A stretch of DNA of 64,000 nucleotides from Bacilli bacterium (GTDB lineage Bacteria; Bacillota_I; Bacilli_A; RFN20; CAG-826). Made by a program: the position numbers and the translations under genes. The stretch lies in contig JAFSOD010000004.1 of the NCBI GenBank assembly GCA_017447165.1, forward strand, positions 564,478-628,477. The letters run 5' to 3'. Shown here piece by piece: positions 1-64,000 of the stretch. Below the pieces are notes generated by a model, which worked only from the letters and a program-made list of their open reading frames with translations, had not been told where the DNA came from and did not search any database. Positions within the stretch are counted from its first letter, which is position 1, and each line of letters begins with the position of its first letter.

Positions 1-762
1 ATTGATAAAAATATTAATGTAGGCCTAATTGCTAATCCACAAGTTGGTTCATTTGGACATAAAGAAAACAAATATTTAAAAGACTGCGTAGAACTATTGC
101 TTAACGATGTAACACCTTTTTTTATCGTCGGTAATGATTTTTCTGAGTGGGTCGATGTTATTAAAAGACCAATAGAAGAATGTGGTTTTGTTTTCAAAAA
201 GAGAGACTATATCGATGACTATTTAAAGTTGTCTAATAATCAAGATAATCATTTATATGCACTGATACCAGATGAAGGATCTTATAGAAGAGTGATACAC
301 AAAAATCGCATTATTCTTAGTGATCACTTTGAAGTTAAACAAAGGAATTCTGATTATTCAGACGATTCCGAAGTTTTTTCTGAAGACCACCTATACTATG
401 AAGAAGATGGATATGTCGGTTTTTCGGATTATTCTATAATCGGCAATCGATATAACGAAGGAGGATTTCTTCCTTATTGTGTTGTTATTCACATAACATA
501 CTTCGATGATAAAAAAAGGCTAATGATAAAGCATTTTAAGTCTGATTCAATTGATGATACAAGTGATACCGCCAATAAATTTTATGAGGCTGTAACTAAG
601 TTTGTTGAATGGAACAAAAACAAAATTGTTGACACTTATGCCTCAAGAGAATTAGAAAGATTGCACGCGTATGGTCTATACCCAGGCTTAGGCACTATAA
701 AAAAATTAAGCTTAATGAATCACATTGAACTAATATGCAACTATTTAAATAATGAGAATTAG
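1..762 (+). CDS. hypothetical protein, 5'-truncated at the window edge; first gene of a three-gene overlapping operon
   Basis: The reading frame is open from nt 1 (IDKNINVGLIANPQVGSFGHKENKYLKDCVELLLNDV...) through the ATG listed at 97 to the stop at 762. Its last 11 nt overlap the start of the RES gene (ATGAGAATTAG). No domain recognised by eye. Confidence 0.5.
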   Translation: MDKNINVGLIANPQVGSFGHKENKYLKDCVELLLNDVTPFFIVGNDFSEWVDVIKRPIEECGFVFKKRDYIDDYLKLSNNQDNHLYALIPDEGSYRRVIHKNRIILSDHFEVKQRNSDYSDDSEVFSEDHLYYEEDGYVGFSDYSIIGNRYNEGGFLPYCVVIHITYFDDKKRLMIKHFKSDSIDDTSDTANKFYEAVTKFVEWNKNKIVDTYASRELERLHAYGLYPGLGTIKKLSLMNHIELICNYLNNEN

Positions 763-1846
763 TAGTGCTTGCTTTTTAGATAACGAAATCAAATTAATTA
801 TTGAATCAAATAAACGCTCTGGTTTTTGTGATGTGTTAAAGCGAAACGAAACATTTATTTATGACACTAATCAAGATAACGGACTTGGAGATTTATTTTT
901 AGATTTTTTAAGTATTTATAAAGTGGCGACGGATGAAACATCTACTGAACTAAGAGTTTTATTGAGAGATGAGCTTTGCGACAAGTGGAATATTTTTTCC
1001 AAAGACTATAAAGAAACTGCTATTGATATAGTTAAAGCAATTGTAATTGATTGCAATTCTTATGATGATGAATTGTTTGACCTTGATATCTTTTCTAAAG
1101 AGGTATATATACCTCAGTTATCTAATAAAGTTTATTACAAAGAAAATAGTATTTTAAATGGTTTTAGTTGGGATGATTTTTGCAATAGCATCAAATTTTC
1201 AAACAGATATCATACAAAGCTTTTTAACAGTGAAGTATTTAAAATTTTCTCTTATAACCTAAACACTCGTTTTTTGACTGGAACATATTTTTATAGGGCC
1301 AGAATTAATAAGACAAATAAGCGCTTTAAGAAAAATGAGATTGGGATGCCGCCGCCGGCTCATTCTAAATCAGGGAGAATTGCTGCTGATTTTATACCTT
1401 GCCTTTATTTGGCTAATGATATTGAAACTGCTATTTGCGAAGTTCGAGCAGGCGCTCATGATATTGTTGATGTTGGTCTTTTTGTTAACACTGCTGAACT
1501 ATCAATTGTTGATTTTAGGCTTTTGGATAAAATCAGTCCATTTGCTGTAGAGGATCCGTTATCTCTCTATATAAACAAACCAATTTTTATCAGCATGAAA
1601 AAAGAAATGGAAAAGCCACTTAGATCATCTGAAAATATTGTTGATTATATTCCAATACAATATTTATGCGACTACATTAGATTTCTTGGTTTTGATGGAG
1701 TGGCTTACAACAGCACGATGAATGAAAATGGTTTTAATGTTTCTGCTTTTTCTGATTCAAAATTTAGCTGTAAAAACATTGAAACGTACAAGATTAAAAA
1801 AATAGATTATTTGTATAAAAAAACAGAGCATAAAAATGAAAATTGA
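752..1846 (+). CDS. RES-domain protein (C-terminal RES NAD+-glycohydrolase-like toxin domain with a ~200 aa N-terminal extension)
   Basis: The C-terminal part reads FYRARINK...GMPPPAHSKSGRIAADFIPCLYLANDIETAICEVRAG. This matches the RES signature: Arg in YRAR, the GRxN/GRxA motif, LY(L)A, and E in the ETAxxE motif. Start and stop overlap the neighbouring genes by 11 nt each. Confidence 0.65.
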   Translation: MRISSACFLDNEIKLIIESNKRSGFCDVLKRNETFIYDTNQDNGLGDLFLDFLSIYKVATDETSTELRVLLRDELCDKWNIFSKDYKETAIDIVKAIVIDCNSYDDELFDLDIFSKEVYIPQLSNKVYYKENSILNGFSWDDFCNSIKFSNRYHTKLFNSEVFKIFSYNLNTRFLTGTYFYRARINKTNKRFKKNEIGMPPPAHSKSGRIAADFIPCLYLANDIETAICEVRAGAHDIVDVGLFVNTAELSIVDFRLLDKISPFAVEDPLSLYINKPIFISMKKEMEKPLRSSENIVDYIPIQYLCDYIRFLGFDGVAYNSTMNENGFNVSAFSDSKFSCKNIETYKIKKIDYLYKKTEHKNEN

Positions 1847-4112
1847 ATATAAAGAACTAATAAAAACTTCAAGCTGCAAAAGAAAATATCAATATATTGA
1901 ATATTTTTTTAAGAACATAGTTGGAACAAACCAAAAACCATTCATTGGAAAAGATGAGAACGATATTAAAAATCCGTTTGATATCGCCATCGTTAGAAAT
2001 TTTCAAGAAAAGAAAAGTCGATTTGGAAACAAGTATATTGACCGTAACTGGAGAACATGTATTTTTTACTACATTGACAAAAAGGATGCGTTTGAATATT
2101 TAAACGACAGCAACAAAGACAACTACAAATTTACAAGAGATGACGCAATAATTTCTTGGGATTCTACAAATGGTTTTCCAAGTAGTAAAATAAATAGTAC
2201 GAATTTAGATACAATTAATTATCACGTGTTTAGATATTTTAAAACAGCCAGATCATCATGGTTTGTTAGGTCTTTTGTTTATTTTGTGTTAGTTATTTGC
2301 GACGACAATAGCGAAATTAGTTCTAAGGATTTTTATATTCATTATTGGAACAGCAATTATAAATTTAAGAAATCCGCTAAAAAACCATTATTTGGAAAAA
2401 ATAATTCGCTAGCGTTTGTTGAGAATGTTTCTGAAGAATTAAGTTTGATAAAAAACGAAAATAAAGACTCTCTGGATTGCGTTAAAGCATATTATGGCGA
2501 GTTAGACTTCTTTCCAGAAAGTGAAGAAGCATATATTGATATTAAGAATGATATTGATAGTGGAATAGAATTTATCTTATGTCAGGGTGCAGCAAGAACA
2601 GGGAAAACAATTTTAGCAATGAGATTCCTTCATGAATATCCGGAATATAAACTGCTTTTGATGAATTATAATTTTTATTTATCATTAAAAGATGCTTTTG
2701 GTGTTTTAAATGTTACATTCCCTTCAAATAGAATATTTCATCATAACTTAAAGCACAAAAATGGTTGTTGGATTTCTGGATCAATTAATAAAATATATAG
2801 AATTAGTCTTTCTAATTTAATTGTTGATGAGGCGCAAAGACTTGGAGTGGTTGATGAAAGAGAATGCAGATATGGAACTCTTTCTAAGTTGGATGAAATT
2901 GATGATATCGTTAATTGCGATAATCATGTTTGTACTTTGTTTTTTGGTGATGATTCTCAGATGTTGAACCCAAGATATGACCAAGGCTTTTCGGCGATAA
3001 AAACTGTTTTAGGAGATAAAAATTATCGAGAATACTATTTCGCTTCTCCCTTAGGTGTTCCACCTGAAATAATAAAAAATGTTCGTTTTTTGTTGGGGTA
3101 TGAAAATACTTCGCCTCATCCAATTAATCAGTTTTCAATTTTAATTGAAAAAGATGCAAATAAATTCGTCGATACATACCTAAATGACCAACAAACAAAG
3201 AGACATCTTGTTGTTCCTGTTATCGACAACGAATTATCAAATGGCACATTAATTGGAGAGCATTTCTTTGATAATATCAAAAACAAAGAAGAGCCTATTT
3301 ATCTTTTTGACAGCGAAATACAAAAAGAATACTTTTTAACTGCCTACTCTGTAATTTCTAGAGAGATTGAATCAGTATATCTGTTTTTGCCAAAGAACAT
3401 ATATTTGAGTGATGACAACCAAATATCTATTGTTGGATATTCAAATAATAGGTTTTTAATTAATCACTTGTACACAATAATGACAAGAACAACAATGAAT
3501 CTTTATATTTGCTGTGAAGATGAAGCGTTAGGAACTTCACTAAGCGAAAAAATCGATGCCATAAAAAGCGAAATCGAAAAAGACGAAGACGAAGATGAAC
3601 AGCAACAAAACGATTATGACTATGATGTTTTCTTATCGTATTTTGGCACTGAACGAAAAGATGGAACGTATGCTAGCGCAAGACGAATTTGTGATTTATT
3701 GACTAGCATAGGGTTGAAAGTGTTCTTGTACAATTATTCCTGTACTAGAGAAGATATAGACATGGAATTTAGCGAAACTTGGCACGCAATTTCAAGAAGT
3801 AAAACATTACTTTTTGTTTTTAATGAGTTTGTTGAAAAAGATAGTTCTGGGTTAATTAAAAGAAAAACAGCCAACGGAGAGACAAGTAGGATTTATCAAG
3901 AACTAATGCTTTTTACTGAACTTATAACACTTGGCGATAGAAAAGCTAAGACAGATGCGAAATTTTATTATGTTGGAACGCAACTCAATAAATTCACAAT
4001 ATATCCATTTCTAAATCGATATATTCCGTTACTAACCCAGGGCAACTCTAACTGTTGCTTTATGAATGATGAAGAATTACTTCGCTGGATTAACGGAAGA
4101 TTTTCTGACTGA
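1836..4112 (+). CDS. three-part protein: unknown N-terminal domain, a DUF2075/Schlafen-like P-loop ATPase, and a C-terminal TIR domain
   Basis: Walker A is CQGAARTGKTILA and Walker B/DEAQ box is LIVDEAQRL. After an acidic linker (EDEDEQQQNDYDY) comes the classic TIR beta-A motif DVFLSYFGTERKD...ARRICDLLTSIGLKVFLY...SKTLLFVFNEFVEK...ELMLF. Confidence 0.6.
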   Translation: MKIEYKELIKTSSCKRKYQYIEYFFKNIVGTNQKPFIGKDENDIKNPFDIAIVRNFQEKKSRFGNKYIDRNWRTCIFYYIDKKDAFEYLNDSNKDNYKFTRDDAIISWDSTNGFPSSKINSTNLDTINYHVFRYFKTARSSWFVRSFVYFVLVICDDNSEISSKDFYIHYWNSNYKFKKSAKKPLFGKNNSLAFVENVSEELSLIKNENKDSLDCVKAYYGELDFFPESEEAYIDIKNDIDSGIEFILCQGAARTGKTILAMRFLHEYPEYKLLLMNYNFYLSLKDAFGVLNVTFPSNRIFHHNLKHKNGCWISGSINKIYRISLSNLIVDEAQRLGVVDERECRYGTLSKLDEIDDIVNCDNHVCTLFFGDDSQMLNPRYDQGFSAIKTVLGDKNYREYYFASPLGVPPEIIKNVRFLLGYENTSPHPINQFSILIEKDANKFVDTYLNDQQTKRHLVVPVIDNELSNGTLIGEHFFDNIKNKEEPIYLFDSEIQKEYFLTAYSVISREIESVYLFLPKNIYLSDDNQISIVGYSNNRFLINHLYTIMTRTTMNLYICCEDEALGTSLSEKIDAIKSEIEKDEDEDEQQQNDYDYDVFLSYFGTERKDGTYASARRICDLLTSIGLKVFLYNYSCTREDIDMEFSETWHAISRSKTLLFVFNEFVEKDSSGLIKRKTANGETSRIYQELMLFTELITLGDRKAKTDAKFYYVGTQLNKFTIYPFLNRYIPLLTQGNSNCCFMNDEELLRWINGRFSD

Positions 4113-4466
4113 TTTTTTTGTTGTGTAAATAATCTATGCCACTAATGATGATATGGAGCATTAGCAAATCTTATTAGAAAAAAGATTTAGAGTTTCTAGA
4201 TGGATATTTTTGTCTTTAGCTATCATCTTTAATGGTTTTATAATTGCGTATTCATGTTTTTCTAAAGATACCGCTAATAAATTAAACAACTGGATTACAG
4301 ATCTATTTTCAAGATTTATTAATAATATTACTGAAAAAGAAATGAAAGTTATCTCTATAACTGAAATATCAGCATCGTTTTAAATTAATAAATATAAGCA
4401 ACTGCGAGATAAATGACGTGCTTATTTGATAATTATGCTAATTTAATTTAATATATTTATGCTTAT

Positions 4467-5216
4467 ATGAATATTATGGTTAGTATTATAACCCCTGCAT
4501 ATAATTGCAAAGATACGATCAAAGAAACATATGACAGTATTCTTTCTCAAACTTTTTCTAATTGGGAATGGATAGTTGTGGAAGATCATTCTAAAGATGA
4601 TTCTTTTGAATATATTAAAGAAATTGTTAAAGATGATTCTAAAGTAGTCTTGCTAAGAACAAATAAAAATAGTGGTGCTGCAACAGCTAGAAATGTCGGT
4701 ATCAAAGCCGCGAAAGGGAAATATATTGCGTTTTTAGATGCTGATGATATGTGGTCGCCAGATAAATTAGAAAAACAAATCGCATTTATGGAATTAAATA
4801 ATTGTTTTATTTCTTATAGTGATTACGATGTTTTATACCCAAACGGAGAGATAAAGCATTATAAACCAAAGGCTAAGTCTATTGGTTATAAGCAAATTTT
4901 ATATAAAGTTGATATTGGTTGCTTGACAGGCATGTATAATGCTGAAGCTCTTGGAAAAGTCTATATGCCATTAGACTGTGAAAAAAGAGAAGATCATGGT
5001 TTTTGGCTTGATTTAACTAGAAATGGGACTGTTGCATATAAAATATCAGAAACACTAGCAACTTATAGAATTGGCAATCAAGGTGTATCTTCTAATAAAA
5101 GAAAAATGATTAAATACCAATATCGTTTATATAGAAAGCACGAACATTTTAATGTAATTAAATCCTGGTGGTATCTATTCCGTCGCATAGCAAACAAAGT
5201 ATTTCATAAATATTAA
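4467..5216 (+). CDS. family 2 glycosyltransferase (GT-A fold)
   Basis: VSIITPAYNCKDTIKETYDSILSQTFSNWEWIVVEDHSKDDS...ATARNVGIKAAKGKYIAFLDADDMW. This is the typical GT2 N-terminus with DxD (DAD). Confidence 0.8.
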   Translation: MNIMVSIITPAYNCKDTIKETYDSILSQTFSNWEWIVVEDHSKDDSFEYIKEIVKDDSKVVLLRTNKNSGAATARNVGIKAAKGKYIAFLDADDMWSPDKLEKQIAFMELNNCFISYSDYDVLYPNGEIKHYKPKAKSIGYKQILYKVDIGCLTGMYNAEALGKVYMPLDCEKREDHGFWLDLTRNGTVAYKISETLATYRIGNQGVSSNKRKMIKYQYRLYRKHEHFNVIKSWWYLFRRIANKVFHKY

Positions 5217-5234
5217 TAAAAAGGATGCATCAAC

Positions 5235-6314
5235 ATGAAAGTTTTAGAAGTAATTAGTAATTTATATCCAACAGGAGGAGGAGAAACATTCGCAGTTAAT
5301 TTGTCACGCGAATTATCTTCGATGTGTGAACTTAAAGTTGTTGTTTTATATAGCAAATACAAACAATATTTTATTGATCGTTTAAAAGAGAAAGGCATTG
5401 AACCAATAGTGTTAAATAAACAAAAACATTTTGATTTAAAAAACGCTAAAGAATTAAGAAAGATTATTAACGATTTTAAGCCTGATGTGATTCACACTGA
5501 AAATAACGCATTAATTCCTACCTATTTAGCTTTAAGAAAAACTAAATACAAGAAAACAATTAATGTGTTCCACACTATGCATTTAGAGCCTAAAGATGAG
5601 TGTCCAAAAAAGATATTGTATATGCTTTTTAAGCATATTTTAAGAAAAAAGAACTACGTTCCAGTGGCGATCACCAAGCAATTATCTGCAATCTCATCAT
5701 CTTATTATAAAGTTGAAAATGTCCCGTTCATTAATAATGGCTCAGACTTAGAACCGTTTGTTAATAAGATTGAACTAAATAAGCGTAATTACGACATTGT
5801 TGTTGTTGGCCGTTTTTCCGAGCAAAAAAATCACAAATTCTTGATACCAGCTTTTGCAGAACTTAAGAAGTTAGTTCCATCTTTAAAAGTTGCTCTTGTT
5901 GGTGGTGGAGAATTATTTGATGAAATTAAAGAATTAGCTAAGCAACATAACGTTTTAGACTTTGTTGATTTTAAAGGGCTTATGAATAGTCCTGCTGAAG
6001 TAGTCAATGATTCTAAAATCATTTTACTCGGATCTTTATTTGAGGCTAATCCGTTATCTCTACTTGAAGGGATGTCTTCTGGGTGTATTGTTGTTTCCAC
6101 TAATGTTGGTGGGGTTTCTGATATTATCAAAGAAGGAGAAAATGGATTCTTGTTTGAAGTTAATGATCAAAACAAGTTTTTATCAATTACATCAAATATT
6201 TTAAATAACATTAATAGTTATCGAAATATGTCTAAACATAACACTGAATATTCAAAGAATTTCTCAATGAATAAGTGTGCAAAAGACTACATTGAACTTT
6301 TTAATAGATATTAA
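5235..6314 (+). CDS. family 4 glycosyltransferase (GT-B fold, group 1)
   Basis: The C-terminal region EANPLSLLEGMSSGCIVVSTNVGGVSDIIKEGENGFLF matches the GT4 E-x7-E nucleotide-sugar motif region. Confidence 0.8.
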   Translation: MKVLEVISNLYPTGGGETFAVNLSRELSSMCELKVVVLYSKYKQYFIDRLKEKGIEPIVLNKQKHFDLKNAKELRKIINDFKPDVIHTENNALIPTYLALRKTKYKKTINVFHTMHLEPKDECPKKILYMLFKHILRKKNYVPVAITKQLSAISSSYYKVENVPFINNGSDLEPFVNKIELNKRNYDIVVVGRFSEQKNHKFLIPAFAELKKLVPSLKVALVGGGELFDEIKELAKQHNVLDFVDFKGLMNSPAEVVNDSKIILLGSLFEANPLSLLEGMSSGCIVVSTNVGGVSDIIKEGENGFLFEVNDQNKFLSITSNILNNINSYRNMSKHNTEYSKNFSMNKCAKDYIELFNRY

Positions 6315-6369
6315 TAAACATAACGTTTTGTTGATTTATCTTTGTGTACGCGTGTAGAATAATATATCT

Positions 6370-7701
6370 ATGAAACGTATCAAGGATTTTTATGCTAAAC
6401 ATAAAACAGGTTCATTAATGGGCTTTGTGCTTTTGTTCTCTTGCTTAGGAATCTTGTTTTCTTATTTATACGGCATTTCCAATTCTGATGTTAATAGATA
6501 CGCAAACTTAATGGTTCTTGATTATGAAGCCAAACAACAAAACATCAATTTTATTCATGGCTATGTAGAATTGGATTCATCCTTAGACGGAAAGGAACAA
6601 TATAACAAGAATATCAATTTACAATATAAAACAATTTTTAAGCAGAGACTTTATAATTCTTATTTATTATCAAGCTCGTCAGCAGAAATCCTCCAATATG
6701 ATTCCACAATCTATAGATATTCTACCAAAACCCCTATTTCTTCTTTGGGGGAATATCAACTAGCAAGAGTGAGAAACTACTGGGATTATAAATATATGGA
6801 ATCAATCGGACTCCCGCTTTTTTATATAAATGAAAACGCTTCAAAAAATAATATCGGATCAAAAAAGCAAGGTATTAATTATGGCTGCTACATTTCGTCT
6901 ACGCAAGCATTCAACATCGCTGTTGAACTGGGATTATTAGATAAGCAAGAGTCCGATCTTAATGTTATAAGAGAAGCATTTAATAAAATTATTGCGCCAG
7001 ATAATGATTATTATTTACATTTAAAAAAATCCGGCCGCGAACCAATTTTTACAATAAACAATATTTATATAAACTCAGAAAGATTTGTTTCTTTATTAAG
7101 CAAAGAACAACTCGCCGATTTGCATAGGACATACGGAGACTACTATAAGTCTTTTGCATATTGGAACAAAAATACAATATTTACTAATTGTGATGGAAAC
7201 AATGTTTTTTCTAGCGGTTCCTTATTGTGTTTTGATATCAGAGGAAGTTATAACAATATCTATTTGTTTATGAATGAAGTAATTGGTAAAAACTATGTTA
7301 ATGAAGGTTCCACTGTTCATTTTCAGTCACAAAATAAATCCTTGGATTCATTATCAAAAAATATTAATGATGCATATGCAAACACCAAAAAAGGTAATTT
7401 GGTGTTTTTGCTTGCCTCAATTTTGTTTTTTGAGTTATTGATGTATTTCCAAATAACATTGATTTCTACTAAAAGTCCAACTAGGAAAAATTATTTTTTA
7501 AAAGCGTTTATGCCTTCAATTCCATTTGCTTTATTGTGGCTCATAATATCGGTGATGCTGATGAGTTCCTCAACATTTGCGTTCTCATACACCATGTTTA
7601 ATTATATTGGTAATGGTGTATCGCTTGTATTTTTGACTGTTGTTATCCTTTCTGGTGTTTTATGGAAGAAATTTGGAGAAGATGATGAAAAGATTATTTA
7701 A
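6370..7701 (+). CDS. membrane protein: one N-terminal TM, a ~340 aa extracytoplasmic region and C-terminal TMs; possibly a chain-length determinant-like protein
   Basis: Hydrophobic N-terminus (LMGFVLLFSCLGILFSYLYG) and a C-terminal TM cluster (LVFLLASILFFELLMYF...ALLWLIISVMLM...SLVFLTVVILSGVLW). The topology resembles Wzz/CpsC, but no sequence motif was recognised. Confidence 0.4.
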   Translation: MKRIKDFYAKHKTGSLMGFVLLFSCLGILFSYLYGISNSDVNRYANLMVLDYEAKQQNINFIHGYVELDSSLDGKEQYNKNINLQYKTIFKQRLYNSYLLSSSSAEILQYDSTIYRYSTKTPISSLGEYQLARVRNYWDYKYMESIGLPLFYINENASKNNIGSKKQGINYGCYISSTQAFNIAVELGLLDKQESDLNVIREAFNKIIAPDNDYYLHLKKSGREPIFTINNIYINSERFVSLLSKEQLADLHRTYGDYYKSFAYWNKNTIFTNCDGNNVFSSGSLLCFDIRGSYNNIYLFMNEVIGKNYVNEGSTVHFQSQNKSLDSLSKNINDAYANTKKGNLVFLLASILFFELLMYFQITLISTKSPTRKNYFLKAFMPSIPFALLWLIISVMLMSSSTFAFSYTMFNYIGNGVSLVFLTVVILSGVLWKKFGEDDEKII

Positions 7702-9925
7702 AACATATTTTTCCAATTTTGAAACGTCACTTAAGTCAATAATCTTTTTAATTATTCCTTTTGCTACATTCTTTTCTGTTATGTCTGATAGGACACCTTA
7801 TAACTATATAAACATCATGGTTTATGGCGTTCTCTCAATACTCATTATTTTTTATGTAGCAAGGTATAAAACATTTAAGTTCGATATATTTACATCACTA
7901 ATAATTACATTTAACTTAATTATCTTTGTTTCTCAATTGCTAAATAAAAGAGTTTCTGAGTTCCCTAGAACGATTATTTTGCTTTCGCTATTTTCTATAG
8001 TGATATATCAATTCTTTATTAATGTTGAAAACAAAAACGCTGTATTCAAAGCAATTTTGATTGGTGGTGTTATTTTCGCGTTGTACTTTATTTACACATA
8101 TAGAAAAGAAATAATTCATTTTGATTTTTCTGGTAGAATAGGCGATAAATTTTCAGATCAAAATGATTTATCAAAATATTTGTCTGTATTTGGCTTGATT
8201 TCTTTAATATCCTTTGTGTCTGCAAAAAAATGGATGAAGGTTTTATATGTTTTTTCGGCTGCTATGTTTGTTGGCATCATTTTATTGACAGGGTCAATAT
8301 CCAATATTTTATGTTTTATAATATGTAGTTTGATTTTGCTTATTGTTAACACTAAAAGGCAAAATAGATGGATTACTATTTTAATTATCGTTTCTATTAT
8401 TTTGCTCTTAATTATAACTGTTCAACTGCCTGGTATGGAATACTTCAAAAAAAGGATTGAAGAAATATTTAATGCGCTTTCTAAAGCAGATGGAAAAAAA
8501 GATGGTTCTGCGGCCGATAGAGCAGCACTCTTTTCTGAAGGTTTGCGTTTATTTCTAACAAGACCATTGTTTGGTTTTGGCTATGACCAGGTTCAGCATT
8601 TCACACATGGGGTTGGTTTGTTCTCACATAATAATTTTATTGAATTAGGAGCATCTTTTGGTGTTCTTGATCTTTTGGCATATGAAACACTATTATTAAT
8701 GCCACTCATAAAAATGTTTAAACATAAGAGAATTAATCTAAATCTATTAATACTTGTAATATATTTATTCATTTTCCAATTTTTCTTAGTTATTTTTAGA
8801 AAGAAAATTGAATTCATATTAATGCCACTATTTTTCTCTATTTCTTGTTTCGGTTATTATTCATATTATGAAGTTGGAATTAAAGATAGAAAACTATTTG
8901 CAAGATATGTTAAGTCAACAAGAGAATTTGAAGAAAAAGTTATAGAAGAAGATAGAAAAATTAGAGTTTTAAACTTATATAGTGTTGATGAATTTTCAAG
9001 TGGTTATTCAAAAGAACTAGAATCACTACTGTGTGAGCAAGTTAATTTAAGAAGCATTGGTGTTAAGTTTGATCTAACAGATTGCGATAATGCAACTGAT
9101 GACTTGTTTATCGTTAATAAAAAAATCTTTAAATATCGTAAGTTATCATTTGAAATAGATAAATACAAGCCGGATGTTGTTTATGTTGATAGTAACTTGC
9201 TGAATTTTGGGTTTGCCTCATGTATTGGGTTTTCAAAAAAGGTTGTTTGCTATATCAGGAATGATTTTGATTATGAAAAGCTTTATAAGCGTAAAAGCAT
9301 TCAATATGTTGCATTTAATTTAGATGCAGAGAATCGATTTAAAACATCAAACAAAAAGAATAAATACCATATTACTTCTATTTTAGATATGGATATAAAA
9401 AACGATGTTACACCACAAAAATATTCTTCATGCTTTGTTGGTGGAAAACATTTACATAGCTACTATAAGGATGCGGTTGCTATTTTTGAAAAAGCACATG
9501 AAATTAATGCAGAATTAAGATTTTCGATATATTGCGATCCTTATGCTTTTTCCCGCTTGGACGAACACTTTAAGAAAAATAATGTCGACTACATAGATTT
9601 AATAAGCGAGCACTCTGACGTTTTGAACATTATTAAGAATTCAAATAGCGTGCTGTTGCTTGATGATAGCAAAATTGATTATGCGTCTCTGGAGTTATTG
9701 AAAGAATGCAATAAATTTATAATATGTTATTCGACTAACGAAAACGAAATACTATTTAATAATTCGGAACCAATACTAATTAAACACGATATTAAAGAAG
9801 TGTCTGATTTAATTGTTGAAATTTCATCTTCTGATAAAAAGGCTGAAAATGTAGCCAACTATAATGAACAAATAGTTAAAAAGTTTATACAATATCAGTA
9901 TGTTTGTTTGTTTATGTTAAAATAA
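7682..9925 (+). CDS. O-antigen polymerase/ligase family (Wzy-like) polytopic membrane protein with a ~350 aa C-terminal soluble extension
   Basis: More than 10 predicted TM segments and a Wzy_C-like motif (FSHNNFIELGASFGVLDLLAYETLLL). A GGAGA RBS sits 6 nt before the ATG at 7682, which is preferred over the track start at 7640. Confidence 0.55.
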   Translation: MMKRLFKTYFSNFETSLKSIIFLIIPFATFFSVMSDRTPYNYINIMVYGVLSILIIFYVARYKTFKFDIFTSLIITFNLIIFVSQLLNKRVSEFPRTIILLSLFSIVIYQFFINVENKNAVFKAILIGGVIFALYFIYTYRKEIIHFDFSGRIGDKFSDQNDLSKYLSVFGLISLISFVSAKKWMKVLYVFSAAMFVGIILLTGSISNILCFIICSLILLIVNTKRQNRWITILIIVSIILLLIITVQLPGMEYFKKRIEEIFNALSKADGKKDGSAADRAALFSEGLRLFLTRPLFGFGYDQVQHFTHGVGLFSHNNFIELGASFGVLDLLAYETLLLMPLIKMFKHKRINLNLLILVIYLFIFQFFLVIFRKKIEFILMPLFFSISCFGYYSYYEVGIKDRKLFARYVKSTREFEEKVIEEDRKIRVLNLYSVDEFSSGYSKELESLLCEQVNLRSIGVKFDLTDCDNATDDLFIVNKKIFKYRKLSFEIDKYKPDVVYVDSNLLNFGFASCIGFSKKVVCYIRNDFDYEKLYKRKSIQYVAFNLDAENRFKTSNKKNKYHITSILDMDIKNDVTPQKYSSCFVGGKHLHSYYKDAVAIFEKAHEINAELRFSIYCDPYAFSRLDEHFKKNNVDYIDLISEHSDVLNIIKNSNSVLLLDDSKIDYASLELLKECNKFIICYSTNENEILFNNSEPILIKHDIKEVSDLIVEISSSDKKAENVANYNEQIVKKFIQYQYVCLFMLK

Positions 9926-9943
9926 ATAAGATTGGAGAAAGAT

Positions 9944-10729
9944 ATGAAAGTAGTAATTTTAGCAGGTGGATATGGCACACGTATCTCTGAAGAAAGTCAA
10001 TTTAAACCAAAACCAATGATTGAAATAGGAGATATGCCTATTTTATGGCATATAATGAAGTCCTACTCTGCGCATGGTTTTAATGAATTTGTTATTTGTG
10101 CTGGATATAAACAAGACTACATTAAAAAATGGTTTAGAGATTATTCTCTTATCACTAGTGATGTTACTTTCGATTTTTCCAAAGCAGATCGTAAGGATAG
10201 AATTATTATTCATGAAAAGCATACTGAACCATGGAAAGTTACAGTTGTGGATACTGGTTTAGGAACCCAAACAGGCGGTAGAGTTAAACGTATCAAAGAT
10301 TACGTCGGCAGTGAACCATTTATGCTCACATATGGTGACGCAGTCGGAGATATCAACATTAGAGATCTTTTAGAATTCCATAAGAAACACGGAAAGATTG
10401 CCACAGTTTCAGTTTATAACTTTGGGCAAAATAAAGGTGTTTTAGAAATTAAAAACGATAAAGTTGAAGCATTTAGAGAAAAATCTGATTTAGATGGCGA
10501 TTTAATTAATATTGGCTTTATGGTCTTTAATCCAGAATTCTTTGATTTAATTGACGGTGACTCCACAGTTCTTGAAAGAGAACCGATGGAAAGACTTATT
10601 AAGCAAAATCAGCTAATGGCCTATACACATAAAGGGTTCTGGCAATGTATGGATACATTAAGAGAAAAAGAAAAGCTAGAAAAACTATGGAATAGTGGCA
10701 ATGCTCCGTGGAAAGTTTGGAAAGAGTAA
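9944..10729 (+). CDS. rfbF: glucose-1-phosphate cytidylyltransferase (CDP-glucose synthase)
   Basis: MKVVILAGGYGTRISEESQFKPKPMIEIGDMPILWHIMKSY...GGRVKRIKDY is the canonical RfbF/DdhA sequence. GGAG lies 6 nt upstream of the ATG at 9944; the track start at 9932 is a TTG. Confidence 0.85.
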   Translation: MKVVILAGGYGTRISEESQFKPKPMIEIGDMPILWHIMKSYSAHGFNEFVICAGYKQDYIKKWFRDYSLITSDVTFDFSKADRKDRIIIHEKHTEPWKVTVVDTGLGTQTGGRVKRIKDYVGSEPFMLTYGDAVGDINIRDLLEFHKKHGKIATVSVYNFGQNKGVLEIKNDKVEAFREKSDLDGDLINIGFMVFNPEFFDLIDGDSTVLEREPMERLIKQNQLMAYTHKGFWQCMDTLREKEKLEKLWNSGNAPWKVWKE

Positions 10730-10732
10730 TGT

Positions 10733-11785
10733 ATGGATTTATCATTTTATAAAGGAAAGACGGTTTTAGTTACCGGACATACGGGTTTTAAAGGGTCTTG
10801 GTTATGTAAGATTCTTTTGATGCATGGTGCAAAAGTTGTTGGTTATGCATTAGAACCAGAAACAAAACCTAATCTCTTTTCTCAACTTAGTTTAGAAAAA
10901 GAAATGGTGTCTATAATTGGTGATATTAGAGATTTAGAAAAATTAAACAAAGCGTTTGATAGATATCAACCTGAAATAGTGCTTCATTTAGCGGCCCAAC
11001 CGATAGTGAGAACATCTTATCAAAAGCCAGTATATACCTATGACGTTAATGTGATGGGCACTGTAAATGTTTGTGAATGTGTCAGAACTCATAGATGTGT
11101 TAAATCATTTTTGAATGTCACAACAGATAAAGTCTATGAAAATGATGATATCCCAGATCATCCGTTTAAAGAAGATGAGAAATTAGATGGATATGATCCT
11201 TATAGCAACTCAAAGAGTTGTAGCGAAATAGTCACCCATTCATATTATAAGAGTTTCTTAAAAGAATTAGGTGTCGCTGTTAGTACCGCTAGAGCGGGTA
11301 ATGTTATTGGTGGAGGAGATTTTTCTAAAGACAGAATTATTCCTGATTCCGCTAGAGCATTAGCAAGTTCAACCGAATTAGTTATTAGAAATCCAAATTC
11401 CACTAGACCATATCAACATGTTTTAGAACCTCTTTTATGTTATTTAATAATTGCCAAAGAACAATATTTTAATCACGATTTGTGTGGTGCTTATAATATT
11501 GGGCCTGATAGTTGTGACTTCTCTACAACTGAGAAGTTAGTTAAGCTATTTGCTAAAAATTGTGGACCTGAATTTAAATACGTTATCAAAAGTGACAACG
11601 GCCCACACGAAGCTGCGTTTTTATCTTTAGATAATAGTAAGATGAAAAAGACATTCAACTGGTCTCCAAGAATTCATATTGAAGACGCTGTTAGATTGTC
11701 TGCTGAATGGTATAATGCTTGGGTCAATAATCAAGATTTAATTAAGTTAACAGAAAAACAAATTAAGGAGTTTTTAAGTGAATAG
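10733..11785 (+). CDS. rfbG: CDP-glucose 4,6-dehydratase
   Basis: FYKGKTVLVTGHTGFKGSWLCKILLMHGAKVVGYAL...YSNSK is the RfbG/DdhB signature. It follows rfbF immediately. Confidence 0.8.
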   Translation: MDLSFYKGKTVLVTGHTGFKGSWLCKILLMHGAKVVGYALEPETKPNLFSQLSLEKEMVSIIGDIRDLEKLNKAFDRYQPEIVLHLAAQPIVRTSYQKPVYTYDVNVMGTVNVCECVRTHRCVKSFLNVTTDKVYENDDIPDHPFKEDEKLDGYDPYSNSKSCSEIVTHSYYKSFLKELGVAVSTARAGNVIGGGDFSKDRIIPDSARALASSTELVIRNPNSTRPYQHVLEPLLCYLIIAKEQYFNHDLCGAYNIGPDSCDFSTTEKLVKLFAKNCGPEFKYVIKSDNGPHEAAFLSLDNSKMKKTFNWSPRIHIEDAVRLSAEWYNAWVNNQDLIKLTEKQIKEFLSE

Positions 11786-12704
11786 AGTATTAGTTACCGG
11801 TGCAGCGGGTTTTGTTGGTTCTGCAGTTGTTAAAGAATTACTAAAACATAGTCTTTTCGTATGTGGATTAGACGTGGTGGACAACCCTAGTAATCGTTTA
11901 CCAAAAAATTCTGAAAATTTCGTTTATATTCAATCAGACATTTTTAATATCTCTTCGTTTAAAGACATTTGCAAAGAACATAATATTGATACTATTTACC
12001 ATTTTGCTTGGGTTGGTAGCGCTGGCCCTCTTAGAGAAGATTATAACTGCCAGGTTAAGAATGCCCTTAATACAGTAGAACTTATGAAAGCGGCCAAAGA
12101 AGCTGGATGTAATAGGTTTATTGTTGCTGGCACAATTATGGAGTTTGAGGAATTGGATGCTGTTTATAAGCAAGAAAGCAAACCTCATGATGCTTATATT
12201 TATGGAGTTGGAAAGCAATTAGCGCATTCCTTATGCAAAATGGTTGCCAACGAAATACATGTCGAATTGATTTGGACTTATGTTACTAATGCCTTTGGTG
12301 TTGGTGAGTTATCACCAAGACTTGTTAATACCACTATTAGAAAGTGTATAAATAAAGAACCATTACAATTTACATCTGGTACACAAAATTACGATTTTGT
12401 GTATATTGATAATGTTGCTAATGCCTTTTATTTAGTTGGTGAAAAAGGCAAGGCTAATAAAGCATATACAATTGGAAGTGGTCATGCTGGTCCTCTTAGA
12501 GGGTTTTTAGAAAAAATTGTATATACTTGTGACAAAGATGCAAAGCCTTTGTTTGGGGATATTCCTTATACAGGAACAAATATGTCTTTAGAAACGTTTG
12601 ATATTTCTGAACTAGTTAATGATTGTGGATTCAAACTTGAAATCTCTTTTGAAGAAGGCATTAGAAGAACATTTGAATGGCTTAAGGAAGTTGAGAAGAA
12701 ATAA
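11778..12704 (+). CDS. NAD(P)-dependent sugar-nucleotide epimerase/reductase of the SDR family (CDP-sugar modifying)
   Basis: N-terminal Rossmann motif VLVTGAAGFVGSAVVKELL. GTG start with an AAGGAG RBS 7 nt upstream. Sits within the CDP-hexose gene set. Confidence 0.7.
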   Translation: MNRVLVTGAAGFVGSAVVKELLKHSLFVCGLDVVDNPSNRLPKNSENFVYIQSDIFNISSFKDICKEHNIDTIYHFAWVGSAGPLREDYNCQVKNALNTVELMKAAKEAGCNRFIVAGTIMEFEELDAVYKQESKPHDAYIYGVGKQLAHSLCKMVANEIHVELIWTYVTNAFGVGELSPRLVNTTIRKCINKEPLQFTSGTQNYDFVYIDNVANAFYLVGEKGKANKAYTIGSGHAGPLRGFLEKIVYTCDKDAKPLFGDIPYTGTNMSLETFDISELVNDCGFKLEISFEEGIRRTFEWLKEVEKK

Positions 12705-12705
12705 T

Positions 12706-13278
12706 ATGGTACAAAAGTTTTCATTTGAAGAATTAGAACTTAAAGGCGCTTATCTTATTAAGCCGTTTTTCGCTGATGATATTAGAGGTGGATTTGTTAA
12801 AGATTATTCAAAAGAATTGTTTTTAGCAAATGGCATTGATTACGAACTAAAAGAAGTGTTTTACACAATATCGCATAAAGGGGTTATTCGCGCTCTTCAT
12901 TTTCAAGAAGTTAATCAGCAACCTAAATTAGTAAGATGTGTATCCGGGAAAGTGTTTGACGTTATTGTTGATCTTAGACCTGATTCACCGACATTTAAAA
13001 AATGGATGGGTTTCTATTTAAGCGGAGATAATATGAATGAATTATTAATTCCTGCTCATTTTGCACATGGATATTTAGTTATTGAAGATTCAATTGTTTC
13101 TTATAAATGCTCCGCTCCATTTGATGGACCGAACGATAGTGGAATTATGTTTAATGATCCAGACATCGCTGTTAAGTGGCCTTTTGAAGAAATTGGTGGA
13201 ATTGATAAATTAATAATTGCGGATAAAGACAAGAATTTGCAATCTTTTAAAGAATATTTTGAAAAGGGATGTAATTGA
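12706..13278 (+). CDS. RmlC-like cupin, sugar-nucleotide 3,5-epimerase family
   Basis: KGAYLIKPFFADDIRGGFVKDY...IRALHFQ...AHGY resembles the dTDP-4-dehydrorhamnose 3,5-epimerase fold. The ATG at 12706 directly follows the stop of the upstream gene and is preferred over the overlapping track start at 12619. Confidence 0.7.
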   Translation: MVQKFSFEELELKGAYLIKPFFADDIRGGFVKDYSKELFLANGIDYELKEVFYTISHKGVIRALHFQEVNQQPKLVRCVSGKVFDVIVDLRPDSPTFKKWMGFYLSGDNMNELLIPAHFAHGYLVIEDSIVSYKCSAPFDGPNDSGIMFNDPDIAVKWPFEEIGGIDKLIIADKDKNLQSFKEYFEKGCN

Positions 13279-14333
13279 TGAAGAAGAAAAAAATATTATT
13301 TATTGCCTCCCTCCCCACAAAGAAATTTAATTTTGATGGCGAAAGAAATAAAAGTCGCGATATTTTAAATGCATTAAAACAAACAGGCAGATATCGTTTT
13401 TCTATAATTGACTTGTCAAAAAACAAAATATTTCAAATGATAAAATTGATTGTTTTACATCTATTCAGAAAATTTGATTATATTTTTGTTTCTAAATGCA
13501 TTGTTGGCGGTTCTTTGGCGCTACATATTATTAACAAAATAAACAAACACGAAAAAAAGTATTTTTATATTGTTGGAAATGGTGATTATGGATTAAAGGA
13601 CAAACATATTTATTACGATGATATTAAAATATGTGATCACATAATTATTGAATCTGAAGAAGTAAAACAATCATTCATCAATCTTTTTGATTTAGATAAG
13701 ATGCACATTTTTCCTTGCTTAAAGCCATATTATGAATTAGATGTTGTCACAAAGGATTACAAACCTAATCAGCCGCTCAAATTGATATATTTTTCTAGGA
13801 TTAATCCAGATAAAGGGCTTGGCGATTTGCTTGAAGTAGTTATTAAAATAAACTCAAAATTTGAAAAGCCTATTTTATATTTAGATGTTTCTGGTGGCGT
13901 TTCGAATGAGCCCGGAATCAAAGAGTTCAACGAAAAAGTCATGAAAATTTGTGAATCTCACTCATATTTAAATTATCTTGGAATGAGCCTGCGAATTAAC
14001 GGAATTGAATCATATAAGCAACTTCAAAATTATGATCTTCATGTTTTTCCTTCAAGGTTTAAACAAGAATGTGCACCTGGGTCTATATTGGATATGTTTT
14101 TAGCGGGCGTTCCTACGTTATCTGCAAAGTTTCCATCTTATAGCGGATTACTAAGTGAAAATGATTCATTTCTTTTTGAACAAAATAATTTGGATGATTT
14201 AGAAGCAAAATTGATTTACGTTTATAATAATTCATATTTATTAAATGAAAAACGCATCAATTCACATTCTGAATATTATAAATATACAGACAAAGCATTT
14301 ATATCCTTTTTAAAGGGGATTAATTTATATTAA
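13278..14333 (+). CDS. glycosyltransferase, GT-B (group 1-like)
   Basis: IYFSRINPDKGLGDLLEVV...FPSRFKQECAPGSILDMFLAGVPTL is a GT4-like C-terminal domain. The ATG overlaps the upstream stop (TGATG). Confidence 0.6.
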   Translation: MKKKKILFIASLPTKKFNFDGERNKSRDILNALKQTGRYRFSIIDLSKNKIFQMIKLIVLHLFRKFDYIFVSKCIVGGSLALHIINKINKHEKKYFYIVGNGDYGLKDKHIYYDDIKICDHIIIESEEVKQSFINLFDLDKMHIFPCLKPYYELDVVTKDYKPNQPLKLIYFSRINPDKGLGDLLEVVIKINSKFEKPILYLDVSGGVSNEPGIKEFNEKVMKICESHSYLNYLGMSLRINGIESYKQLQNYDLHVFPSRFKQECAPGSILDMFLAGVPTLSAKFPSYSGLLSENDSFLFEQNNLDDLEAKLIYVYNNSYLLNEKRINSHSEYYKYTDKAFISFLKGINLY

Positions 14334-14352
14334 TATAGGAGAAAAAAAGATT

Positions 14353-15471
14353 ATGATTAAAGTTGCAAGAGCTTGCGTAAGCAAAGAAGAATTGGATGAA
14401 ATCAAGGAAGCGCTGGACTATGGCTATTTTGGACTAGCTTATAAAGTGAATGAGTTAGAAGAACAAATTGCTAAATATTTAGGCACAGAACGTAATGTTG
14501 TATGCTGTGCTAATGGCACCTCAGCCCTTCACTTAGCTTTAGAAAGCGCTGGTGTTGGTCCTGGAGATGAAGTTATTGTTCCATCGTTCACATTTATTGC
14601 TACAGCTCAAGCAGTATTGATGTGTGGAGCAAAAGTGGTTTTGTGTGAAATTAATAAAGATGATTTCTTAATTGATATTGAGGATGTTAAGAGAAAAATA
14701 ACCAAGAAAACCAAAGCGATTATACCGGTTCATTATTCAGGCAATGTTTGTGACATGGATGCCTTGCTTGAATTGAAGGAAAAATATGGCATAAGAATTA
14801 TTGAAGATGCCGCTCATGCATTTGGATCTTGTTATAAAGGCAAGAAAGTTGGCACTTTTGGAGATATTACATGCTTCTCATTTGATTCTATAAAAGTTAT
14901 GACTTGCGGAGAAGGTGGAGCTGTTGTGACAAACGATTCTGATGTTTGTGAGCTAGCCAAACAAAAAAGATTATTAGGAATTGATCGTAAAACCATGCAT
15001 GTTAAAGATTGGAAAAAAAGATCTTGGATGTATGATGTTGGCACACCTGGATATCGTTATCATATGAGCAATATAAATGCGGCAATTGGTTTAGCACAGA
15101 TTAAAAAAGTTGATAAATTTATAGAAATTAGAAAACACATTTGTGAATTATATTTGGAAGAACTTATCGGAACAAAAAACGTTTCTTTTGAAAAGGCTGA
15201 TTGGAGTGTTGCATCTCCATTTATGTTTCCAATATTAGTTGAAAATGGTAAAAGAGATGGCTTACGTGATTATTTAAAAGAATTCGATGTTGAAACCGGA
15301 ATTTCTTATATCCCGCTTCATAGATTTGATTTGTTCAAGGATGACATTTCTAAATATCCAAGTACTGAAGATGTCTTTTCTAAAATCGTATGTCTTCCTA
15401 TTCATCCAAATTTAACTGATGAAGATATTCGTTTTGTTTGCGCTAAAATTAAGGATTATTTAAATGATTGA
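14353..15471 (+). CDS. DegT/DnrJ/EryC1/StrS-family PLP-dependent sugar aminotransferase
   Basis: CANGTSALHLALESAGVGPGDEVIVPSFTFIATA...FSFDSIKVMTCGEGGAVV. The Schiff-base lysine is retained (SFDSIK). This argues for an aminotransferase rather than an RfbH-type 3-dehydrase, which carries His at that position. Confidence 0.8.
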   Translation: MIKVARACVSKEELDEIKEALDYGYFGLAYKVNELEEQIAKYLGTERNVVCCANGTSALHLALESAGVGPGDEVIVPSFTFIATAQAVLMCGAKVVLCEINKDDFLIDIEDVKRKITKKTKAIIPVHYSGNVCDMDALLELKEKYGIRIIEDAAHAFGSCYKGKKVGTFGDITCFSFDSIKVMTCGEGGAVVTNDSDVCELAKQKRLLGIDRKTMHVKDWKKRSWMYDVGTPGYRYHMSNINAAIGLAQIKKVDKFIEIRKHICELYLEELIGTKNVSFEKADWSVASPFMFPILVENGKRDGLRDYLKEFDVETGISYIPLHRFDLFKDDISKYPSTEDVFSKIVCLPIHPNLTDEDIRFVCAKIKDYLND

Positions 15472-16276
15472 TTATTCAATTATTATTGATTGTCCCGATG
15501 AGTATTTAGACATATTAAATGTATTTTTCATATTTTGTGAAAAGAATTGGCCTACAAGGAAGAGCAAAATTTTTATAACCAGTCAAAATGATGAAATAAA
15601 AGCGCCAAATAATGTGGAGTTTGTTAAATGTGGTAAAGGGCTTAATTCAATACAGCGTACAAAGGAAGCATTAAAATTAATTAAAACAAAATATATATTA
15701 ATTATTGATTGCGATGACATAATTAGCAAAAAAGTTGATGATAAATCAATTGACGATATGTTGATATATGCCGAAAAGAACAAACTATCTTACATTCAGG
15801 TTTGGAGTTTGAAAAATCGTGAGCAAAGAAAATATAAAACAGGATTTAAAGGTCTTTATTATTGTAACAAAAAGGCGCGTTATTCAAGGTCGCTTATGGC
15901 GAATTTTTGGGATGTCGAGGAATTTCTGAATGTTTTTTCTTCTGATACCGATGATGGATGGACTGTTGAAGGAAAGTGGCTCAAAGAAGCACAAACAGAA
16001 ACAATAGGACATTATGATAATTATTGTTATTATGATTTAGATCCTTTTAATATTGTCCATGCTGTAAGTAAAGGAAAATGGATTAGAAAAGCATATAGAT
16101 TTTTTGTTAAGAATAAGATTGAAAAAGACCTTTTAGCTAAAAGAGATAAATTGTCTTTAAAATTAACAATCAAATACAACGTTGGTATGTTTTTTTATAG
16201 ACACATTTCTTCAAAAACTTATTTGCGATTTAAAAAGATTTTCAAAAAATTTGTAAAAACAACGACTGATTATTAA
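15464..16276 (+). CDS. hypothetical protein, possibly a glycosyltransferase (DxD motif)
   Basis: A DCDD motif (YILIIDCDDIISKK) in an N-terminal alpha/beta-like region. No confident family assignment. Confidence 0.35.
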   Translation: MIDYSIIIDCPDEYLDILNVFFIFCEKNWPTRKSKIFITSQNDEIKAPNNVEFVKCGKGLNSIQRTKEALKLIKTKYILIIDCDDIISKKVDDKSIDDMLIYAEKNKLSYIQVWSLKNREQRKYKTGFKGLYYCNKKARYSRSLMANFWDVEEFLNVFSSDTDDGWTVEGKWLKEAQTETIGHYDNYCYYDLDPFNIVHAVSKGKWIRKAYRFFVKNKIEKDLLAKRDKLSLKLTIKYNVGMFFYRHISSKTYLRFKKIFKKFVKTTTDY

Positions 16277-16279
16277 GCT

Positions 16280-17155
16280 ATGAATATTGAGGCAATTTCT
16301 TTTAATGATGACTTAAGCAAGATTTTGGAGTTTGCTAGCCAAACACCTTTTGCTTCATTTTATAAAAATTATCTTTCTAAAAAATGGTTCACTTGCAAAA
16401 GTGATGTTGCGGCATTAGTTATCTTAGAAGAAACTAATATTATTGGCAGCACTTTGTTAATCTTGCATGACGAAGGAAACTTGATGATTGGGAATATTTC
16501 ATGCACATATATTTCTGAAAGATATAGAGGTCAATCCCTTTCTTCAACCTTAATTAATGAGGCAAAGAAGTATTGCGATGTTTTAACTAATTTAACCCCT
16601 GTAGATTCGATAATCAAACAAATAAATAGCAATAGAATTAAGGGTTTCAAGCCTATTAATAATTACCAAGTGTGGTTTAATTGTAAAAAACTTACAAAAA
16701 GATTCATCAAAGAATTCTCAATTGAAAATATAACTGATGGAGCCACATTATTTAAAGATAATATTCAAAACAACATTTCTTTTTATCGCGTTTCAAACAC
16801 TGATAGCTCAATTATTGGGATATATTCGTTTATTCGAAAAGGCATCAAAGTTAGTGAAGTGTGTTATGTGGAAAACACCATTTTTTTCTTTAATAATTAT
16901 GAATCAATCATAAAACTCATTTCTTTAAGTAATGGATGCAAGATAATGCTTGCTGATAATACGTTTTTTGGAAAATCGAATATAGCAAAAAAAGTGAAAA
17001 ACAATAAAAAAAATAATTTTCAGTATTTTATGAAACTTTTGATTCTTTTATTTAAAAAGCGTATTTTTGTTGCTAATAGAAAGTATTTTTGGTTGAGAAA
17101 TTCTATTGATTGGAGCGTCAATTATTTATCAACTGAATTTTGCTTTTATGAATAA
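16280..17155 (+). CDS. hypothetical protein (possible acyltransferase-like fold)
   Basis: Weak GNAT-like segment (ERYRGQSLSSTLINEAKKY). Otherwise unrecognised. Confidence 0.35.
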   Translation: MNIEAISFNDDLSKILEFASQTPFASFYKNYLSKKWFTCKSDVAALVILEETNIIGSTLLILHDEGNLMIGNISCTYISERYRGQSLSSTLINEAKKYCDVLTNLTPVDSIIKQINSNRIKGFKPINNYQVWFNCKKLTKRFIKEFSIENITDGATLFKDNIQNNISFYRVSNTDSSIIGIYSFIRKGIKVSEVCYVENTIFFFNNYESIIKLISLSNGCKIMLADNTFFGKSNIAKKVKNNKKNNFQYFMKLLILLFKKRIFVANRKYFWLRNSIDWSVNYLSTEFCFYE

Positions 17156-17473
17156 TAAAATGCAAAACTAAAATATTAGCTGCTATTAATAATAGTTGCT
17201 GATTTTGGAGTTAATTGTTAGGCATCAGCAAAGAACTTTTGGCAAGCAGAAGAAAACTACCTCTGAAGCTTTCTATCAAATTTCTTTTTCAATGTTCTTG
17301 TTAAACCACATATCATCTAAATCGTTTTTCAGATTAAAAAAATAAGTGGTAGAAAAAAATCTTTTACTACAGACTATTAATCAAACAGTTTTTCGATCGT
17401 TGTTTTCTAGAATTTTCATTGATTTTTTTATTATTAAATACTATGGTATATGACATACTAATGTCATTTTAAA

Positions 17474-19015
17474 ATGGAAAACAATATTAATACTACTGGA
17501 AACAATACTTCTTCATCATTACTAAGAAAAAATATAGTCCTAAACACTATTTTTCGTGTTTTGATGATAATTGCACCTTTTATTACCGCACCTTATGTTT
17601 CTAGGGTTCTTTTAAGTGATGGCGTTGGTATTTATAGTTATACACAAAGTCTTGTTACATATTTTACGATGTTTGCGGCGTTAGGAACTATTTCGTATGG
17701 CACAAGAGAAATTGCTAGAAAAAGAGATAATAGGAGTGATTATTCTAAAACATTCTGGGAAATTGAACTAATATCTATTATTTGTTCTGCTATTGCTTTA
17801 CTTGCGTGGATAATTTTATCAATCAGTTATTTAGAATATCGAACATTTTTGCTTATTTTTTCTTTTAGTATTTTAGCGACTTGTTTTGACATTAGCTGGC
17901 TTTATGCTGGTTTAGAGAAATATAAATATACTGTTGGTGTTAATTTATTATTTAAAATTATCAGTGTCGTACTTATTTTCGTTCTTGTTAAAAAACCAGA
18001 TGATGTTTGGCTGTATATTTTAATTTATTCAGCATCTTTATTTTTAGGGAATGCTTCTATGTGGCTTTTCTTACCAAAAATATTGGTTAAGACCAAAATT
18101 AACAAGCATAGCTTAAAGCATCATTTTAAAGAAACACTTATATATTTTATTCCTGCGGTTGCAACATCTTTATACACAGTTTTGGATAAAACGTTAATTG
18201 GTTCGTTAATTCCCGGTACAACTACAGTTATTGTTGATGGTAAAGAAGTGGTAAAGAAGACCTCAGAAGTTGAAAGCGGCTATTATGAGCAAGCCACAAA
18301 GATTATCGATATTGTTAAAGCTGTTGCATTCGTTAGTATACATAGCGTTATGTCTTCTAGATCTAGTTACTTGTATAAAATTGATGATAAAAAACAGATT
18401 AAAGAATTAATGATTAATACTTTTGACCTTACCTTATTTTTATCAATAGGTGCGGCTTTTGGCTTAATAGGTGTCGCACCATATTTTGTTCCGGTGTTTT
18501 TCGGGGCAGGATATGATAAAACTGTTTTAATTTTGCAGATTTTAGCTTGCCTTGTTCCAATTATTTGTATCAGTGGTGCATTAGGTTCTGTTTATTACAC
18601 TCCGGTTGGAAAAAGGAAGCAATCATCTTTATTTTTGATTATTGGGGCGGTTATTAATTTAGGGCTAAGTGCACCATTGATTATTTATTTCCAATCTGTT
18701 GGTGCTGCGATTGCCTCTGTTATTGCAGAAACAGTAATTGTGGTTTTGTATTTTGCTTTTTGTAAGAAAGCAATAACACTCAAGGAATTTTTGACAGTCA
18801 TTTGGAAAAAGCTTATTGCTGGCGGCTTAATGTTAGGTTCAATATTTCTTTTCATTAATTTTGTAAGCATTCCTAATAAATATCTATTTTTCTTTGTAAT
18901 TTTCGTTCTCGGGTTCTCAATTTACATTTTAGCTCTATTAGCGCTTAGAGATAGATCCATGCAAAAATTTATCTCACTAGTTTTTAAAAGGAGAAAAAAA
19001 GATTATGAGCAGTAA
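17474..19015 (+). CDS. wzx: oligosaccharide/polysaccharide flippase (Wzx, MOP superfamily)
   Basis: 12-TM protein with the typical Wzx N-terminus NIVLNTIFRVLMIIAPFITAPYVSRVLLSDGVGIYSYTQSLVTYF. Confidence 0.8.
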   Translation: MENNINTTGNNTSSSLLRKNIVLNTIFRVLMIIAPFITAPYVSRVLLSDGVGIYSYTQSLVTYFTMFAALGTISYGTREIARKRDNRSDYSKTFWEIELISIICSAIALLAWIILSISYLEYRTFLLIFSFSILATCFDISWLYAGLEKYKYTVGVNLLFKIISVVLIFVLVKKPDDVWLYILIYSASLFLGNASMWLFLPKILVKTKINKHSLKHHFKETLIYFIPAVATSLYTVLDKTLIGSLIPGTTTVIVDGKEVVKKTSEVESGYYEQATKIIDIVKAVAFVSIHSVMSSRSSYLYKIDDKKQIKELMINTFDLTLFLSIGAAFGLIGVAPYFVPVFFGAGYDKTVLILQILACLVPIICISGALGSVYYTPVGKRKQSSLFLIIGAVINLGLSAPLIIYFQSVGAAIASVIAETVIVVLYFAFCKKAITLKEFLTVIWKKLIAGGLMLGSIFLFINFVSIPNKYLFFFVIFVLGFSIYILALLALRDRSMQKFISLVFKRRKKDYEQ

Positions 19016-19859
19016 AAAAATATACAAAGTATATAAAAAAGAAGAGTCGGATAAATTAGTGGGTATTGCAGATTGCCAAAAACGCATTTTATCTATGTTT
19101 GGCAGATTTTGTCAATTTTGTGATGAACATAGTATTTCTGTATTTTTGTTATGGGGTACTTTACTCGGCGCTAAAAGAGGCGGAAAAATCATTCCATGGG
19201 ATGATGATGTTGACTTAGGAGCGTCTAATGATGATTTTAATAAGTTGTTAGAACTCAAGGAACACCTCTCTAAATATAATTTAAAATTAGTTCATTTCTC
19301 AATCAACCCACATATCCATTCTAATGAAATTAGAATTTATGAAGATGGACTTTATGAATTATGTGAATCGAACACAAAAACATATATTAAACCAGTTTAT
19401 ATAGACATATTTCCTTTTTGCAAAGTTTCAAAAAATGACGAAACAGATATAATTGTGAATAAAATTAGAAAATATTCTAGTTTACTTATCGCGAAAGAAA
19501 CCAGGTGGAAATCCACCAGTGTTTTTAAAGCTTTCCTACGCTTTATTTATAGATGCTTGCTATCTGCGGTTTCCTCTTATAGATTACATTTGCGAATCGA
19601 AAAATGCATTACCAGATTATATGATGGATCTAGCGATTATGAAATCACGTTTCCGGATACGTTCCATAATGTTAAGATAAATTATTTCGAGAAAGATTCG
19701 TTCACCGAACTTGAATCAATTATGTTTGAAAATATCAAATGTTTTGTTCCTGCTAAATCTGATTATGTTTTAACAAAAGCATATGGTAATTGGAAGGTGC
19801 CAAAAGATCGTAGCTCTGGCAAAATATTTGAAAAACATTATCTAATAAGAAAACAGTGA
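19005..19859 (+). CDS. licD: LicD-family phosphotransferase (transfers phosphocholine or polyol-phosphate onto glycans)
   Basis: LLWGTLLGAKRGGKIIPWDDDVDLG is the LicD nucleotidyltransferase-fold motif. Adjacent to a CDP-glycerol synthase. Confidence 0.75.
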   Translation: MSSKKIYKVYKKEESDKLVGIADCQKRILSMFGRFCQFCDEHSISVFLLWGTLLGAKRGGKIIPWDDDVDLGASNDDFNKLLELKEHLSKYNLKLVHFSINPHIHSNEIRIYEDGLYELCESNTKTYIKPVYIDIFPFCKVSKNDETDIIVNKIRKYSSLLIAKETRWKSTSVFKAFLRFIYRCLLSAVSSYRLHLRIEKCITRLYDGSSDYEITFPDTFHNVKINYFEKDSFTELESIMFENIKCFVPAKSDYVLTKAYGNWKVPKDRSSGKIFEKHYLIRKQ

Positions 19860-19884
19860 TTATATAATTAAAAAACAGAATTAT

Positions 19885-20283
19885 ATGAAAAAAGTAGTGA
19901 CATTTGGAGTATTTGATTATTTCCACCTTGGACACCTTCGTTTATTTAAAAGATGTAAAGAAAAAGGTGATTATTTGATTGTTGCTATTCACGATGATGA
20001 TCACGTTAAGGTTAATAAGCCAGAGTGCGACCTTTATTACACTCAACAAGAAAGAATGGAAATGATATCTGAAATCAGATGTGTTGATAAAGTTATTTTC
20101 TATGATCAAGTTGATGAAACTATAAAAAGGATTGATTTTGACACTTTAATTGTTGGTCCAGATCAAATTAATCCTCATTTTCAAGCAGCTATAAAATATT
20201 GCAACGAACACAATAAAGAGGTTATAGTTTTGCCAAGGACTCCTAACATAAGTTCTACTGATATAAAGATTTACAAAAAATGA
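19885..20283 (+). CDS. tagD: glycerol-3-phosphate cytidylyltransferase
   Basis: VVTFGVFDYFHLGHLRLFKRCKEKGDYLIVAIHDDD. It has the (H/T)xGH cytidylyltransferase motif and the ~130 aa size typical of TagD. Confidence 0.85.
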   Translation: MKKVVTFGVFDYFHLGHLRLFKRCKEKGDYLIVAIHDDDHVKVNKPECDLYYTQQERMEMISEIRCVDKVIFYDQVDETIKRIDFDTLIVGPDQINPHFQAAIKYCNEHNKEVIVLPRTPNISSTDIKIYKK

Positions 20284-21044
20284 TTAAGAAAGTTGAAAGT
20301 GTTTCACAGATTAAAAAAGAAATGTTTGCCATGCCATGGTCTATTTATCCATATGCTAATTTTTTAAGATATGGAGTAGATAAAGATTTTTATTCTCTTT
20401 ATCTTGTAGATGATGTTTTGTTTACAAAATATCATGATTCAGTACAAGTTTGCTCTAAAGCAATTGGTGAACTTCAAGCCAAAGAAATCTCCTCTTTTGT
20501 TTTAGACAACAATATCAGAATGGTGTCTGGCCCTACAGAAAGTTTAGAAAAAATATTTGCTCTTCTTGGCAAGGGAAGAATTGAGAACGGGCATATTTTC
20601 GAGTTAGATTCTTTCAATAATAGTTGCGTGTCAAATATTACACTTGCTACCGAGATTAAAATTTTCAAGGAAATAGCTGTTCTAGTTTGTGATGCTAATT
20701 CTAGTAACACCGGTTATTATGGGCTTGAGCAGTATTTCGATCAAATATATTCAAGGTATTCAGAAGGTTATTGCCGTAATTGGATTTATATTGTGAATAG
20801 AAAAATTGTTGGACATATTGCTACTTACGCTGAAGCAGAAGGATATGCGGTATTAGGCGGTTTGGCTGTTGATAAAGATTATAGAGGACAAGGCATTGCA
20901 AAAGCTTTACTGAATAACGCAATTAATGATATGAAGTCTGAAAACAAAAAGTCCTACGCTTTTTGCTATAATCACAATCTTCTTGGCTTCTATTCAAAAA
21001 TATCTAAATCTTCATTCAAATCTTCAAAAATTATGCTGAAATAA
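20280..21044 (+). CDS. GNAT-family N-acetyltransferase
   Basis: IVGHIATYAEAEGYAVLGGLAVDKDYRGQGIAKALLNNAI matches GNAT motif A (R/Q-x-x-G-x-G/A). Confidence 0.6.
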   Translation: MIKKVESVSQIKKEMFAMPWSIYPYANFLRYGVDKDFYSLYLVDDVLFTKYHDSVQVCSKAIGELQAKEISSFVLDNNIRMVSGPTESLEKIFALLGKGRIENGHIFELDSFNNSCVSNITLATEIKIFKEIAVLVCDANSSNTGYYGLEQYFDQIYSRYSEGYCRNWIYIVNRKIVGHIATYAEAEGYAVLGGLAVDKDYRGQGIAKALLNNAINDMKSENKKSYAFCYNHNLLGFYSKISKSSFKSSKIMLK

Positions 21045-21134
21045 ATATAATGCACTTTTTATAGCACTCATCATCATTGAGTGCTTGCTTCTTCTTCTAT
21101 TTAAAATAAATAGCAGCAAATGGGGAAGATAGGT

Positions 21135-22667
21135 ATGAAAAGAAAAGCACTCAAACATTTTATTTGGCTTGGCCTTTTAGCAATTAGTTTAACCGGTTGT
21201 GGAGCCGAACCGGTAGTGGGCCCACAAGGGGAGCCTGGTAAAGATGGCGTTTCTATTGTTTCGGTTACTTTAACTAGTTCAAGCGAAAATATTGACACAT
21301 ATACAATCACTTATTCTGATGATCACACATCAACTTTTAATGTTACCAATGGTGTTGATGGTGAATCTATCCAGGGTGAACCGGGTAAAGACGGACATAC
21401 TCCAAACATTACTATCAGCGAAGATGGATATTGGATCATTGATGATGTAAAAACATCAATCCTTGCCAAAGGCATCCAAGGTGAAGCGGGTGTTTCTGTT
21501 GTATCAATCGAATTATTATCCTCGGTTGGTTTATTGGATACATATCAAATTAATTATAGCGATGGAACTCATTCAACATTTACAGTTACTAACGGTAAAG
21601 ATGGTGAATCTATTCAAGATAAACCTGGTAAAGACGGACATACTCCAGAGATTATTATTGGTGAAAATGGTCATTGGTTTGTTGATGGAGTGGATACCGA
21701 AATAAAAGCACAAGGCCCACAAGGCCCAATTGGTCCACAAGGTGAACCTGGCAAAGATGGGTCTTCAATTATAACTGCAAATGGTGTTCCAGAAGATAAT
21801 CTAGGTAAAAACGGTGATTCTTATATCGATTTAGATAACTGGAATTACTATATTAAGGAAAATGGTGCCTGGAATTTAAAAGGTAATATCAAAGGCCAAG
21901 ATGGTAGCAATGGATCTAACGGCAAATCTGCGTATGAAATATATTGCGAAGCCCATCCTGAATATGAAGGTGATGAAACTAAATGGCTTGATGATTTAGT
22001 TAATGGCAATCTTGGAGATAAACAAATTCATACAGTGACATTTAATTCTAATGATGGAACACCTGTTGAAACTCAATTTGTGTTACACGGAGAAAAAGCG
22101 GTTAAACCAGTTTCTCCGACTAAAGAATATTATGTTTTCTCTGATTGGGTTGATGAAAATAATGATCACTGGGTATTTAATGGATTTAGTATTACCTCTG
22201 ATATCACCTTAAATGCAGTCTGGAAACAAGAATATGATTATAGTAAAATCGTGATTAACGAAGTTTGCTCTAAAAGTAGAAAAAGTTTCTTAGATAAATA
22301 TGGAGAAGAAAGTGACTGGATTGAACTCTATAATAGTGGATCTGGTGATATCAATTTAAAAGGGTGTGGCTTATCTAAATCAGTAGACGATCCATATGCT
22401 TTAGAATTTGATAACTGCATTTTAGAAGGAGACAGCTATTTAGTTGTTGTGGCTTCTGGTAGAAAAAATAAATTATATGAAAATGAGTACCATGCCCCAT
22501 TTACTCTTTCTAATAAAAAAGAAGGAAACTTATATTTCACTTCTCCTTTTGGTGTTAGTGATTCAATTAGTTATCCAGCTTTAAAAGATGATATTTCTTT
22601 TGGTGTTCTAGGTGATGAATTAACTATGCTTCAACCTTCAGCAGGAAGAAACAATGAAGAAGTGTAA
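21135..22667 (+). CDS. surface lipoprotein with collagen-like G-X-Y segments in two ~80 aa tandem modules, a Listeria/Bacteroides-type repeat and a lamin-tail-like domain
   Basis: Lipobox LLAISLTGCGA. GPQGEPGKDG, GEPGKDGHTP, DKPGKDGHTP and GPQGPIGPQGEPGKDG triplet runs. Tandem repeat at 21229..21480 and 21480..21780. HTVTFNSNDGTPV...YVFSDW (flg_new/List_Bact-like). VINEVCSK...DWIELYNSGSGDINLKGCGL (LTD-like). A GGGGAAG RBS precedes the ATG at 21135. Confidence 0.6.
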   Translation: MKRKALKHFIWLGLLAISLTGCGAEPVVGPQGEPGKDGVSIVSVTLTSSSENIDTYTITYSDDHTSTFNVTNGVDGESIQGEPGKDGHTPNITISEDGYWIIDDVKTSILAKGIQGEAGVSVVSIELLSSVGLLDTYQINYSDGTHSTFTVTNGKDGESIQDKPGKDGHTPEIIIGENGHWFVDGVDTEIKAQGPQGPIGPQGEPGKDGSSIITANGVPEDNLGKNGDSYIDLDNWNYYIKENGAWNLKGNIKGQDGSNGSNGKSAYEIYCEAHPEYEGDETKWLDDLVNGNLGDKQIHTVTFNSNDGTPVETQFVLHGEKAVKPVSPTKEYYVFSDWVDENNDHWVFNGFSITSDITLNAVWKQEYDYSKIVINEVCSKSRKSFLDKYGEESDWIELYNSGSGDINLKGCGLSKSVDDPYALEFDNCILEGDSYLVVVASGRKNKLYENEYHAPFTLSNKKEGNLYFTSPFGVSDSISYPALKDDISFGVLGDELTMLQPSAGRNNEEV

Positions 22668-23307
22668 GTATGATATTGAAGATCCAATTGTTTGGAAGGC
22701 TGGCGAAATTGAAGAAGGATATCAAACAGATATCTCTTATTTCCAAGAGGCTAGAGCCACAATTAACTCCGGTATCTTATCCGAGGCAGGATATGAAAGA
22801 TTCTGCAACAAATATTCTGTTTCTAGTTTTGTAGACACAATCATCTATCATTCTTATATTGATCATTATGACTATAGTATGTTCTCGTCTAATAGTTCGA
22901 TGTGGAGAAGTAGAGATGTTGATGAATCTTTAGAAAAGTCGGATGGATTAATAAGATTTATGCTTTATGATACTGATTTTTCATTAGGAACCCACTTTGA
23001 TTATACGCACTATCCAAAGTTAATTAGTGATTTCAAAGCAAGTTCAACACTCAAATATTTATTTGAAAATGCACAATTCCTCGAACTACTTAAAACAAGA
23101 GTGGCAGAATTAATACCACAATTTTCTAGCCAAGAATGTCGCGATATGGTGACCAATTATTTCAATAAGATTGAACCATTAATTCAACAAAATAATATTA
23201 GACATTATGGCTCAGTTGGTACTTCATACGTAAAAATGTGGAACACGTTAATCGAGTATTTAGAGAATCGTGGATCTTATTATTTAACATTCATTGAGGA
23301 ATTATAA
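22654..23307 (+). CDS. hypothetical protein; may be the frameshifted or translationally coupled continuation of the upstream lipoprotein
   Basis: The start overlaps the upstream stop by 14 nt. No domain recognised. Confidence 0.35.
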   Translation: MKKCKYDIEDPIVWKAGEIEEGYQTDISYFQEARATINSGILSEAGYERFCNKYSVSSFVDTIIYHSYIDHYDYSMFSSNSSMWRSRDVDESLEKSDGLIRFMLYDTDFSLGTHFDYTHYPKLISDFKASSTLKYLFENAQFLELLKTRVAELIPQFSSQECRDMVTNYFNKIEPLIQQNNIRHYGSVGTSYVKMWNTLIEYLENRGSYYLTFIEEL

Positions 23308-23704
23308 AAATAGATTAATGTTTGTAAAAATGCCTTCAGATTAGGTGTATTGTGCTTTCATGATAGAATAAAAACTATCAGAAAGCAAAAATGGGATGTG
23401 ATTCCTCTTTTCTCTTGAAAACCATAGGTGGCTCATGCTTATTCTTTATATTGGCGAAGGTTTTATGTTTGTTGGACAAATACTCGCCTTAGACAAGCTA
23501 AGGTTTAAAATATGTTGGATGGTTTAAAATAACCATGAAAGGCATTGTGTTTTAGAGTGAAGTTATGTTAAAAAATACTATCTTAAAATAAAACACAGAA
23601 TTATATATTAATAAATTAATATATATGCATATTGATAAAAAATGGAATATTTTGATATTTTTGCTTGATTTAACAATTATATTTGTTATACTACAAGAGA
23701 TTTT

Positions 23705-24310
23705 ATGAGAAAGAGTCAAAAGTTTTATTTAGTAATTAAGACAATAATAGGGATATTTGGGGCTTTTATAGGTATGTTAGTGTGCCTACCTTTAATTTAT
23801 TGGTGGATATTTATTGTCAATTTTATTGTCACTAAAGGACATCCATTCTATGTTCAAAAAAGATTAGGAAAACATAAAAAGGTGTTTGGATTAATCAAAT
23901 TTAGAAGCATGAGAGTTGATGCGCCTGAAGTTGCTCCTAGCGATATTAGTGAAGATACTCAAAAGAGTATGGAAACAGGATTTGGCAAGTTCTTAAGAAG
24001 AACATCATTAGATGAGACACCTCAACTATTTAATATATTAATATGCCAAATGGCATTCATTGGTCCTAGACCAGGTGCTGCGCATAATGAAGAAGAACTA
24101 GTTAGACTTAGGGAAGCATATACTCCTAATGCGTTTGATGTTAAACCAGGTTTAGGAGGATGGGCTCAACTAAAGAATAATAGAGCCCATGATCCTGAGG
24201 CTAAAGCTTTATTAGATCATGAATATGTTAAGAATATATCTTTATGGTTAGATATGAAGATATTTGTCTTAACAGTCTTACATTTATTCGGTAGTGGAAA
24301 GGGGAAATAG
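23705..24310 (+). CDS. undecaprenyl-phosphate sugar phosphotransferase, small monotopic PglC/WcaJ-C-terminal type (Bac_transf); initiating transferase
   Basis: One N-terminal TM, then KRLGKHKKVFGLIKFRSMRVDAPE...DETPQLFNILICQMAFIGPRPG...PGLGGWAQLKNNR, the Bac_transf catalytic core. Confidence 0.85.
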   Translation: MRKSQKFYLVIKTIIGIFGAFIGMLVCLPLIYWWIFIVNFIVTKGHPFYVQKRLGKHKKVFGLIKFRSMRVDAPEVAPSDISEDTQKSMETGFGKFLRRTSLDETPQLFNILICQMAFIGPRPGAAHNEEELVRLREAYTPNAFDVKPGLGGWAQLKNNRAHDPEAKALLDHEYVKNISLWLDMKIFVLTVLHLFGSGKGK

Positions 24311-24424
24311 TTCCTCTTTTCTTTTTTTATGCTCTTTAACTTATGTTGCTATAAAAACGATTGGTGGCTCGTATTTGTCCTTAAGTGTTGATAAGTGTTG
24401 CTTTGTTTGCTAGACAAACACTCG

Positions 24425-24680
24425 TCGCATAGGGGAGATAGGCTTTATTGGACCTAGACCATTAATTGATAAAGTTGATGACCACATTACCATTGAGATG
24501 AGAAAACAAAATAGTTCTTTAAACTAGTTCCTGGCATTAGTGGATATGCGCAGATAAATGGGCGTATTGATATACCTCCTGAGGAGAAGGCCATATTAGA
24601 TGGGTTCTACTATGAACATATTTCTTTATGGTTTGATACTAGAATATTCATTATCACTTTTTACAAACATTATATTTAAG
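24425..24680 (+). pseudogene. degenerate, frameshifted 3' remnant of a second, divergent sugar-phosphotransferase gene
   Basis: Frame 1 gives GFIGPRPLIDKVDDHITIEMRKQNSSLN*. Frame 3 continues PGISGYAQINGRIDIPPEEKAILDGFYYEHISLWFDTRIFIITFYKHYI*, a Bac_transf C-terminus. There is no start and a frameshift. A terminator-like hairpin follows at ~24700. Confidence 0.55.
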
Positions 24681-24818
24681 AAAAAACAAACCTAAAAGTG
24701 AACAAGAAGGGAAATAGAAATCCTTCTTTTTTCACCTATGGTTTGTTTTTGATATCATAATATAATTAAATAGACTATTTTTAAAATGCGACATCCAATA
24801 TGATTAAGGAGATTGTTT

Positions 24819-25445
24819 ATGTATAGTTATCTTTTAAACAAAGAATTAAGGAATGAATTAAGAATGTATTGCGAGGAGAAGATTTTTTTATTGCAAAAAG
24901 AAGTAAGCGAATATTTTACATTTTCATTCAAATTAATTGGGAGTGGTGATAATCGCTTAATGACTATTAACGGAAACAACAAATCGATAGATTTGGATTA
25001 TAACATTGTTATTCAACGCGATAAAAAACAGCTCATTGGGGAACCAGAGCAGATTAAAAAAATATTTATGAGAGCATTCAAAGATGTTTGTGGTCGTGAC
25101 ACCAAAGTGTCTGACTCTACACAAGTGATTACTTGTAAGGTTGGAAAAATTGATGGGTATGATTTCTCGTTTGACATCGCTATATTCGTGGAAGGGAATG
25201 ATGGATTTATTTATAAACTTATTAACGACAAAAAAACAATACCATCGAGATATGTATGGAATAGAATCCCGAGTTCTAAAGATTTCAATTTCAAGTTTTC
25301 ATATTTAAAAAGAAATGGGCATTGGGAAGATATCAAATCCTTATATTTAAAAAAGAAAAATTTGTATTTAACTAGAGGCTCAGATAAAACGTCTTTTTCA
25401 ATTTTAATTGAAACCGTGAATGAAATTATGCAAAAGATGGAATAG
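24819..25445 (+). CDS. Pol-beta-superfamily nucleotidyltransferase (minimal NTase/SMODS-like)
   Basis: hG[GS]-x9-13-DxD motif LIGSGDNRLMTINGNNKSIDLDYNIVI and a third acidic residue in YDFSFDIAIF. An AAGGAG RBS lies 7 nt before the ATG at 24819; the track start at 24813 is a TTG. Confidence 0.5.
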   Translation: MYSYLLNKELRNELRMYCEEKIFLLQKEVSEYFTFSFKLIGSGDNRLMTINGNNKSIDLDYNIVIQRDKKQLIGEPEQIKKIFMRAFKDVCGRDTKVSDSTQVITCKVGKIDGYDFSFDIAIFVEGNDGFIYKLINDKKTIPSRYVWNRIPSSKDFNFKFSYLKRNGHWEDIKSLYLKKKNLYLTRGSDKTSFSILIETVNEIMQKME

Positions 25446-25448
25446 CTT

Positions 25449-26126
25449 ATGATTGATTATGACAAATTCTTTTCAATTATAGATATTGATGAGAGCGAGA
25501 AAGAATCCGCTAAAGAATACATTGCTTTAAGAGGGTTGCAGGAACACATCGATATGGCAACATATTTATCGTCATTTCTTGCAGCAAGGAAACCAACATA
25601 TAAGGAAGTTGCAACAGCATTTAGATACGATAAGAGAATAAGAAGAATTCTATATAAATATATAGGCTTATTAGAAGAGATGTATCGTGCATACATTTGT
25701 AACAATTTTAATAACATCAAGCAATTAGGATTAAAGACCAGCAAGCCATTATTTCAATATATTTCATTGTCTCTATTTAGTTCTCTCGTTAATATAGTGT
25801 GGTCACTAGATGAAAACCATAAAAAAGAATTATTTGAAGGCAAGGCAGTTCTTAAAAAGAATTTAGATGCTCTTGTTACTTTACGAAACGCAATAGGACA
25901 CAATAGGACAATTATCAATTACCGAGATTATAAAGAAGCAACATTAAGCACTGGAGAGGTCGGAAATTCTTTGTTAATTAATATAAAAAATATGTTGGAC
26001 TTTTTGCCGTCGGAAATTAGAAACAAATGCATTAAAGAAACTAATGAAGCAAATAGAAGCGGGACAAAGAAAATAAAAAACCAAGTAGATTGGGCGCTTA
26101 TTTCAATGCTTGTTATTAAGTTATAA
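25449..26126 (+). CDS. Abi_2 (AbiD/AbiF-like)/HEPN-family protein
   Basis: Rx4H HEPN motif in VTLRNAIGHNRTI. Upstream FRYDKRIRRILYKYIGLLEEMYRAYI resembles the Abi_2 family. Starts 4 nt after the NTase gene. Confidence 0.5.
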   Translation: MIDYDKFFSIIDIDESEKESAKEYIALRGLQEHIDMATYLSSFLAARKPTYKEVATAFRYDKRIRRILYKYIGLLEEMYRAYICNNFNNIKQLGLKTSKPLFQYISLSLFSSLVNIVWSLDENHKKELFEGKAVLKKNLDALVTLRNAIGHNRTIINYRDYKEATLSTGEVGNSLLINIKNMLDFLPSEIRNKCIKETNEANRSGTKKIKNQVDWALISMLVIKL

Positions 26127-26202
26127 CGTATAAACAAATTGTTTAAAATGAAAATAGAATTGTTTATAAACTTTTTTGTGGTTTATAATTAAACCAATCA
26201 AT

Positions 26203-27234
26203 ATGCAAAGAAAAAAATATCAAGTATTTACGCCAGAGGCAGTAGTTGAAAAAATGCTGGATCTTTTAGGGTATAAAGGCGAATTAATTATTAATAAAAG
26301 AATTATTGATATTTCCTGTGGAGATGGTGCTTTTTTGGTTTCGGCCGCTGAAAGATTAATTGCTGAATGCAAAAACAAGAATTTGACAACAAAAGAAATC
26401 ATGGAAAAGTGTTCGCAAAACATTTGCGGTATTGAAATTGAAACTGAATATTATAAAAAATGTATTAAACGCCTTAATGAAGTTATTAAAAAGCACTTTA
26501 AAAAGTTATACATTAAATGGAAAAACGTAAATAACGGCGATGGACTTTTACACTCAGAGGATAATTATGATTTTGTTGTTGGCAATCCGCCTTATATTTC
26601 ATATAAAGATATGTCAAGCGAACAAAAAGAGTATCTTAGGAACAACTTTTTAAGTTGCAAGCAATACAGATTTGATTATTCGTTTGCTTTTATCGAAAAA
26701 AGCCTTAACATTTTGTCTGATCAAGGCAAAGGATGCATTATTTCCCCTATTAATATGTATAGGATTAAATCTGGAATTGGAATAAAAGAATTAATCCGTC
26801 CTTATCTTGATGTTATAGTTGATGTTACAGAAGATAACATTTTTCCAAGAGTATTAACGAACCCTGTCATTTCTGTTTTCAGCAAAACAAAAAAAACCAA
26901 TGAAATTGTTTTGTTAAAGCGCGATTTAGCTCCAAGGAAATTGCCAAGGGAAACGTTCGAAAACGACATCAACTTGTTTATAAACGTCGGATCGCGTCGT
27001 TTTGGAGATTATTTTTCGGTTCACAATGGTGTGGCGACTTTGTATAACGAAGCATTTATTGTTAATAGCGATAGTGATCTTGAATCAGAAGTATTAATGA
27101 ATGCTAGAAGTCCGAAGTTTAGCAGATTCAATTTGAATAAGAAAATTATTTTCCCTTATTTGCACTCCAGTGGCACAATAAACAAAATTGATGAAAAAGA
27201 TTTTTTTGAAAAATATCCAAACTGTCCAAATTGA
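26203..27234 (+). CDS. N6-adenine-specific DNA methyltransferase (gamma-class, Eco57I/TaqI-like)
   Basis: Motif I IIDISCGDGAFLVSAAE and motif IV VVGNPPYISYK in gamma order. A TATAAT box sits 13 nt upstream of the ATG at 26203; the track start at 26176 is a TTG. Confidence 0.75.
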   Translation: MQRKKYQVFTPEAVVEKMLDLLGYKGELIINKRIIDISCGDGAFLVSAAERLIAECKNKNLTTKEIMEKCSQNICGIEIETEYYKKCIKRLNEVIKKHFKKLYIKWKNVNNGDGLLHSEDNYDFVVGNPPYISYKDMSSEQKEYLRNNFLSCKQYRFDYSFAFIEKSLNILSDQGKGCIISPINMYRIKSGIGIKELIRPYLDVIVDVTEDNIFPRVLTNPVISVFSKTKKTNEIVLLKRDLAPRKLPRETFENDINLFINVGSRRFGDYFSVHNGVATLYNEAFIVNSDSDLESEVLMNARSPKFSRFNLNKKIIFPYLHSSGTINKIDEKDFFEKYPNCPN

Positions 27235-27604
27235 TCATATTGATTCATCTGAGCCAAAAGACAACACGTTAAAAAATTTGGCACCGGCATGTTTTGATTG
27301 TAATCAAAAGAAAAAAGACATTTGTGACAAACATTCACTTGCTTCTATTATAAATCCATATAATTCTATACATAATGTATTTCAAAGGAATGATGATTAT
27401 AGCATTTGCATAAAAGATGGTTACATAGATAATGAAGATGTTAGGGTGTTTTTTGAAAAACTTAAGCTTGGATCTCAAATTAAAAGAATTGATTATCTTC
27501 TATCGTGTATTCGCTCAATCAAAGATAAACAAGAAAATAGATTTATTAAATCTTGTTTGTCTGATATATATAATTCACTTCTAGACAAAAGAATAATGAT
27601 GTAA
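27191..27604 (+). CDS. HNH-family endonuclease domain protein. Its 5' end overlaps the MTase 3' end in another frame, so it may be a frameshifted C-terminal domain of the MTase
   Basis: QIDHIDSSEPKDNTLKNLAPACFDCNQKKKD is an HNH core (His-...-Asn-...-CxxCN). No RBS was found. A 44-nt frame overlap contains a T7 run (27201..27207). Confidence 0.45.
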   Translation: MKKIFLKNIQTVQIDHIDSSEPKDNTLKNLAPACFDCNQKKKDICDKHSLASIINPYNSIHNVFQRNDDYSICIKDGYIDNEDVRVFFEKLKLGSQIKRIDYLLSCIRSIKDKQENRFIKSCLSDIYNSLLDKRIMM

Positions 27605-27649
27605 GTCCAAACTGTAAATCATACTCTCATACGTTTTAGTTAAACAAAT

Positions 27650-27917
27650 GGCTTTTATTGGTCCTAGACCAGGAACTGCTAAAATCTGAGTGAGTCAATT
27701 AGACTTAGAGAAGCATATACTCCTAATGCATTTGATGTTAAACTTGGATTAAGTGGATGGGCACAACTCAAGAATAAGAGAGCACACAACCCAGAAAATA
27801 AAGCTAAATTAGATCTTGAATATGTAAAGAATTTATCTTTATGGCTAGATATTAAAATATTTGTGTTAACAGTATTTCGTTTATTTGGTAGTGGAAAGGG
27901 GAAGTAATTCCTCTTTT
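27650..27917 (+). repeat. direct duplicate (~85-90% identical, frameshifted) of the last ~250 nt plus terminator of the sugar-transferase gene at 24058..24326
   Basis: atggcttttattggtcctagaccagg...gcatatactcctaatgcatttgatgttaaac...ttatctttatggctagatat...ggtagtggaaaggggaagtaattcctctttttt parallels ATGGCATTCATTGGTCCTAGACCAGG...GCATATACTCCTAATGCGTTTGATGTTAAAC...GGTAGTGGAAAGGGGAAATAGTTCCTCTTTTC. The copy has stops and frameshifts. Confidence 0.7.
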
Positions 27918-27997
27918 TTAGTGATCTAGAATTTCTATTTAATAAGGGTCAATATGTTACGCTTAATTATTATAGATAGTCATGATATCATTCTCTT

Positions 27998-28936
27998 ATG
28001 ATACCAAACGAATTTAAATATTTTTGTCAAAACGAAATGCATCTACCTTACGCAGACGATTCTTGCGTTACATCAGTTAAGAGCAGTATTTTTAGTTGCC
28101 TTATTCATGATAGCTGTTATTTCAGCAACGACATTAAAAAATCAAATATCATAGCGAATTGTATTTTTATTTTTTTATTGGATCGACCATTCTACAACAG
28201 ATCTGATTATTGGTATTTTTATTATGAAGAAAATAATACACCAGGTAACGGACGCCGCATTAATACATATCAGTTATTTCTTAAATATCCAATAAATGTT
28301 ATAGGCAAAACAGATTTATGCTTAAAACTTATTGGCTTGCACCTTGGAAATATTTCGAAAGACATTTCAAACACTTTTATAGAAAGACATTACCGTATTT
28401 TTTTACCAGAAGATAAACTCACTGGTTATTACACAATGTTAGATTTCTTGGTTCAACGCGGATTAATTTTTAATTATAAGCTTACTGTTGAAGGGTGGAA
28501 AAGATTTGATGAAATAACAAACAAGAACACTTCATCAAATCAATTGTTTATAGCAAGCCAATTTGAAGGATTCGATGAAATAATTGGTGTGGTTAAAGAC
28601 TCTGTTATAGAGTGTGGCTATTCACCAGTTTACATGAAAGATCACCAAACGAATAACTATATAATGCCTGAGATTTTTTCTTTAATAGATAATAGCAAAG
28701 CTGTTATCGGAGAAATATCATCAAATAATAATGGTGTATATTTTGAAATTGGTTATGCAAAAGGCAAAGGAATAGATGTTATTTTGATATGCAAAGCTCA
28801 GCGAGATGATAGCGGAAAATTAATAACTAAAACACATTTTGATGTTTCTCAAATTTCTATTATTTACTATGACGATAAAGAAGATTTAAAGAAAAAACTA
28901 ACGTTTAGAATCGAAAATACAATAAGCAAGAGTTAA
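27998..28936 (+). CDS. hypothetical protein with a C-terminal nucleoside 2-deoxyribosyltransferase-like (SLOG/Rossmann) domain
   Basis: The C-terminus QLFIASQFEGFDEIIGVV...NYIMPEIFSLIDNSKAVIGEISSNNNGVYFEIGYAKGKGIDVILIC resembles the NDT-family core with its catalytic Glu (E[LI]GYA). N-terminal 180 aa unrecognised. Confidence 0.4.
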   Translation: MIPNEFKYFCQNEMHLPYADDSCVTSVKSSIFSCLIHDSCYFSNDIKKSNIIANCIFIFLLDRPFYNRSDYWYFYYEENNTPGNGRRINTYQLFLKYPINVIGKTDLCLKLIGLHLGNISKDISNTFIERHYRIFLPEDKLTGYYTMLDFLVQRGLIFNYKLTVEGWKRFDEITNKNTSSNQLFIASQFEGFDEIIGVVKDSVIECGYSPVYMKDHQTNNYIMPEIFSLIDNSKAVIGEISSNNNGVYFEIGYAKGKGIDVILICKAQRDDSGKLITKTHFDVSQISIIYYDDKEDLKKKLTFRIENTISKS

Positions 28937-29046
28937 ATAGCGTATCAACTAATGTTTGCTTTTTAGCATAAATTTCATACATCTTTAAATATAATGTTTT
29001 ATAGAATTAGGTGCCATTTTGTCACAATAGTTATATAATAGTGAAC

Positions 29047-30450
29047 ATGACACTAAAAGAATTAAGAAAATTAAAGAATCTAACACAGTTAGAAGCATCT
29101 GAGATTACAGGTGTACCACTCCGCTCATATAAGCGTTTAGAAAGTGATGAGAAGTATGTTTCATCACTTAAATATAAACAAGCATATTCTATATTAAAGG
29201 GCCATAGTGGCACTTTTATTGATGATATTAAATTATCATCTAAAACTATTTCTGTTGCGGGTACTGGCTATGTCGGTTTATCTAATGCGATTATCTTATC
29301 GCAACATAATAAAGTATACGCAGTAGATGTAGTTCCTTCTAAAGTTGAACTAATTAACTCTAAGAAATCTCCTATAGTAGATAAAGAGATAGATGAGTAT
29401 TTAGCTACTAAGGAATTAGATTTAGTGGCAACATTAGATGGTGATAAGGCTTATAAAGAATCTGAAATAGTGATTATTGCTACTCCTACTAACTATGATA
29501 GTGTGACTAATAAGTTTGATACCTCTAGCGTAGAATCTGTTATTGAACAAGTTAAAAGAGTGAATCCTAATGCTTGGATCATTGTTAAATCAACAGTGGG
29601 TGTTGGCTTTACTAGATATGTTAGAGAGAAATATAACTATGACAAGATATTATTCTCTCCAGAGTTCTTAAGAGAAGGCAAAGCCTTATATGATAACTTA
29701 TATCCATCTCGTATCGTGGTGGGTGTACCAGAAAAAGTAGAACCTTATTTATCTAAAGCAAAAGAGTTTGCTGCTTTATTAAAACAAGGTGCACTTAAAC
29801 CTAATGTTGATGTGCATATCTTAGGATATACAGAAGCAGAGGCTGTTAAGTTATTCGCTAATACTTATTTAGCGCTTAGAGTCGCATATTTTAATGAATT
29901 AGATACTTTTGCCCAAACCAAAGGTTTAGATACCTTAGATATTATTAAAGGAGTATGTGGAGATCCTAGAATTGGTGATTTCTATAATAATCCATCCTTT
30001 GGGTATGGAGGATATTGCTTACCTAAAGACACTAAAGAGTTAAGAGCGAACTTTGAAGATGTACCAGAAAATCTTATTTCTGCGATCGTGGAATCTAATA
30101 GAACTAGAAAACAATTTATTTGTGATGATGTATTAAGAAAAGCGGGATATAAGAATGATGGTAAAGACGATATTACTGTTGGTATATATAGACTTACCAT
30201 GAAAAGTGGTAGTGATAACTTTAGACAATCCTCTATTCAAGGGGTGATGAAACGCTTACACGCGAAAGGTGTGAGAATAGTTATTTATGAACCAACACTT
30301 AAAGATGAAGAATTCTTTAACTGTAAGGTTATAAAAGACTTTGATAGCTTTAAGTCTATGAGTAAGGTGATTATCGCTAATAGATATGATTCATCTTTAG
30401 ATGATGTTAAAGATAAAGTCTACACAAGAGACTTATTAAGGAGAGATTAA
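29047..30450 (+). CDS. ugd: UDP-glucose 6-dehydrogenase with an in-frame N-terminal XRE-type helix-turn-helix extension
   Basis: [19 protein letters not shown] (NAD-binding) and the catalytic [14 protein letters not shown] motif. The N-terminal 60 aa [31 protein letters not shown] are HTH_XRE-like. The ATG at 29047 is preferred over the track GTG at 29011. A TATAAT box lies 8 nt upstream, suggesting a leaderless mRNA. Confidence 0.75.
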
Positions 30451-30451
30451 C

Positions 30452-31477
30452 ATGAGCAGCAAAAAGGCCTTCGTTATTTTATCTTTTGTTGGGTTTGTTT
30501 CTTTGTGTGGACTTGTTATAGCTGACATTTGCTTACATTTTTTAAATAACATAGATTCGTTGATTATTCGACTTTTAGAGTTGATTTTTGGTTGTTTAAC
30601 ATCCGCATCAATTTCTTTAACGGTATCATTTTCTAATAATATAAAACAAACAGTAAAGTCTAATTCTGGCACAATAACAAATATTACATATAACCATTCG
30701 CCAATATCCGATCTTGGTCTTATGCTTCCAACATGCACTCCGGTCCAATTAAAGAACGAATTAATTAAGGTTGGAAATGACCTTGAAATATTGAAAAAAG
30801 AGAACGTAGAAAATATTGTCAATTTAGTGTATGAAAGAATTAAAGAAAGCGACTCGATTCATCCAATTGACTTGAACTTTGTGTTAAAATACATTGACTG
30901 TGCATCTACTATTTCAGATAAAGATATTCAAAAAATATGGGCTGAATTACTTGTTTCGAAAGTGATCGATGGAGTGACAACATCAAAAAGGCTACTTGAT
31001 ACTATAAAAAATCTATCTTCCTATGAAGCGAAATTGTTTGAAAAGGTTGCCATACTTTGTACACCCGAAGGTGTATTATTTGAAAATTTTAAAGAAGATT
31101 TTTCTTTTGAAGAATTATCTACTTTGACCGAAGCTGGACTCATTAAACCACACGATTTATTGACTGATACATTTCATCTTGCACCCAGAACCAACAAAAC
31201 TGTTCTCGTTAAAAGTGACTCTATTGTTATTTTAGGCTCAAATGATTCTGAAAAAGAAAAAGAACTATCATATTCTTGCTCGATGTTAACCACGGAAGGT
31301 ATTATATTAAAGAAAATATTAAAGCTAAAAATTGATGATAGTAGTATGATAAAACTTGCTTTAGAAATGAAAAAAGTTGCTTCAAGAGAGGGTGTAAAAA
31401 TATCTGCCCACAGCATAAATTTCACAACCCAAAATGGTTTGAATTATAAACTTGAAGATTTGATTGGTAATAAATAA
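30452..31477 (+). CDS. hypothetical protein with N-terminal hydrophobic segments, inserted between ugd and the epimerase
   Basis: N-terminus AFVILSFVGFVSLCGLVIADICLHF...FGCLTSASISLTV followed by a ~250 aa soluble region with no recognised motif. Confidence 0.4.
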   Translation: MSSKKAFVILSFVGFVSLCGLVIADICLHFLNNIDSLIIRLLELIFGCLTSASISLTVSFSNNIKQTVKSNSGTITNITYNHSPISDLGLMLPTCTPVQLKNELIKVGNDLEILKKENVENIVNLVYERIKESDSIHPIDLNFVLKYIDCASTISDKDIQKIWAELLVSKVIDGVTTSKRLLDTIKNLSSYEAKLFEKVAILCTPEGVLFENFKEDFSFEELSTLTEAGLIKPHDLLTDTFHLAPRTNKTVLVKSDSIVILGSNDSEKEKELSYSCSMLTTEGIILKKILKLKIDDSSMIKLALEMKKVASREGVKISAHSINFTTQNGLNYKLEDLIGNK

Positions 31478-32499
31478 TGTATATTTTAGTCACAGGTGCA
31501 GCGGGTTTTATTGGTTCATTCCTAGCCAAGAAATTATTAGAAAGAACTGATCATGAGATTGTTGGGGTTGATAACCTTAATGACTATTATGATGTGTCTT
31601 TAAAAGAAGAAAGATTAAAGATGTTGTCTCCTTTTAAGAACTTTAAGTTCGTTAAAGGCGATATATCAGATAAAGCATTTATCGATAAATTATTTGAGGA
31701 ATATCGTTTTGATATTGTTGTTAATTTAGCGGCGCAAGCAGGGGTGAGATACTCTATCGATCATCCTGATGTTTATATTAATTCCAATATTATTGGATTT
31801 TATAACATATTAGAAGCTTGTAGATATCATATGCCTAAACATTTAGTGTACGCTTCTAGTTCTTCTGTATATGGAGGAAACACTAAAGTTCCATTTAGTA
31901 CAGAAGATAAGGTAGATAATCCAGTTAGTTTATATGCGGCTACTAAGAAATCTAATGAATTATTAGCCCATGCTTATTCTAAGTTATATAACATACCTAC
32001 TACTGGATTAAGATTCTTTACAGTATACGGCCCAATGGGTAGACCTGATATGGCGTATTTCTCATTTACTAATAAACTTATTAAAGGAGAGACTATTGAG
32101 ATCTTTAATTATGGTAACTGTAAAAGAGATTTTACTTATGTAGATGATATTGTGGAAGGCATTATCAAGGTTATGGGTAAAGCACCTTCTAAAAAAGATG
32201 GAGAAGATGGATTACCTATTCCTCCATATAAAATCTATAACATTGGTAATAATAACCCTGAGAACTTATTAGACTTTGTTGAGATATTGTCTGAAGAGTT
32301 AGTAAGAGCAGGAGTATTACCTAAAGATTATGATTTTGAATCTCATAAGAAATTGGTGGCGATGCAAAAAGGTGATGTCCCTATTACTTACGCAGATACA
32401 TCTGATTTAGAAAGAGATTTTGGATATAAACCTTCTACATCTTTAAGAGACGGATTAAGAAGATTCGCTGAGTGGTATTATTCCTATTATATTAAATAG
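31477..32499 (+). CDS. UDP-glucuronate 4-epimerase (NAD-dependent epimerase, Cap1J/WbnF-like)
   Basis: MYILVTGAAGFIGSFLAKKLL...VDNLNDYYDVSLKEERL...YASSSSVYG...YAATKK is the typical GlcA/GalA epimerase subfamily sequence. Confidence 0.8.
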   Translation: MYILVTGAAGFIGSFLAKKLLERTDHEIVGVDNLNDYYDVSLKEERLKMLSPFKNFKFVKGDISDKAFIDKLFEEYRFDIVVNLAAQAGVRYSIDHPDVYINSNIIGFYNILEACRYHMPKHLVYASSSSVYGGNTKVPFSTEDKVDNPVSLYAATKKSNELLAHAYSKLYNIPTTGLRFFTVYGPMGRPDMAYFSFTNKLIKGETIEIFNYGNCKRDFTYVDDIVEGIIKVMGKAPSKKDGEDGLPIPPYKIYNIGNNNPENLLDFVEILSEELVRAGVLPKDYDFESHKKLVAMQKGDVPITYADTSDLERDFGYKPSTSLRDGLRRFAEWYYSYYIK

Positions 32500-32521
32500 C
32501 AATTACTTAAGTTAATTATTT

Positions 32522-32550
32522 GCCCATATTATTTATATGGGCTTTTTTAT
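32522..32550 (+). terminator. rho-independent terminator after the epimerase gene
   Basis: gcccatat-tattta-tatgggc followed by tttttt. Confidence 0.6.
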
Positions 32551-32678
32551 AAATATCAAAAGACTAGTTCTTAATTTAATATTGGTATCTATTTTAAAAT
32601 AACTAATCTATTGACATAAAAGTGATCTATAATTAAAATATATTTGTTCAAAAAACTTGAACTAACGGAGGTGTTACT

Positions 32679-33836
32679 ATGGTTATCTTGGATTTAAAAT
32701 TAAACAATGTTTTAGGTTTTAAAGACATTCATTTCAATTTTACATATCCGAAGAAATTAAGAAAGAATTCTTTGGGAGAAGAGTGCTTAAAAGGAGTCCC
32801 TAATTTCAGATATAAAAAAGTTAATGTCGTTATGGGTAGCAATTCTAATGGAAAATCATCTTTGGGCAAAACTATCTGGGGGCTCTGTTTATTTTTTCGT
32901 AAAAAAGAAAGTAACAATCTTATTAAGTTGATGTCTGATGGTTCTGATTCAATGAATATATCAATTGATTATGTTTGTGCATCAGAAACTCAAAAATATA
33001 TTTTAAACAGAGTGGCTATCAGAGTGAAAAAAGATGAAAATTTAACTACTGGATACAGTATTAAAATGGATTATGATTGTGTTACCCTTAGAGGTGACGA
33101 CACTTACGAAACAGCCTGTAAAAATTTAGTTAGAAAAATTTATAATTTGGATTATTTAGACTGCTTAAATGCAATTTCCCATTCCGACGGATGGTTTATT
33201 GCAATGCCAATTACTGAGACAGGTTTTGATAAATTTGAATTGGAACTTGAAAAGCCAAACAGAGAACTGTTTTCAAATATATTATTTAAAGTTTTGAATA
33301 CACTTGACCCCAATATTCAGTCTTCTACAGTTAGTAACGAAATTGATGATGCATATATTATCAAATTTGATGATGGAAAAAATACCATTGTCAAATCTGG
33401 TGATCGAATAACTGATATTAGATATTTGTCCAGCGGAACAAAATATGGTTTTATAATTGCAACTGTCATTTATTCAATTGGAAAGCAACATAATGGTTTG
33501 TTTTATATTGATGAGCTTTTTTCTTATGTTGATTCTGATATAGAAATCGCAATATTAAATTTAATGATTTCGCTACTTGGGGATTGCGAGCAACTATTTT
33601 TTTCAACACACAACTCTGAAGTTTTATTACTCCCATATCCTTTACATTCGTTTATGTTTTTAGGGAAAGAAAAAGTCGATGATCAAATTAAGATTAAGAC
33701 CATTTGTGCGTCAGATGTTGAAAAGAGAAATAATGTCGTTGTAAAGAATTTATACGATAATGACTATTTCGATATTTCGCCAGATTCTTCCAGAATTTTT
33801 GAGATTGAGGAGTTATTTGATAATGGGGAACAATAA
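32679..33836 (+). CDS. ABC/OLD-family (AAA_15/21-like) ATPase; first gene of a three-gene operon
   Basis: RecF-like N-terminus ILDLKLNNVLGFKDIHFNF...VNVVMGSNSNGKSSLGKTIW (Walker A). C-terminal LFYIDELFSYVD (Walker B/D-loop) and FFSTHNSEVL (H-loop). A GGAGGTG RBS lies 7 nt upstream. Confidence 0.6.
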   Translation: MVILDLKLNNVLGFKDIHFNFTYPKKLRKNSLGEECLKGVPNFRYKKVNVVMGSNSNGKSSLGKTIWGLCLFFRKKESNNLIKLMSDGSDSMNISIDYVCASETQKYILNRVAIRVKKDENLTTGYSIKMDYDCVTLRGDDTYETACKNLVRKIYNLDYLDCLNAISHSDGWFIAMPITETGFDKFELELEKPNRELFSNILFKVLNTLDPNIQSSTVSNEIDDAYIIKFDDGKNTIVKSGDRITDIRYLSSGTKYGFIIATVIYSIGKQHNGLFYIDELFSYVDSDIEIAILNLMISLLGDCEQLFFSTHNSEVLLLPYPLHSFMFLGKEKVDDQIKIKTICASDVEKRNNVVVKNLYDNDYFDISPDSSRIFEIEELFDNGEQ

Positions 33837-34341
33837 TTTAATTCAGTATTTTGTAGAAGGTGAATGTGAGGAAAAATTTATTAATGTTTTCAAAACCGGC
33901 AGCGATGCTTTTTTAAAGGCTGGTAAAGTTGAAGTTTTGAATCCTGTCAATAAGATTATAACCGAGGCTAGAGCGAGAACTATTAAGCAAAATACAACTG
34001 TTGTTCTTGTATATGACATAGACAAAGGAAATATAGATGTTTTGCTTAGCAACATCAAAACACTTAAAAACCACTCTTTAACAAAAATTATTCACATTCA
34101 GTCAGTAATGAATTTTGAAGATGAAATAGTAAGATCAACTAGTATTAACTCTATTGATGAAATGTTTTCCACGAAAGGAGTGGAAAATTTTAAGGAAAAA
34201 TTTATTGGTCATAAGAATATTAAGTCTAAATTGGAAAAAGTAAAATTTGATAATTCTATTTTTTGGTCTAAAGTCTATAGAAATGGCCAATTTAAGGATT
34301 TCGCAATTAAGGGTTCGATAAAAAACATAAGAAAAGAATAA
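33823..34341 (+). CDS. small Toprim-like domain protein (AriB/OLD-C-terminal-like) that overlaps the ATPase gene
   Basis: Conserved Glu in LIQYFVEGECEEKF and a DxD in VVLVYDIDKGNIDVL, spaced as in Toprim. The ATG at 33823 overlaps the ATPase stop by 14 nt. Confidence 0.45.
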   Translation: MGNNNLIQYFVEGECEEKFINVFKTGSDAFLKAGKVEVLNPVNKIITEARARTIKQNTTVVLVYDIDKGNIDVLLSNIKTLKNHSLTKIIHIQSVMNFEDEIVRSTSINSIDEMFSTKGVENFKEKFIGHKNIKSKLEKVKFDNSIFWSKVYRNGQFKDFAIKGSIKNIRKE

Positions 34342-34368
34342 TCAAAGCGCGGAAAGGAGCAAAACAAA

Positions 34369-34977
34369 ATGGAAAGACATAAAGTGTTTATAAGTTATTA
34401 TCATAAAGACCAGTCATATAAGGATTTGATTTGTGATGTTTGGAATTCTAATCAAGAGTTATTTGACGATTATTCTGTAGGGTTTGGAGACATTGATGAC
34501 ACAAACAAATCTGATGAAACAATTCGCAAAATTATTAGAGATGAATATATTGCTGATGCCACTGTCCTTCTTTTGCTATGCGGCCCTGAAACAAAAACCA
34601 GGAAATATATCGATTGGGAATTACATGCCGCCATGTACAATACAGAAAATAATCCAAAAATGGGCATTGTGGTTATTAATTTACCCAATTCTAGGAATGG
34701 TGTTAGAGCGCCAACGGATCGAGAAAAAGAAATAGTTGCTCCAAACAGTAACTGGACTTCGTTTGACACAAGAAAAGAATTCGAAGAAAGATATCCTTCA
34801 GCGCCATCTAGAATTATTGATTCTTTATACAAATGTCATTCAGATATTACTTTTGTGGATTGGAGCACCATAAATAATAATCATTTGTTACTAAAAGAAT
34901 TAATTGACTATGCTTTTAAAAGAAAAGATGAGATTGAATATGATACATCAGCTACATTGAGGAGAAAAAATAGTTAA
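34369..34977 (+). CDS. TIR-like domain protein (ThsB/DUF1863-like)
   Basis: HKVFISYYHKDQSYKDLICDVWNS...ATVLLLLCGPETKTRKYIDWELHAA follows the ThsB-type TIR-like pattern (F[FI]S[FY]H..D; vLIG.eT..s.wV.wEi..A). An AAGGAG RBS is present. Confidence 0.6.
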   Translation: MERHKVFISYYHKDQSYKDLICDVWNSNQELFDDYSVGFGDIDDTNKSDETIRKIIRDEYIADATVLLLLCGPETKTRKYIDWELHAAMYNTENNPKMGIVVINLPNSRNGVRAPTDREKEIVAPNSNWTSFDTRKEFEERYPSAPSRIIDSLYKCHSDITFVDWSTINNNHLLLKELIDYAFKRKDEIEYDTSATLRRKNS

Positions 34978-35234
34978 TCTATATATAATGACGTATTATC
35001 TATACAAACGTAATTTAAATATTTAGTAAAAAATTTAAAAAAAGAAAGCAAATATATAAGTTTATTGTTCCTACGCTTTTGAGGTTTGCTGTACAAAATT
35101 TATAAAACAAATACTTATAGTGCCAGTAGCACTTTTATTGTTAATAAAAAACCAATATAAATGATTACAAATTAACAAAACATAATTAGCATTTTATCTA
35201 ATTATGATATAATTTGTCGCAAGGGGTTAAAATT

Positions 35235-37046
35235 ATGCAAGCATTAATGTTAGCAGCTGGCTTAGGAAAAAGACTAGCCAAATATACAAAAGATAACACC
35301 AAATGTATGGTGGAAGTCGCTGGTCAAAAGTTAATTGATCGCGCGATTACCGCTATTAAAAAAGCAGGTATTAAAAGATTCGTCATTGTTACTGGATATA
35401 AAGGTGACAATTTAAAGAAATATATTTTAGATAATTATGAAGGCCAATTAGACTTTGTTTTTATTGATAACAAAGACTATGCGACCACCAATAATATCTT
35501 CTCTTTCTATTTAGCCAAAGAAGAATTAAAGAAAGATGACGTTATCTTACTAGAAAGCGATATCATCTTTGATGAAGACTTAATTAAAGATGTCTTAGAA
35601 AGCGAAGACAAAGATATTGTTACAGTCGCTAAATATGAATCTTGGATGGATGGAACATGCGTTACTTTAGATGAAAATAACTGCATTAAAAAGTTCATCG
35701 AAAAAGCTAGATTCCTATATGAATTCATCGATAAATATTATAAGACAGTGAACATCTATAAATTCTCTAAAGAATTTGTGAATAACATCTATATCCCATT
35801 CTTAGAGACTTATATGAAGATGTATGGTCTAAATTGTTATTATGAGACTCCACTTAAATATATTTGTAAATTACCAGAGATCTCCTTTAAAGCGTTCACT
35901 ATGGATGATCGACCATGGTATGAAATCGATGATGCGCAAGATTTAGATATCGCGACTGTCTTATTCTCCAATGGAGAAGATAAACTCAAATTAATTGAAA
36001 AGAAGTTTGGTGGCTATTGGAGATTCCCAGGACACTTAGATTTCTGTTATTTAGTGAATCCATATTTCCCACCTAAAGAAATGGTGGCGAAACTCCAATA
36101 TGAACTTCCAACCCTATTAACTCAATATCCTTCGGGATTATCCGTCCAAAATATGAACGCCGGTAGATTATATAATGTTGATGAGAATCATATCTTTGTG
36201 GGGAACGGCGCAGCTGAACTAATTAACGCGCTAGGACATGTCTCTAAAGGTAAGAAAGTCGCTGTCAATTTACCAGCATTTAACGAATATGTGAGATGTT
36301 TCAAAGAATCAGAGATTATTGAGATCGATAACTCTAAATTTGATTATCAGTTAAATTTATCAGCGATTAAATCGGCGATTGATAAAGCGGATATCACTGT
36401 CATCATTTCTCCAGATAACCCTTCTGGATACATGCTCAAAAAAGAAGAAATCGTAGAACTTGCGGAATACTCTAAAGCCAAAGGCCATAAATTAGTGGTG
36501 GATGAATCCTTCGTGGACTTCGCTAGAGACAAAATTAGATTTACTTTATTAGATGACGATTTTATCAATAAATATCCAAATGTCATCGTTGTGAAATCCA
36601 TCTCTAAATCTTATGGAGTGCCTGGCTTAAGACTTGGTTTACTCGCTACAAGTGACACTAAGCTATTAAAAGAGCTCAAACAAGAAATGCAGGTTTGGAA
36701 TATTAATTCCTTTGCGGAATATTATCTTCAAATCTATCAACTCTTTTCTAAGAGCTACGCTGAAGCGTGTGATAAGATCGTGGAAGCTAGAGAAGAATTT
36801 GTTAGCAAACTCAAAGAGTTTAAAGGATTTAAAGTCTATCCTAGTGAGGCCAACTTTGTAATGGTTGATACTGGAAAAGTTAGTTCTCATGAACTCGCTA
36901 TTGAGTTACTTAATAAATACAAACTCATCATTAAAGACTTATCTAGCAAGCATACTTTTGAAGGCAAAAACTTCATTAGACTCGCAGTGAGAAATAAAGA
37001 AGATAACGATTACTTAATTGACTGTTTAAAAGAAACGCTTAAGTAA
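35235..37046 (+). CDS. bifunctional protein: N-terminal sugar/alcohol-phosphate nucleotidyltransferase fused to a class I/II PLP-dependent aminotransferase/decarboxylase (HisC/CobD-like)
   Basis: N-terminus MQALMLAAGLGKRLAKYTKDNTKCMVEVAGQKLIDRAI is the NTP_transferase G-x-G-x-R motif. The C-terminus has DNPSGYMLKKEEIVELAEY...LVVDESFVDF...SISKSYGVPGLRLGLL, with the PLP lysine in SxSK. An AAGGGG RBS precedes the ATG at 35235. Confidence 0.65.
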   Translation: MQALMLAAGLGKRLAKYTKDNTKCMVEVAGQKLIDRAITAIKKAGIKRFVIVTGYKGDNLKKYILDNYEGQLDFVFIDNKDYATTNNIFSFYLAKEELKKDDVILLESDIIFDEDLIKDVLESEDKDIVTVAKYESWMDGTCVTLDENNCIKKFIEKARFLYEFIDKYYKTVNIYKFSKEFVNNIYIPFLETYMKMYGLNCYYETPLKYICKLPEISFKAFTMDDRPWYEIDDAQDLDIATVLFSNGEDKLKLIEKKFGGYWRFPGHLDFCYLVNPYFPPKEMVAKLQYELPTLLTQYPSGLSVQNMNAGRLYNVDENHIFVGNGAAELINALGHVSKGKKVAVNLPAFNEYVRCFKESEIIEIDNSKFDYQLNLSAIKSAIDKADITVIISPDNPSGYMLKKEEIVELAEYSKAKGHKLVVDESFVDFARDKIRFTLLDDDFINKYPNVIVVKSISKSYGVPGLRLGLLATSDTKLLKELKQEMQVWNINSFAEYYLQIYQLFSKSYAEACDKIVEAREEFVSKLKEFKGFKVYPSEANFVMVDTGKVSSHELAIELLNKYKLIIKDLSSKHTFEGKNFIRLAVRNKEDNDYLIDCLKETLK

Positions 37047-37050
37047 ATTA

Positions 37051-37076
37051 GAGGGAAGAAATTCCCTTTTCTTTTA
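37051..37076 (+). terminator. rho-independent terminator
   Basis: gagggaagaaattccctttt-ctttt. Confidence 0.5.
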
Positions 37077-37119
37077 ATGCTATATATCATTTCTCAATTA
37101 CTTTGATATAATTAGAGAA

Positions 37120-38244
37120 ATGAACTTTTCCGTTAACAAAGATATCAAACGACAAATTATATTTAACATCATTTATATAGTGATAGTTTTAGGTTTGACC
37201 GCTTTAGCGTTTTATTTCACTTTAAGAGGTAAGACCAGCGAAGTTTTAAAAGACTTAGGTAGTGCGAATTGGGGTTATATCATTGCGATATTAGGGGTAG
37301 TACTAGGTTGTATTTTAGCGAGATCTATCGCCGTGTTTTCTTTAACTCGTATCTTTGATAAAGACTATCGCTTCCACAGAGCGATTGCAATTGACCAAAT
37401 TGGCTCCTTATATCGTATGGTTACTCCAGCAGGCTTAGGAAGCCATGTGATGGAGACCTTTGTTTATAATAAACAAGGTATTCGTATGTCTAACGCTTTA
37501 AGCATTTTAGCGATGTATACGATTGTCTATCAGGTAGTGCTAATCTTATATGGCTTACTTAGCATTATTATCAAACATCAAATGATATCTGATATTGGCT
37601 ATATATCTTTTGGTAGAGGCGCGGTCTCTATTTGGTTATTAATCGGTATTGGTTTTGGTTTTAATATTCTCACTATTGGATTTGTGTTCTTATTAAGTTA
37701 TTGGGAACCATTTTATAAATTTATAAAAGGTCCAATCTATTCTTTAGCCCACAAATTACATTTAATCCGTGATTTAGAGGCTTCTAGGACACGTTTGGAC
37801 GCTTCTAAAGTAAATTTCCGAAACAACTTAAAAAATCTCTTAAAACACGTAAAAACGTTATTAGTAGTGGCACTTATGTTCTTTATCTACATCACGATTA
37901 GCTATAGCGTTCCTTATATTTGTGGTTTAGCGGTAGGAAACACCTCAGCGACTGCGAATTACTGGGATAGTGTTTTATTATCTAATGTCCATCAAATGGC
38001 GACATGTGTAATTCCTATTCCTGGAAGTGCTGGTGTATCAGAACTAGTGTTCTATAACTTATTTTATAAGTCTAATTTCTATAGTAGTGAAGATATCACT
38101 AGAGCGTCTTTACTATTATGGAGAACACTTATGTTCGTGATACCTCTATTTATTGCCTTTATTTATACGATTATTTATCGTCCTAGAAAGAAAGTAGTGA
38201 GTTATGAAAATAATCAAAATCAAGATACTGAAGTCCAAGGTTAA
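37120..38244 (+). CDS. polytopic membrane protein, UPF0104/lysyl-PG-synthase-TM-like 'flippase-like domain' family
   Basis: 8-9 TM helices with N-terminus IIFNIIYIVIVLGLTALAFYFTLRG. Located in a glycan-modification context. Confidence 0.45.
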   Translation: MNFSVNKDIKRQIIFNIIYIVIVLGLTALAFYFTLRGKTSEVLKDLGSANWGYIIAILGVVLGCILARSIAVFSLTRIFDKDYRFHRAIAIDQIGSLYRMVTPAGLGSHVMETFVYNKQGIRMSNALSILAMYTIVYQVVLILYGLLSIIIKHQMISDIGYISFGRGAVSIWLLIGIGFGFNILTIGFVFLLSYWEPFYKFIKGPIYSLAHKLHLIRDLEASRTRLDASKVNFRNNLKNLLKHVKTLLVVALMFFIYITISYSVPYICGLAVGNTSATANYWDSVLLSNVHQMATCVIPIPGSAGVSELVFYNLFYKSNFYSSEDITRASLLLWRTLMFVIPLFIAFIYTIIYRPRKKVVSYENNQNQDTEVQG

Positions 38245-38962
38245 TATATCTTTAGATAATGGGTCTAAGTTATCTATAGATAAAGATACTTTCACTAATT
38301 TCTATTTATATGAGGGGAAAGAATTATCTAAAGAAGAATATAAAAAGATTACTGAACTTAATAATTCCTCTAAGCTACTAGCATATGCCTTAAAGCTTAG
38401 AAGCAAGTCTCTTTATAGCGAATATAAGATGAGAGAAAAACTCTATCAAAAAGAGGCTAGCAAGAAAGAAGTGGATAAAGTTATTAAAATTTTAAAGAGT
38501 TATGACCTAATTGATGATAAAGCCTACTCTCTTGAACTAGTGGAATACTATAACTCCCTAAATTATGGAGAAAATAAGATCAGAACTAAGTTAAGTGATA
38601 AAGGGATATTTAAAGAACAAATTGATAAAATTAAATTCCCTCTTTCCATAGAAAAGAAAAAAGCGAATAACTTATTTTCTAAATTAGAAAAGAAATATTC
38701 TAAATATAATGCCTCTCAAAAGAAGCAACATATCTATAATGCCTACTTACAGGAAGGGTTCTCTATAGAGATCGCTAGTGAGATGGCCTCTAAAATAAAA
38801 GAACCTAATCAAAAAGAGGAATTAACAAAGTTAAAAGTAGATTATCAAAAAGTTAAAATTAGATTAGAAAGAAAATATAAAGGGAAAGAACTTAAACAAA
38901 AGATATTAAGTAGTTTATTAACTAAAGGTTATAAGATGAACGATATCTTAAAAGTGATATAG
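38204..38962 (+). CDS. recX: RecX-family regulatory protein
   Basis: Helical repeat protein with ALKLRSKSLYSEYKMREKL...SYDLIDDKAYSLELVEY...IRTKLSDKGI, the RecX three-repeat pattern. The start is uncertain because it overlaps the upstream gene by 41 nt. Confidence 0.55.
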   Translation: MKIIKIKILKSKVNISLDNGSKLSIDKDTFTNFYLYEGKELSKEEYKKITELNNSSKLLAYALKLRSKSLYSEYKMREKLYQKEASKKEVDKVIKILKSYDLIDDKAYSLELVEYYNSLNYGENKIRTKLSDKGIFKEQIDKIKFPLSIEKKKANNLFSKLEKKYSKYNASQKKQHIYNAYLQEGFSIEIASEMASKIKEPNQKEELTKLKVDYQKVKIRLERKYKGKELKQKILSSLLTKGYKMNDILKVI

Positions 38963-38970
38963 GAGGATAT

Positions 38971-39903
38971 ATGGTATTACTCAAAGATTTATTAGAAGGA
39001 GATAGAACCTCAATTCAAGCGTTGGTAGGTTCGGTATCTAATGGCACGAATAAAAGTGGCATCCCATATTTAAATGTGGAACTAAGAGACAATAGTGGCT
39101 CCCTTACCTGTAAGAAGTGGGAAGTTGATGGTAGCGATAAAGATATCTTTGTCGTTGGAAATATCGTTGAAGTGATGTTAGAAGTCATTAAATATAATGA
39201 CTCTCTTCAAGGAAAGATCCTAGGAGCGAAGTTATTGCCATTAGAAGGAATAGACACCACTAGATTTATTAAAGCCCCTCCAATTCCTAAAGAAGAGTTG
39301 ATCGCTAGATTCAATAAATTAGTGGACTCAATTAAAGATAAAGACTGTAAAGCTTTATTAGATTATTTCATTAAGAAGTTTGGTGAGACTATATATGTCG
39401 CTCCCGCAGCCTCTAGTGTCCATCACGAATTCTCTAGTGGTTTATTAATGCACTCAGTCTCCTTAGGAGAACATGCGGATTATTTTGCAAAATATTATCC
39501 AGATATTAATAGAGACTTATTAGTAACAGGCGCTTTGCTCCATGACTTTGGTAAGATGATTGAACTAGAAGGACCAGCGGTATATCACTATTCATTGGAA
39601 GGCAAGTTACTTGGTCATATCTCTATTATGTGTGCAGAACTAAGAATGGCCGCTAAAGAGTTAGGCATTAGTGGAGAGACTCCGTTACTATTAGAACATA
39701 TGGTGTTATCGCATCACGGCCAATTAGAGTTTGGCTCGCCGGTTCTTCCATTAACTAAAGAAGCCTTACTTCTATCTATGATAGATAACCTAGATAGCAA
39801 GATGCTTGTACTAGATAAAGCGTTTAGCGATGTTGGTGAAGGAGAATTCACCCAAAAAGTGTTTGCGCTTGACGGTAGAAGCTTCTATAAACCAAAGAAA
39901 TAA
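38971..39903 (+). CDS. yhaM: 3'-5' exoribonuclease YhaM (OB-fold plus HD domain)
   Basis: N-terminal OB-fold (IQALVGSVSNGTNKSGIPYLNVELRDNSGSL). HD motifs HHEFSSGLLMHS and LLHDFGK. Confidence 0.75.
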   Translation: MVLLKDLLEGDRTSIQALVGSVSNGTNKSGIPYLNVELRDNSGSLTCKKWEVDGSDKDIFVVGNIVEVMLEVIKYNDSLQGKILGAKLLPLEGIDTTRFIKAPPIPKEELIARFNKLVDSIKDKDCKALLDYFIKKFGETIYVAPAASSVHHEFSSGLLMHSVSLGEHADYFAKYYPDINRDLLVTGALLHDFGKMIELEGPAVYHYSLEGKLLGHISIMCAELRMAAKELGISGETPLLLEHMVLSHHGQLEFGSPVLPLTKEALLLSMIDNLDSKMLVLDKAFSDVGEGEFTQKVFALDGRSFYKPKK

Positions 39904-39904
39904 T

Positions 39905-39937
39905 TAAAAAAACAAGGGTTCAACCCTTGTTTTTTAT
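39905..39937. terminator. bidirectional rho-independent terminator shared by yhaM (+) and the small ORF (-)
   Basis: aaaaaaacaagggttcaacccttgtttttt is a perfect hairpin flanked by an A-run and a T-run. Confidence 0.7.
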
Positions 39938-40072
39938 TTACTTAAGGGTGATTGGCCCGTAAGCCTTGCCTTTATCTAAGTTTGCCATTGAATCATCCAT
40001 CTCTTTGAGTGTTTTCTTGGAAACAGTTATAGATTTTTTTGACGACTTAGATTTCTTGCTTACTTTGTTCAT
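39938..40072 (-). CDS. small basic hypothetical protein (44 aa)
   Basis: MNKVSKKSKSSKKSITVSKKTLKEMDDSMANLDKGKAYGPITLK. GGAG lies 8 nt upstream. It starts 2 nt after the HIT stop and is not in the ORF track because it is under 60 aa. Confidence 0.35.
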   Translation of the reverse strand: MNKVSKKSKSSKKSITVSKKTLKEMDDSMANLDKGKAYGPITLK

Positions 40073-40073
40073 G

Positions 40074-40484
40074 TTATAACTCCTTTTTAATCTCTTTAGC
40101 AATGGCTGGAAGATTAAGGCCTTCAGAGTTATTCTTCATCTCTAAGATGAATCCTTCTTCAGCTTCGTAGCGAGGAATAACGTGGACATGGAAGTGCATC
40201 ACAGTTTGACCAGCGGCAGGATAGCAGTTAGTTAAGATATTGACTCCTCTAGCCCCTAAGAGTTTAACTTCAACTTGTCCAATTCTTTGAGCGACATCCA
40301 TCACTTTATGCATTTCACTTTGTGGAATGGTTAAGAAATTGTCATAGTGTTTCTTTGAAACCACCAAAGTGTGTCCTTTAGTGACTTGAGAAATGTCTAA
40401 GAAGGCGAGTACATCATCGTCTTCATAGACTTTATGACATGGGATTTCCCCATCAATGATTTTACAAAAGATATCTTTTTCCAT
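40074..40484 (-). CDS. HIT-family (histidine triad) nucleotide hydrolase
   Basis: HFHVHVIPR histidine triad plus the HIT N-terminus IFCKIIDGEIP. Confidence 0.85.
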   Translation of the reverse strand: MEKDIFCKIIDGEIPCHKVYEDDDVLAFLDISQVTKGHTLVVSKKHYDNFLTIPQSEMHKVMDVAQRIGQVEVKLLGARGVNILTNCYPAAGQTVMHFHVHVIPRYEAEEGFILEMKNNSEGLNLPAIAKEIKKEL

Positions 40485-40596
40485 AGTGATATACCTCTAA
40501 TTACTATTTTAGTAACTTATTAAAATAAATAAAGGTATTTATAAATAAAATAAAACCAGGCACACATGCATGTACCTGGAGTTTTATTTTTGTTAA

Positions 40597-42597
40597 TTAT
40601 TCTTCGTCGTCGAATAAGTCTGGATAGTTACTCTTGAAGTATTCATAGACACTTTGATCGTGGTATTTGATATCCATCTTCTTTAACCAATATTCTTTAC
40701 TTAAAGAGGAATAGCTACCAGTTTCAGCGACTTTAGTGGTGACTTCAGAAATAACAGCATTTAAGAATTCTTGTCCACGAGTCTTAGCATAACTGCTATC
40801 GGAATCAGAATTTCTTAATTTGACATCCTTAACGGCTTCAACGACTTGGCAGATGTAATATGCGCTTCCATCGTCATAGACGATATCGTTGACATAATCA
40901 CTACCAGCGTAACTTCCTTCAAACTTGAGGAAATAGGAGCCGTTAACGGAACAAAGATATTTATTTTCGCCTTTGGCTTTTTCTTCTCTGACTTCCCATT
41001 CATCATTAACTCTAACAAATCTATCAGTTGCAGCTAATCCGCTTTCGTTATCAAACTTAAGGACTTCAGCAGTTGCGTTTTTCGCTTCTAATTTGTTATT
41101 AGCAACAGATAGTTGGAATAATCTAGATTTGATAGTACCGTCACTATCTAAACTTGGTCCACTCTTTTGGACGTACCAACCTTTAGTGATGGCTTCGACT
41201 TGACTTAAAGAAATTCTTTCTTGGTCAAATCCTTCTTCAGGAGAGACAGTGCCACTTGATGTGAATTTGTTTCTTAAGGAAACATCAATTTCATCGAAGC
41301 TTTCAGCACTTAAGAATTCATCATAGTCTTCGACTAAGTCACCATAGGTGGTGTTTTCATAGTAGGCTTTGCCACGGAGTTCAGCATACTTGAAGGCGTC
41401 AGAACGGGAATTGTGAATTCTATAGATAATTTGTTCAGCATTCCAGTATTCCGCACTTGTTTCATCAGTAACTGGAGTCACAGTAGCAGGATCGTATACT
41501 TTTAATCCTTTAGAGATTTCTTCGTATTTTTCAAAGATATCAAGATATGGATTATCGTATTCATCGACATAAGCGAGGTAATCGCCAGTTGGCTTATTAG
41601 CGTAGATTTCTTTCACTAATTGTTTGACTAATAAGTCAGCATTAATGTGGAAGGAGCTATATTTTTCAATCTTAATAACGTTGATAAGTCTTGCTCTAGA
41701 TTGTTTAACAGCGTTACTTTCTTCGTCTAATAAGTATTGTTCGACTAATAAATCACTAAAGATTTGTGGAACGATTTCTTTTTCAATGTAGTGATATTGA
41801 ACTCCATCGACATCTGCGGATTCATCTTCATCGATTCTATAGTTAGTTTGATAGAATTCTCTATGGAGAATTTCGCTATCGAAGACTTGATCATCTTCAA
41901 CAGTGTAATCGATGATTAATGGTTTAACATCTTTAACAGCTTGCTCAGTGTGTTTGATAACACTTTGACCAGCATCGTATAAAGATTTTACATAATCAGC
42001 TTCTTTAAAGAAGTGTTTTGAGGTATATCCGCCAGTACTAATCTTGCCGAACATGTTTTCAGCAATTCTCTTTTCAATGTCATTGAATCTAGAGAGAACT
42101 CTGGTTCTTTCAGATTGAGCTGGAGTGAAGTTTTTGTCATCTTCAACAACATACCACTTCTCTGGATCTTGGTCATCGTCATTGATATGTTGACCTTTTT
42201 CATTATAAGTCCAGTAAACTTTATGGGCTCTAATAAATGGATCACAGATGGTGTGCTCTTGTAAATTTGGATTAGCATCAAGAGCTGCTGCTTTTAATGT
42301 AATAGAGGTATCTCCATCAGCGAGTGTAATTTTGTTATACGCGCCGAACACGCTTTGTGCGTATCTATATAAGACTTTATATAAAGTCTTACTTGGGAGA
42401 TCTCCATCATGGAATTGATCTTCAATAATTTTAAGAATATTGTTGTGGATCTTTTCGGTTTCATTATCGATGGTGATAATTGGGTCATTGTAGTTACTTG
42501 GATGAGATTTGATTTCATCGCTGTCACCACAGCTTGTTAAGCCTAAGACACCTAATAAGGATAAAACTGCTAATTTAGAGAATTTCTTATTTAACAT
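40597..42597 (-). CDS. large surface lipoprotein, function unknown
   Basis: Lipobox LGLTSCGD. An AGGAGG RBS lies 8 nt before the ATG (MLNKKFSK), embedded in the 3' end of the upstream lipoprotein gene with an 11 nt overlap. Confidence 0.55.
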   Translation of the reverse strand: MLNKKFSKLAVLSLLGVLGLTSCGDSDEIKSHPSNYNDPIITIDNETEKIHNNILKIIEDQFHDGDLPSKTLYKVLYRYAQSVFGAYNKITLADGDTSITLKAAALDANPNLQEHTICDPFIRAHKVYWTYNEKGQHINDDDQDPEKWYVVEDDKNFTPAQSERTRVLSRFNDIEKRIAENMFGKISTGGYTSKHFFKEADYVKSLYDAGQSVIKHTEQAVKDVKPLIIDYTVEDDQVFDSEILHREFYQTNYRIDEDESADVDGVQYHYIEKEIVPQIFSDLLVEQYLLDEESNAVKQSRARLINVIKIEKYSSFHINADLLVKQLVKEIYANKPTGDYLAYVDEYDNPYLDIFEKYEEISKGLKVYDPATVTPVTDETSAEYWNAEQIIYRIHNSRSDAFKYAELRGKAYYENTTYGDLVEDYDEFLSAESFDEIDVSLRNKFTSSGTVSPEEGFDQERISLSQVEAITKGWYVQKSGPSLDSDGTIKSRLFQLSVANNKLEAKNATAEVLKFDNESGLAATDRFVRVNDEWEVREEKAKGENKYLCSVNGSYFLKFEGSYAGSDYVNDIVYDDGSAYYICQVVEAVKDVKLRNSDSDSSYAKTRGQEFLNAVISEVTTKVAETGSYSSLSKEYWLKKMDIKYHDQSVYEYFKSNYPDLFDDEE

Positions 42598-44749
42598 AGC
42601 ATCTTCCTCCTTCTTTCCAATCATCCTCATTACCTCTGGTAAATGAGAAGGCACAAGTTGTTGGAACAAATGATTTCTTGTACATACCATCTTCGCTTCT
42701 TAATTCGTTTTGATTAATTAATTGCATAAGGTATTCTGTCCAAGCCTTGTTGATGGATTCTTCTTGTGAGAGTTTTGCACTTTCTCTTAATTGAGAAATG
42801 GTTCTCTCAATATTACTCTTAATGACTGATTTTCCTTCGACTTCATCAGAGAAGTGAATTCTATCTGCTAACTTGCCACCTTCTAGTGGGTAGTTAAGAA
42901 GAGTTTCATATAAACGATAGTCATAAGCGGCATCAAAGTTGCTGGATTTGACATCGTTCTTGATAGTATTTACACGATCTGTATAGTAGGAGCTATCATT
43001 AACATTTTTAATGTTAACATATGTTTCGTGATCATGGTCATAATCTTTATCGGTTGGGATTTTAGCGGTGTAATAGTAGTCTTCTAATGAAGTGTGTGTC
43101 TTTAAGACAGAGTTTGCTTGATCAATTTGACCATTATTGTCATAGACAACCTTTTCATATGCTAAACCGTTGGTATTTTCAAAGACTGATTTTCTCATCA
43201 CCATAAAGTGAATACCAGCAGAGCTTCTAACACCAATAACAACGTTACCATTAGTGTCACATAAGACTTTCTTATTGAAAGCAGTATTGCTAACAGTAGC
43301 TAATTTTCCGCTTTGGAAATTATTGTTTTGTAACTTTAAGATGTCTTCATCATCAAAATCATATGGAGTTGTTGTAATTGCATCGTTTGTCACATGGACT
43401 GTCTCTCCGCTTACTGGATCAACTTCATCATGACCAAAGTCAACTGATGCTTCGTTTAATAACTCATTTGTAATAACAAATGGAGAACGGAAGTTTAAGA
43501 ATGCGTTGAATAAAACGTTTCTTGGTAAGGAAGCTTGACTGCCTTCTGGTGTGAAGACTCCGATCTTGTCTTCTTTAGCTGCTAAACCAATTTGTCTAAA
43601 GACATCAAATGGAATAGCTGGTAATAAAGTTTGTTCTTCTTTTAAATGAACGTTAACTTCATCTAACATTGTTTCCTTAACTAAGTCGACAACCTTTTCT
43701 TTGGTTTCATTGATATGTTCAACACCAGTTAATGGATCAGCTTCGGACATGGTTTGAGTCACAACTTCAGCTTCAGAATCAATACCAAAAGCCTTATAGA
43801 TGTTATTGTTAACATCAGCGGTTTCTTTATTGTTTTCACTTAATAAAGCATCAAAGGCATAAGTACCTAATTTGAATTCATTATAGAATGAAGTTCTGGT
43901 GCTCATTAATTCAACGTCACCGAATTCAGCGCTACTGGTATCATCGGATAATTTAGCAGTTTCTTCGAAACTGTATTGTCCGTCGACTAAGTGTCTAACG
44001 ATATCCCATAATTTTTCCGCTTCGGATTCAGAAATAGTTGCACGGTTATAATCAGTGGCATCCGCACTTAATTTAACTAAGATGTGGATAACGTGATATG
44101 GATAAACTGGTTCAACATTTTCAGTGGCTGGTTCAATTTGTTCCCAATCGGAAGTAATACCAGTTTGTGAATCTTCGGTTGCAGAAACACCAATGTACTC
44201 TTGTCTTAATCCGACAACAGATTGATCATCGTTAGTTTCATAGTGTTTCTTGAAATACCAATCAGTCATTGCGTCTTTTTCTAATTCGTAGACGTATTTT
44301 AATCTGAGTTCTTCTTCAGTTTCGACGTTATTGTTTTCTAAAATTTTAGACCATTCGTCTTCTGGGTCAGTGCCATTATTGCTAGCGTTATCGTTAGCGG
44401 TTTGTCTAGCTGCTTTAACTTTATCAGCGGCTTCTGACTTAATTCTGCTAAACTTCTTGAGATCAGGTTCTTTTGGATTCTCATCTCCGGCGAGTTTTGG
44501 ATATTCGTATCTGATTAAAGATTCAAGGATAGCGTTATAGTATTTGGTTGTGCCATCTTTGCCTTCTCCGAATTCACGATAGAGTTCATCCACATTGATT
44601 TCGATACGGTCAGTAGAATTATTGTAGCCGATGAAATCAACAACAGATTTGTCACTTGGTGTAACGTAAACTGTGTCACCACAGCTAGTTAACGCAAGAG
44701 CGCCGATGAAACTAGTAACTAAACCGATAGATAGCTTACTTTTTTTCAT
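42587..44749 (-). CDS. large surface lipoprotein, function unknown
   Basis: Lipobox ALALTSCGD. 720 aa, acidic, no recognised catalytic motif. Confidence 0.55.
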   Translation of the reverse strand: MKKSKLSIGLVTSFIGALALTSCGDTVYVTPSDKSVVDFIGYNNSTDRIEINVDELYREFGEGKDGTTKYYNAILESLIRYEYPKLAGDENPKEPDLKKFSRIKSEAADKVKAARQTANDNASNNGTDPEDEWSKILENNNVETEEELRLKYVYELEKDAMTDWYFKKHYETNDDQSVVGLRQEYIGVSATEDSQTGITSDWEQIEPATENVEPVYPYHVIHILVKLSADATDYNRATISESEAEKLWDIVRHLVDGQYSFEETAKLSDDTSSAEFGDVELMSTRTSFYNEFKLGTYAFDALLSENNKETADVNNNIYKAFGIDSEAEVVTQTMSEADPLTGVEHINETKEKVVDLVKETMLDEVNVHLKEEQTLLPAIPFDVFRQIGLAAKEDKIGVFTPEGSQASLPRNVLFNAFLNFRSPFVITNELLNEASVDFGHDEVDPVSGETVHVTNDAITTTPYDFDDEDILKLQNNNFQSGKLATVSNTAFNKKVLCDTNGNVVIGVRSSAGIHFMVMRKSVFENTNGLAYEKVVYDNNGQIDQANSVLKTHTSLEDYYYTAKIPTDKDYDHDHETYVNIKNVNDSSYYTDRVNTIKNDVKSSNFDAAYDYRLYETLLNYPLEGGKLADRIHFSDEVEGKSVIKSNIERTISQLRESAKLSQEESINKAWTEYLMQLINQNELRSEDGMYKKSFVPTTCAFSFTRGNEDDWKEGGRCYVK

Positions 44750-44938
44750 CTAATTGTTTCTCCTTTTCAAATACATAGCGAGTATATTTTATATATGTTC
44801 GTTTTTGCGCGCAATAATAATTTTAATTATTTTCGTATGAGTGTATGTGCATAATAACCCATTTTTACATTTTTCTTACTATATCGTTTGCATATTATTT
44901 TAGAGAAAATTACAATATTTCAGCATTGAGGTACGAGT

Positions 44939-45760
44939 ATGGCAACTTTAAAAATTAATGACCTACATGTCCAAGTTGAAGGAAAAGAAATCCTTAAAGG
45001 TGTCTCTTTTAGTATGTCTGAAGGAGAAACTGTCGCTTTATTAGGGCCTAATGGACATGGTAAGTCTACTTTATTTAATGCGATTATGGGTCATCCTAGA
45101 TATAAGATTACTCAAGGAAGTATTTATCTGGATGATGTTGATTTAACGCATATGACTACAGACCAACGCGCTAGAGCGGGCTTATTTTTGGGGTTACAAA
45201 ATCCTGCTGAAGTTCCTGGAGTTATTAATAGTGATTTCTTAAGAGCTGCAGTAAACGCCACAAGCGAAGAAAGAATCTCAACTTATAAATTTTATAAGTT
45301 ACTTGATAGCGCAACTAAAGAATTAAAGATGCCATTTGATTTAGCTACCAGAAGTTTAAATGAAGGATTTTCTGGCGGAGAAAAGAAAAGGAACGAAATA
45401 CTTCAACTTATGTTATTAAATCCAAAGATTGCGATGCTTGATGAAATCGATTCTGGATTAGACGTTGATGCGATTCAAACTGTCGCTGATGTGATCAATA
45501 AATTAGAAGGTGAAGGCAAGGGGTTTTTAGTTATTTCTCACTATGCTAGACTATTCGATTTAATTAAACCTACAAGAGCGATTGTTATGGTGAATGGAAA
45601 AATCGTTTTAGATGGTGATCCAAGCCTTATCAAACGCATTGACCAAACTGGGTATGAATTCATCAAAGCAGAACTTGGAATTAATATCGAAAAAGAAGAG
45701 AACAAAATGAATGAAGTCTCTATTGGAAGTTGTGCAGTTAGAGAATCAATCAAGAAATAA
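44939..45760 (+). CDS. sufC: Fe-S cluster assembly ATPase SufC
   Basis: LLGPNGHGKSTL Walker A and the ABC signature region; canonical SufC. Confidence 0.9.
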   Translation: MATLKINDLHVQVEGKEILKGVSFSMSEGETVALLGPNGHGKSTLFNAIMGHPRYKITQGSIYLDDVDLTHMTTDQRARAGLFLGLQNPAEVPGVINSDFLRAAVNATSEERISTYKFYKLLDSATKELKMPFDLATRSLNEGFSGGEKKRNEILQLMLLNPKIAMLDEIDSGLDVDAIQTVADVINKLEGEGKGFLVISHYARLFDLIKPTRAIVMVNGKIVLDGDPSLIKRIDQTGYEFIKAELGINIEKEENKMNEVSIGSCAVRESIKK

Positions 45761-45762
45761 AT

Positions 45763-46536
45763 ATGAACAAGGTTATTGTAGATAGAAATTCAAATTTAGA
45801 CTTGTCCACTTTAGACAGTGAATTGTCTTTTGAATTTGGCTCTGGAGAGTCATTTTTATATCTACATGATTTAAAGAGTGATAACAATCTAAATTTTGAG
45901 TTATTTGAGAACTCGATTTTGTACTTATCTATTTTTGCAGATAACGCTTTAGAAAACGCTAAAATTACTGCAAATCTGGGAAAAAATTCGAAAATTGTTG
46001 TATATTTTGCTGATTTTAGTGTTGAGAAGAATAAACTTGATGCGACTATAAATCTTAATGACGAAGGAGCAACTTGTGAATGGCATTTAGCCTCCCTTTC
46101 TTCTAATAAGGATAATAAGGATATAGTGGTCAATATTTATCACAATCATCCATCAACTTTTGGCCGTATTGATAACTATGGAGTGTGTAAAGATGAGGGC
46201 AAATTACAGTTCTCCGGAATCTCTTATATTTTAAAAGGATGTCACCAATCTAAATCTCATCAAAATGCGAAGATTGTGGTCTTTGATAACGACTGTGTCG
46301 CTAAAGCTAAACCAGTACTTAAAATCGATGAAAATGACATCGAAGCAAGTCACGCTGCAAGTGTAGGAAAAGTGAGTGATGAACATATCTTCTATTTAAC
46401 CTCTAGAGGTTTAAATTTAGAAGAGGCAAAAATGCTTATTACCCTTGGTTATTTAAAGCCAATTTTGAAGGGATTTAATGAGTCTATTCAAGGAGAAATT
46501 GACGCTTTAATCGAAAGGAGACTATCTAATGTATAA
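45763..46536 (+). CDS. sufD: Fe-S cluster assembly protein SufD (short form)
   Basis: C-terminal FYLTSRGLNLEEAKMLITLGYLKPIL is conserved between SufB and SufD. Position between sufC and sufS. Confidence 0.75.
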   Translation: MNKVIVDRNSNLDLSTLDSELSFEFGSGESFLYLHDLKSDNNLNFELFENSILYLSIFADNALENAKITANLGKNSKIVVYFADFSVEKNKLDATINLNDEGATCEWHLASLSSNKDNKDIVVNIYHNHPSTFGRIDNYGVCKDEGKLQFSGISYILKGCHQSKSHQNAKIVVFDNDCVAKAKPVLKIDENDIEASHAASVGKVSDEHIFYLTSRGLNLEEAKMLITLGYLKPILKGFNESIQGEIDALIERRLSNV

Positions 46537-47767
46537 GTTAGAAGAAATTATAAAACAGTTTCCAATGTTAGATGGAAGTAAAACTATGCAAGGCCATCCT
46601 TTAGTGTTCCTTGATAATGCTTCTACTACCTTAAAACCTTATTGTGTCATTAAAGCAATTGAAGAATATTATAGTGACTATACAGCTAATCATCATCGTG
46701 GTGACTATGATCTTTGCTATAAAGTGGATATGAAAGTCCAAGAAGTTAGAGAAAAGGTTGCGAAGTTTATTAATTCTGAAGTTAACGAGGTTGTATTTAC
46801 TTCTGGAGATACTGAATCTCTTAATTTAATCGCCTATGGTTATGCTTTAGATAATCTTAAAAAAGATGATGTTATTTTATTAAGTTTAGAAGAACATGCC
46901 TCTAATACTTTGCCTTGGTATCGAATTTGTGAATTAACAGGTGCGAAAGTAGAATTTGTTGATTTAGAAGATAAAAAAATTACTGTTAACAGAGTTAAAG
47001 AAGCTTTTAATAAATGCAAAAATATTAAGATTGTTTCCTTTGCTCACGTTGGAAATGTTTTAGGTTATGAGATTGATGCGAAGAACATTGCTAATGTGGT
47101 GCACGAACACGGAGCGATATTTGTGCTTGATGCGGCTCAGTCAGTGCCACATATTAAAACAGATTTCAAAGATTTAGATGTTGATTTTATCACTTTCTCC
47201 GCACATAAAATGTGCGGCCCTACTGGTATCGGCGCTTTAATTGGTAAATATAGTTTACTTCAAAAGATGTCTTTATTTAAAACCGGCGGCGGGATGAATG
47301 TTAAGTTTAATAAAAATATGGAAGTCATTCCTTTAGATGCACCATATAAATTTGAAGCTGGTACTTTAAATATTGCGGGTATTATTGGTTTTGGTGCGGC
47401 AATTGATTTTATTAATTCCATTGGTCTAGATGCGATTAAAGAACATGAATTAGAACTAGCGAGATACGCTTTATCTAGATTAGAAAGTTGTAAAGACGTT
47501 GTTATTTATAACAAAGACTCTAATTCTGGCATTATTGCTTTTAATAGAGCGGGTGTCTTTGCGCAAGATGAAGCTACTTTATTAAATTCTAAAGGTATCG
47601 CAGTTAGAAGTGGACAACACTGCGCGAAGATGATTGATGAAGTACTTGATACAATTGCTACTGTAAGAGCAAGTTTCTATTTATATACTTCTAAAGAAGA
47701 AGTTGATATATTTTGTGACAATTTAATTAAGGGAGGAGATATTTTAGATGCCTATTTCTCTAAGTAA
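46529..47767 (+). CDS. sufS: cysteine desulfurase SufS
   Basis: PLP aminotransferase class V with FITFSAHKMCGPTGIGAL (PLP Lys) and SGQHCA (catalytic Cys). Confidence 0.9.
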   Translation: MYKLEEIIKQFPMLDGSKTMQGHPLVFLDNASTTLKPYCVIKAIEEYYSDYTANHHRGDYDLCYKVDMKVQEVREKVAKFINSEVNEVVFTSGDTESLNLIAYGYALDNLKKDDVILLSLEEHASNTLPWYRICELTGAKVEFVDLEDKKITVNRVKEAFNKCKNIKIVSFAHVGNVLGYEIDAKNIANVVHEHGAIFVLDAAQSVPHIKTDFKDLDVDFITFSAHKMCGPTGIGALIGKYSLLQKMSLFKTGGGMNVKFNKNMEVIPLDAPYKFEAGTLNIAGIIGFGAAIDFINSIGLDAIKEHELELARYALSRLESCKDVVIYNKDSNSGIIAFNRAGVFAQDEATLLNSKGIAVRSGQHCAKMIDEVLDTIATVRASFYLYTSKEEVDIFCDNLIKGGDILDAYFSK

Positions 47768-48182
47768 CGATATGATGAGATCCATAATTATGGATCATTC
47801 CTCTAATCCGATGAATAAACATCTCCCAAAGGGTGAAGGATACGATAAGGTTCATATGCATTCCGATAACTGCATTGATGATTTAGATATCTACTTTAAA
47901 GTAGAAGGAGATAAAATCACTGATGCTTGTTTTGAAGGTGTAGCTTGTACTATCTCCTTAAGTAGCACTGATATTATGTGCGACTTAATTAAAGGAAAAA
48001 ATAAGCAAGAAGCAGAATATATGATTAGCCAATATCAAAAAATGATGCACGAAGAAGAATTTGATGCGGATGTATTAGAAGATGCGATTGTTTTTATTAA
48101 TACTTCTAAACAGGCTGCTAGAATTCGTTGTGCGACTATTGGCTGGAACGCTGCTAGTAAATTATTAGAGGAAAAGAAATAA
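47748..48182 (+). CDS. sufU: sulfur acceptor/scaffold SufU (IscU-like)
   Basis: DNCIDD...[14 protein letters not shown]...RIRCATIGW carries the conserved Cys triad of SufU/IscU. Confidence 0.8.
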
Positions 48183-49579
48183 TGCCAAAAGATATCAAAT
48201 TCCAAGACGATTATAAATTTGGTTTTAAGGACGAAGATGTCTCTATTTTAAAGACGGAAAAAGGTCTTAATGAAGAAATAGTTAGACAAATTTCTCACTA
48301 TAAAAATGAGCCAGAATGGATGCTGGAATTTAGACTAAAAGCTCTTAAGAGCTTCAAGACAATGCCGCTTCCAAATTATGGTCCAGATTTAAAAGGCTTA
48401 GACTTTGATTCTTTTACTTACTTTATTAGACCAAGTGAGAAAGAAGTGAAAAATTGGGATGAAGTTCCAGATACGATTAAAAACACTTTTGATAAATTAG
48501 GTATTCCTGAAGCGGAACAAAAATATTTAGCAGGTGTCTCCACTCAATATGAATCCGAAGTGGTATATCACAATATGCTAAAAGAAATCGAAGATAAGGG
48601 AGTTATATTCTTATCTACTGATATGGCTTTAAAACTATATCCAGATTTATTTAAGAAATATTTCTCTACAGTTATTCCAGTTGCCGATAATAAATTTTCT
48701 GCTCTTAACGGAGCAGTATGGTCTGGAGGATCATTTATCTATGTTCCTAAAGGAGTACATCTAGATAAACCATTACAATCCTATTTTAGAATTAATAATG
48801 AAAAGTCCGGACAATTTGAAAGAACCCTCATTATTGTTGATGAAGGAGCGGACGTCCACTATGTGGAAGGTTGTACAGCTCCAACATATTCTAAAGAATC
48901 TCTCCACGCTGCTGTTGTGGAAATCATTGTTTTAAAAGGTGGTAAATGTCGATATTCAACAGTACAAAACTGGTCCACTAATATTGTTAATTTAGTTACC
49001 AAAAGAGCAGTCTGCTATGAAGATGCTTCTATGGAGTGGATTGATGGCAATATCGGTAGTCAAGTGAATATGAAATATCCTGCTTGCATCTTAAAAGGAA
49101 GAGGCGCAAAAGGAACTTGTATTTCTATTGCTGTTGCGGGAGCGGGCCAATATCAAGATGCTGGAGCAAGAATGATTCATGAAGCTGAAGATACAACTTC
49201 TACAATCATTTCTAAATCTATTGTTAAAAATGGTGGAGTAGCGAATTACCGTGGAACGGTAAGACATAAAGCAAACGCTAAAAATTGCCGTAGTCACGTA
49301 GAATGTGACACGCTGATTTTAGATCACATCTCTAAGAGTGATACCATTCCTACAAACGAAGTACATAACAATACTTCTTATATTGAACATGAAGCGACTG
49401 TTAGTAAGATTAACGAAGATCAATTGTTCTATTTAATGAGTAGAGGAATATCTGAAAAAGATGCCACTCAAATGATTATTATGGGATTTATTGAACCATT
49501 TTCTAGAGAACTTCCTATGGAATATGCAGTGGAACTTAACCAATTAATTAAGATGGATATGGAGGGTAGCGTCGGCTAA
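48182..49579 (+). CDS. sufB: Fe-S cluster assembly scaffold SufB
   Basis: Canonical SufB with [21 protein letters not shown] at the C-terminus. Confidence 0.9.
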
Positions 49580-49580
49580 T

Positions 49581-51455
49581 ATGGACTATCAAGTCATTGT
49601 TGTTGGTGGTGGACATGCGGGCTTAGAAGCTGCTTTTAGTAGTGCTCATATGGGCATGAAGACACTTTTAGTGTCTATCAATATCAAGATGATGGGTAAT
49701 ATGCCTTGTAATCCTTCAATCGGTGGATCTGCTAAAGGGATTGTGGTTAGAGAAATCGATGCGCTAGGTGGTATGATGGGTATTGCGGCAGACCATCATT
49801 ATTTACAAATGAAGATGCTTAATACTGGCAAAGGTCCAGGAGTGCAGTGTCTAAGAGCCCAACAAGACAAATTAGAATATCCTAAATATTTACAAGGCTT
49901 AGCTTTGGCTACACCTAACTTAACAGTAGTGGAAGGTATTGTTAATGAATTAATTCATGATGATACACATGTTTTTGGAGTTAAGCTCACTGATGGAAGA
50001 AGTTATACTTCTAAGGCAGTGATTTTAAGTACAGGAACATATATGGAGTCCTATATTTTTAGGGGCCATAAAAAGATTCAACAAGGTCCTGATGGAGAAA
50101 AGCCATCTTTAGGTTTATCACCATATTTAAGAAGTATGGGTATAGAAACCTATAGATTAAAAACAGGCACTCCTCCTAGAATCAAAAAAGATTCAATTGA
50201 TTTTTCTAAAGCAAAAATTGAACCAGGCACTAAAGGACATTTAGCCTTTTCTTATACCACAAAGGAATACATTCCTTTAGATGAACAAGAAGTGTGCTAT
50301 TTAATATACACAAATCAAAATACTCATAACATCATTAAAGAACATTTAGATGAGACTGCTTTATATAGCGGGAACATCGTTGGAGTAGGCCCTAGATATT
50401 GTCCGTCTATTGAATCTAAGATTATGACTTTTAAGGATAAAGAAAGACATCAATTATTCCTAGAACCAGAATCTAGATACACTGACTCTATTTATTTACA
50501 AGGTTTCTCCACCTCTATGAGTGAAGAGGTTCAAGAATTAATGGTGAGATCCTTACCAGGATTTGAGAACGCCGTATTTTTGAAATACGCTTATGCGATT
50601 GAATATGATGCGATAAAGACAACGGAGTACGGACCAACTCTAGAATTAAAAAAGTGGCCAGGACTATATATTGCTGGTCAAATTTGTGGAACTTCAGGTT
50701 ATGAAGAAGCAGCAGGTCTTGGTTTACTTGCAGGTATAAACGCTTCTTTAAAGATTCAAGGGAAAGAACCACTTATTTTAAGAAGAGATCAATCTTATAT
50801 TGGTGTGATGATTGATGATTTAGTTACTAAAGGAACAGAAGAACCTTATAGGTTACTCTCTTCTAGAGCAGAGTTCCGTCTCTTATTAAGACACGATAAC
50901 GCAGACTTAAGATTAACGGATATTGGTCATAAAATTGGTTTAATTAGTGAAGATAGATATAACTATTTCTTAAAGAAAAAACAAAACATCAAAGAGGTAT
51001 GTGAAATCTTGGAGTCTAATTATTTAGGAAAAAGAAAAGATATAGAAGATTACATTATTTCTTTAGGATTCAATGAACTTAAAGGTGGAATATTAGCTAG
51101 TGAATTATTAAAACGTCCAGGAGTGGAATACACCAAACTCTCTAAGTTTATTCCTGAATTAGATAAATATGATTTAGATGAACAGACTATTGAAGAGATA
51201 GAAATCATTGAAAAATATGAAGGCTATATTATTAAACAAAAACGAGACGCTGAAAATCATCAGAAACTAGAGGAATTAAAAATTCCTCAAGATATCGATT
51301 ATTTAAATATGTCCGGAATTAGACTTGAAGCTAGAGAAAAGTTAAATAAAGTGAGGCCATTAACTGTTGGTCAGGCTAGTAGAATTAGTGGAGTTAATCC
51401 AAGCGATGTCTCTATGTTAATATTAAATATAAAGAAGATCTTAAATCATGAATAA
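49581..51455 (+). CDS. mnmG: tRNA uridine-5-carboxymethylaminomethyl modification enzyme MnmG (GidA)
   Basis: YQVIVVGGGHAGLEAA FAD motif, full-length MnmG. Confidence 0.9.
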   Translation: MDYQVIVVGGGHAGLEAAFSSAHMGMKTLLVSINIKMMGNMPCNPSIGGSAKGIVVREIDALGGMMGIAADHHYLQMKMLNTGKGPGVQCLRAQQDKLEYPKYLQGLALATPNLTVVEGIVNELIHDDTHVFGVKLTDGRSYTSKAVILSTGTYMESYIFRGHKKIQQGPDGEKPSLGLSPYLRSMGIETYRLKTGTPPRIKKDSIDFSKAKIEPGTKGHLAFSYTTKEYIPLDEQEVCYLIYTNQNTHNIIKEHLDETALYSGNIVGVGPRYCPSIESKIMTFKDKERHQLFLEPESRYTDSIYLQGFSTSMSEEVQELMVRSLPGFENAVFLKYAYAIEYDAIKTTEYGPTLELKKWPGLYIAGQICGTSGYEEAAGLGLLAGINASLKIQGKEPLILRRDQSYIGVMIDDLVTKGTEEPYRLLSSRAEFRLLLRHDNADLRLTDIGHKIGLISEDRYNYFLKKKQNIKEVCEILESNYLGKRKDIEDYIISLGFNELKGGILASELLKRPGVEYTKLSKFIPELDKYDLDEQTIEEIEIIEKYEGYIIKQKRDAENHQKLEELKIPQDIDYLNMSGIRLEAREKLNKVRPLTVGQASRISGVNPSDVSMLILNIKKILNHE

Positions 51456-52134
51456 AAGTGAACTTATTTTAGAGTTAGAAAAATTAAATTTAGATGCTTC
51501 TAAAGTTGATAAATTAGAAGACTATATGTTAGCGACTTTAAAGGCTAATGAATCTTTTAATTTAACTGCGATAAAAGAAGTAGAAAAGTTTAGAGAATTA
51601 ATGATTTTAGATAGCGCTTTCGCTCTTAAATATTTTGATTTTAGTGGTAAGAAAGTTATTGATATTGGTACTGGCGCTGGCTACCCAGGAATGGTGTTAG
51701 CGACTTTATCTAACGGAGAATTTACATTACTTGATTCCACTAAGAAAAAGATTGATTTTATAAGCATTTACGCGACGGAGCACGCTTATTTTAACGTAAA
51801 ACCTGTAGTAGACCGCGCGGAATTATACGCTAGAAAACATAGAGAAGAATATGATTTTGCAGTTGCTAGAGCGGTATCGGAATTACCTATTTTACTTGAA
51901 TTGGTGTTACCTCTACTTAAGGTTGGAGGATATTTTATTGCTCTAAAAGGTTCAAAGGGACAAGATGAGTTAAAAGCGTCTAAAAAAATGTTAGATAAAT
52001 TAGGTGGAGAATTATATCAAGTCGATGAATATGAACTTCCTGAGTCTTGCGAGAAGCGCGTGAATATTATTGTAAAAAAGATAAAGGAAACACCTAGAAA
52101 GTATCCAAGAGAATATTCGGAGATAATAAAGTAA
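51448..52134 (+). CDS. rsmG: 16S rRNA (guanine527-N7)-methyltransferase RsmG (GidB)
   Basis: VIDIGTGAGYPGMVLA SAM motif. Downstream of mnmG, the conserved gene order. Confidence 0.85.
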   Translation: MNKSELILELEKLNLDASKVDKLEDYMLATLKANESFNLTAIKEVEKFRELMILDSAFALKYFDFSGKKVIDIGTGAGYPGMVLATLSNGEFTLLDSTKKKIDFISIYATEHAYFNVKPVVDRAELYARKHREEYDFAVARAVSELPILLELVLPLLKVGGYFIALKGSKGQDELKASKKMLDKLGGELYQVDEYELPESCEKRVNIIVKKIKETPRKYPREYSEIIK

Positions 52135-52173
52135 ATCTAATTGATATCTAATTAGTAATTAATTACAATATAA

Positions 52174-52329
52174 TCACTTCAGGGCAGCGAATTAACGCGA
52201 CCGGCGGTATACCCCGCAAGCTATATGCATGAACTAGTGAAATTCTAGTGGCGACAGTAAAGTCTGGATGAGAGAAGTATATAGAATGTGTTTTCTATAT
52301 GTAGCCCCTGAAGTAGAGGGCTATTTTTT
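52174..52329 (+). ncRNA. FMN riboswitch (RFN element) with a terminator expression platform
   Basis: CTTCAGGGCAGCGAATTAACGCGACCGGCGGTATACCCCGCAAGC...GTGAAATTCTAGTGGCGACAGTAAAGTCTGGATGAGAGAAG matches the conserved RFN core (GGGCAGGGUGAAAUUCCCGACCGGCGGUAGUAAAGCAC...GCCGACAGUGAAAGUCUGGAUGGGAGAAG). Terminator hairpin tagcccctgaagtagagggcta followed by ttttttta, then the ATG. Confidence 0.8.
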
Positions 52330-53085
52330 ATGGATTCAAATGAGTTAAAAGCCTTTATGGGCTGGTTTAAATGGGTATTATTCGCTCTAATGATTGTAGC
52401 GGTAATCCTTTTGGTGTTCTTTTCTATTAGAAGTTTTAAAAAGAGAAGAGTTAATCCTAGCAAGTTTATCGCTGTGACTGGTATATTTGCAGCGTTATCT
52501 GTTCTTTTATATGTTGTTATACCTGATTTTGGATTAGGTTTTACTCCATTTTGGTTAAAGGTTCATTTTGATGAAATCCCAATGTTTTTAGCGGGTTATA
52601 TGTATGGACCATTATCTGCGATTATGATTAATCTAGTGAAGACTCTTATTAAGTTACCGATGTCTACCACCGCATGTGTTGGAGAAATTGGAGACTTTAT
52701 CTTCTCTTTAATATTCGTGATTCCTGCAGTGATTCTCTATGAGAAAAGAAGAAAATTCTCCTCAGTATTTATTGGAGTTGGGATTTCTACTGCCGCGCAT
52801 ATTATTTTTGCGATGATCTTTAATGTCTATGTTATGGTTCCATTCTTCTCTTATTTCTATAACTATCCTTTAGAAGGATTAGAGAAAGCATGTTCCGCGA
52901 TTATTCCTGCAGTAAGCGGAGAAAACTGGATTTGGATGTATGCTCTTATTATGGTCGCGCCTATGAACTTGATTAAGGACGCGATAGTCTTTCTTGTTGT
53001 CCTTCTTTTGTATAAAAGGTTACATATCCTCATTAATAGAATTGGCTCTAGGAACGATAATTCGATACCAAAAGAGCAAAATTAG
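52330..53085 (+). CDS. putative riboflavin transporter (ECF S-component RibU-like membrane protein)
   Basis: Six hydrophobic helices, directly controlled by the FMN riboswitch. Assignment is by regulatory context. Confidence 0.5.
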   Translation: MDSNELKAFMGWFKWVLFALMIVAVILLVFFSIRSFKKRRVNPSKFIAVTGIFAALSVLLYVVIPDFGLGFTPFWLKVHFDEIPMFLAGYMYGPLSAIMINLVKTLIKLPMSTTACVGEIGDFIFSLIFVIPAVILYEKRRKFSSVFIGVGISTAAHIIFAMIFNVYVMVPFFSYFYNYPLEGLEKACSAIIPAVSGENWIWMYALIMVAPMNLIKDAIVFLVVLLLYKRLHILINRIGSRNDNSIPKEQN

Positions 53086-53233
53086 CAGTAGTGCATTGGG
53101 CATTAATATGCTTTGATTTCTCTTTTTTGTAAAACATTGCTTAATTTTGTTTACAAAAAATCAAAACTATGTTTCAATAAGCTTACCGGTTGATATACCT
53201 GTCTTAATTGATGTGAGTTCGATACCGGTTTTT

Positions 53234-54126
53234 TTATGAAGTTTTATCAACTAGTTCTAATAATATATTTATGATTTCCTTGTTCTCATTTTTAATAATA
53301 TTAAACATTTTTTTGCCAATATAATTTAAAGACGCGCCTAGTTGAAAGCATTCTTCATTATCAATAATTAAATATCTATCATGGTTATCATCCAGATGCT
53401 TGACATCAATCTTTCCATATTGTAATTCAAATTTTTCTATTTCATCTGTATCTAATTTTGATAATTGCCTATACAAATTGTAAGATAGGCTGTTTCTTTT
53501 TTATTTTTTAAGAAAACAAACGCTCTAGAATCACAATATGGATCGATTAAAATAATTGAGCTGTTTGCTTTTCTAATAATCTCAGATATAAATTCATACG
53601 CATCATAAAATTGTCCAGCAAAAAAGAGAGCCTGTTTCGGCAAATCAACTTTGCTTATGAGTTTTAGAATCTCATCAAATTTATTATTTGTTTCATTTTC
53701 GAATTCAATTTGTCTATTTTGAAGTTTTGCAAGTGTAAACAAAGTGTCGCCATTTTCTAAAATTAATTTCCGCATTTGAATAAACTTTCTAGCGATTTCG
53801 ACACTCATTTTATTTGCATTGTCGCTTTTTAACACTCCAGCAAGAGCGATAATGCCTTCTTCTGTATAAACATATGGATTATATCTTCTTTTAGAAGATA
53901 AAAATTTTGCTGTGCCAATTTGGCTTCGCAAATAATTAATATCTTTGTTTTGCAACTGGAAACAAAAATCGTCAGGAAATCTTTCTTTGTTTCTTCTCAT
54001 TTGCCTATTCATTATTGAAACTGTAGTTCCAAAAAACAAAGCAATATCACTATCTATCATTACTTGTTGCCCACTTATGTTATAAATACAATCTTCTATA
54101 TTTTTGTTTTCGATTGAATTCAACAT
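53234..54126 (-). pseudogene. ORF6N-domain protein gene split by a frameshift in a homopolymer tract
   Basis: N-terminal ORF6N-like IYNISGQQVMIDSDIALFFGTTVSIMNRQMRRNKERFPDDFCFQL. The C-terminal family tail HDRYLIIDNEECFQLGASLNYIGKK is in a different frame (80 aa ORF). The two ORFs overlap at 53452..53476 near T6/T6 runs at 53493..53510. Confidence 0.5.
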
Positions 54127-54310
54127 TAATAATTATTTTTTATTCATTTTTGTCTCCTTTTATGTCTTTTGCTAATAAAGCCCTACATTATATAAGGAGT
54201 GGTTTTTTCGAAAATTTGTGAAAAAAAGTTTCTGAGTTCGGCTCAAAAACTTCATTATGCTATGCATAAAAAAACCAGATTATTTTTTGTAATCTGGCTT
54301 TTCTATATCA

Positions 54311-54490
54311 TTACTCTTCTACAGAGATTGCACCAACTGGGCAGACACTAACGGCTTCTTCTTCGCCTTCTCCAGAAACAGCTTCTGCTAATCCGCTATC
54401 GCCAATTGCAAAATTTTCTGGATATGTACCTGCGCAACATCCGCAACCGATGCAAAGACTTTGATCGATTCTGACTTTCTTTTTCGCCAT
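54311..54490 (-). CDS. 4Fe-4S ferredoxin (59 aa)
   Basis: MAKKKVRIDQSLCIGCGCCAGTYPENFAIGDSGLAEAVSGEGEEEAVSVCPVGAISVEE. It has the CxxCxxC motif and a distal CP. Not in the ORF track because it is under 60 aa. Confidence 0.7.
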   Translation of the reverse strand: MAKKKVRIDQSLCIGCGCCAGTYPENFAIGDSGLAEAVSGEGEEEAVSVCPVGAISVEE

Positions 54491-54579
54491 TGATATTTAC
54501 CTCCTGGGTTTTGTTAGGTTTATTATACTATCGCCTATTTTATTTTGCTAATTATTATTAAAGAGATTATTATTATCGC

Positions 54580-55251
54580 ATGAATATTGCGCTTATTGTC
54601 TTTGCGGGAAGTGGTTCGAGGATCCATTCTGACATCCCAAAACAATTTATTAAAATTAAAGATCTTGAAATGGTGGTATACTCCATTAAAAAGTTCAATG
54701 AAAATCCTCATATTGATGAGATTAACCTTGTCACTTCTAAGGAATTTATTCCTTATGTTGAATGTTTTAAGGAGAAATATTCTTTAGATAAGATTAACAA
54801 AATCATCCAAGGTGGAGAGACTAGACAAGAGTCTGTCAGACGTGGTTTAGAGGCTCTCGAATTACATGAAAAAGATAAGATTTTAATTCATGACGGAGAT
54901 CGCCCATTAATTAGTCACGCGATTATTAATCAAGCGATTGATTGTCTTGATGAATATGATGTGGCGTGCCCAGTTATCTTAGTGGAAGACCAAATTCCAG
55001 AAATCTCTAACTTAGGTAGAAGATATGTTTTAGAAGGGAAAGAAGTCCACATTCAAACTCCTCAATCTTTTAGATTTGGACTGATTAAAGATAAGCACAT
55101 AGTTAGCAAAAAAGTCCCTGTCAATGATGACATCTCTTTAGTTGATGCTTCCATTGTAAAATTCTATCCCGGAGATAGACTTAACTTTAAAGTTACGACT
55201 GACGAAGATTTAAAGTATCTACAAAAACTATTAGAAGAAAAAGATGAGTAA
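54580..55251 (+). CDS. IspD/TarI-family cytidylyltransferase (2-C-methyl-D-erythritol-4-phosphate or ribitol-5-phosphate cytidylyltransferase)
   Basis: NIALIVFAGSGSRIHSDIPKQFIKI matches the IspD/TarI family. IspD cannot be told from TarI without context. Confidence 0.7.
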   Translation: MNIALIVFAGSGSRIHSDIPKQFIKIKDLEMVVYSIKKFNENPHIDEINLVTSKEFIPYVECFKEKYSLDKINKIIQGGETRQESVRRGLEALELHEKDKILIHDGDRPLISHAIINQAIDCLDEYDVACPVILVEDQIPEISNLGRRYVLEGKEVHIQTPQSFRFGLIKDKHIVSKKVPVNDDISLVDASIVKFYPGDRLNFKVTTDEDLKYLQKLLEEKDE

Positions 55252-55660
55252 ATTCAGTGATAATTTCCGTAAATATCGTAAAGCTTATATTTACACTTTT
55301 ATTATCTCCTTCCTAATTGGTGTAGGAATCTTTTGCTTATATTTTTTCTTAAACGGATATTTTATTATTGAAGCGCTTAACGGAGTGAGTATTGCTGCAG
55401 TTGCTTTAGTAGCCTCTGCGGGATTAGTGTTTGTTCACTCTCAAGGGGCTTTTGACACTATCGCGTACGGCTTTAAACAAATGTTTACAAGCTTTGTGGC
55501 GAGAAAACCAAATAAGTATAACGATATGTATTCTTATAAACAGGCGAAGATTGAAAAAAGAGAACATTCTCCTCGAATTTATTTTGCAATTTTATTTGCT
55601 TCTTCTATCTTTGTTTTAGCTGTAATTGTACTTGAAATTGTTTATCACGTTGGCATATAA
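55244..55660 (+). CDS. small membrane protein (DUF3899-like)
   Basis: Two TM pairs flanking the soluble segment AFDTIAYGFKQMFTSF. Confidence 0.45.
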   Translation: MSKFSDNFRKYRKAYIYTFIISFLIGVGIFCLYFFLNGYFIIEALNGVSIAAVALVASAGLVFVHSQGAFDTIAYGFKQMFTSFVARKPNKYNDMYSYKQAKIEKREHSPRIYFAILFASSIFVLAVIVLEIVYHVGI

Positions 55661-55794
55661 CTCGTTATTAGAGTCAAGAAAGAAATGGCGAAATCCGCTG
55701 TTTTTTTTGTTTGCATTATTTACGCACATTATATATACTATTACGCAAACAACATTTACACGTGCTTATATACACGAGAAAAGGAGGTAAGATT

Positions 55795-58700
55795 ATGATT
55801 AAAAAATTAGCGATGCTTGCTACTGTCACAGCGGGACTATTCATGGGCGCTAACGTTGCTGGAAACATTCCTCAACAACAAAAAGCTCCATTAGACGCTA
55901 GACTCATTGTTGAACTTGATAGACCATTAAGCTCATTAAGTGAAGAAGGCATTAAAAACGTACAAGATAGTTTGATCAGTCGCATTCGTAGTGAAGTGAC
56001 AAGCAATGTTAAAGTATTGTCTAATTACACTGTCTTAAATAACGCTGTCGGTATTGCAGTTAATAGTCAATATGTTGATCAAATTACCAATTTAAGTGGT
56101 GTGAAAAGTGTAACCAAAGATAAATTACACGTTATTCAATCTACTGGAGGATATACCGCAAAAATATCCCTCTCTGATGCTGAACATGATTATGGTGGAC
56201 CTGATAACATCTCCGCTGAAACCATGGAAAAGCCAGATAACACTAACGACGGTGAAGGAACAGTTATTGCTATTATTGATAACGAATTCTATTTCCGCGC
56301 TAAACACAGTGAGAAAAACGAAGCAGGAGAAGAGGTCGTGGTTCCTTCTTGGCACCATGAAACATTCACTTCTTTTGAAGAATTAGGAGAAACTGTCGTT
56401 CAAAGATATGTTCCTCAAGCAAAGTATGTGCAAGGTAAAACCGTTTATATCGCTCCAAAAGAATTTGAAAATACTAAACACGCTCACGCTTACAAGAAGA
56501 AACAAAAATTAGAGAACACCCCAATTGGTGAAGAAGGTTCTTTATACTTCAATAGTAAAGTTCCATTCTACTTCGACTACGGAGGAGAAACACCAGTCTA
56601 TGGTGATTCCTATAGCGAAGACTTTGATGTTACTAGTGCATCTGATTACCACGGTAGTCACGTTGCCTCAACCGCAGCTGGTCACGCTGAATTCTACAAA
56701 GGCATTGCCCCAAAAGCGCAATTAGTCTGTATGAAGGCATCTACTGAATTTAGAAGTACTTCCTTTACAGATGCGATGGGCTTAACTTCATTCTCTGGCT
56801 TCTTTGAAATGCCAATCTTAAACGCATTAGAAGACGCGATTGACTTAGGAGTTGATGGCATCAATATGTCTTTAGGTAGCAATCTTGATGACTTTGATAG
56901 TGATTCCATCACCTTAAAGACATTAACAAGATTGTCCAATTCTGGAATCTTAAGCGCTATCTCTGCTGGTAACGCTGGTAAAACTTCTTATTCATCTTTA
57001 GGTGGCTACGCTAACTGGACAAGTGAAATGACAGAAACTGGAATTATTTCTAGTTATGTTAATAACCATTCCACAACTTCAGTTGCTTCTGCTCAACCAA
57101 CCAAAATCTTCTATACCCAAGCTTTAAAAGTTGCCACTGGTAACGAAATTGGCTTCGTGGCATTTGAAGACCAAGTTGTTAATAGAGAAGGATTACCAAA
57201 AGAATTCAAAGATGAACATCCATTAAAAGACTTATTCCCAGAAACAACTACTCAATATGAATGGCAATATGTCCCAGGATTTGGTACCGCTGCTGATTAT
57301 ACTGGACTTGATGTCCGTGGAAAGATTGCAGTTGTTAATCGTGGTAGTACATCGTTCTCTGATAAATATACAGTGGCGAAGAATATGTCTGCTGTTGCTC
57401 TTGTCGTTATTAATAACGACCCAACAGCTAACGACTTCAACTTCCGTTTCTCATTTGGTGACACCAAACCTGATATCCCAGTCGTTTCTGTCTTATTTAA
57501 AGACAAGGGATACTTCGATGGCACCAAAGGAAATAAATCAGGAACCATTACTTTAGCCAAAGACGAAATCTTCGTTAATGACAAAGAAAAGACTTCCTCA
57601 ACATTTACATCTGATGGTATTGCATATGACCTCGAACTCAAACCAGACATTTCTAGTCCAGGTGACTTCATTAGAGGCGCCGTACCACCACAAAATAAAG
57701 AAGACAAAGCTGATAGACCATTAAGATCCTATGCATTCTTAAGTGGTACATCTATGGCTGCTCCTAACTATGCTGGAGCGCAATCCGTGCTTTTATCTAA
57801 AGAAGCTAAAGGCACATATGGTAATGAACCAGGCGCGATGAGCAAAGATGAATTAGCAGCTTATAAAGCAACCATTGATATGCGTTATTTATCTACCGCA
57901 AACCCAATGCTTGATGCTGAAGATTGTCCAGAGAATCCAGGACACAAAACCTTAACTTCTCCAAGAATTCAAGGTGCTGGACTTGTGGATATGGGTGGTG
58001 CTTATAGAACCGATGTATATCTTGAAGGTGCTGATGCTGCTACCGGAGAAAAAACCGGTAAAGCCAAGCTTTCCTTAAAGAACTACGAGGCTATTAATAA
58101 TGGTCGACTCGATCTTAAGTTCTATTCCCATAACGAAAGTGAAGAAAATAGAACCTATAACGCTTATCTCACAGTGATGAGACCAGCGATTAAAAATGAC
58201 AATGGTGTTGTTACTAAAGACTACACCTTCCGTGCAGAAATCGATGATATCACCGCATGGGCAACTAGAACCTATTGGGTGGAAACTGTTGATCCAGTCA
58301 CCGGCCAAAGAGGATTTGTCCAAAGAACTGCACCTGGTGAAGTTAAAGATAAAGACTACTACAAAGTTAGTAGAGAAATCGAATACTACGCTACTGAATC
58401 AGATATCTATAACGCCTTCAAAGATCAAGAAGATGGTACATGGACTTGTAGTGAATGTGGTGAACTCCACATCGCAGTTAGTGAAGACCACTGTCCAAAC
58501 TGTGGTGCTGATCATGAACACCACACCGAAGACTTCTTGACTAGAATCCCAGTTGGTAAATATATGTATGATAGTACGTCCGAAGAAAAATGGGTGACAT
58601 TACCAGGATATGACTATCAATCCACTCAAGATGTTTACATCGAAGAGAAATTACCACTTGGTGAAATGACTTTCGCTCCAGGAGAAGAATTCCATCAAAT

Positions 58701-60135
58701 CGATTCTTATTCCTTAAGCTCAACAGTCAAAGAAGATATCCTCAGCTTCTATGAATACGGTTGTTACATCGAAGGTTATGTGACATTCGAAAGCACACAA
58801 TCTAAAGAAGACCTTAACTTAGTCTATGTTGGATTCTTCGCTGGTGGAGAAAGAACATATCAAGACGCTCCAGTTGTGGAACCATTCAACTTCGAAAAGA
58901 GTAGTAGCAAAGTTTACCCAAGCGATTTAGTTAACGATGTTGCTAAAACCTTAGTTGGTAAAGATTTATGCGACTTCGGAAGTACTTGGATTGTTGGCTA
59001 TGTTGAATCTGGAAAATCATTCAGCACTGAAAGTTTTGAGTACAATGATAACTCCTTATCTAACTTAGCTAGGACATCCTCTAGCTGGCACTTCCTTGGT
59101 GAAGATCCATTTACTGGAAAACTTGCTGAAAATGCTAAAGACCACCTCTATGTTGGAAATCCATATACTTCTAACACCATGATCATTCAACAGTTCATCT
59201 TAAGATCTGTCGCTGATAACTATTTCACAATCGTGAATCGTGAAACCGGCGAAATGGTCTATAAGTCCTGTATGATTGATGCGATGTCGTCATATGGTTA
59301 TATGGGCAAATGGCCTCTATATAAATCACACGTTAACGGTGATAGATTAGGTAGCTATATTGCTGATAAGGCTCTTGCTGTAGTCCCATTATATGATTCT
59401 GAGACTGGTGAGCCATTCCCAGATGGTGAATATGATATAACCTTTAATTATTTACTCGCGGGCACGAATGAATGGACCGGTGATAAATATCAATACACTC
59501 TAGTTATCGATAGCACTGCTCCAAAAATTACCGGAGTAACTCATAATTCCGCTGAACACATGGTGAGACTTGATATTGAAGAAGAAAATATCTCTTATGC
59601 CTCATTTGGTGGAATTAGTGGAGGATTAACTGAAATCTATGAAGATGAAAAAGGTAAATACATTGAAATTGATGAAGATTACCTCTTAACTCTTCTTGAA
59701 GATAACATTAACGAGACCACTGATTATACCGGAAGATTATTCCTCTCCTTGATGGATAATGCCTTCGGAAGAACCGGTGTCATCGTCAGATTCAAATATT
59801 CCTTCAAGACCCATACATATGACTTTGATAACTACATCATGGGTCAACACGCGAACTTACAAATTAGTCACGACTTAATTGACTTAGGTACATATGTCCA
59901 AGTTATTGAAGTTGACGATACCGAATATCATCCAGTGACAGATGAAGATATCGCGAAATTCACAACCTTCATGAGAAATGGTCAGGTTGTCGAACACGTC
60001 GAATATATTCCTGTAACCACAAGTGGTTGTGGCGGTAATGTCGCAGCTACAAGTATCGTCTTATCAACATTATCATTATCCGCAATTGTCTTATTAACAA
60101 TTGCTAGAAAAAAGAAAAAAATAGGAGGTAAATAA
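55795..60135 (+). CDS. cell-surface subtilisin-like serine protease (peptidase S8 with inserted PA domain and C-terminal hydrophobic anchor)
   Basis: Signal peptide. Catalytic triad contexts VIAIIDNEF (Asp), DYHGSHVASTAAG (His) and GTSMAAPNYAG (Ser). PA domain YTGLDVRGKIAVVNRGSTSF. C-terminal TM plus KKKK. An AAAGGAGG RBS precedes the ATG at 55795. Confidence 0.85.
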   Translation: MIKKLAMLATVTAGLFMGANVAGNIPQQQKAPLDARLIVELDRPLSSLSEEGIKNVQDSLISRIRSEVTSNVKVLSNYTVLNNAVGIAVNSQYVDQITNLSGVKSVTKDKLHVIQSTGGYTAKISLSDAEHDYGGPDNISAETMEKPDNTNDGEGTVIAIIDNEFYFRAKHSEKNEAGEEVVVPSWHHETFTSFEELGETVVQRYVPQAKYVQGKTVYIAPKEFENTKHAHAYKKKQKLENTPIGEEGSLYFNSKVPFYFDYGGETPVYGDSYSEDFDVTSASDYHGSHVASTAAGHAEFYKGIAPKAQLVCMKASTEFRSTSFTDAMGLTSFSGFFEMPILNALEDAIDLGVDGINMSLGSNLDDFDSDSITLKTLTRLSNSGILSAISAGNAGKTSYSSLGGYANWTSEMTETGIISSYVNNHSTTSVASAQPTKIFYTQALKVATGNEIGFVAFEDQVVNREGLPKEFKDEHPLKDLFPETTTQYEWQYVPGFGTAADYTGLDVRGKIAVVNRGSTSFSDKYTVAKNMSAVALVVINNDPTANDFNFRFSFGDTKPDIPVVSVLFKDKGYFDGTKGNKSGTITLAKDEIFVNDKEKTSSTFTSDGIAYDLELKPDISSPGDFIRGAVPPQNKEDKADRPLRSYAFLSGTSMAAPNYAGAQSVLLSKEAKGTYGNEPGAMSKDELAAYKATIDMRYLSTANPMLDAEDCPENPGHKTLTSPRIQGAGLVDMGGAYRTDVYLEGADAATGEKTGKAKLSLKNYEAINNGRLDLKFYSHNESEENRTYNAYLTVMRPAIKNDNGVVTKDYTFRAEIDDITAWATRTYWVETVDPVTGQRGFVQRTAPGEVKDKDYYKVSREIEYYATESDIYNAFKDQEDGTWTCSECGELHIAVSEDHCPNCGADHEHHTEDFLTRIPVGKYMYDSTSEEKWVTLPGYDYQSTQDVYIEEKLPLGEMTFAPGEEFHQIDSYSLSSTVKEDILSFYEYGCYIEGYVTFESTQSKEDLNLVYVGFFAGGERTYQDAPVVEPFNFEKSSSKVYPSDLVNDVAKTLVGKDLCDFGSTWIVGYVESGKSFSTESFEYNDNSLSNLARTSSSWHFLGEDPFTGKLAENAKDHLYVGNPYTSNTMIIQQFILRSVADNYFTIVNRETGEMVYKSCMIDAMSSYGYMGKWPLYKSHVNGDRLGSYIADKALAVVPLYDSETGEPFPDGEYDITFNYLLAGTNEWTGDKYQYTLVIDSTAPKITGVTHNSAEHMVRLDIEEENISYASFGGISGGLTEIYEDEKGKYIEIDEDYLLTLLEDNINETTDYTGRLFLSLMDNAFGRTGVIVRFKYSFKTHTYDFDNYIMGQHANLQISHDLIDLGTYVQVIEVDDTEYHPVTDEDIAKFTTFMRNGQVVEHVEYIPVTTSGCGGNVAATSIVLSTLSLSAIVLLTIARKKKKIGGK

Positions 60136-60136
60136 T

Positions 60137-63100
60137 ATGAAGAAAATTCATTATTTATTCTTAACAGCATCTGCTTTATCCGTGATGTTTGGTGTCGCTA
60201 GCTGTGGAGAAGCGCCAAGCAGCCCTCAAGCAGATTTCGACTTCTCCGTTGCCTTTGAGTCCGGAAGAAACACAATTTACTTAAACGAATATGAAGAAAC
60301 CCATATTCCAGAGCACATTGTTATTAACCCTATTAACCAAGTACCAGGAGTTAACTACAATTACACTTACACTGTTATTGGTAGTGGTAAAAACTATGCT
60401 ACTGTTGACCAACAAGGTTACGTTACTCCATTAAAACTCACTGATAACACTGTTAAACAAGTGAGAATTGAAGTTTTAGAAAACGTTACTGAAACTCCAC
60501 GTAACTTAATCTTCAAGATCATTAATAAGTCCCCTGCCGCTAACGAAGGCGCTAACTACTCTTCAGATAAAGATGCCAGAAACGAAATTCTTGGTGAACT
60601 TGAAAGCTTTGCGATGAATAACTTCTTAACTGGTATCACCTTATTCGAAAATGGTGGCTGGGTTAGATATTCTGATCGTGTTAAATTAGGCACTGAAGAC
60701 TATATTGCTGGATATGGCTTTGGTTTATTAGCAGAAGGTTCCTTAGATCCTAACAAACCTCTTACAGGTGTTACTGATGCTTGGTCAACTTATTTAAGAA
60801 GTGCAACCAGTTCAGAAACCTATTCCATTAACGCTTGGGATACCGAAGGTAGCCAAATTAGTGACTTAAATGGTTATATTACTTCTGGCTATTGGAGCAC
60901 CAGAATGGGCGCCGATGGCAAGAGTTATGAATGGTTCCCATGTTTAGCAGCTGACAAGGTTGTTAGATATAACCTTGAAGAAGGTGGTTCATCTTTAGTT
61001 AATAACGATAGACCAGTTCCAGTTGATAACAATGGTAATTTAATTACTAAAGACACTAAAAACGAAAAAGGCTTATACCGTAGATGGAGAGTTTACGTCA
61101 AAACTAACGAAGTTCAATATCGTACAATGGCTGCTGGTAGCCCATATGAAAAAAGAGCGATTGAACTTGAAGACTATGTCACTCCATTTAAACTCTTATT
61201 AACTCAATCCTGTGGTACTTTCCGTGGTGGTGAATTAGCTTCTGATACCTCCTATGGTATTAAAGGCGGATTTACTTACTATAGAAATACTGAAACCGCA
61301 ACTTCTGCTAAAGCTGATGAAGCATTTAACTACGCAACTGGTTATGATGAAGAAACTGGCACCAGAAGTGGTGGAGAATTAGGTATTACTACCGGCTTTG
61401 ATGATGAACTTGGTAATGGTGCTTACATCGAATTTGAATTAATCAACCCAATTGATGACTTCACTGCGATGTATACCTTAAGTAGTAACTTATATTCACC
61501 TCTTCCAAATTCCTATGTTTCTAGTTTATATGGAACTGCCGATAAATGGATTGATGGTGCTAAAGCGTACGGTAAATACGGTAACAAACCATCTGGTATT
61601 TCTGATACCGAATGGTTCCAACAAAATACATTATGTGTTGGTCCTTTCTTCTTAGAAAGATGGGATACAACTTCCCAAATCATCTTCAAATTAAATGAAG
61701 ACTGGTTCGAACACAATTTAGCCACTAACTCTAGATACCACATTGATGGTGTTCATATTTCCATCGAATCTGCTGCTCAAAAGAATCCAGACACTGTTTG
61801 GAACTTATTCAACAGTAGAAAACTCGATAGTGCTGGTATTCCAAAATCTTACTTAGAAGGTCACGCAATCCCAGAAACCGGATTTAATGATTACCAAACT
61901 AGAGGTGACTCTACATTTAAATTAAATGTTAACTCCTGTGACCAAGAAATGAGTGACTACTTATTTGGTCCAGAAGGTAAAATTGAAAAACACAATCCAG
62001 GTAGAACTGTGAAACCTTGGATGGCGAACAATAACTTCTTGAGAGGATTATTCTGGTCCATCAAGAGAAAAGACTTCGCTAGAGATCGTGGTGTGAACCC
62101 ATCTTATGAATACTTTGCTGATGCATACTTAACTGAAATTTATAATCAAGCTGAAGAAGAATATAAGTCTGTTTCTTATAACACCACAAGTGCCCATAAT
62201 AAAGCTTTAACAAACTTCTTAGGATTTGATCCTACTAGCTCAGCTTATAAAGACACAGATAGGGCAAAATACGGCTATGATAAGACCTTAGCTGTTAACT
62301 TCTTCAAAACTGCTGTTTCCGAATTATTAAAGAAAGGTAAAGACGGCGGTATTGAATCCTTAGGTAGTAAAGAAAATCCATATCCAATTACTATCGATAT
62401 TTGGTGGATGTATCAATCCGATATCGAAGAATATGGTAAAGATATCAAAAACTACTTCGAAGAAACCTTTAACGACAACAGTGTCGCTAACGGACAAATT
62501 AGATTAACAGTTAATAACGAATACGTTACTAACTGGGAAGATGTTTATAAGAAACACCTTATGACAGGTGAATTCGACCTTGGCTTTGGTGCTATTAGTG
62601 GTAACACTTTAAACCCACTCAACTTCCTAGAAGTTTTAAGAAGCGATAACTCTTCCAAATTCACCCTTAACTGGGGTACTGATACCGGAAAAATCTCTGA
62701 TAAATATCCTATTACCTATGACGGAAAAGAATGGACATTCGATTCCTTATGGGCTGCTGCTGACCACGGTGTGGTTGCTAAAGATGGCGAAGAAGTCAAA
62801 CCAGTTAAATCTGGCTATATGAAATCCGCTAAAAAATTAGATAACCCAACTGAAGTCATCCCAGGCGGTGATTTAACCGAAGGATGTATCTTAGATATCG
62901 ACTTTAGCTTTGTTGAAGTTGAAAGTAGTGTTGATTTCGACATTACCAAGGTTCAAGTTTATCTCCCAGGTACTGATAACTTAGTTATCACTGTTGATGA
63001 TGTTGAACACTTAACAATCGTCAAAGAAGGTGGCAAAGTTGTTGGCATCCAAATCAAGATTGAAAAAGAAGTGGCAGAAGATATCAACAAGAGACTCTTT

Positions 63101-63313
63101 GATGCGAACGATTTACAAGATGCTTATGATCATGAAACCGACGAGGAAAAGAAAAAGGATATCCTCAAGCCATTTAAGAGTAGTAAATACGACATTTACT
63201 GGTCTGTTGAAGTCTATTATGACTTAATGATTGAAGGCGCTATGCCTGTAGAAAATGTCTACTATATTGCTCCAAGTGAAAGTGATGTCGAAAGAAGCTT
63301 TGCACGCTTATAA
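60137..63313 (+). CDS. very large surface lipoprotein (possibly a solute-binding-protein-like domain), function unknown
   Basis: Lipobox VMFGVASCGE. 1058 aa. Translationally coupled: its ATG lies 2 nt after the protease stop. Confidence 0.55.
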   Translation: MKKIHYLFLTASALSVMFGVASCGEAPSSPQADFDFSVAFESGRNTIYLNEYEETHIPEHIVINPINQVPGVNYNYTYTVIGSGKNYATVDQQGYVTPLKLTDNTVKQVRIEVLENVTETPRNLIFKIINKSPAANEGANYSSDKDARNEILGELESFAMNNFLTGITLFENGGWVRYSDRVKLGTEDYIAGYGFGLLAEGSLDPNKPLTGVTDAWSTYLRSATSSETYSINAWDTEGSQISDLNGYITSGYWSTRMGADGKSYEWFPCLAADKVVRYNLEEGGSSLVNNDRPVPVDNNGNLITKDTKNEKGLYRRWRVYVKTNEVQYRTMAAGSPYEKRAIELEDYVTPFKLLLTQSCGTFRGGELASDTSYGIKGGFTYYRNTETATSAKADEAFNYATGYDEETGTRSGGELGITTGFDDELGNGAYIEFELINPIDDFTAMYTLSSNLYSPLPNSYVSSLYGTADKWIDGAKAYGKYGNKPSGISDTEWFQQNTLCVGPFFLERWDTTSQIIFKLNEDWFEHNLATNSRYHIDGVHISIESAAQKNPDTVWNLFNSRKLDSAGIPKSYLEGHAIPETGFNDYQTRGDSTFKLNVNSCDQEMSDYLFGPEGKIEKHNPGRTVKPWMANNNFLRGLFWSIKRKDFARDRGVNPSYEYFADAYLTEIYNQAEEEYKSVSYNTTSAHNKALTNFLGFDPTSSAYKDTDRAKYGYDKTLAVNFFKTAVSELLKKGKDGGIESLGSKENPYPITIDIWWMYQSDIEEYGKDIKNYFEETFNDNSVANGQIRLTVNNEYVTNWEDVYKKHLMTGEFDLGFGAISGNTLNPLNFLEVLRSDNSSKFTLNWGTDTGKISDKYPITYDGKEWTFDSLWAAADHGVVAKDGEEVKPVKSGYMKSAKKLDNPTEVIPGGDLTEGCILDIDFSFVEVESSVDFDITKVQVYLPGTDNLVITVDDVEHLTIVKEGGKVVGIQIKIEKEVAEDINKRLFDANDLQDAYDHETDEEKKKDILKPFKSSKYDIYWSVEVYYDLMIEGAMPVENVYYIAPSESDVERSFARL

Positions 63314-63329
63314 TTAGGAGGGCATATAT

Positions 63330-64000
63330 ATGAAAAAATTAGCTCTTTCAATACTTAGTATTGCTGGTGTAGTTGCCCTTGCTGGTTGTGGCGAAAGTGT
63401 TACTTATGTTCCAAAAGTCATTGTTGAGAAATTAGTTCCAACAAAGATTTACGTTGATGAGCCTGGTTTCGTCCTATTTAGTGGCGAAACCGCGCAAATT
63501 CACGTCAACATTAGACCACTCGTTGCTGCTAATGCAGATTTAGTCTATGAAAGCACTAATGAACAAGTGGCTAAAGTTGATGAAAAAGGTTTAATTACTG
63601 CTGTTGGCGGTGGTAGTGCAGTTATTACAGTCTATGCTAAAGAGAATCCTGCAGTTTGTGAAACTGTCTCTGTCGGCGTGGAAAATAACGTGCTTACTGG
63701 CGAAAGCGAAGCTGAACTTGCTAATCAAAGAAAATTAGTGACTGATGCTTTAGGTAAACAAGCCACAGTTCAAAGTCGAACATATGGCAAATCCGATGAT
63801 TTAACTGCTGTTAATGTCTATAACGGATTTGTAACATTAACAACCAAAAACGGCGAACACTTCTATAGCGAACATGCTAGACAAGACTACACAATTTCTC
63901 GTGAATTAGGATATTTCCAAATGGATATCGAGGATGTTGAAGTTCGTTCACCAATGGGAAATCCATCATTTGATTCCTTTGCTTATTATTTCTTCTGCAA
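63330..64000 (+). CDS. lipoprotein with a bacterial Ig-like (Big_2-type) domain, 3'-truncated at the window edge
   Basis: Lipobox VALAGCGE. The AQIHVNIRPLVAANADLVYESTNEQVAKVDEKGLITAVGGGSAVITVYA pattern is Big_2-like. An AGGAGG RBS lies 8 nt upstream. Confidence 0.55.
   Translation, partial: MKKLALSILSIAGVVALAGCGESVTYVPKVIVEKLVPTKIYVDEPGFVLFSGETAQIHVNIRPLVAANADLVYESTNEQVAKVDEKGLITAVGGGSAVITVYAKENPAVCETVSVGVENNVLTGESEAELANQRKLVTDALGKQATVQSRTYGKSDDLTAVNVYNGFVTLTTKNGEHFYSEHARQDYTISRELGYFQMDIEDVEVRSPMGNPSFDSFAYYFFC

What the first reader, a model, noticed from the sequence alone, without database searches (positions are those of the whole stretch)
1..4112. Tightly overlapped three-gene operon: unknown protein, RES-domain protein, and a P-loop (DUF2075-like) ATPase fused to a TIR domain. 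Candidate NAD+-targeting defence system
Three consecutive genes have 11-nt stop/start overlaps (ATGAGAATTAG at 752; ATGAAAATTGA at 1836), which implies obligate co-translation. Gene 2 ends in a clear RES domain (YRAR...SGRIAADFIPCLYLANDIETAICEV). Gene 3 combines an unrecognised N-terminal domain, a Walker A (GAARTGKT) / DEAQ-box ATPase, and a C-terminal TIR domain (DVFLSYFG...). RES and TIR are both NAD+-consuming effector folds. Their co-occurrence with a DUF2075/Schlafen-like ATPase in one overlapped operon is not an architecture I can map onto any named system (Thoeris, Avs, Xre-RES TA and others). The locus directly abuts a variable polysaccharide locus, a typical defence-island position. 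The first gene is cut by the window edge.
Basis: partly seen in the sequence, partly recalled or inferred. Interest (0 to 1): 0.85.

Follow-up and report, generated by a model that had tools for sequence, protein, structure and literature searches.

The report
Two defence modules fused in one operon
The three overlapping genes are real, but they are the tail of a four-gene operon that joins two separately mobile candidate anti-phage modules: a widespread, uncharacterised relative of the phage P4 gop-beta-cII system that carries a RES NAD+-degrading toxin, and a rare stand-alone helicase-like ATPase with a TIR-like end.

Summary
The ORFs, both 11-nt overlaps, the RES domain and the Walker A/DEAQ DUF2075 ATPase are all confirmed. 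Pfam does not recognise the gene 3 C-terminus. However, a confident AlphaFold model (pLDDT 91) hits TIR domains first, 13 of 22 homologues give weak TIR_2 matches, and one Glu is invariant.

The interpretation needs revising in three ways.
- The "unknown" gene 1 is an sce7725-family protein. A fourth gene lies just upstream of the window and overlaps gene 1. It is an sce7726-family protein, the family of phage P4 cII.
- The order sce7726 → sce7725 → RES recurs in 15 of 26 distinct loci on plasmids, viral contigs and MAGs from several phyla. None of the others has gene 3.
- Gene 3's closest homologues (75%, 72%, 59% identity) stand alone in other defence islands. Relatives carry DarT in place of the TIR-like end.

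So RES plus TIR is a lineage-specific juxtaposition of two modules, not a conserved architecture. I read the triad as a toxin-antitoxin-like abortive-infection system related to gop-beta-cII, with RES replacing Gop. I read gene 3 as a single-protein sensor-effector. Neither is in PADLOC v2 apart from the cII model. Verdict: new variant of a known kind, moderate interest.

The parts
1..762 (+). Gene 1, cut at its 5' end (253 of 302 codons in the window). It is an sce7725-family protein and a probable distant relative of phage P4 Beta. I propose it as the antitoxin/regulator partner of the RES toxin.
   Evidence: NCBIfam sce7725_fam 3.9e-68 for the fragment and 4e-94 for the full length. Pfam Beta_protein matches weakly at the N-terminus (E 0.024), and 9 of 15 family members match it weakly. 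hhalign against the Beta family gives E 1e-4 and probability 49-59% over 279 columns. The AF2 model has pLDDT 81 with alternating beta/alpha elements and only weak TIM-barrel hits.
752..762 (+). 11-nt overlap between the gene 1 stop and the gene 2 start (ATGAGAATTAG).
   Evidence: The equivalent junction also overlaps in related triads: 14 nt in L063 and 11 nt in L071.
752..1846 (+). Gene 2, 364 aa: a degenerate N-terminal zinc ribbon, a HEPN/RES-NTD1-like region and a RES domain. It is the predicted NAD+-degrading toxin/effector of the triad.
   Evidence: Pfam RES 1e-12 and HEPN_RES_NTD1 0.048. Thirty-eight homologues were found, and sources name them 'RES family NAD+ phosphorylase'. The 31-sequence alignment has invariant R152, R182, R184, R209, Y219, E230, R232, Y299, S321 and N329. 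The CxxC...CxxC motif present in most members is reduced to C7 and C26 here.
1343..1759 (+). RES domain proper (gene 2 residues 198-336).
   Evidence: Envelope of the Pfam PF08808 match.
1836..1846 (+). 11-nt overlap between the gene 2 stop and the gene 3 start (ATGAAAATTGA). This is the junction between the two modules and is seen only in this lineage.
   Evidence: The start at 1836 is supported by the conserved N-terminus M-x-I-x-Y-K-E-L-I-K in homologues. In the closest triads, RES is followed by unrelated genes.
1836..2549 (+). Gene 3 N-terminal domain (residues 1-238), of unknown fold. It is a rare domain found essentially only in front of DUF2075 ATPases. I propose it as a sensor or substrate-binding module.
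   Evidence: No Pfam, NCBIfam or PADLOC match. A profile search against PDB sequences found nothing. The profile finds only 52 cluster representatives among 1.84 billion. Nearly all of those scanned carry DUF2075.
2550..3602 (+). Gene 3 P-loop SF1-helicase-like ATPase (DUF2075 / Schlafen group 3 helicase) followed by an acidic linker.
   Evidence: Pfam SLFN-g3_helicase 1.1e-08, residues 247-447. Invariant Walker A G251/K257/T258, invariant D331-E-A-Q-R335, and conserved GDDxQ and MTR motifs.
3603..4112 (+). Gene 3 C-terminal TIR-like domain (residues 590-758, plus the stop codon). It is the predicted NAD+-cleaving or signal-producing effector.
   Evidence: The AF2 model has pLDDT 91.1 and pTM 0.88. 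The Foldseek PDB top 12 hits are all TIR domains (RPS4, RUN1, L7, TIR-1, TIR-STING, SARM1) at E 2e-4 to 3e-3, probability ~1.0, TM 0.38-0.57. Pfam TIR_2 matches 13 of 22 homologues, best E 1e-3, but not this sequence. Glu689 in 'YQEL' at the start of helix C is invariant. In relatives this position is occupied by DarT.

Best explanation
The window shows the last three genes of a four-gene operon formed by joining two independent candidate anti-phage modules.

Module A is a conserved triad. It starts with an sce7726 / P4-cII-family protein that carries a PD-(D/E)xK signature; this gene lies just upstream of the window. It continues with gene 1 (sce7725 family, probably a distant Beta homologue) and gene 2 (RES). 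I propose that Module A works like P4 gop-beta-cII, a toxin-antitoxin-like abortive-infection system. The RES protein is the toxin, and it degrades NAD+ by phosphorolysis. The sce7725/sce7726 pair holds it inactive until a phage factor releases it.

Module B is gene 3, a self-contained sensor-effector. Its N-terminal domain and SF1-helicase-like ATPase would recognise a phage nucleic-acid or replication cue. The C-terminal TIR-like domain is the output, either NAD+ depletion or a signal.

Shown: the domain identities, the conservation of the triad without gene 3, the autonomy of gene 3, and the swap of its C-terminal effector. Inferred: the toxin/antitoxin roles, the trigger, NADase activity, and anti-phage function.
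For: The operon has four genes. L001 shows a 294-aa gene overlapping gene 1. It matches NCBIfam sce7726_fam at 6e-46, the PADLOC 'cll' model at 7e-16 and P4 cII by phmmer at 1e-10. RefSeq itself labels P4 cII an 'sce7726 family protein'.

gop-beta-cII is a validated defence system. It protects against lambda and P1, and gop is toxic without beta (PMC9122126). A phage gene triggers it (bioRxiv 10.1101/2023.04.06.535777).

The triad is conserved. The order sce7726 → sce7725 → RES occurs in 15 of 26 de-duplicated sce7725 loci. Examples:
- Moraxella, Shinella and Rhizobium plasmids;
- many IMG/VR viral contigs;
- the closest MAG relatives, L063 and L071.
Only the window lineage has gene 3.

The third-gene slot varies, which fits an effector position: GNAT in an E. 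faecium plasmid and AAA_21 in L055.

P4-type Beta genes on plasmids are always paired with an sce7726 gene. This parallels the sce7725/sce7726 pairing.

RES catalytic-type residues are invariant. The NAD+ phosphorylase activity of RES toxins is established (PMC6436930, title; PMC9503650).

Gene 3 is autonomous. Homologues at 75%, 72% and 59% identity sit in other islands without the triad, and one follows a gene on the opposite strand.

The C-terminus is a swappable effector. DarT replaces it in L009, with a NADAR-DarT1 gene next door, and in at least six cluster representatives.

TIR-like fold.
Against: - No experiment exists for any of these proteins.
- The sce7725-to-Beta link is weak: hhalign probability is only 49-59%, and the Pfam match is below threshold.
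- Gene order differs from P4, where gop → beta runs convergent with cII. There is no Gop homologue; Gop is a small membrane protein.
- RES and sce7725 have no PADLOC model, so the triad is not demonstrated to be defensive.
- The 11-nt gene 2/gene 3 overlap, with no promoter- or terminator-like site standing out between them, means gene 3 is probably co-expressed with the triad here. A second gene 3 homologue (L008) also lies next to a cII gene and a convergent Beta-like gene. Functional coupling therefore cannot be excluded.
- The TIR assignment rests on moderate TM-scores (0.38-0.57) and sub-threshold HMM hits.
- The sce7726 protein could itself be a nuclease effector rather than a regulator.
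Confidence: 0.6

Rival explanations
1. All four genes form one integrated system. The cII-like/Beta-like pair is a sensor-regulator chassis that controls two NAD+-directed effectors, RES and the helicase-TIR protein. In other words, gene 3 has been recruited into the triad rather than merely parked beside it.
For: There is an 11-nt overlap and no obvious internal promoter or terminator. The arrangement is identical in 24 contigs from several samples. A distant gene 3 homologue (P0029, 35% identity) is also followed by a cII gene with a convergent Beta-like gene. The third-gene slot of sce7726/sce7725 pairs is demonstrably variable.
Against: Fourteen other distinct triads lack gene 3, and 8 of 9 other gene 3 contexts lack any cII or sce7725 gene. 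The 24 contigs all carry the identical protein, so they represent one lineage. Overlapping genes are routine in this genome. sce7725 is a very large family (at least 3980 clusters), so chance adjacency in defence islands is plausible.
Confidence: 0.2
2. Module A is an ordinary addiction (toxin-antitoxin) cassette that stabilises plasmids, prophages and genomic islands. It has no role in phage defence. Gene 3 is an unrelated neighbour.
For: The triad is found mainly on plasmids and viral/prophage contigs. RES toxins are classic type II TA toxins (PMC6436930). No PADLOC model exists for RES or sce7725.
Against: The only characterised system that contains a cII-family gene is anti-phage. In MAG relatives the triad sits among Thoeris-like, Fic, AAA_15/AAA_21 and HNH genes, in the same polysaccharide-flanking hotspots. 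A three-gene design that includes a PD-(D/E)xK protein is more than a minimal TA pair.
Confidence: 0.12
3. The gene 3 C-terminus is a TIR-shaped but catalytically inactive domain used for oligomerisation or partner binding. The real activity of gene 3 would then be nucleic-acid directed, through the helicase and perhaps the N-terminal domain, as in Nhi-type proteins.
For: No Pfam TIR hit for this sequence. TM-scores are only 0.38-0.57. Nhi and Nhi-like defence proteins pair DUF2075 with a nuclease (bioRxiv 10.1101/2022.05.11.491447).
Against: An invariant Glu lies at the start of helix C, where TIR NADases have their catalytic Glu (the register was judged by inspection). The equivalent position in relatives holds DarT, a bona fide NAD+-using toxin with its own NADAR partner, which argues that this slot is the effector. 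No nuclease motif or PADLOC Nhi match was found in the N-terminal domain.
Confidence: 0.15

Closest known systems
Phage P4 gop-beta-cII anti-phage system (Rousset et al. 2022; DefenseFinder/PADLOC 'gop_beta_cll')
   Same: The upstream gene is a clear cII / sce7726-family homologue. Gene 1 shares with Beta the N-terminal Y-x-P-x-L-R-x-x-x-x-E motif, a weak full-length profile match and obligatory pairing with an sce7726 gene. Both are three-gene cassettes with a toxic third component, and both are carried on mobile elements and defence hotspots.
   Different: There is no Gop. Gop is a 133-aa membrane protein, and here a 364-aa RES enzyme takes its place. The gene order is tandem cII-like → Beta-like → toxin, rather than gop → beta convergent with cII. 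sce7725 is a sister family to Beta, not the Pfam/NCBIfam Beta family itself. The PADLOC beta and gop models do not match.
RES-Xre type II toxin-antitoxin systems (MbcTA, ParST, PrsTA)
   Same: A RES-domain toxin with the conserved Arg/Tyr/Glu/Ser-type residues. The expected chemistry is NAD+ phosphorolysis or depletion.
   Different: There is no Xre/MbcA/ParS (DUF2384) antitoxin. The RES protein is about twice as long, with a zinc ribbon (degenerate here) and a HEPN/RES-NTD1-like N-terminal region. The partners are sce7725 and sce7726.
Nhi / Nhi-like single-gene defence proteins (N-terminal nuclease + DUF2075 helicase)
   Same: An N-terminal accessory domain followed by a DUF2075 SF1-type ATPase in one polypeptide. 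Homologues stand alone in defence islands.
   Different: There is no sequence match to any PADLOC model. The N-terminal domain shows no recognisable nuclease motif. There is an extra C-terminal effector domain, TIR-like or DarT, that Nhi lacks.
TIR-effector defence proteins (Thoeris ThsB, TIR-STING, SPARTA TIR-APAZ, SARM1/plant TIR NADases)
   Same: The predicted fold of the gene 3 C-terminus retrieves these first. It has a 'DVF(I/L)SY' first strand and an invariant Glu in helix C.
   Different: Very divergent: it is below Pfam thresholds and has a roughly 20-residue insert between strand C and helix C. It is fused to a DUF2075 helicase rather than to SLOG, STING, Argonaute or STAND partners. 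There is no ThsA.
DarTG toxin-antitoxin/defence systems
   Same: Close architectural relatives of gene 3 carry DarT in place of the TIR-like domain and have a NADAR-DarT1 gene next door. This shows that the C-terminal slot holds an NAD+-using toxin.
   Different: The window protein has no DarT and no NADAR or macrodomain partner.

Membership tests
P4 gop-beta-cII system | cII (sce7726-family) protein present | tested here: met
   L001:7160-8044, just upstream of the window: NCBIfam sce7726_fam 6e-46, PADLOC cll 7e-16, phmmer to P4 cII 1e-10. The D...ExK signature is shared with P4 cII.
P4 gop-beta-cII system | Beta-family protein (Pfam PF14350) present | tested here: inconclusive
   Pfam Beta_protein matches only residues 2-38 at E 0.024, 14.5 bits against a cut-off of 27. 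Nine of 15 relatives hit weakly. hhalign gives E 1e-4 and probability 49-59%. No PADLOC beta hit.
P4 gop-beta-cII system | Gop toxin present | tested here: not met
   phmmer with P4 Gop finds nothing in the locus. Gop is a small protein with hydrophobic N-terminal segments. A RES protein occupies the toxin slot.
P4 gop-beta-cII system | Arrangement gop → beta, convergent with cII | tested here: not met
   Here the arrangement is tandem sce7726 → sce7725 → RES. The P4-type convergent arrangement is seen in L006 and L065-L068.
P4 gop-beta-cII system | Protects against phage; toxin neutralised by a partner | not testable with these tools
   Needs cloning, phage challenge and toxicity assays.
sce7726-sce7725-RES triad (unnamed recurrent cassette) | Three tandem, tightly spaced genes in that order, with a full-length RES protein of the gene 2 subfamily | tested here: met
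   The window lineage plus 14 other distinct loci. RES-family HMM E-values for intact copies run from 5e-79 to 3e-127 (annotated examples).
RES-Xre type II TA | RES domain above the Pfam threshold with conserved catalytic-type residues | tested here: met
   48.8 bits against 23.2. Invariant R184, R209, Y219, E230, S321 and others.
RES-Xre type II TA | Xre/MbcA/ParS (DUF2384) antitoxin encoded immediately upstream | tested here: not met
   The upstream genes are sce7725 and sce7726. They give no HTH or DUF2384 hit.
TIR domain superfamily | Match to a Pfam TIR-clan model at the curated threshold | tested here: not met
   No hit for the window sequence at E<=10. TIR_2 matches 13 of 22 homologues, but the best E is only 1e-3.
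TIR domain superfamily | TIR (flavodoxin-like) fold | tested here: met
   Model pLDDT 91. The top 12 Foldseek PDB hits are TIR domains with probability ~1.0, E 2e-4 to 3e-3, TM 0.38-0.57.
TIR domain superfamily | Catalytic Glu in helix C (NADase-competent TIRs) | tested here: inconclusive
   Glu689 is invariant and lies at the start of the predicted helix C. I judged the equivalence to SARM1 E642 by inspection only.
DUF2075 / Schlafen group 3 helicase | Pfam PF09848 above threshold, with Walker A and DExx box | tested here: met
   35.2 bits against 24. Invariant GxxRxGKT and DEAQR.
Nhi / Nhi-like | N-terminal nuclease domain in front of DUF2075; match to Nhi models | tested here: not met
   No PADLOC hit at E<=1. 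The N-terminal domain has no Pfam or PDB-sequence match and no clear nuclease motif.
Thoeris | ThsA (SIR2 or Macro/SLOG) together with ThsB TIR | tested here: not met
   No ThsA-type gene in the operon and no PADLOC hit.
Avs / STAND NTPase defence | STAND-type NTPase core | tested here: not met
   The ATPase is SF1-helicase-like DUF2075, and there is no PADLOC hit.

The most novel reading that the evidence does not exclude
The sce7726 (cII-like, PD-(D/E)xK) and sce7725/Beta-like pair may be a general phage-sensing chassis. It would be wired to interchangeable toxic outputs: Gop in P4, RES in most triads, and GNAT or AAA_21 elsewhere. In this lineage it would have captured a second output, so one sensor pair controls two different NAD+-directed effectors, a RES phosphorylase and a helicase-TIR protein. 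The second cII/Beta-type pair, found next to a distant gene 3 homologue (L008), would then reflect a real functional affinity rather than chance.
Probability: 0.2. Interest if true: 0.75.

Novelty: new variant of a known kind. Interest (0 to 1): 0.5.

Why it matters
The mechanism of gop-beta-cII is unknown, and only the P4 form is catalogued. This locus shows that cII-family genes and a Beta-like partner form a widespread cassette. The sce7725 family alone has at least 3980 clusters at 90% identity. The cassette's third gene is most often a long RES NAD+ phosphorylase, whose chemistry is known and easy to assay. That gives a tractable route to three questions: what the cII/Beta-type pair senses, how it restrains a toxin, and whether RES toxins act in phage defence outside Xre-RES pairs.

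Separately, gene 3 defines a very rare family of N-terminal domain plus DUF2075 helicase, with only 52 cluster representatives among 1.84 billion. The family swaps TIR-like and DarT ends, which makes it a candidate single-protein immune sensor.

The RES-plus-TIR pairing that first attracted attention is, on present evidence, an accident of island assembly in one gut or rumen Bacilli lineage.

Tried and rejected
- PADLOC v2 scans of genes 1-3 at E<=1 gave nothing. Only the upstream gene hit a model, 'cll'.
- Profile searches against PDB sequences gave no significant match for the TIR-like domain, the gene 3 N-terminal domain, sce7725, sce7726 or the RES family. The best sce7726 hit (4ic1, E 0.92) aligns exactly on the D...ExK motif. 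I recall that entry as a Cas4 nuclease, but the tool lists it only as 'uncharacterized protein'.
- Fold searches with the sce7725 model did not retrieve P4 Beta from BFVD. The top hit was an unnamed Gordonia phage protein at E 2e-6. From the PDB they gave only weak TIM-barrel-type hits, E >= 0.01. The Beta link therefore rests on hhalign and shared gene context.
- hhalign of the TIR-like profile against three bona fide small TIR proteins from neighbouring loci was uninformative.
The neighbourhood statistics therefore come from plasmids, IMG/VR and individual look-ups, not from an unbiased survey.
- tblastn of gene 3 against 72,556 plasmids found no match.
- I considered a reassigned genetic code (TGA read as Trp) because of the Mycoplasmatota relatives and rejected it. 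Trp is encoded by TGG throughout, and TGA occurs only as the terminal codon of genes 2 and 3.
- Literature searches for sce7725, sce7726, PF14350, 'RES domain' with gop, and DUF2075 with TIR found no description of the triad or of a DUF2075-TIR protein.

Full report
**1. What is in the sequence**

Three + strand ORFs occupy window 1-4112.
- Gene 1 is open from base 1 and ends at 762.
- Gene 2 is 752-1846 (364 aa).
- Gene 3 is 1836-4112 (758 aa).

The region is 30.6% G+C against 32.6% for the whole window. Trp is encoded by TGG, and TGA occurs only as a stop, so the standard bacterial code applies.

Overlaps are not special here. Fifteen of 43 adjacent same-strand ORF pairs in the window overlap. 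Eight overlap by 8-20 nt, including another 11-nt case at 19005/19015. The overlaps show compact operon organisation and probably translational coupling. They do not show a particular functional dependence.

**2. Domain checks**

- Gene 2 matches Pfam RES above threshold (E 1e-12, residues 198-336). It also gives a weak HEPN/RES-NTD1 match.
- Gene 3 matches DUF2075/SLFN-g3_helicase above threshold. Walker A and DEAQR are invariant across 27 homologues.
- No Pfam TIR-clan model matches gene 3.

I modelled gene 3 residues 590-758 with a 22-sequence alignment. The model is confident (pLDDT 91.1, pTM 0.88). The top twelve Foldseek hits in the PDB are all TIR domains: RPS4, RUN1, L7, TIR-1, TIR-STING and SARM1. 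Their probability is about 1.0, E is 2e-4 to 3e-3, and TM-scores are moderate at 0.38-0.57. Thirteen of 22 homologues give weak TIR_2 hits, best E 1e-3. Glu689, in 'YQEL' at the start of the predicted helix C, is invariant.

I conclude that this is a divergent TIR-like domain and is probably catalytic.

**3. The operon is longer than the window**

Exact-sequence look-up of gene 3 found 24 contigs, the longest in the index being 722 kb. All carry the same arrangement. On L001, a 294-aa gene (L001:7160-8044) overlaps the true start of gene 1 (L001:8019). This upstream gene has three lines of evidence:
- NCBIfam sce7726_fam, 6e-46;
- the PADLOC model 'cll' of the gop_beta_cll system, 7e-16;
- phmmer to P4 cII, 1e-10.

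RefSeq itself annotates P4 cII as an 'sce7726 family protein'.

Gene 1 is an sce7725-family protein, 4e-94 for the full length. So the 'unknown protein' has a family name, and the locus is connected to phage P4's gop-beta-cII. [quoted passage not shown] It is triggered by a phage accessory gene (bioRxiv 10.1101/2023.04.06.535777).

**4. The conserved unit is sce7726 → sce7725 → RES**

tblastn of sce7725 against plasmids found annotated triads in three places: Moraxella osloensis pYHS1, Shinella plasmids and Rhizobium phaseoli pRphaN261b. In each, the order is 'sce7726 family protein', then 'sce7725 family protein', then 'RES family NAD+ phosphorylase'. Unrelated genes follow.

A scan of IMG/VR gave 33 viral-contig loci. 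After de-duplication at 90% identity there are 26 distinct sce7725 loci:
- 15 have the full triad, one of them degraded;
- 8 have sce7726 → sce7725 with a different gene or nothing recognisable downstream;
- 2 have the reversed order, in one case beside an S24/HTH repressor;
- 1 (an E. faecium plasmid) has sce7725 followed by a GNAT acetyltransferase.

One pair is followed by an AAA_21 ATPase.

The RES proteins in these triads belong to the gene 2 subfamily over their full length. HMM E-values for the intact copies run from 5e-79 to 3e-127.

The two closest MAG relatives also have the triad with overlapping genes and no gene 3:
- L063 (RES 58% identical) is followed by a Thoeris-like cluster and a Fic gene.
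- L071 (sce7725 60% identical) is embedded in sugar-nucleotide genes.

Only the window lineage has gene 3 after RES.

**5. Gene 3 is autonomous**

Its family is tiny: 33 clusters among 5.8 billion sequences. The closest homologues have different neighbours.
- P0002 (75% identity) is preceded, after a 450-nt gap, by an unknown 665-aa gene. AAA_21 and AbiEii genes follow.
- P0003 (72%) follows a gene on the opposite strand.
- P0011 (59%) overlaps a 209-aa gene in an Abi_2-containing island.
- The Mycoplasmatota homologue follows a small ThsB-type TIR gene.

None of these has sce7725, sce7726 or RES nearby. The one partial exception is P0029 (35%). It is followed by a cII-family gene and a convergent Beta-like gene.

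A profile of the N-terminal domain finds only 52 cluster representatives among 1.84 billion. Nearly all of those scanned carry DUF2075. At least nine of the representatives end in DarT, and some have TPR or LRR N-terminal extensions. One DarT form has a NADAR-DarT1 gene next door.

The family is therefore a chassis of N-terminal domain plus DUF2075, with an exchangeable C-terminal NAD+-using effector. This is the pattern expected of single-protein immune sensors. The N-terminal domain itself stays unassigned.

**6. What the partners look like**

sce7726/cII. An alignment of 17 members, including P4 cII, has these positions invariant or nearly so: E87, D96, N101-G102, E108, K110, D114, R118 and Q122. 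The pattern E...D...E-x-K is the PD-(D/E)xK nuclease signature. This is read directly from the sequence. The only external support is a non-significant PDB match on exactly that motif.

sce7725. The AF2 model (pLDDT 81) has alternating strands and helices. It gives only weak TIM-barrel-type hits. Its relation to P4 Beta rests on four observations:
- a shared N-terminal motif;
- weak Pfam Beta_protein hits in 9 of 15 members;
- an hhalign match over 279 columns at E 1e-4 with probability 49-59%;
- the fact that Beta genes on plasmids are always paired with an sce7726 gene.

I treat the homology as probable, not proven.

Gop. It is a 133-aa protein with hydrophobic N-terminal segments and is unrelated to RES.

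RES subfamily. It normally starts with a CxxC...CxxC zinc ribbon. That motif is degenerate in the window protein and its two closest relatives.

**7. Most likely mechanism**

Module A is the triad. I propose it is a toxin-antitoxin-like abortive-infection cassette of the gop-beta-cII type, in which RES replaces Gop as the lethal output. RES toxins degrade NAD+ by phosphorolysis (PMC6436930; PMC9503650). The sce7725/sce7726 pair would restrain RES and respond to a phage trigger.

Module B is gene 3. It would sense a nucleic-acid cue through its N-terminal and helicase domains and fire the TIR-like domain.

Both modules would then converge on NAD+, but by accident of assembly rather than by design. 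The roles, the trigger and the activities are inferred. The domain identities, the conservation patterns and the modular independence are shown.

**8. Rivals**

- An integrated four-gene system (about 0.2). It is kept alive by the gene 2/gene 3 overlap and by the L008 adjacency.
- A pure addiction module with no role in defence (about 0.12).
- A non-catalytic TIR-like domain (about 0.15).

**9. Comparison and novelty**

The locus is not a member of gop-beta-cII, because Gop and the P4 gene arrangement are absent and Beta membership is inconclusive. It is also not a member of RES-Xre (no Xre antitoxin), Thoeris (no ThsA), Avs (no STAND core) or Nhi (no model match and no recognisable nuclease).

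It is best described as a new variant of known kinds. One part is a cII/Beta-type cassette with a RES effector. The other is a DUF2075 helicase fused to a TIR-like effector. I found no paper describing either. PADLOC v2 has no models for RES, sce7725 or gene 3.

The specific RES-plus-TIR operon that prompted the finding is lineage-specific. Interest is moderate. The more general result, a widespread uncharacterised triad, is worth testing.

Noticed in passing
L063:7636-11005: Directly downstream of the closest related triad lies a Thoeris-like cluster: ThsB_TIR (189 aa), ThsA_Macro (300 aa) and a weak TIR_2 protein (223 aa). A Fic-domain gene follows. This shows that the same polysaccharide-flanking hotspot holds different defence cargo in related genomes.
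   Followed up: no
L009:7001-9954, and proteins P0196, P0198, P0199, P0203, P0205: Relatives of gene 3 end in a DarT ssDNA ADP-ribosyltransferase domain instead of the TIR-like domain. One has a NADAR-DarT1 gene immediately downstream. Three are about 1500-1600 aa, and one of these (P0199) shows a weak TPR match in its N-terminal extension. A helicase-coupled DarT appears not to be described.
   Followed up: partly
P0219 (1879 aa), P0230 (1672 aa): These are long proteins. BspA-type LRR/TPR repeats (P0219) or a DUF6273-containing region (P0230) precede the N-terminal-domain plus DUF2075 core. They may be sensor-extended versions of the family.
   Followed up: no
L008:7001-11362: A distant gene 3 homologue (P0029, 35% identity) is followed, after 357 nt, by a cII-family gene. 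That gene overlaps a convergent 347-aa Beta-like gene, which starts MYYIPIIKLKSRE and contains FGFADYCGF. This is a P4-style Beta/cII pair next to the helicase-TIR protein.
   Followed up: partly
L007:6396-6905: In Mycoplasmatota bacterium zrk2, the gene 3 homologue is preceded by a 169-aa ThsB_TIR/TIR_2 protein. There, two TIR-type domains are adjacent.
   Followed up: no
L034, L036, L037, L038 (about 5100-7800): In a group of viral contigs the pair is in reverse order (sce7725 → sce7726) with no RES gene. In L034 and L037 a 244-aa ORF lies just upstream; the L034 copy was scanned and is an HTH + Peptidase_S24 (CI-like) repressor. In L038 the upstream gene is an HSDR_N / PD-(D/E)xK protein.
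   Followed up: partly
L023:5306-7513 (E. faecium plasmid p114-2): Here sce7725 is flanked by an unannotated 229-aa protein that has a D...E-L-K motif and by a GNAT acetyltransferase. This may be a GNAT-toxin variant of the cassette on a clinical VRE plasmid.
   Followed up: partly
window 752-850 (gene 2 residues 1-33): The CxxC...CxxC zinc ribbon that opens most RES proteins of this subfamily is reduced to two cysteines (C7, C26) in the window protein and its two closest relatives (P0035, P0036).
   Followed up: partly
window 4113-4466: A 354-nt gap separates gene 3 from the first glycosyltransferase gene. It contains a 57-codon TTG-initiated ORF (4210-4383) with a hydrophobic N-terminus. The gene calls on the public contigs do not include it. 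No terminator-like site was found after gene 3.
   Followed up: no
window 4467-39903: There is a very long run of same-strand genes. Those from 4467 to about 13300 were annotated through the L001 contig and are polysaccharide-type: glycosyltransferases, a Wzy_C polymerase-like ORF at 7640-9925, and dTDP-sugar enzymes. The remaining ORFs of the run were not annotated. Polysaccharide and surface-protein genes also lie upstream of the operon on L001. The defence genes therefore sit inside, not merely beside, a surface-polysaccharide region.
   Followed up: no

Follow-up and report, generated by a model that had tools for sequence, protein, structure and literature searches.

Genomic islands and prophages integrate into the 3' ends of conserved genes (tRNA, tmRNA and some protein genes), carrying a replacement 3' end with them. 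Serotype switching of capsules and O antigens occurs by recombination in conserved flanking genes, and can leave pseudogene fragments of biosynthesis genes. Previous work showed that hotspots without mobile-element genes have raised homologous recombination in their flanking core genes, including rfb (PMC5635113), and defence hotspots flanked by core genes, with no recognisable genes of mobile elements, have been described as the core defence hotspots of P. aeruginosa (PMC10250203) and hotspot #37 of E. coli (PMC10121019). In homology-facilitated illegitimate recombination, foreign DNA integrates with one homologous and one illegitimate end (PMC3240628).

The region studied here, part of a 64,000-nucleotide stretch of DNA (the window), lies within a surface-polysaccharide locus of a low-GC, Bacilli-like bacterium that is uncultured. 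In this locus the genes for the initiating sugar transferase, UDP-glucose dehydrogenase (ugd), an epimerase and an NTP-transferase are each served by a promoter or terminator of their own. The transferase gene sits at the edge of a strain-variable glycosyltransferase region. The comparator loci, designated by L-numbers, are metagenome contigs throughout. The initial annotation had described an intact transferase gene accompanied by partial 3' copies and hairpins; these copies and hairpins are far beyond chance, and every feature described was found at or near the position claimed for it (Table 1). An assembly artefact was rejected because independent assemblies from several samples, and also a second lineage at 5% divergence, show the same arrangement.

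Table 1. Features of the transferase-ugd region, in window coordinates.
Feature	Positions	Strand	Evidence
rem0/T0: last ~15-20 nt of transferase gene + decayed hairpin	23378..23412	+	pattern match, alignment
E0: conserved inverted-repeat element, arms GGCTCaTG.. and ..GGACAAATACTCGCC	23412..23505	+	alignment
Intact initiating sugar (polyprenyl-phosphate glycosyl-1-phosphate) transferase, allele A, 201 aa	23705..24310	+	PF02397 E 3e-49
T1: intrinsic terminator hairpin, overlaps transferase stop codon	24296..24321	+	terminator scan; -12.8 kcal/mol, z -3.6
E1: second E copy	24340..24431	+	alignment
remB: 5'-truncated (from ~codon 114), frameshifted transferase 3' part, different clade	24432..24690	+	translation, tblastn
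T2: long hairpin terminator belonging to remB	24682..24750	+	inverted repeat; -23.9 kcal/mol, z -4.5
c208: putative compact pol-beta/CD-NTase-like nucleotidyltransferase	24819..25445	+	fold only
HEPN-type protein (Abi_2/AbiD-like, RNAIGH motif)	25449..26126	+	Pfam Abi_2 1.5e-5, HEPN_RiboL-PSP 2e-4
Eco57I-family N6-adenine DNA methyltransferase, 3'-truncated, 352/467 aa	26176..27234	+	Pfam Eco57I 4e-21, N6_Mtase
HNH endonuclease (PtuB-like), 5'-truncated remnant	27188..27604	+	Pfam HNH 6e-6
3336-bp deletion junction	27219..27221	.	both sides 100% identical to L002; 3-bp overlap
remC: 5'-truncated (from ~codon 116), frameshifted 3' part, resident-family allele	27645..27905	+	alignment, tblastn
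T3: terminator hairpin of remC	27893..27918	+	-11.5 kcal/mol, z -3.0; pattern match
p312: lineage-specific cargo gene	27998..28936	+	Pfam Nuc_deoxyrib_tr 2.5e-4, DUF4062 8e-4
ugd promoter/operator (GTGCCATTTTGTCAC...TATAAT) + XRE-HTH::UDP-glucose dehydrogenase gene	29005..30450	+	Pfam; right conserved flank

The transferase-ugd gap is a hotspot, as the initial annotation had proposed, and one for defence genes between conserved polysaccharide genes. The predicted empty site, with transferase followed by ugd, was found in L022, where ugd comes directly after the transferase at a distance of 137 bp, and four other lineages carry different defence cargo in the gap: AbiH in L020; a radical-SAM protein and an SLFN-type helicase in L019; Abi_2, a 496-aa protein and a KAP NTPase in L107; and a Bflower-domain protein and others in L104. 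The ugd-epimerase and epimerase-NTP-transferase gaps are likewise variable and contain defence genes. The blocks of homology between the window and L019, L020, L022 and L107 match the conserved genes exactly, and the intervening DNA is different throughout. On the right, homology restarts at 29005-29008 in all comparisons (L019, L020, L022, L107, L024), upstream of the ugd ATG at 29047. The left limits differ (24309, 24326, 24347 and 24424), all falling within an intergenic stretch of ~120 nt. E is a conserved element of ~80 nt, and E0 was aligned with the E copies of L022, L019, L069, L103, L104, L111 and L117; the window has only two copies, and in empty-site relatives E lies directly upstream of the ugd promoter. 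Measured against the empty site, the cargo was inserted between E and the ugd promoter in the window, between the terminator and E in L019, and inside E in L020, while in L107 E is gone. The locus thus resembles the core-gene-flanked hotspots (PMC10250203, PMC10121019, PMC5635113) in its conserved flanks, its empty state in some genomes, its lack of an integrase, the different defence systems that lineages keep at the same position and its mosaic flanking gene. It is unlike them in that three or more consecutive gaps between single polysaccharide-locus genes are involved, in that one gap keeps a stack of 5'-truncated copies of the left-flank gene, and in that the Bacilli-like host is uncultured and known from metagenomes only.

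The intact transferase covers the full PF02397 (Bac_transf) profile and has NCBIfam EPS_sugtrans and WcaJ-type matches. The claim that its 3' part recurs as a frameshifted direct repeat near 27650..27917 was borne out: 24047-24320 is repeated at 27645-27917, the alignment of intact gene and copy covering 274 nt at 81.8% identity with one gap (85% over 219 ungapped nt). By tblastn remC is 80% identical to the resident transferase over 74 aa (E 4e-34), and its translation meets a frameshift and an in-frame stop directly past IGPRPG. It was found in every same-lineage contig and in L117/L118. T1 and T3 both qualify as good terminator hairpins. The sequence following T3 is unlike that following T1 and unlike L019. 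The remnant described at 24425..24735, remB, is a genuine transferase C-terminal fragment but not, as had been supposed, a diverged copy of the resident gene. Its translation, GEIGFIGPRP... and, after a frameshift, ...ISLWFDTRIF, has 45% protein identity to the resident transferase (tblastn E 1e-8) versus 55-65% (E 1e-14 to 1e-17) to another clade, namely the 46-50%-identity clade of the transferase family. The hairpin attributed to remB is likewise present, but rather than being similar to that of the intact gene it is a different and longer one (24682-24750), with an 85% match downstream of the intact L104 transferase. Upstream of the intact gene, the hairpin-like copy reported at ~23390..23412 is weak (23392-23412; -4.6 kcal/mol, z -0.7), and 23383-23488 is 76% identical over 108 nt to L022 9588-9695, a segment containing the transferase 3' end, terminator and E. 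T0 is decayed but real, and with E0 it makes up a fourth vestige (23378-23505).

That the copies are in direct orientation and of similar extent would be explained if the transferase 3' region had been tandemly duplicated within one chromosome, the copies then diverging before cargo entered between them. This is very improbable, given that remB comes from a different clade, that each copy has distinct downstream sequence, and that derived sites common to remC and its neighbour are not in excess: remC has 7 informative sites in common with the adjacent intact copy versus 9 with the L019 allele, and 12 versus 24 with the L023 allele. By these counts remC is no nearer the neighbouring intact gene than it is to alleles from other lineages. 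Several partial 3' copies close to an expressed gene might also be silent cassettes, from which gene conversion would produce antigenic or specificity variation of the transferase. Site 401 is shared by the intact copy and remC only, and over nt 401-431, a small patch, the intact copy agrees with remC and not with L019; most sites of this patch, however, are also common to other alleles. Further, the copies contain frameshifts and stops, remC has diverged faster than the neighbouring coding cargo (91.9% identity between lineages, versus ~95% for the island as a whole), and in L117, L069 and L111 the copy in the 'expressed' position is itself dead. We regard a cassette function as extremely improbable.

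The main idea of the initial annotation was that the bracketed cargo is the signature of site-specific integration that regenerates the 3' end of the transferase gene. Here the locus would be a decayed island, or a tandem of islands, each of which brought a replacement 3' end, with the IGPRP-coding stretch as attB and the integrase later lost. As in islands that integrate at 3' ends, there are an intact gene, cargo and a displaced partial 3' copy in direct orientation, with the intact copy upstream of the truncated ones, the order that att-site logic predicts; there is also a short exact identity, 17 nt, where the A/remC repeat begins on its left, and the start points of remB and remC lie no more than ~2 codons apart. 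Since deletions are visibly eroding the island, a recombinase gene could conceivably have been lost. Unlike such islands, however, the locus has neither a recombinase nor a constant insertion point, its intact gene is non-chimeric at the boundary, and other occupied sites have no displaced copy. As the initial annotation had noted for integrases and recombinases, no recombinase domain was present in the 56 window ORFs scanned with Pfam, outside which lie ORFs of at least 120 aa at 47748-48182, 55244-55660 and 60137-63313 and, overlapping larger ORFs, at 30436-30822, 34470-34832, 45750-46133 and 57297-57707; nor was a recombinase found in the undeleted island (L002) or in the second, 5%-diverged lineage (L117). 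The closest relative, L019, whose transferase (P0001) is 97% identical to that of the window, has other cargo and no transferase remnant. The two are co-linear from 23655 to 24347, with 95.3% identity 5' of the repeat boundary and 93.1% 3' of it, and the homology is unbroken across the supposed crossover core and the terminator, extending 25 nt beyond the latter. The intact gene is thus one coherent L019-like allele, non-chimeric at the repeat boundary. Relative to the empty L022, the insertion is intergenic, 3' of E and outside the gene, and no viral contig carried a transferase relative. Transferase remnants were absent from the occupied loci L019, L020, L104 and L107 and from the empty-site L022, and none was found among another 80 metagenome loci containing transferase homologues (of the loci outside the window's lineage, 63 had at least 1.5 kb downstream); within this comparison, remnants are restricted to the window's lineage group. 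The truncated copies of L117 and L111 begin at codons ~35 and ~99, respectively, and rem0 at ~195. A site-specific origin is accordingly quite unlikely.

We think it probable that the locus is an ordinary recombination-driven hotspot, the transferase fragments being scars of repeated recombinational replacement from related lineages. Gaps between polysaccharide genes tolerate insertions and carry anti-phage genes that differ between lineages, and cargo would turn over through the host's general recombination with related-lineage DNA and no dedicated recombinase. The L020 and L019 transferases differ by 0-3 mismatches per 60 nt after nt 360 and by 11-15 per 60 nt in most intervals before nt 240; the alleles are mosaic, and therefore recombination happens in the transferase gene. 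Homologous recombination between transferase sequences, the fallback of the initial annotation, is closer to the data than a site-specific element. All five known truncated copies (rem0, remB, remC and those of L111 and L117) are missing the 5' part and are bordered on the left by unrelated DNA, a polarity for which n=5 events gives a two-sided p of about 0.06. We infer that several times an incoming block carrying an intact transferase and its downstream DNA replaced resident DNA from the left, its left end anchored by homology in upstream polysaccharide genes and its right end joined, illegitimately or through short homology, within the resident transferase gene. What remained of the old gene, its 3' part with the terminator, would be stranded on the right as a pseudogene scar. 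The proposed process would be homology-facilitated illegitimate recombination as defined previously, which would likewise strand the distal part of the resident gene (PMC3240628). In the likely order, an ancestor with tr(C)-p312 would first have received tr(B) together with its cargo and later tr(A)-T-E. The E-remB junction is common to the window, L111, L117 and L069, lineages 5-20% diverged, and is therefore old and inherited. As in capsule and O-antigen serotype switching, the transferase borders a strain-variable glycosyltransferase region, its alleles are mosaic, and upstream DNA was replaced at every truncated copy; unlike there, the stranded fragments are interleaved with anti-phage genes, not sugar genes.

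Two observations count against recombinational replacement: remB and remC both start just before the IGPRP-coding stretch, and the 17-nt identity (ATTGGTCCTAGACCAGG) is crossover-core-like. The coincidence of starts is left unexplained by replacement, but it is weak evidence, because with five breakpoints (codons ~35, ~99, ~114, ~116 and ~195) the chance of some pair this close is roughly 0.3, and because the 17-mer codes for the motif that is best conserved across the family.

The NTase/HEPN, methyltransferase and HNH genes do lie between the copies, as reported, the latter two truncated by deletion. The window cargo is a recent 3.3-kb deletion derivative of an undeleted 6-kb island (L002), and decay by deletion is ongoing: the 3336-bp deletion removed the methyltransferase C-terminus, a 727-aa double-GHKL protein, a 195-aa protein and the HNH N-terminus. 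The methyltransferase is full-length (467 aa) in L002 and L117, and L002 has the full-length, 201-aa HNH endonuclease (PADLOC PtuB 1e-7). Bracketing of the cargo by a 274-nt direct repeat suggested recombinase-independent mobility via portable homology arms, in which the repeats would excise a circle of one repeat plus cargo and, after transfer, one RecA-dependent crossover with the transferase gene of the recipient would restore the bracketed structure. Mosaic alleles do attest to homologous exchange in the transferase gene, and remB accompanies the NTase/HEPN module in the window, L117 and L111. However, a Campbell product should have native sequence behind the truncated copy, which is not what follows T3; repeats of 82% identity are a poor RecA substrate; the bracketed structure was unseen in any other lineage; and the arrangement has been stable over 5% divergence, with internal deletions only. 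Nor is the NTase/HEPN pair tied to transferase fragments: in L112-L116 it occurs in other places without any such remnant. Portable arms are therefore unlikely.

Between the window and L111 the NTase/HEPN genes are 96.6% identical versus 84.8% for the transferase-E-remB stretch, which indicates that only the cargo module was exchanged recently. The p312 protein, absent from L019, L020, L022 and L107, has a weak TIR/nucleoside-2-deoxyribosyltransferase-like C-terminal domain (PADLOC TIR effector 1.6e-5). The HEPN-type protein (PADLOC AbiD 6e-5) is always paired with c208, and the pair is conserved in L111-L117. While c208 matched no family in Pfam, NCBIfam or PADLOC, its predicted fold supports a nucleotidyltransferase: for the AF2 model (pLDDT 91.6) the best Foldseek matches were the CD-NTases CdnB, CdnE and CdnD (E 1e-5, TM ~0.5), and a GSG..DLD..D motif is invariant.

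The initiating sugar-transferase gene lies within a surface-polysaccharide locus that spans ~4.5 to 38 kb of the window and carries genes for glycosyltransferases, a Wzy-like polymerase, rml-type sugar-nucleotide enzymes, a DegT aminotransferase, a flippase, LicD, a frameshifted LTD/CotH-like protein, ugd, an epimerase and an NTP-transferase/aminotransferase. G+C content is ~30% in the window, and the composition is unbroken across the region. Alignment of the 3' part of the intact transferase gene and its terminator with the 5'-truncated copy remC gave 81.8% identity over 274 nt with one gap, above the ~70% that the initial annotation had set as the floor for significant similarity; the ungapped part is 219 nt long and 85% identical. 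The remC translation reads QMAFIGPRPG and then, after a stop and a frameshift, IRLREAYTPNAF...GSGKGK followed by a stop. The truncated copy remB reads GEIGFIGPRP... and, after a frameshift, ...ISLWFDTRIF. In all, four transferase 3' ends lie inside 4.5 kb of the window, so that the recurrence reported in the initial annotation is borne out and slightly extended. The same annotation had described a diverged remnant with a similar hairpin at 24425..24735. This remnant, remB, is real, but it belongs to a different clade, its protein being 45% identical to that of the resident gene versus 55-65% to members of a different family clade, and its own hairpin, T2, is longer than T1 and T3. The T1 and T3 terminator hairpins are stable; the T0 copy has decayed. 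Just upstream, a collagen-repeat/LTD protein gene (515 aa) and the next ORF (217 aa) run into each other in different frames; the pair resembles the single 746-978-aa CotH-type genes of the related contigs L019, L020 and L103, and is probably one frameshifted gene.

Positions of the features discussed, in the window unless another contig is named
Feature	Contig	Position	Description
RES-domain gene, SLFN-type helicase gene	window	752-4112	left border; relatives differ or hold none
LTD protein and 217-aa ORF	window	21120-23307	
T0	window	23392-23412	hairpin of rem0
E0	window	23412-23505	~90-nt conserved element, directly 3' of T0
Intact transferase gene	window	23705-24310	201 aa; PF02397 over whole length, E 3e-49
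Stretch co-linear with L019	window	23655-24347	
Transferase 3' part and terminator	window	24047-24320	
E1	window	24340-24431	second E copy, between intact transferase and remB
Insertion relative to empty site	window	24425-29004	intergenic, 3' of E
remB	window	24432-24690	
c208	window	24819-25445	no family match; pol-beta nucleotidyltransferase fold, AF2 pLDDT 91.6
NTase/HEPN module	window	24819-26126	HEPN protein 3' of c208: Abi_2/AbiD-like, RNAIGH motif, HEPN family matches
Restriction-like module	window	26176-27604	partly deleted
Restriction-like module	L002	12472-17239	undeleted: MTase 467 aa; double-GHKL 727 aa with BbrUII/HgiDII-like N-terminus; 195 aa; PtuB-like HNH 201 aa
Restriction-like module	L003	13285-13350	
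remC with terminator	window	27645-27917	repeat of 24047-24320
p312	window	27998-28936	cargo gene; weak TIR/deoxyribosyltransferase-like domain
Right limit of cargo	window	29005-29008	ugd promoter/operator
ugd	window	29005-30450	467 aa from ATG 29047
DUF2806/Abi_alpha-like gene	window	30452-31477	beside single conserved polysaccharide genes
AAA_21 (AbiLi/AriA-like) gene, 193-aa ORF, ThsB-TIR gene	window	32679-34977	between single polysaccharide genes
T-like hairpin	window	37047-37072	3' of NTP-transferase gene
Split DUF2806 gene	L013	2565-3594	ugd/epimerase gap; ORFs of 239 aa and 64 aa
Cargo-free segment	L024	6581-13509	compared with window 29008-39906
E copy	L022	9611-9700	
E copy	L019	13162-13261	
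E copy	L103	8801-8875	
E copy	L104	8858-8924	

Relatives' contigs were gathered by exact-protein look-ups and homologue searches, and their transferases are 85-97% identical. Homology of the window to these relatives follows the conserved genes and ends where they end, with flanks 76-96% identical. The empty site that the initial annotation had hoped to find in related strains exists in L022, in which the transferase and ugd genes are separated by 137 bp containing only the terminator, E (an element with conserved inverted arms) and the ugd promoter. At the same position the window has NTase/HEPN genes and a restriction-modification-like module, L020 has AbiH, L019 a radical-SAM protein and an SLFN-type helicase, L107 an Abi_2 protein, a 496-aa protein and a KAP-type NTPase, and L104 other small genes. 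The ugd/epimerase gap holds DUF2806/Abi_alpha in the window and L020, nothing in L019, and a protease with a small ORF in L107. In the epimerase/NTP-transferase gap the window has AAA_21/AbiLi-like and ThsB-TIR genes, L019 another AAA_21 pair, and L020 an HTH/M78 set. At its left border the locus has RES and helicase genes in the window and, in L112, the NTase/HEPN pair with other genes. Conserved flanks thus enclose an empty state in one genome and different defence cargo in related ones, and because the neighbouring gaps vary too, the hotspot idea of the initial annotation is correct and the hotspot is broader than proposed. At least three adjacent gaps could be mined for new defence genes in the clade.

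The flanks themselves show signs of homologous recombination. The transferase alleles are mosaic in their mismatch profiles, and identity jumps at the border between remB and the cargo: between the window and L111, the transferase-E-remB stretch is 84.8% identical and the adjacent NTase/HEPN genes 96.6%. Upstream of the transferase the content varies by strain, each lineage having its own set of glycosyltransferase, CotH or MBOAT genes. Gene order also varies. In L024, a cargo-free contig from a rumen metagenome, the order is ugd, NTP-transferase, transferase and LPG-synthase-like gene, so that the transferase gene is placed elsewhere in the locus than in the window. The counterpart of that position in the window is only a 79-nt spacer with a hairpin that is T-like in style, a likeness that does not establish it as a transferase vestige.

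The initial annotation favoured site-specific integration that regenerates the 3' end of the gene; this reading is not supported. In agreement with that annotation's own remark that no integrase, recombinase or transposase was visible, no recombinase domain was found in the scanned window ORFs, in the undeleted island of L002, or in L117, a second lineage in which the whole island is 95% identical. The right limit of the cargo is constant at the ugd promoter/operator. Its boundaries elsewhere shift: in the window E precedes the cargo, in L019 it follows the cargo, in L020 it is split and in L107 it is lost, so that no single insertion point or att core is shared by these four loci. Compared with the empty site, the window insertion lies 3' of E in intergenic DNA, and by this comparison the transferase fragments sit within the inserted block and are not target duplications. 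Nor is the intact gene chimeric at the repeat boundary. Both of its halves are L019-like, remC is not co-ancestral with its 5' half, and the co-linear stretch shared with L019 is 95.3% identical 5' of the repeat boundary and 93.1% identical 3' of it, with homology passing the terminator. Transferase remnants were absent from the other occupied loci and from another 80 metagenome loci that have homologues (of the loci outside the window's lineage, 63 had at least 1.5 kb downstream); second transferase matches in the screened loci were solely complete additional genes or frameshifts. In L112-L116 the NTase/HEPN pair is present without any transferase fragment. Nothing points to a phage vehicle, as neither the transferase nor the GHKL protein had a relative in scans of viral contigs. 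A search of genome contigs for the transferase gave as its sole match a distant Bacteroidales sequence at 34% identity. An integron-like cassette array was also considered and rejected: there is no integrase, and the sole recurring palindrome, E, has two copies in the window and does not lie at the ends of cargo genes.

Truncated transferase copies were also found in other lineages. A copy of the resident (A-type) allele in L111 is cut at codon ~99 and fused 3' of a CTP-transferase gene, and that of L117, cut at codon ~35, follows a different CotH allele and contains stops, as does the A-type copy of L069. All five truncated copies known, including rem0, are missing the 5' part, and the DNA to their left is unrelated. 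The window, L117, L111 and L069, lineages 5-20% diverged, share an identical E/remB junction, which is therefore a single old event that was inherited. As for remC, its nominally nearest allele is that of L023 (86-87%), but it could not be upheld as a foreign allele because the split of its shared sites, 12 with the neighbouring copy versus 24 with L023, was not significant (p 0.065); the corresponding counts against L019 were 7 versus 9, and in neither comparison did the neighbouring copy have an excess. In a gene-conversion comparison of alleles, site 401 is common to the intact copy and remC alone; the two also agree at 402, 411, 412 and 431, and most such states occur in other alleles too. 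We infer only that remC was not copied recently from the neighbouring gene.

The simplest account of the fragments is that the upstream polysaccharide segment would have been replaced repeatedly by DNA of related lineages. Each incoming block would carry its own transferase and the genes downstream of it, and the right end of each replacement would fall inside the resident transferase gene. One end would thus be homologous and the other illegitimate, as in homology-facilitated illegitimate recombination (PMC3240628). Cargo modules are exchanged separately, by ordinary recombination, in keeping with the identity difference between the NTase/HEPN genes and the adjacent transferase-E-remB stretch. 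The matches listed included neither an intact B-type transferase with the NTase/HEPN pair behind it nor an intact C-type transferase with p312 behind it. A different account takes the stranded 3' fragments to be portable homology arms, by which cargo would home, without a recombinase of its own, to the corresponding locus in another host. The recombination would depend on RecA, be either single-crossover or one-sided, and take place where the gene is most conserved. This account would explain why remB and remC both start just before the IGPRP motif: their starts lie within ~2 codons of each other, just 5' of the IGPRP-coding stretch, and a 17-nt identity opens the repeat shared by the resident gene and remC. 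These two observations keep the account alive. The other truncated copies start at codons ~35, ~99 and ~195, and with these three added the clustering of starts is not significant, the chance that some pair among five breakpoints falls that close being ~0.3. Given that chance, and given that IGPRP is the most conserved motif of the family, the coincidence is treated as weak evidence, and we consider homing by homology arms improbable.

We therefore regard the feature, read as the product of repeated replacement, as a further instance of something already known: a defence hotspot driven by recombination, flanked by genes and carrying pseudogene scars; no novel type of mobile element emerges from the region. 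Hotspots devoid of mobile-element genes, with elevated recombination in the core genes beside them, including rfb, have been described (PMC5635113), as have defence hotspots for which no route of mobilisation could be identified (PMC10121019, PMC10250203), and the window region fits both descriptions. It is a clean, well-documented case of anti-phage genes accumulating and turning over without mobile-element machinery, in an uncultured gut/rumen-type Bacilli lineage and in a surface-polysaccharide locus on which phage selection is itself likely to act. The stack of fragments is a rare legible record of successive replacements and of their direction.

Two parts of the cargo offer leads of their own. 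The structures closest to the c208 model are those of bacterial CD-NTases, and the GSG..DLD..D residues are invariant. By sequence and model, c208 and its neighbour have the makings of a HEPN/nucleotidyltransferase module, namely a pol-beta fold with G[S]..D.D..D and an adjoining HEPN protein with Rx4-6H. The 208-aa c208 always has an Abi_2/AbiD-like HEPN protein as its partner, also in L111-L117 and in several unrelated contexts, and distant NTase relatives (29-42%) occur on viral contigs (L119-L125). This compact CD-NTase-like/HEPN pair, outside assigned families, may represent a two-gene module, for defence or of toxin-antitoxin type, that is as yet undescribed. The second lead is a population in which a restriction-like module was lost by two independent deletions. 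The Eco57I-type methyltransferase and HNH genes are both truncated in the window, which thus lacks the intact methyltransferase and nuclease of a type II restriction-modification system; both are intact in L002, of the window's own lineage, and in L117. Compared with L002, 3336 bp are missing from the window; the junction shows a 3-bp overlap and the remainder is 100% identical, so that the window cargo is, by this alignment, a recent deletion derivative. An independent 3510-bp deletion of the same module, in L003, L004 and L012, makes a third variant. The intact module persists in other samples and in the 5%-diverged lineage of L117. Two independent deletions in otherwise 100% identical DNA suggest recurrent selection against the MTase-GHKL-p195-HNH module. 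The split of the DUF2806 gene in L013, a contig of the same lineage as the window, is a further sign of ongoing decay of cargo genes.

Depending on lineage, the E element precedes either the transferase gene or ugd. Its inverted arms, GGCTCGTrTTTGTC and GACAAAyACTCGCC, enclose a variable loop of ~35 nt. E had no Rfam match even at E<=1, and a structured RNA was rejected because the window copies fold no better than shuffles and the arms are conserved with almost no covariation; E could be a protein-binding site. The ugd product has an N-terminal XRE-type helix-turn-helix fused to UDP-glucose dehydrogenase, and a near-palindrome, GTGCCAwwTTGwCAC, overlaps the ugd -35 box and is conserved upstream of ugd in all relatives. 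The fusion and the conserved near-palindrome at -35 together suggest that ugd is autoregulated.

Follow-up and report, generated by a model that had tools for sequence, protein, structure and literature searches.

A Predicted Two-Gene Defense Module Pairing a Miniature cGAS/DncV-like Nucleotidyltransferase with a Compact AbiF-Class HEPN Ribonuclease

Introduction

Two adjacent genes, designated A and B, are found within a 64,000-nucleotide stretch of DNA from a Bacilli bacterium (the window). Gene A is predicted to encode a nucleotidyltransferase (NTase) and gene B a HEPN ribonuclease of the AbiD/AbiF class, which is thought to be the source of Cas13. The question raised by this locus is whether the pair belongs to a known system, and in what manner the NTase might act on the ribonuclease. 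The genomic contexts given for Abi2/AbiD/AbiF by Anantharaman et al. (2013) are restriction-modification and ParB/HNH only. No model for A is contained in PADLOC v2 (2023), and no description of an AbiF protein paired with a cGAS-like NTase was found in the open-access literature.

Organization of the A-B Locus

The two open reading frames of 208 and 225 amino acids reported on the plus strand by the first-pass annotation are real, and B starts at the fourth nucleotide after the stop codon of A. The TAG stop of A and the ATG of B are separated by 3 nt (CTT) in both the ORF listing and the raw sequence. The features of the locus are as follows.

24682..24750, plus strand: imperfect hairpin (inverted repeat) followed by a T-run, 5' of A-B; RNA fold z = -3.0
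24729..24776, plus strand: promoter-like hexamers, weak consensus matches only
24806..24811, plus strand: Shine-Dalgarno sequence AAGGAG, 7 nt upstream of the ATG of A, read from the sequence
24819..25445, plus strand: gene A, 208 aa, ATG start; predicted miniature cGAS/DncV-like (CD-NTase-fold) nucleotidyltransferase
24939..24947, plus strand: A residues G41-S42-G43, the NTase G-S loop after strand beta1
24990..24998, plus strand: A residues D58-L59-D60, predicted metal-binding D-x-D on strand beta2
25173..25175, plus strand: A residue D119, third catalytic Asp (FSFDIAI strand), invariant in 81/81 sequences
25449..26126, plus strand: gene B, 225 aa, ATG start; predicted AbiD/AbiF-class (Abi_2) HEPN ribonuclease and toxic effector
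25620..25646, plus strand: B residues F58-R66 (FRYDKRIRR), invariant basic helix that is also present in AbiF (YRFDKKLR)
25884..25901, plus strand: B residues R146-H151 (RNAIGH), HEPN Rx4H catalytic motif

The motifs quoted in the first-pass annotation were all located: IGSGDNRLMTINGNNKSIDLDYN with G41-S42-G43 and D58-L59-D60, FSFDIAIF with D119, and LRNAIGHNR with R146 and H151. They are not chance matches, because their catalytic residues are invariant in the 81-sequence set of A and in the 32-sequence alignment of B. The hairpin at 24682..24750 is probably an insulator or terminator that sets A-B apart as a separate transcription unit. It is locus-specific, with no conservation when the upstream regions of 7 diverged loci are aligned. 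The number of promoter-like hexamers at 24729..24776 does not exceed the shuffle expectation, and thus this segment is only a plausible promoter position.

Fold and Active Site of A

Gene A has no meaningful family match in Pfam, NCBIfam, PADLOC, or PHROGs. SMODS, NTP_transf_2, Polbeta, and AbiEii were each considered as the family of A and rejected, there being no real HMM match in these four collections; profile matches to Csm2 and an aminotransferase were noise. The NTase models of Pfam gave no match to 26 members of the A family at E ≤ 1, and the A-family profile gave 0 matches at E ≤ 10 against the sequences of the PDB. Neither SMODS (PF18144) of Pfam nor the CBASS cyclase models of PADLOC matched A.

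The structure of A was modeled with AF2 from a 26-sequence alignment, and the model is confident (pLDDT 90.9, pTM 0.86). When this model was used as the query in Foldseek, the top 42 matches were all CD-NTases, with a best E-value of 1.7e-5 and query-normalized TM scores of 0.39-0.58. The nearest structural kin of A by two methods are CD-NTases (CdnB, CdnG, CdnD, CdnE, and DncV). No MNT-type antitoxin and no NTase of the AbiEii/MenT type appears among the top structural matches. The protein consists of a Pol-beta NTase core and a helical C-terminal lobe, which is the architecture of the cGAS/DncV-like fold, and it has the active-site pattern of CD-NTases, G-S ... [DE]h[DE] ... h[DE]h. At 208 aa, A is approximately 100 residues shorter than the matched CD-NTase chains (272-374 residues). 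The proposal that A is an NTase of the Pol-beta fold is supported: the structure search returns the CD-NTase fold. No HMM match to SMODS (PF18144) or NTP_transf_2 is obtained.

None of the 81 full-length sequences of the A family, the most distant ones included, departs from G41, S42, D58, D60, or D119. In the model, G41-S42 follows strand beta1, D58-x-D60 is on the long strand that comes next, and a later strand carries D119; this placement in three dimensions was deduced from the order of the motifs and the secondary structure. The confident fold and the invariant active-site residues suggest that A most probably has enzymatic activity, as a pared-down NTase of the cGAS/DncV-like type.

Gene B as an AbiF-Class HEPN Ribonuclease

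Gene B barely clears the threshold of the Pfam Abi_2 model (25.8 versus 25.6 bits), and matches to RiboL-PSP-HEPN and DUF3644 are below threshold. Precomputed Abi_2 matches are present in 47 of 57 clusters of B homologues, and the PHROGs annotation of B is that of an abortive-infection protein (2e-7). The matches of B are confined to Abi_2 and HEPN models; no nucleotide-sensing domain (SAVED, STING, CARF, etc.) was detected. A weak match to PD-T4-2_B (E 0.0015) extends over approximately 20 residues.

The AF2 model of B is confident (pLDDT 94.2) and has the core of AbiF; 197 of its 225 residues align to 8vz6. In the alignment of 32 sequences, R146, H151, and N152 of the Rx4H motif are invariant, as is the basic helix ATAFRYDKRIRR, the only stretch that can be aligned to PbAbiF at the level of sequence. 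The motif of B reads H151-N152-R153 and is without the tyrosine of the Rx4HxY motif of HepT; Y158 is not conserved in the same alignment. B was said at the outset to be an Abi_2/HEPN protein with an Rx4H motif, and the 25.8-bit Abi_2 match, the AbiF-like model, and the invariance of R146 and H151 agree with that assignment. It was also said to be smaller than typical AbiD/AbiF proteins. This is correct, since B contains 225 residues versus 297-300 in PbAbiF and is shorter by approximately 70.

On the basis of the Abi_2 and PHROGs matches, the AbiF-like model, and the invariant Rx4H motif and basic helix, B is assigned by prediction as a compact HEPN ribonuclease of the AbiD/AbiF class with an intact catalytic motif. 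Such a protein would be a toxic effector, with its toxicity due to the cleavage of RNA.

Co-inheritance of A and B

The association of the two genes was assessed in both directions. The search based on A was a genome scan that covered 55 loci. For A proteins that are at least 40% identical, B or a remnant of B is directly downstream in 29 of 31 assessable loci, the exceptions being L013 and L034. In L012, A is intact and B is decayed, with only the first ~50 codons left. The search based on B covered 29 metagenome loci and 2 viral loci. Among the 28 assessable loci in which the N-terminal part of B is present, A is directly upstream in 27, and the gene order is reversed in L079. Of the remainder, one locus ends at a contig edge and two hold only C-terminal B-like fragments. 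No locus with an intact B and no A was found in either search direction; A alone or A with a decayed B occurs in 3 loci (L013, L034, and L012).

Both genes are full-length in 52 loci, which represent 45 distinct pairs. The order is A→B in 51 of these 52 pairs, with a spacing of -14 to +15 nt. Across these pairs, identity drops to ~27-28%, and the pairwise identities among A proteins are correlated with those among B proteins, with a mirror-tree r of 0.84 (Mantel 0/999). The pair is thus co-conserved elsewhere in both search directions, down to ~27% identity. None of the outcomes named in the first-pass annotation as refuting it (no HEPN or Abi_2 similarity, no NTase fold, no co-conservation of the pair) was observed. 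No third conserved gene was found. Even the most frequent flanking family is limited to 6 of 45 loci, which belong to a single clade, and the module is therefore made up of two genes and no more. A downstream methyltransferase shared with loci from Clostridia was considered and discarded, the similarity being merely that of generic N6-methyltransferases (27% identity).

The module is one of gut Firmicutes and their phages: the 45 distinct pairs are distributed among Bacilli, Clostridia, Erysipelotrichales, Acholeplasmatales, and one spirochaete, with gut phages in addition. Phage NatCom_17901 carries a very diverged pair in which B precedes A. The B-type protein of this phage is recognized by hhalign with a probability of 96.8% (E 2e-10) and keeps the motifs RYDKNLR and RNQTMH.

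Genomic Context and Mobility

The pair of the window is located within a defense island that is itself inside a polysaccharide-biosynthesis cluster. The island contains an Eco57I-type methyltransferase with an HNH remnant, DUF2806/Abi_alpha, an AbiLi-like ATPase, a ThsB-like TIR protein, and a gene with weak similarity to either a TIR domain or a deoxyribosyltransferase. The flanks of the pair vary from locus to locus and include many defense genes. In other loci the pair adjoins a HepT-MNT pair, and elsewhere methyltransferases and helicases. An identical B protein is found on 23 contigs; A-B is constant there, and the genes just downstream differ. Two pairs are on viral contigs of IMG/VR, one of them behind phage tail genes, and one pair is on a deposited phage genome. 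No homologues of A were found in the plasmid database PLSDB. The best explanation is that A-B constitutes a self-contained and mobile two-gene module of the abortive-infection or toxin-antitoxin-like type.

The Wider Superfamily of A

An exhaustive profile search with A returned 886 clusters (50% identity) at E ≤ 1e-3; with the cutoff at E ≤ 1e-10 there are 544. The majority of members contain 205-230 aa. This large, uncharacterized superfamily of NTases goes unrecognized in Pfam, NCBIfam, PADLOC, and PHROGs. In fusion proteins, A is joined to PIN7 (P0146, 5.6e-16), to HNH (P0157, 2e-10), or to an uncharacterized domain of ~150 aa that is common to P0135 and P0149; P0217 is a tandem A-A protein. 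The PIN and HNH fusions P0146 and P0157 keep the GS/DxD/D residues. The attachment of A to PIN7 and HNH nucleases favors the regulation of nucleases in cis, and a precedent for an NTase-nuclease fusion is provided by fused MNT-HEPN proteins (PMC13000451).

One branch of the superfamily (L037-L060), in which A is 29-35% identical, has intact catalytic residues. No B-type gene was found within 1.5 kb of these genes using a broadened HMM (--max, E ≤ 10) together with a motif scan. The existence of this solo branch implies that A can act alone.

Proposed Mechanism and Alternatives

Two mechanisms were put forward in the first-pass annotation, modification or activation of the ribonuclease by the NTase and a signaling role for the NTase, and these are also the two leading readings here. 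The reading that we favor, if only tentatively, is that A keeps the toxic ribonuclease B switched off by nucleotidyl transfer, which would replace the RNA antitoxin. A would be a negative regulator of B that is encoded upstream and translationally coupled to it. Negative control is suggested because A occupies the position of the antitoxin in AbiF and HepT-MntA modules, because A is the first of two translationally coupled genes, and because loci with A alone or with a decayed B exist, but none with an intact B and no A. The NTase-nuclease fusions point to regulation in cis, and an AbiF-class toxin that has no RNA plug would need another restraint. The analyses show the folds of both proteins, their conserved catalytic residues, the obligate pairing, the absence of the noncoding RNA, and the setting in defense islands and prophages; from these we infer the toxicity of B, the sign of its regulation, and the chemistry.

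The inhibition could take two forms. In variant (a), A would covalently NMPylate B, as MntA does HepT in the type VII toxin-antitoxin system (PMC7641770, PMC11586414). The invariant residues Y51, T56, Y60, and Y71 of B would be candidate sites for such a modification. In variant (b), A would constitutively make a nucleotide or oligonucleotide ligand that fills the RNA-binding and active site of B. This variant is modeled on HalB in Hailong and mCpol in Panoptes, which are precedents for a constitutive inhibitory product of an NTase (PMC13434031). Phage infection would then remove or outpace the inhibition through host shut-off, a phage nuclease, a sponge, or an inhibitor of the NTase. The freed B would cleave RNA and halt the infected cell.

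Several observations stand against negative control by A. The tyrosine that MntA AMPylates in HepT is absent from B, and the structural kin of A are synthases of activating signals. A pure antitoxin role leaves the sizable solo branch of A unexplained, and the antitoxin-like asymmetry rests on 3 loci only.

A narrower form of the inhibitory scheme appears unlikely. In this form an AbiF-class ribonuclease would have exchanged its encoded RNA antitoxin for an enzyme that constitutively makes the inhibitor, an untemplated oligonucleotide or nucleotide that plugs the RNA-binding and active site of the HEPN protein and is depleted by phage nucleases, nucleotide sponges, or host shut-off, so that the ribonuclease is released. 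If true, such an "enzymatically synthesized antitoxin" would link type III toxin-antitoxins, type VII toxin-antitoxins, CBASS-type synthases, and the inhibitory signaling of Hailong and Panoptes. The 886-cluster superfamily of A would then be a general NTase module for the guarding of nucleases, with HEPN, PIN, and HNH partners.

Regulation of the opposite sign would make A-B a minimal CBASS-like system, and this, the main rival reading, is somewhat unlikely. A would be silent until infection and would then make a (cyclic) oligonucleotide messenger that binds to B and activates it. The assignment of CD-NTases as the nearest structural kin of A by two methods and the strict conservation of its catalytic residues are consistent with this scheme, and a two-gene operon of synthase and effector in a defense island is the layout of type I CBASS. 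HEPN ribonucleases that are switched on by cyclic oligoadenylates exist, namely Csm6 and Csx1, and the solo A-type NTases fit a signal synthase more easily than an antitoxin. The scheme is weakened because B has no recognizable sensor domain and because the architecture of the genes resembles that of a toxin-antitoxin.

It is quite unlikely that A and B are two arms that act on nucleic acids, or a sensor and an effector, with neither signaling nor antitoxin chemistry between them. For example, A could sense or tag phage RNA or DNA or host tRNA (MenT/AbiEii-type or TUTase-like) while B cleaves RNA. Alternatively, B could be gated allosterically by A in a protein complex.

Search for an RNA Antitoxin

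The AbiD/F systems are composed of a protein and a noncoding RNA that occludes the HEPN active site; they are type III toxin-antitoxins in which the upstream RNA bears the abiF motif RF03085 (PMC13064643, PMC12373285). The motif is usually repeated. In the lactococcal AbiD/F systems, conservation is higher in the upstream DNA than in the gene (PMC13064643). It is very unlikely that A-B is an ordinary AbiF type III toxin-antitoxin whose RNA was missed, for instance inside the transcript of A, and to which A is incidental or accessory. B is structurally AbiF-like, AbiD/F is regarded as protein plus RNA (PMC13064643), and RNA motifs may diverge past detection by a covariance model. Against this, RF03085 from Rfam is absent from positions 23500-28500 of the window even at E ≤ 1, and 9 related loci are likewise without it at the gathering threshold. 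The sole Rfam match, Histone3, is below threshold and spurious. The repeat search around the pair revealed no tandem repeats. The 270 nt located 5' of A in 7 diverged loci are not conserved (43% column identity), unlike the upstream DNA of the lactococcal systems (PMC13064643), and in many loci the preceding gene ends just ~12 nt before A. A canonical AbiF RNA antitoxin at this locus was sought with Rfam, the repeat search, the upstream alignment, and RNA folding, and was rejected. In addition, A is not incidental, because it is well folded, its catalytic residues are invariant, and it coevolves with B to ~27% identity. The position of the upstream noncoding RNA of AbiD/AbiF type III systems is occupied in A-B by a protein gene.

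Comparison with Known Systems

To place A-B in the classical HepT-MntA (HEPN-MNT, type VII) family, as a divergent branch, is scarcely tenable: the domain classes (Pol-beta NTase and HEPN) agree, and so does the gene order, in which the NTase gene comes first and overlaps, but membership is refuted by the profile and structure searches of A and B, and only an analogous mechanism may still apply. The first-pass annotation had set the pair apart from classical MNT-HEPN modules. This distinction holds, with A being CD-NTase-like, B being AbiF-like, and neither having a Pfam match to the MNT or HepT families.

The likeness to HepT-MntA lies in the arrangement and the logic. In both, the gene for an NTase of the Pol-beta superfamily is directly upstream of the gene for a HEPN ribonuclease and is translationally coupled to it; the NTase gene overlaps or abuts the HEPN gene, as is seen for the 51 A→B pairs out of 52 with spacings of -14 to +15 nt. 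Fused versions occur in both groups, and the logic of an enzymatic antitoxin is the mechanism favored for A-B. The differences are found in the families. A is CD-NTase-like and not an MNT protein (no match to PF01909 or PF18765), B is AbiF-like and not HepT (neither PF01934/DUF86 nor Rx4HxY), and both proteins are larger than those of MntA and HepT.

With the CD-NTases of CBASS and the cGAS-like enzymes, A differs in size (208 aa versus ~270-400 aa) and in having no SMODS HMM match. By sequence, A would not be counted as a CD-NTase, nor would its effector partner as a protein of the sensor type. A-B has no Cap2, Cap3, or HORMA genes, and B has no known sensor domain for cyclic nucleotides. If the NTase activates B, the pair would be the smallest known CBASS-like synthase and effector, and its HEPN receptor, which has no sensor domain, would be of a new kind.

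Hailong (the NTase HalB and the channel HalA) and Panoptes (mCpol and a 2TM effector) are two-gene operons in which a constitutive product restrains a toxic effector. Interference by phage with the inhibitory product triggers defense, and this is the template for variant (b). The effectors of these systems are membrane proteins, whereas B is a ribonuclease, and the synthases belong to other families. HalB is not among the top structural matches of A, and inhibitory signaling in A-B is proposed purely by analogy.

PD-T4-2 (DUF262 and a RiboL-PSP-type HEPN protein) is likewise a two-gene defense system with a HEPN component related to AbiD/F. It was rejected as the identity of A-B because its partner protein is a DUF262 (ParB-like) NTPase and not an NTase (PMC10952713).

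The AbiD/AbiF type III systems (PbAbiF with its noncoding RNA, PDB 8vz6, and AbiFCd-RCd22 of C. difficile) share with B the AbiF-fold HEPN domain and an Rx4-6H motif. A-B differs from them in lacking both the abiF RNA motif and a conserved noncoding region upstream, where an NTase gene is located instead. A-B would act like an NTase-guarded HEPN toxin. It is neither HepT-MntA nor strictly an AbiF type III system, the latter because the defining RNA was searched for and is absent. It is a coherent module with no prior entry in the catalogues, and not a categorically new principle.

The addition of A-B to the tools for annotation of defense systems is merited, and the module is experimentally tractable, with both proteins being small and confidently predicted. 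AbiF-type ribonucleases are now described as guarded by RNA, and the pair represents a coherent lineage in which no RNA guard is present and a predicted cGAS/DncV-like enzyme is obligately coupled to the ribonuclease instead. If this NTase inhibits B, the logic of enzymatic antitoxins and inhibitory signals would extend to the lineage ancestral to Cas13.

Surroundings of the A-B Pair

The slot immediately 3' of the A-B pair (A, a miniature cGAS/DncV-like nucleotidyltransferase; B, a predicted Abi_2-class HEPN RNase) is hypervariable and recombination-scarred, since a methyltransferase ORF and a nuclease fragment overlap there in the window and two strain variants of the same locus differ in content. 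The methyltransferase ORF encodes 343 aa of Eco57I/N6 type, and the HNH-nuclease fragment (138 aa, TTG start) lies in a different frame. In variant L095 the methyltransferase is intact (467 aa) and is followed by a 727-aa HATPase_c_3 gene; variant L093 retains only shorter remnants. Within 27998-35000, additional defense-type genes alternate with housekeeping sugar genes.

Features downstream of the A-B pair in the window
26203-27604, Eco57I/N6-type DNA methyltransferase ORF and HNH-nuclease fragment
27998-28936, protein of 312 aa; weak matches, TIR-like and nucleoside-deoxyribosyltransferase-like
29011-30450, UDP-glucose dehydrogenase (sugar gene)
30452-31477, DUF2806/Abi_alpha protein
31477-32499, epimerase (sugar gene)
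32679-33836, AbiLi/AAA_21-type ATPase
33760-34341, 193-aa ORF overlapping the ATPase gene
34369-34977, ThsB-like TIR protein (PADLOC, 1.9e-10)

A-Type and B-Type Genes Apart

A branch of A-type nucleotidyltransferases (loci L037-L060; 29-35% identity) retains the G-S/DxD/D active site, and no B-type HEPN gene was found within 1.5 kb of the nucleotidyltransferase in these loci. Examples are located at 8001-8639 of L055 and at 8001-8660 of L037. Several members adjoin AbiEi/AbiEii-like pairs or methyltransferases. An unannotated 202-aa ORF is located 13 nt 3' of the A-type gene in L037 (8674-9282) and L038 and could be an alternative partner. The A superfamily also includes fusions, in which the nucleotidyltransferase is joined to PIN7 (P0146), to HNH (P0157), to an uncharacterized C-terminal domain of ~150 aa that P0135 and P0149 have in common, or to a second nucleotidyltransferase in tandem (P0217).

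In two short metagenome contigs (L088, 594-911; L089, 774-1055), B-like coding sequence is limited to the C-terminal half, and the A gene is absent. Either decay of former copies or a distinct architecture having the C-terminal region of B in common may account for these fragments.

Diverged and Classical Pairs

A reversed, highly diverged pair is found at 3298-4567 of NatCom_17901 (L092, PV036423.1), a complete gut phage genome of Ca. Heliusvirales. The B-type gene precedes the A-type gene with a 26 nt overlap, both are annotated "hypothetical protein", and anaerobic ribonucleotide reductase genes are nearby.

In related locus L005, a classical MNT (NTP_transf_2/Polbeta) and HepT-like pair (1-419) shares a contig with an A-B pair and is located ~5.5 kb upstream of it. 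A single genome can therefore contain both kinds of NTase-HEPN module as distinct systems.

Follow-up and report, generated by a model that had tools for sequence, protein, structure and literature searches.

A 312-aa protein encoded in a polysaccharide-synthesis locus of a Bacilli bacterium is a good candidate for a one-gene phage-defence system. The gene lies on the + strand at 27998-28936 of the 64,000-nucleotide stretch of contig JAFSOD010000004.1 that we analysed (the window), among genes for a flippase, LicD, GNAT, Bac_transf, ugd, an epimerase and Wzy. Its product is ordered as a zinc ribbon, degenerate in this protein, a winged helix-turn-helix (wHTH) and a C-terminal enzyme domain resembling nucleoside 2-deoxyribosyltransferases (NDT) and TIR domains. 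We give a probability of roughly 0.55 to the reading that this is a single-protein anti-phage sensor-effector whose NDT/TIR-like domain would hydrolyse NAD+ or nucleotides upon infection, carried as self-contained accessory cargo within the polysaccharide locus.

The open reading frame starts with ATG and has its stop codon within these coordinates, exactly where a sequence-only reading had placed it, and the C-terminal peptide quoted in that reading is found in the translation. An orthologue with 96 % identity to the 312-aa protein (P0001) is present on two metagenome contigs. Comparison of the window with the locus L001 revealed 12 non-synonymous and 18 synonymous differences in the gene, with a dS of 0.11 against 0.57 for ugd. 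Since dN/dS against the 96 % orthologue is 0.15, the gene is under purifying selection, and 27998-28936 can be taken as a real gene. When its surroundings were scanned for promoters and terminators, nothing exceeded shuffled expectation.

Residues 182-312 (28541-28933, + strand) form the predicted Rossmannoid catalytic domain. Pfam PF05014 (Nuc_deoxyrib_tr) matched the window protein over aa 214-270 only, at 21.6 bits (E = 2.5e-4) and thus under its gathering threshold of 28.8 bits, and matched 66 of 74 relatives at E ≤ 0.01 (best E 2.2e-7). DUF4062 (PF13271) was also below its threshold (20.0 versus 24.7 bits; E = 8e-4) and reached E ≤ 0.01 in nine of the 74. The PADLOC model PDLC00733, which PADLOC labels 'Effector-TIR', matched the window protein at 1.6e-5 and 73/74 members, the best at 2e-18; CAP12-PCTIR_TIR matched one member. 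The Pfam TIR, TIR_2 and ThsB_TIR models had no match to the window protein at E ≤ 0.1, and NCBIfam held nothing for the protein or its family. A single-sequence search of PDB sequences gave insignificant matches only, but a family-profile search did align NDT-type entries. In the profile alignment, 'GVYFEaGyA' of the family falls on 'GVGYELGRA' of Rcl/DNPH1 (E 1e-3) and on 'GTAFEVGCA' of an NDT.

The family signature reads F184-x-A186-x-x-F189, E225, E239-x-S241, G246-V-Y-F-E250-x-G252, H280-F-D282-x-x-Q285 and R304. Eight positions are invariant in all 74 relatives of alignment A2 (E250, F184, A186, G252, F281, D282, L301 and R304), H280, Q285 and F189 are kept in 72-73 of them, and position 239 is Asp or Glu in 73. 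Glu250, encoded by the GAA codon at 28745-28747 (+ strand), is the predicted catalytic residue by its sequence, its conservation and its alignment to the Rcl/DNPH1 and NDT motifs; the motif Glu is the catalytic nucleophile in Rcl/DNPH1 and NDT enzymes. As in the NDT superfamily, this Glu sits in a G-x-x-x-E-x-G motif and an acidic residue ends the preceding strand. Because the window protein retains every conserved residue, its active-site signature is intact and the domain is apparently catalytically competent, most readily placed in the NDT/TIR branch of the TIR-DrHyd-SLOG class. NDT-fold enzymes act on nucleosides, dNMPs, CMP or NAD+, so several substrates are possible for the window enzyme.

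An AlphaFold2 (AF2) model, built from a 56-sequence alignment, has a mean pLDDT of 84.4. Its C-terminal three-layer α/β Rossmannoid fold superposes on solved NDT-type enzymes and also has the character of a TIR fold; Foldseek matched the model to SARM1 TIR, BcmB, NDT, DNPH1 and SPARTA TIR. SLOG/LOG-type domains (LOG/DprA/YpsA-like) are not its nearest neighbours in structure or sequence. The sequence-only reading had proposed an NDT/SLOG fold, to be checked against a predicted structure: the Rossmannoid NDT/TIR assignment held, while 'SLOG', a sister superfamily, was imprecise. No match to an unrelated housekeeping family appeared in Pfam or NCBIfam.

The N-terminal part is more variable. A Cys-pattern survey of the 74 relatives showed that most open with a CxxC...CxxC zinc ribbon, which one sub-branch replaces with 'CPIWGT...SPRAGG'. 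Examples with all four cysteines are B. mycoides WP_215576348.1, Leptospira WP_192505173.1 and the Klebsiella MAG copy in L036. Together with the AF2 model, the survey identifies aa 1-45 of the window protein (27998-28132, + strand) as a zinc-ribbon remnant: within the window clade (the window protein and P0001-P0005) the ribbon cysteines are reduced to C34, nearly invariant across the family, and C40. Strands at 14-18, 21-28 and 33-37 are predicted in the full-length model, and a model of the N-terminus alone was of low confidence. With its zinc-binding cysteines lost, the sensor of the window clade may work differently or be impaired. The wHTH follows at aa ~100-176 (28295-28525, + strand) and consists of three helices, a β-hairpin wing and a further helix.

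As this wHTH resembles the MarR, HrcA, DtxR and PadR repressors, we considered a transcription factor or nucleotide sensor whose NDT/TIR-like domain is a non-catalytic ligand binder tuning nearby defence or polysaccharide genes. Some members of the TIR-DrHyd-SLOG class, named by Aravind and colleagues, are indeed inactive and ligand-sensing (PMC9503650), and the gene stands just upstream of ugd, which is itself HTH-extended. However, the nucleophile-type Glu and the full polar set are invariant even in very distant members, the 86 family loci reveal neither a regulon nor a conserved neighbour, and the polysaccharide locus does without the gene, which is absent from 80 related ugd loci. We regard a purely regulatory role as unlikely.

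Fusion of a DNA-binding-type domain directly to an N-glycosidase fold also raises the idea that phage DNA or RNA is bound through the zinc ribbon and wHTH, and that bases, for example modified ones, would be cut from the polymer. The family is often embedded within R-M-like operons, and DNPH1 acts on hmdUMP, so the fold can take modified bases. Against this, polymeric DNA is not, to our knowledge, a substrate of any NDT- or TIR-fold enzyme. Furthermore, the retron NDT-like effector touches DNA as a regulator and not as a substrate (10.1101/2023.08.16.553469). Action on a nucleic-acid polymer therefore seems a little less likely than a regulatory role, and we hold a nucleic-acid-guided N-glycosidase class, or else a NADase filament nucleated by nucleic acid, to be similarly doubtful. 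If true, the guided or filament version would be restriction-like immunity without a described precedent for the fold.

The gene's position supports an accessory origin. On the metagenome contig L141, whose ugd shares 91 % identity with that of the window as well as its HTH extension, no gene stands between Bac_transf and ugd: L141 144-463 corresponds to window 24104-24424, and 470-1916 to 29005-30450. Because L141 shows this empty Bac_transf|ugd site, window ~24425-29004 is a 4.6 kb accessory insertion. In an alignment-based identity profile, a block at ~24.7-28.95 kb is 94-100 % identical between the window and L001, except for one 89 % bin in a pseudogene tail, compared with 77-91 % for the flanking polysaccharide genes (Bac_transf, ugd). 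No family member is present in any of the 80 related ugd loci examined. These findings bear out the earlier suggestion that the gene belongs to inserted material. Closer homologues also occur in polysaccharide loci, behind glycosyltransferases in L003 and behind an epimerase and an AbiTii gene in L007.

The insertion (24425-29004) comprises a scar, a broken defence cassette, a further scar and the target gene, as delimited by the L141 alignment, the block shared with L001 and a 3.3 kb deletion relative to L001. Direct-repeat families D1-D5 trace both scars to the Bac_transf tail: the live 3' end lies at 24047-24320, scar no. 2 at 24435-24648, and scar no. 3, a pseudogene copy on the + strand, at 27645-27917, directly upstream of the target gene, where it marks the left edge of the gene's own module. 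Since these three 3' ends each precede different cargo, the region downstream of the sugar transferase looks like a recurrent recombination hotspot in which cargo comes with a replacement gene tail.

The broken MTase/GHKL/HNH cassette spans 24813-27604. L001 and L002 are collinear with the window save for 3.3 kb lost from the latter, window ~27220 corresponding to L001 3566 to 6903; this deletion truncates the L001-type cassette of an MTase (467 aa), a GHKL ATPase (727 aa), a 195-aa protein and an HNH protein (201 aa). The junction at ~27220 (window 26176-27604; L001 2521-7288) fuses 352/467 aa of the Eco57I/N6-type MTase to 138/201 aa of the HNH protein, and both the 727-aa double-GHKL protein (HATPase_c_3 and HATPase_c) and the 195-aa protein are gone. 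L001's intact MTase-GHKL-195aa-HNH cassette resembles an unnamed methylation-linked defence system, and its MTase matches PADLOC mad2 (1e-17). The cassette is led, at 24813-26126, by a 210-aa ORF without a family match and a 225-aa protein that weakly matches Abi_2/AbiD and RiboL-PSP-HEPN; both share 94-100 % identity with L001 and perhaps constitute an Abi pair of the HEPN type in their own right.

Sharing an insertion and a high-identity block with L001 and L002, the target protein might be a component of the neighbouring MTase-GHKL ATPase-195 aa-HNH cassette. We consider this the least likely of the explanations weighed here: a transferase-tail scar and ~390 bp lie between the two, the homologues in L003, L004, L007 and 80 genome loci occur without cassette genes, and the target is still under purifying selection despite the cassette deletion in the window. 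Because the cassette and the target each sit behind a separate transferase-tail scar, we infer two modules stacked by successive recombination at one hotspot. The sequence-only reading was thus right to place the gene beside defence cargo in a shared insertion, but the gene forms a module separate from the cassette.

Several other genes of the window deserve description. The ugd gene (29011-30450) carries an unusual in-frame N-terminal fusion to an XRE-type HTH (Pfam HTH_3, aa 15-48). This extension was matched from query residue 1 in 6/80 related loci (L140-L143, L175 and L177); most remaining ugd loci align only from residue ~45-68, some of these contigs being truncated. A DUF2806/Abi_alpha-like gene (TIGR03899-like; 30452-31477) separates ugd from the epimerase. 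Because ugd and the epimerase are directly adjacent in at least eight related loci (L144, L150, L157, L163, L165, L170, L176 and L196), this gene is another inserted gene of defence type. Beyond the epimerase, the segment 32679-34977 encodes a 385-aa AbiLi-like AAA_21 ATPase (PADLOC AbiLi, 4e-17), a 193-aa ORF that overlaps it, has no matches and is possibly an AbiLii-type partner, and, at 34369-34977, a ThsB-like TIR protein (Pfam ThsB_TIR, 8e-18) with no recognisable ThsA effector nearby. At the other end, the polysaccharide region opens with a 758-aa protein (1836-4112) that contains a helicase-like domain of Schlafen group 3 (E 1e-8) and may be of defence type. Two ORFs of 697 and 720 aa on the - strand at 40597-44749 have no Pfam match at E ≤ 1e-4, and both GC skew and AT skew flip sign around them relative to the remaining window.

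The ThsB-like gene, 5.4 kb downstream of the target, invites the interpretation that the target is the signal-activated effector of a Thoeris- or CBASS-like system acting in trans with it. Thoeris type VIII does employ an NDT-fold 'CMP hydrolase' effector, and the best sequence match of the window protein is the CBASS-type 'Effector-TIR' model of PADLOC. Yet five unrelated genes lie between the two genes, and a ThsB-like protein, a cyclase or any other recurrent partner is absent from the 86 family loci, the ThsB-like protein having been sought by single-sequence phmmer, a search of limited sensitivity. The target protein also lacks a TPR, SAVED, STING or SLOG sensor domain, and the slot is empty in L141-type strains. 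Such a partnership appears quite unlikely, though somewhat more likely than the metabolic and cassette-subunit explanations.

Contrary to the 'orphan' label that the protein had been given, its family is very large. Out of 5.8 billion proteins, a word-indexed homology search returned seven relatives. When these seven and the window protein were made into a profile, an exhaustive hmmsearch recovered 18,645 cluster representatives (50 % identity clustering) at E ≤ 1e-3, of which 8,376 reached E ≤ 1e-10 and 3,194 E ≤ 1e-30. Nearly all of the best 150 matches are 220-360 aa long and align from profile position ~45-95 through the C-terminus; most relatives have ~300-340 aa and the same architecture. 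Plasmids and viral contigs carry them too, and their hosts belong to many phyla. With one genome scanned per species, at least 558 loci came to light, patchily distributed over Clostridia, Bacilli, Ignavibacteria, Chloroflexi, Acidobacteria, Planctomycetes, Verrucomicrobia, Proteobacteria, Spirochaetes, Omnitrophota, CPR bacteria and one Nitrososphaerota archaeon. The nearest full-length genome relatives, at about 30-33 % identity, belong to Clostridia MAGs. Family relatives were detected on 50 IMG/VR contigs and 21 plasmids, and tblastn against cultured phage genomes detected none.

Members that bear database names are called 'hypothetical protein' or 'nucleoside 2-deoxyribosyltransferase' (PGAP). 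The latter name, given to plasmid-borne relatives, and the fold and Glu motif shared with true NDTs would fit a housekeeping nucleoside 2-deoxyribosyltransferase of nucleoside salvage. The window protein nonetheless scores under the Pfam cut-off and has an additional zinc ribbon and wHTH. The gene is accessory and missing from sister strains, and the family is patchily distributed across plasmids, viral contigs and R-M-like operons. We therefore judge a salvage function very unlikely.

Clustering the four neighbours on either side by all-against-all BLAST across 86 family loci, a neighbourhood check that the sequence-only reading had proposed, yielded no recurrent partner gene. R-M, Abi and mobile-element genes are nevertheless often nearby. 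The neighbour set seen most often, at 6/86 loci, has three genes whose sizes recall a Type I R-M system, and independent scans of the genes immediately beside family members gave Type I methyltransferase and specificity-subunit matches for four members each. At L012 the homologue overlaps its neighbours' ends and lies between 448-aa and 1003-aa genes (hsdS/hsdR-sized), a 277-aa gene separating it from the latter; at L011 it is flanked by 669-aa and 1017-aa genes. The families of the immediate neighbours include N6_Mtase, Methylase_S, MmeI, N6_N4_Mtase, ResIII, AAA_21, AAA_13, SLFN_AlbA_2, DUF4062 and transposases. Ordinary neighbours, tRNA synthetases among them, occur at many loci.

As a control, 138 immediate neighbours matched 330 PADLOC models (up to five members per model) and 103 genes located 6-9 positions away matched 118 (up to two members per model), a crude ~2-fold enrichment that, being without a genome-wide background, is suggestive only. 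A plasmid copy in B. mycoides neighbours integrase, recombinase, HNH and lysozyme genes, and on Leptospira interrogans plasmid p4 (L139 5009-9821) a 772-aa SAM-dependent methyltransferase gene and one for a SEFIR-domain protein enclose a member, all on one strand. The occurrence of the family in R-M operons, beside Abi genes and on plasmids and viral contigs fits the earlier assignment of the protein to conflict systems, in which its function would be that of an effector or sensor.

Three further observations concern individual loci. Plasmid p4 also encodes phage baseplate proteins, and the L139 array may represent a defence island of several genes carried by a phage-plasmid. The Clostridiales MAG locus L009 holds a second match to the family profile (492 aa, E 2e-19, 2712-4190) ~5 kb upstream of its full-length homologue (9842-10828). 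A related small protein, by sequence a putative KilA-N-type DNA-binding protein, stands just upstream of the homologue in L009 (8951-9805), L010 (8974-9312) and L027.

PADLOC 2023 contains no named defence system covering this architecture, and our literature search returned no named system with it, only retron NDT effectors, Swarozyc, Thoeris type VIII and the TIR-DrHyd-SLOG classification. Compared with the NDT superfamily (PF05014; NDT, Rcl/DNPH1 and the MilB/BcmB CMP N-glycosidases; the 'DrHyd' of Aravind and colleagues), for which the window protein scores under the Pfam cut-off, the target adds an N-terminal zinc ribbon and wHTH and the family-specific HFD..Q and R304, and instead of being metabolic it is accessory and mobile and associates with defence genes. 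Unlike the TIR NADases (SARM1, plant TIRs, ThsB, SPARTA TIR and TIR-SAVED/TIR-STING CBASS), it has no Pfam TIR match, and a cyclase or signalling partner is absent from its loci.

Swarozyc is a single-protein anti-phage system with a DUF4062 TIR-like NADase that is activated by the phage portal (bioRxiv 10.64898/2026.05.01.722283). The target resembles it in combining, on one polypeptide, a TIR/NDT-like domain with a conserved Glu and an auxiliary domain, in its patchy, horizontal spread and occurrence in defence islands, and in weak sequence similarity (DUF4062, E 8e-4). In Swarozyc, however, the DUF4062 domain is N-terminal and the auxiliary part is a portal-binding helical stalk, whereas in the target the catalytic domain is C-terminal (aa 182-312) and is preceded by the ribbon and wHTH.

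Retron type II effectors (Ec86/Eco1, Ec73, Sen2) contain the same two domain types in one defence effector, an NDT-like domain with a catalytic Glu and a winged-helix DNA-binding domain (PMC7736814, 10.1101/2023.08.16.553469); they are held by msDNA and are reported to deplete adenine derivatives once activated (10.1101/2023.08.16.553469). The domain order of the target is the opposite of the retron architecture (PMC7736814). Family loci have no RT-sized recurrent neighbour and no RVT among their top neighbour Pfam families. A search of window 22000-36000 against Rfam gave nothing relevant, only a sub-threshold Histone3 stem-loop that we take as chance. Retron membership was rejected, as neither an RT neighbour nor an msr/msd ncRNA was found.

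The Thoeris type VIII effector ThsI fuses a CMP-hydrolase domain to TPR and has an adjacent cADPR-producing TIR gene (bioRxiv 10.64898/2025.12.03.692087). The target lacks both the TPR fusion and a conserved TIR partner, the window's ThsB-like gene being 5.4 kb away behind five genes, and we rejected this membership as well. The family is therefore a member of none of Swarozyc, retron type II or Thoeris type VIII, because domain order, partners or profile thresholds fail, although these three systems supply published precedents, differently arranged, for each element of the proposed mechanism.

Taken as a self-contained sensor-effector, the protein would divide its labour along its three domains. 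The zinc-ribbon remnant and winged helix would form the regulatory or sensing part, binding nucleic acid or a phage protein and/or mediating oligomerisation. Infection would turn on the NDT/TIR-like N-glycosidase, which would act through Glu250 to cleave the N-glycosidic bond of NAD+ or a (deoxy)nucleotide. Depletion of this essential metabolite would stop phage replication, a defence of the abortive-infection type.

If this prediction holds, an architecture of ~310 aa would represent a widespread one-gene immune system missed by current defence catalogues, spanning thousands of 50 %-identity clusters across bacterial phyla, some archaea, plasmids and prophage-like contigs. To the arrangements of the NDT/TIR catalytic module found in the retron type II effectors and in Swarozyc it would add a third, small enough to serve as a convenient model for studying the sensing of infection by a winged helix and zinc ribbon. 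For the locus itself, the findings present polysaccharide-synthesis operons as stacking sites for defence cargo, each module behind a copy of a sugar-transferase 3' end. The family is thus a large, uncatalogued and experimentally tractable candidate for defence, whose logic would follow that of known NDT/TIR-based immunity.
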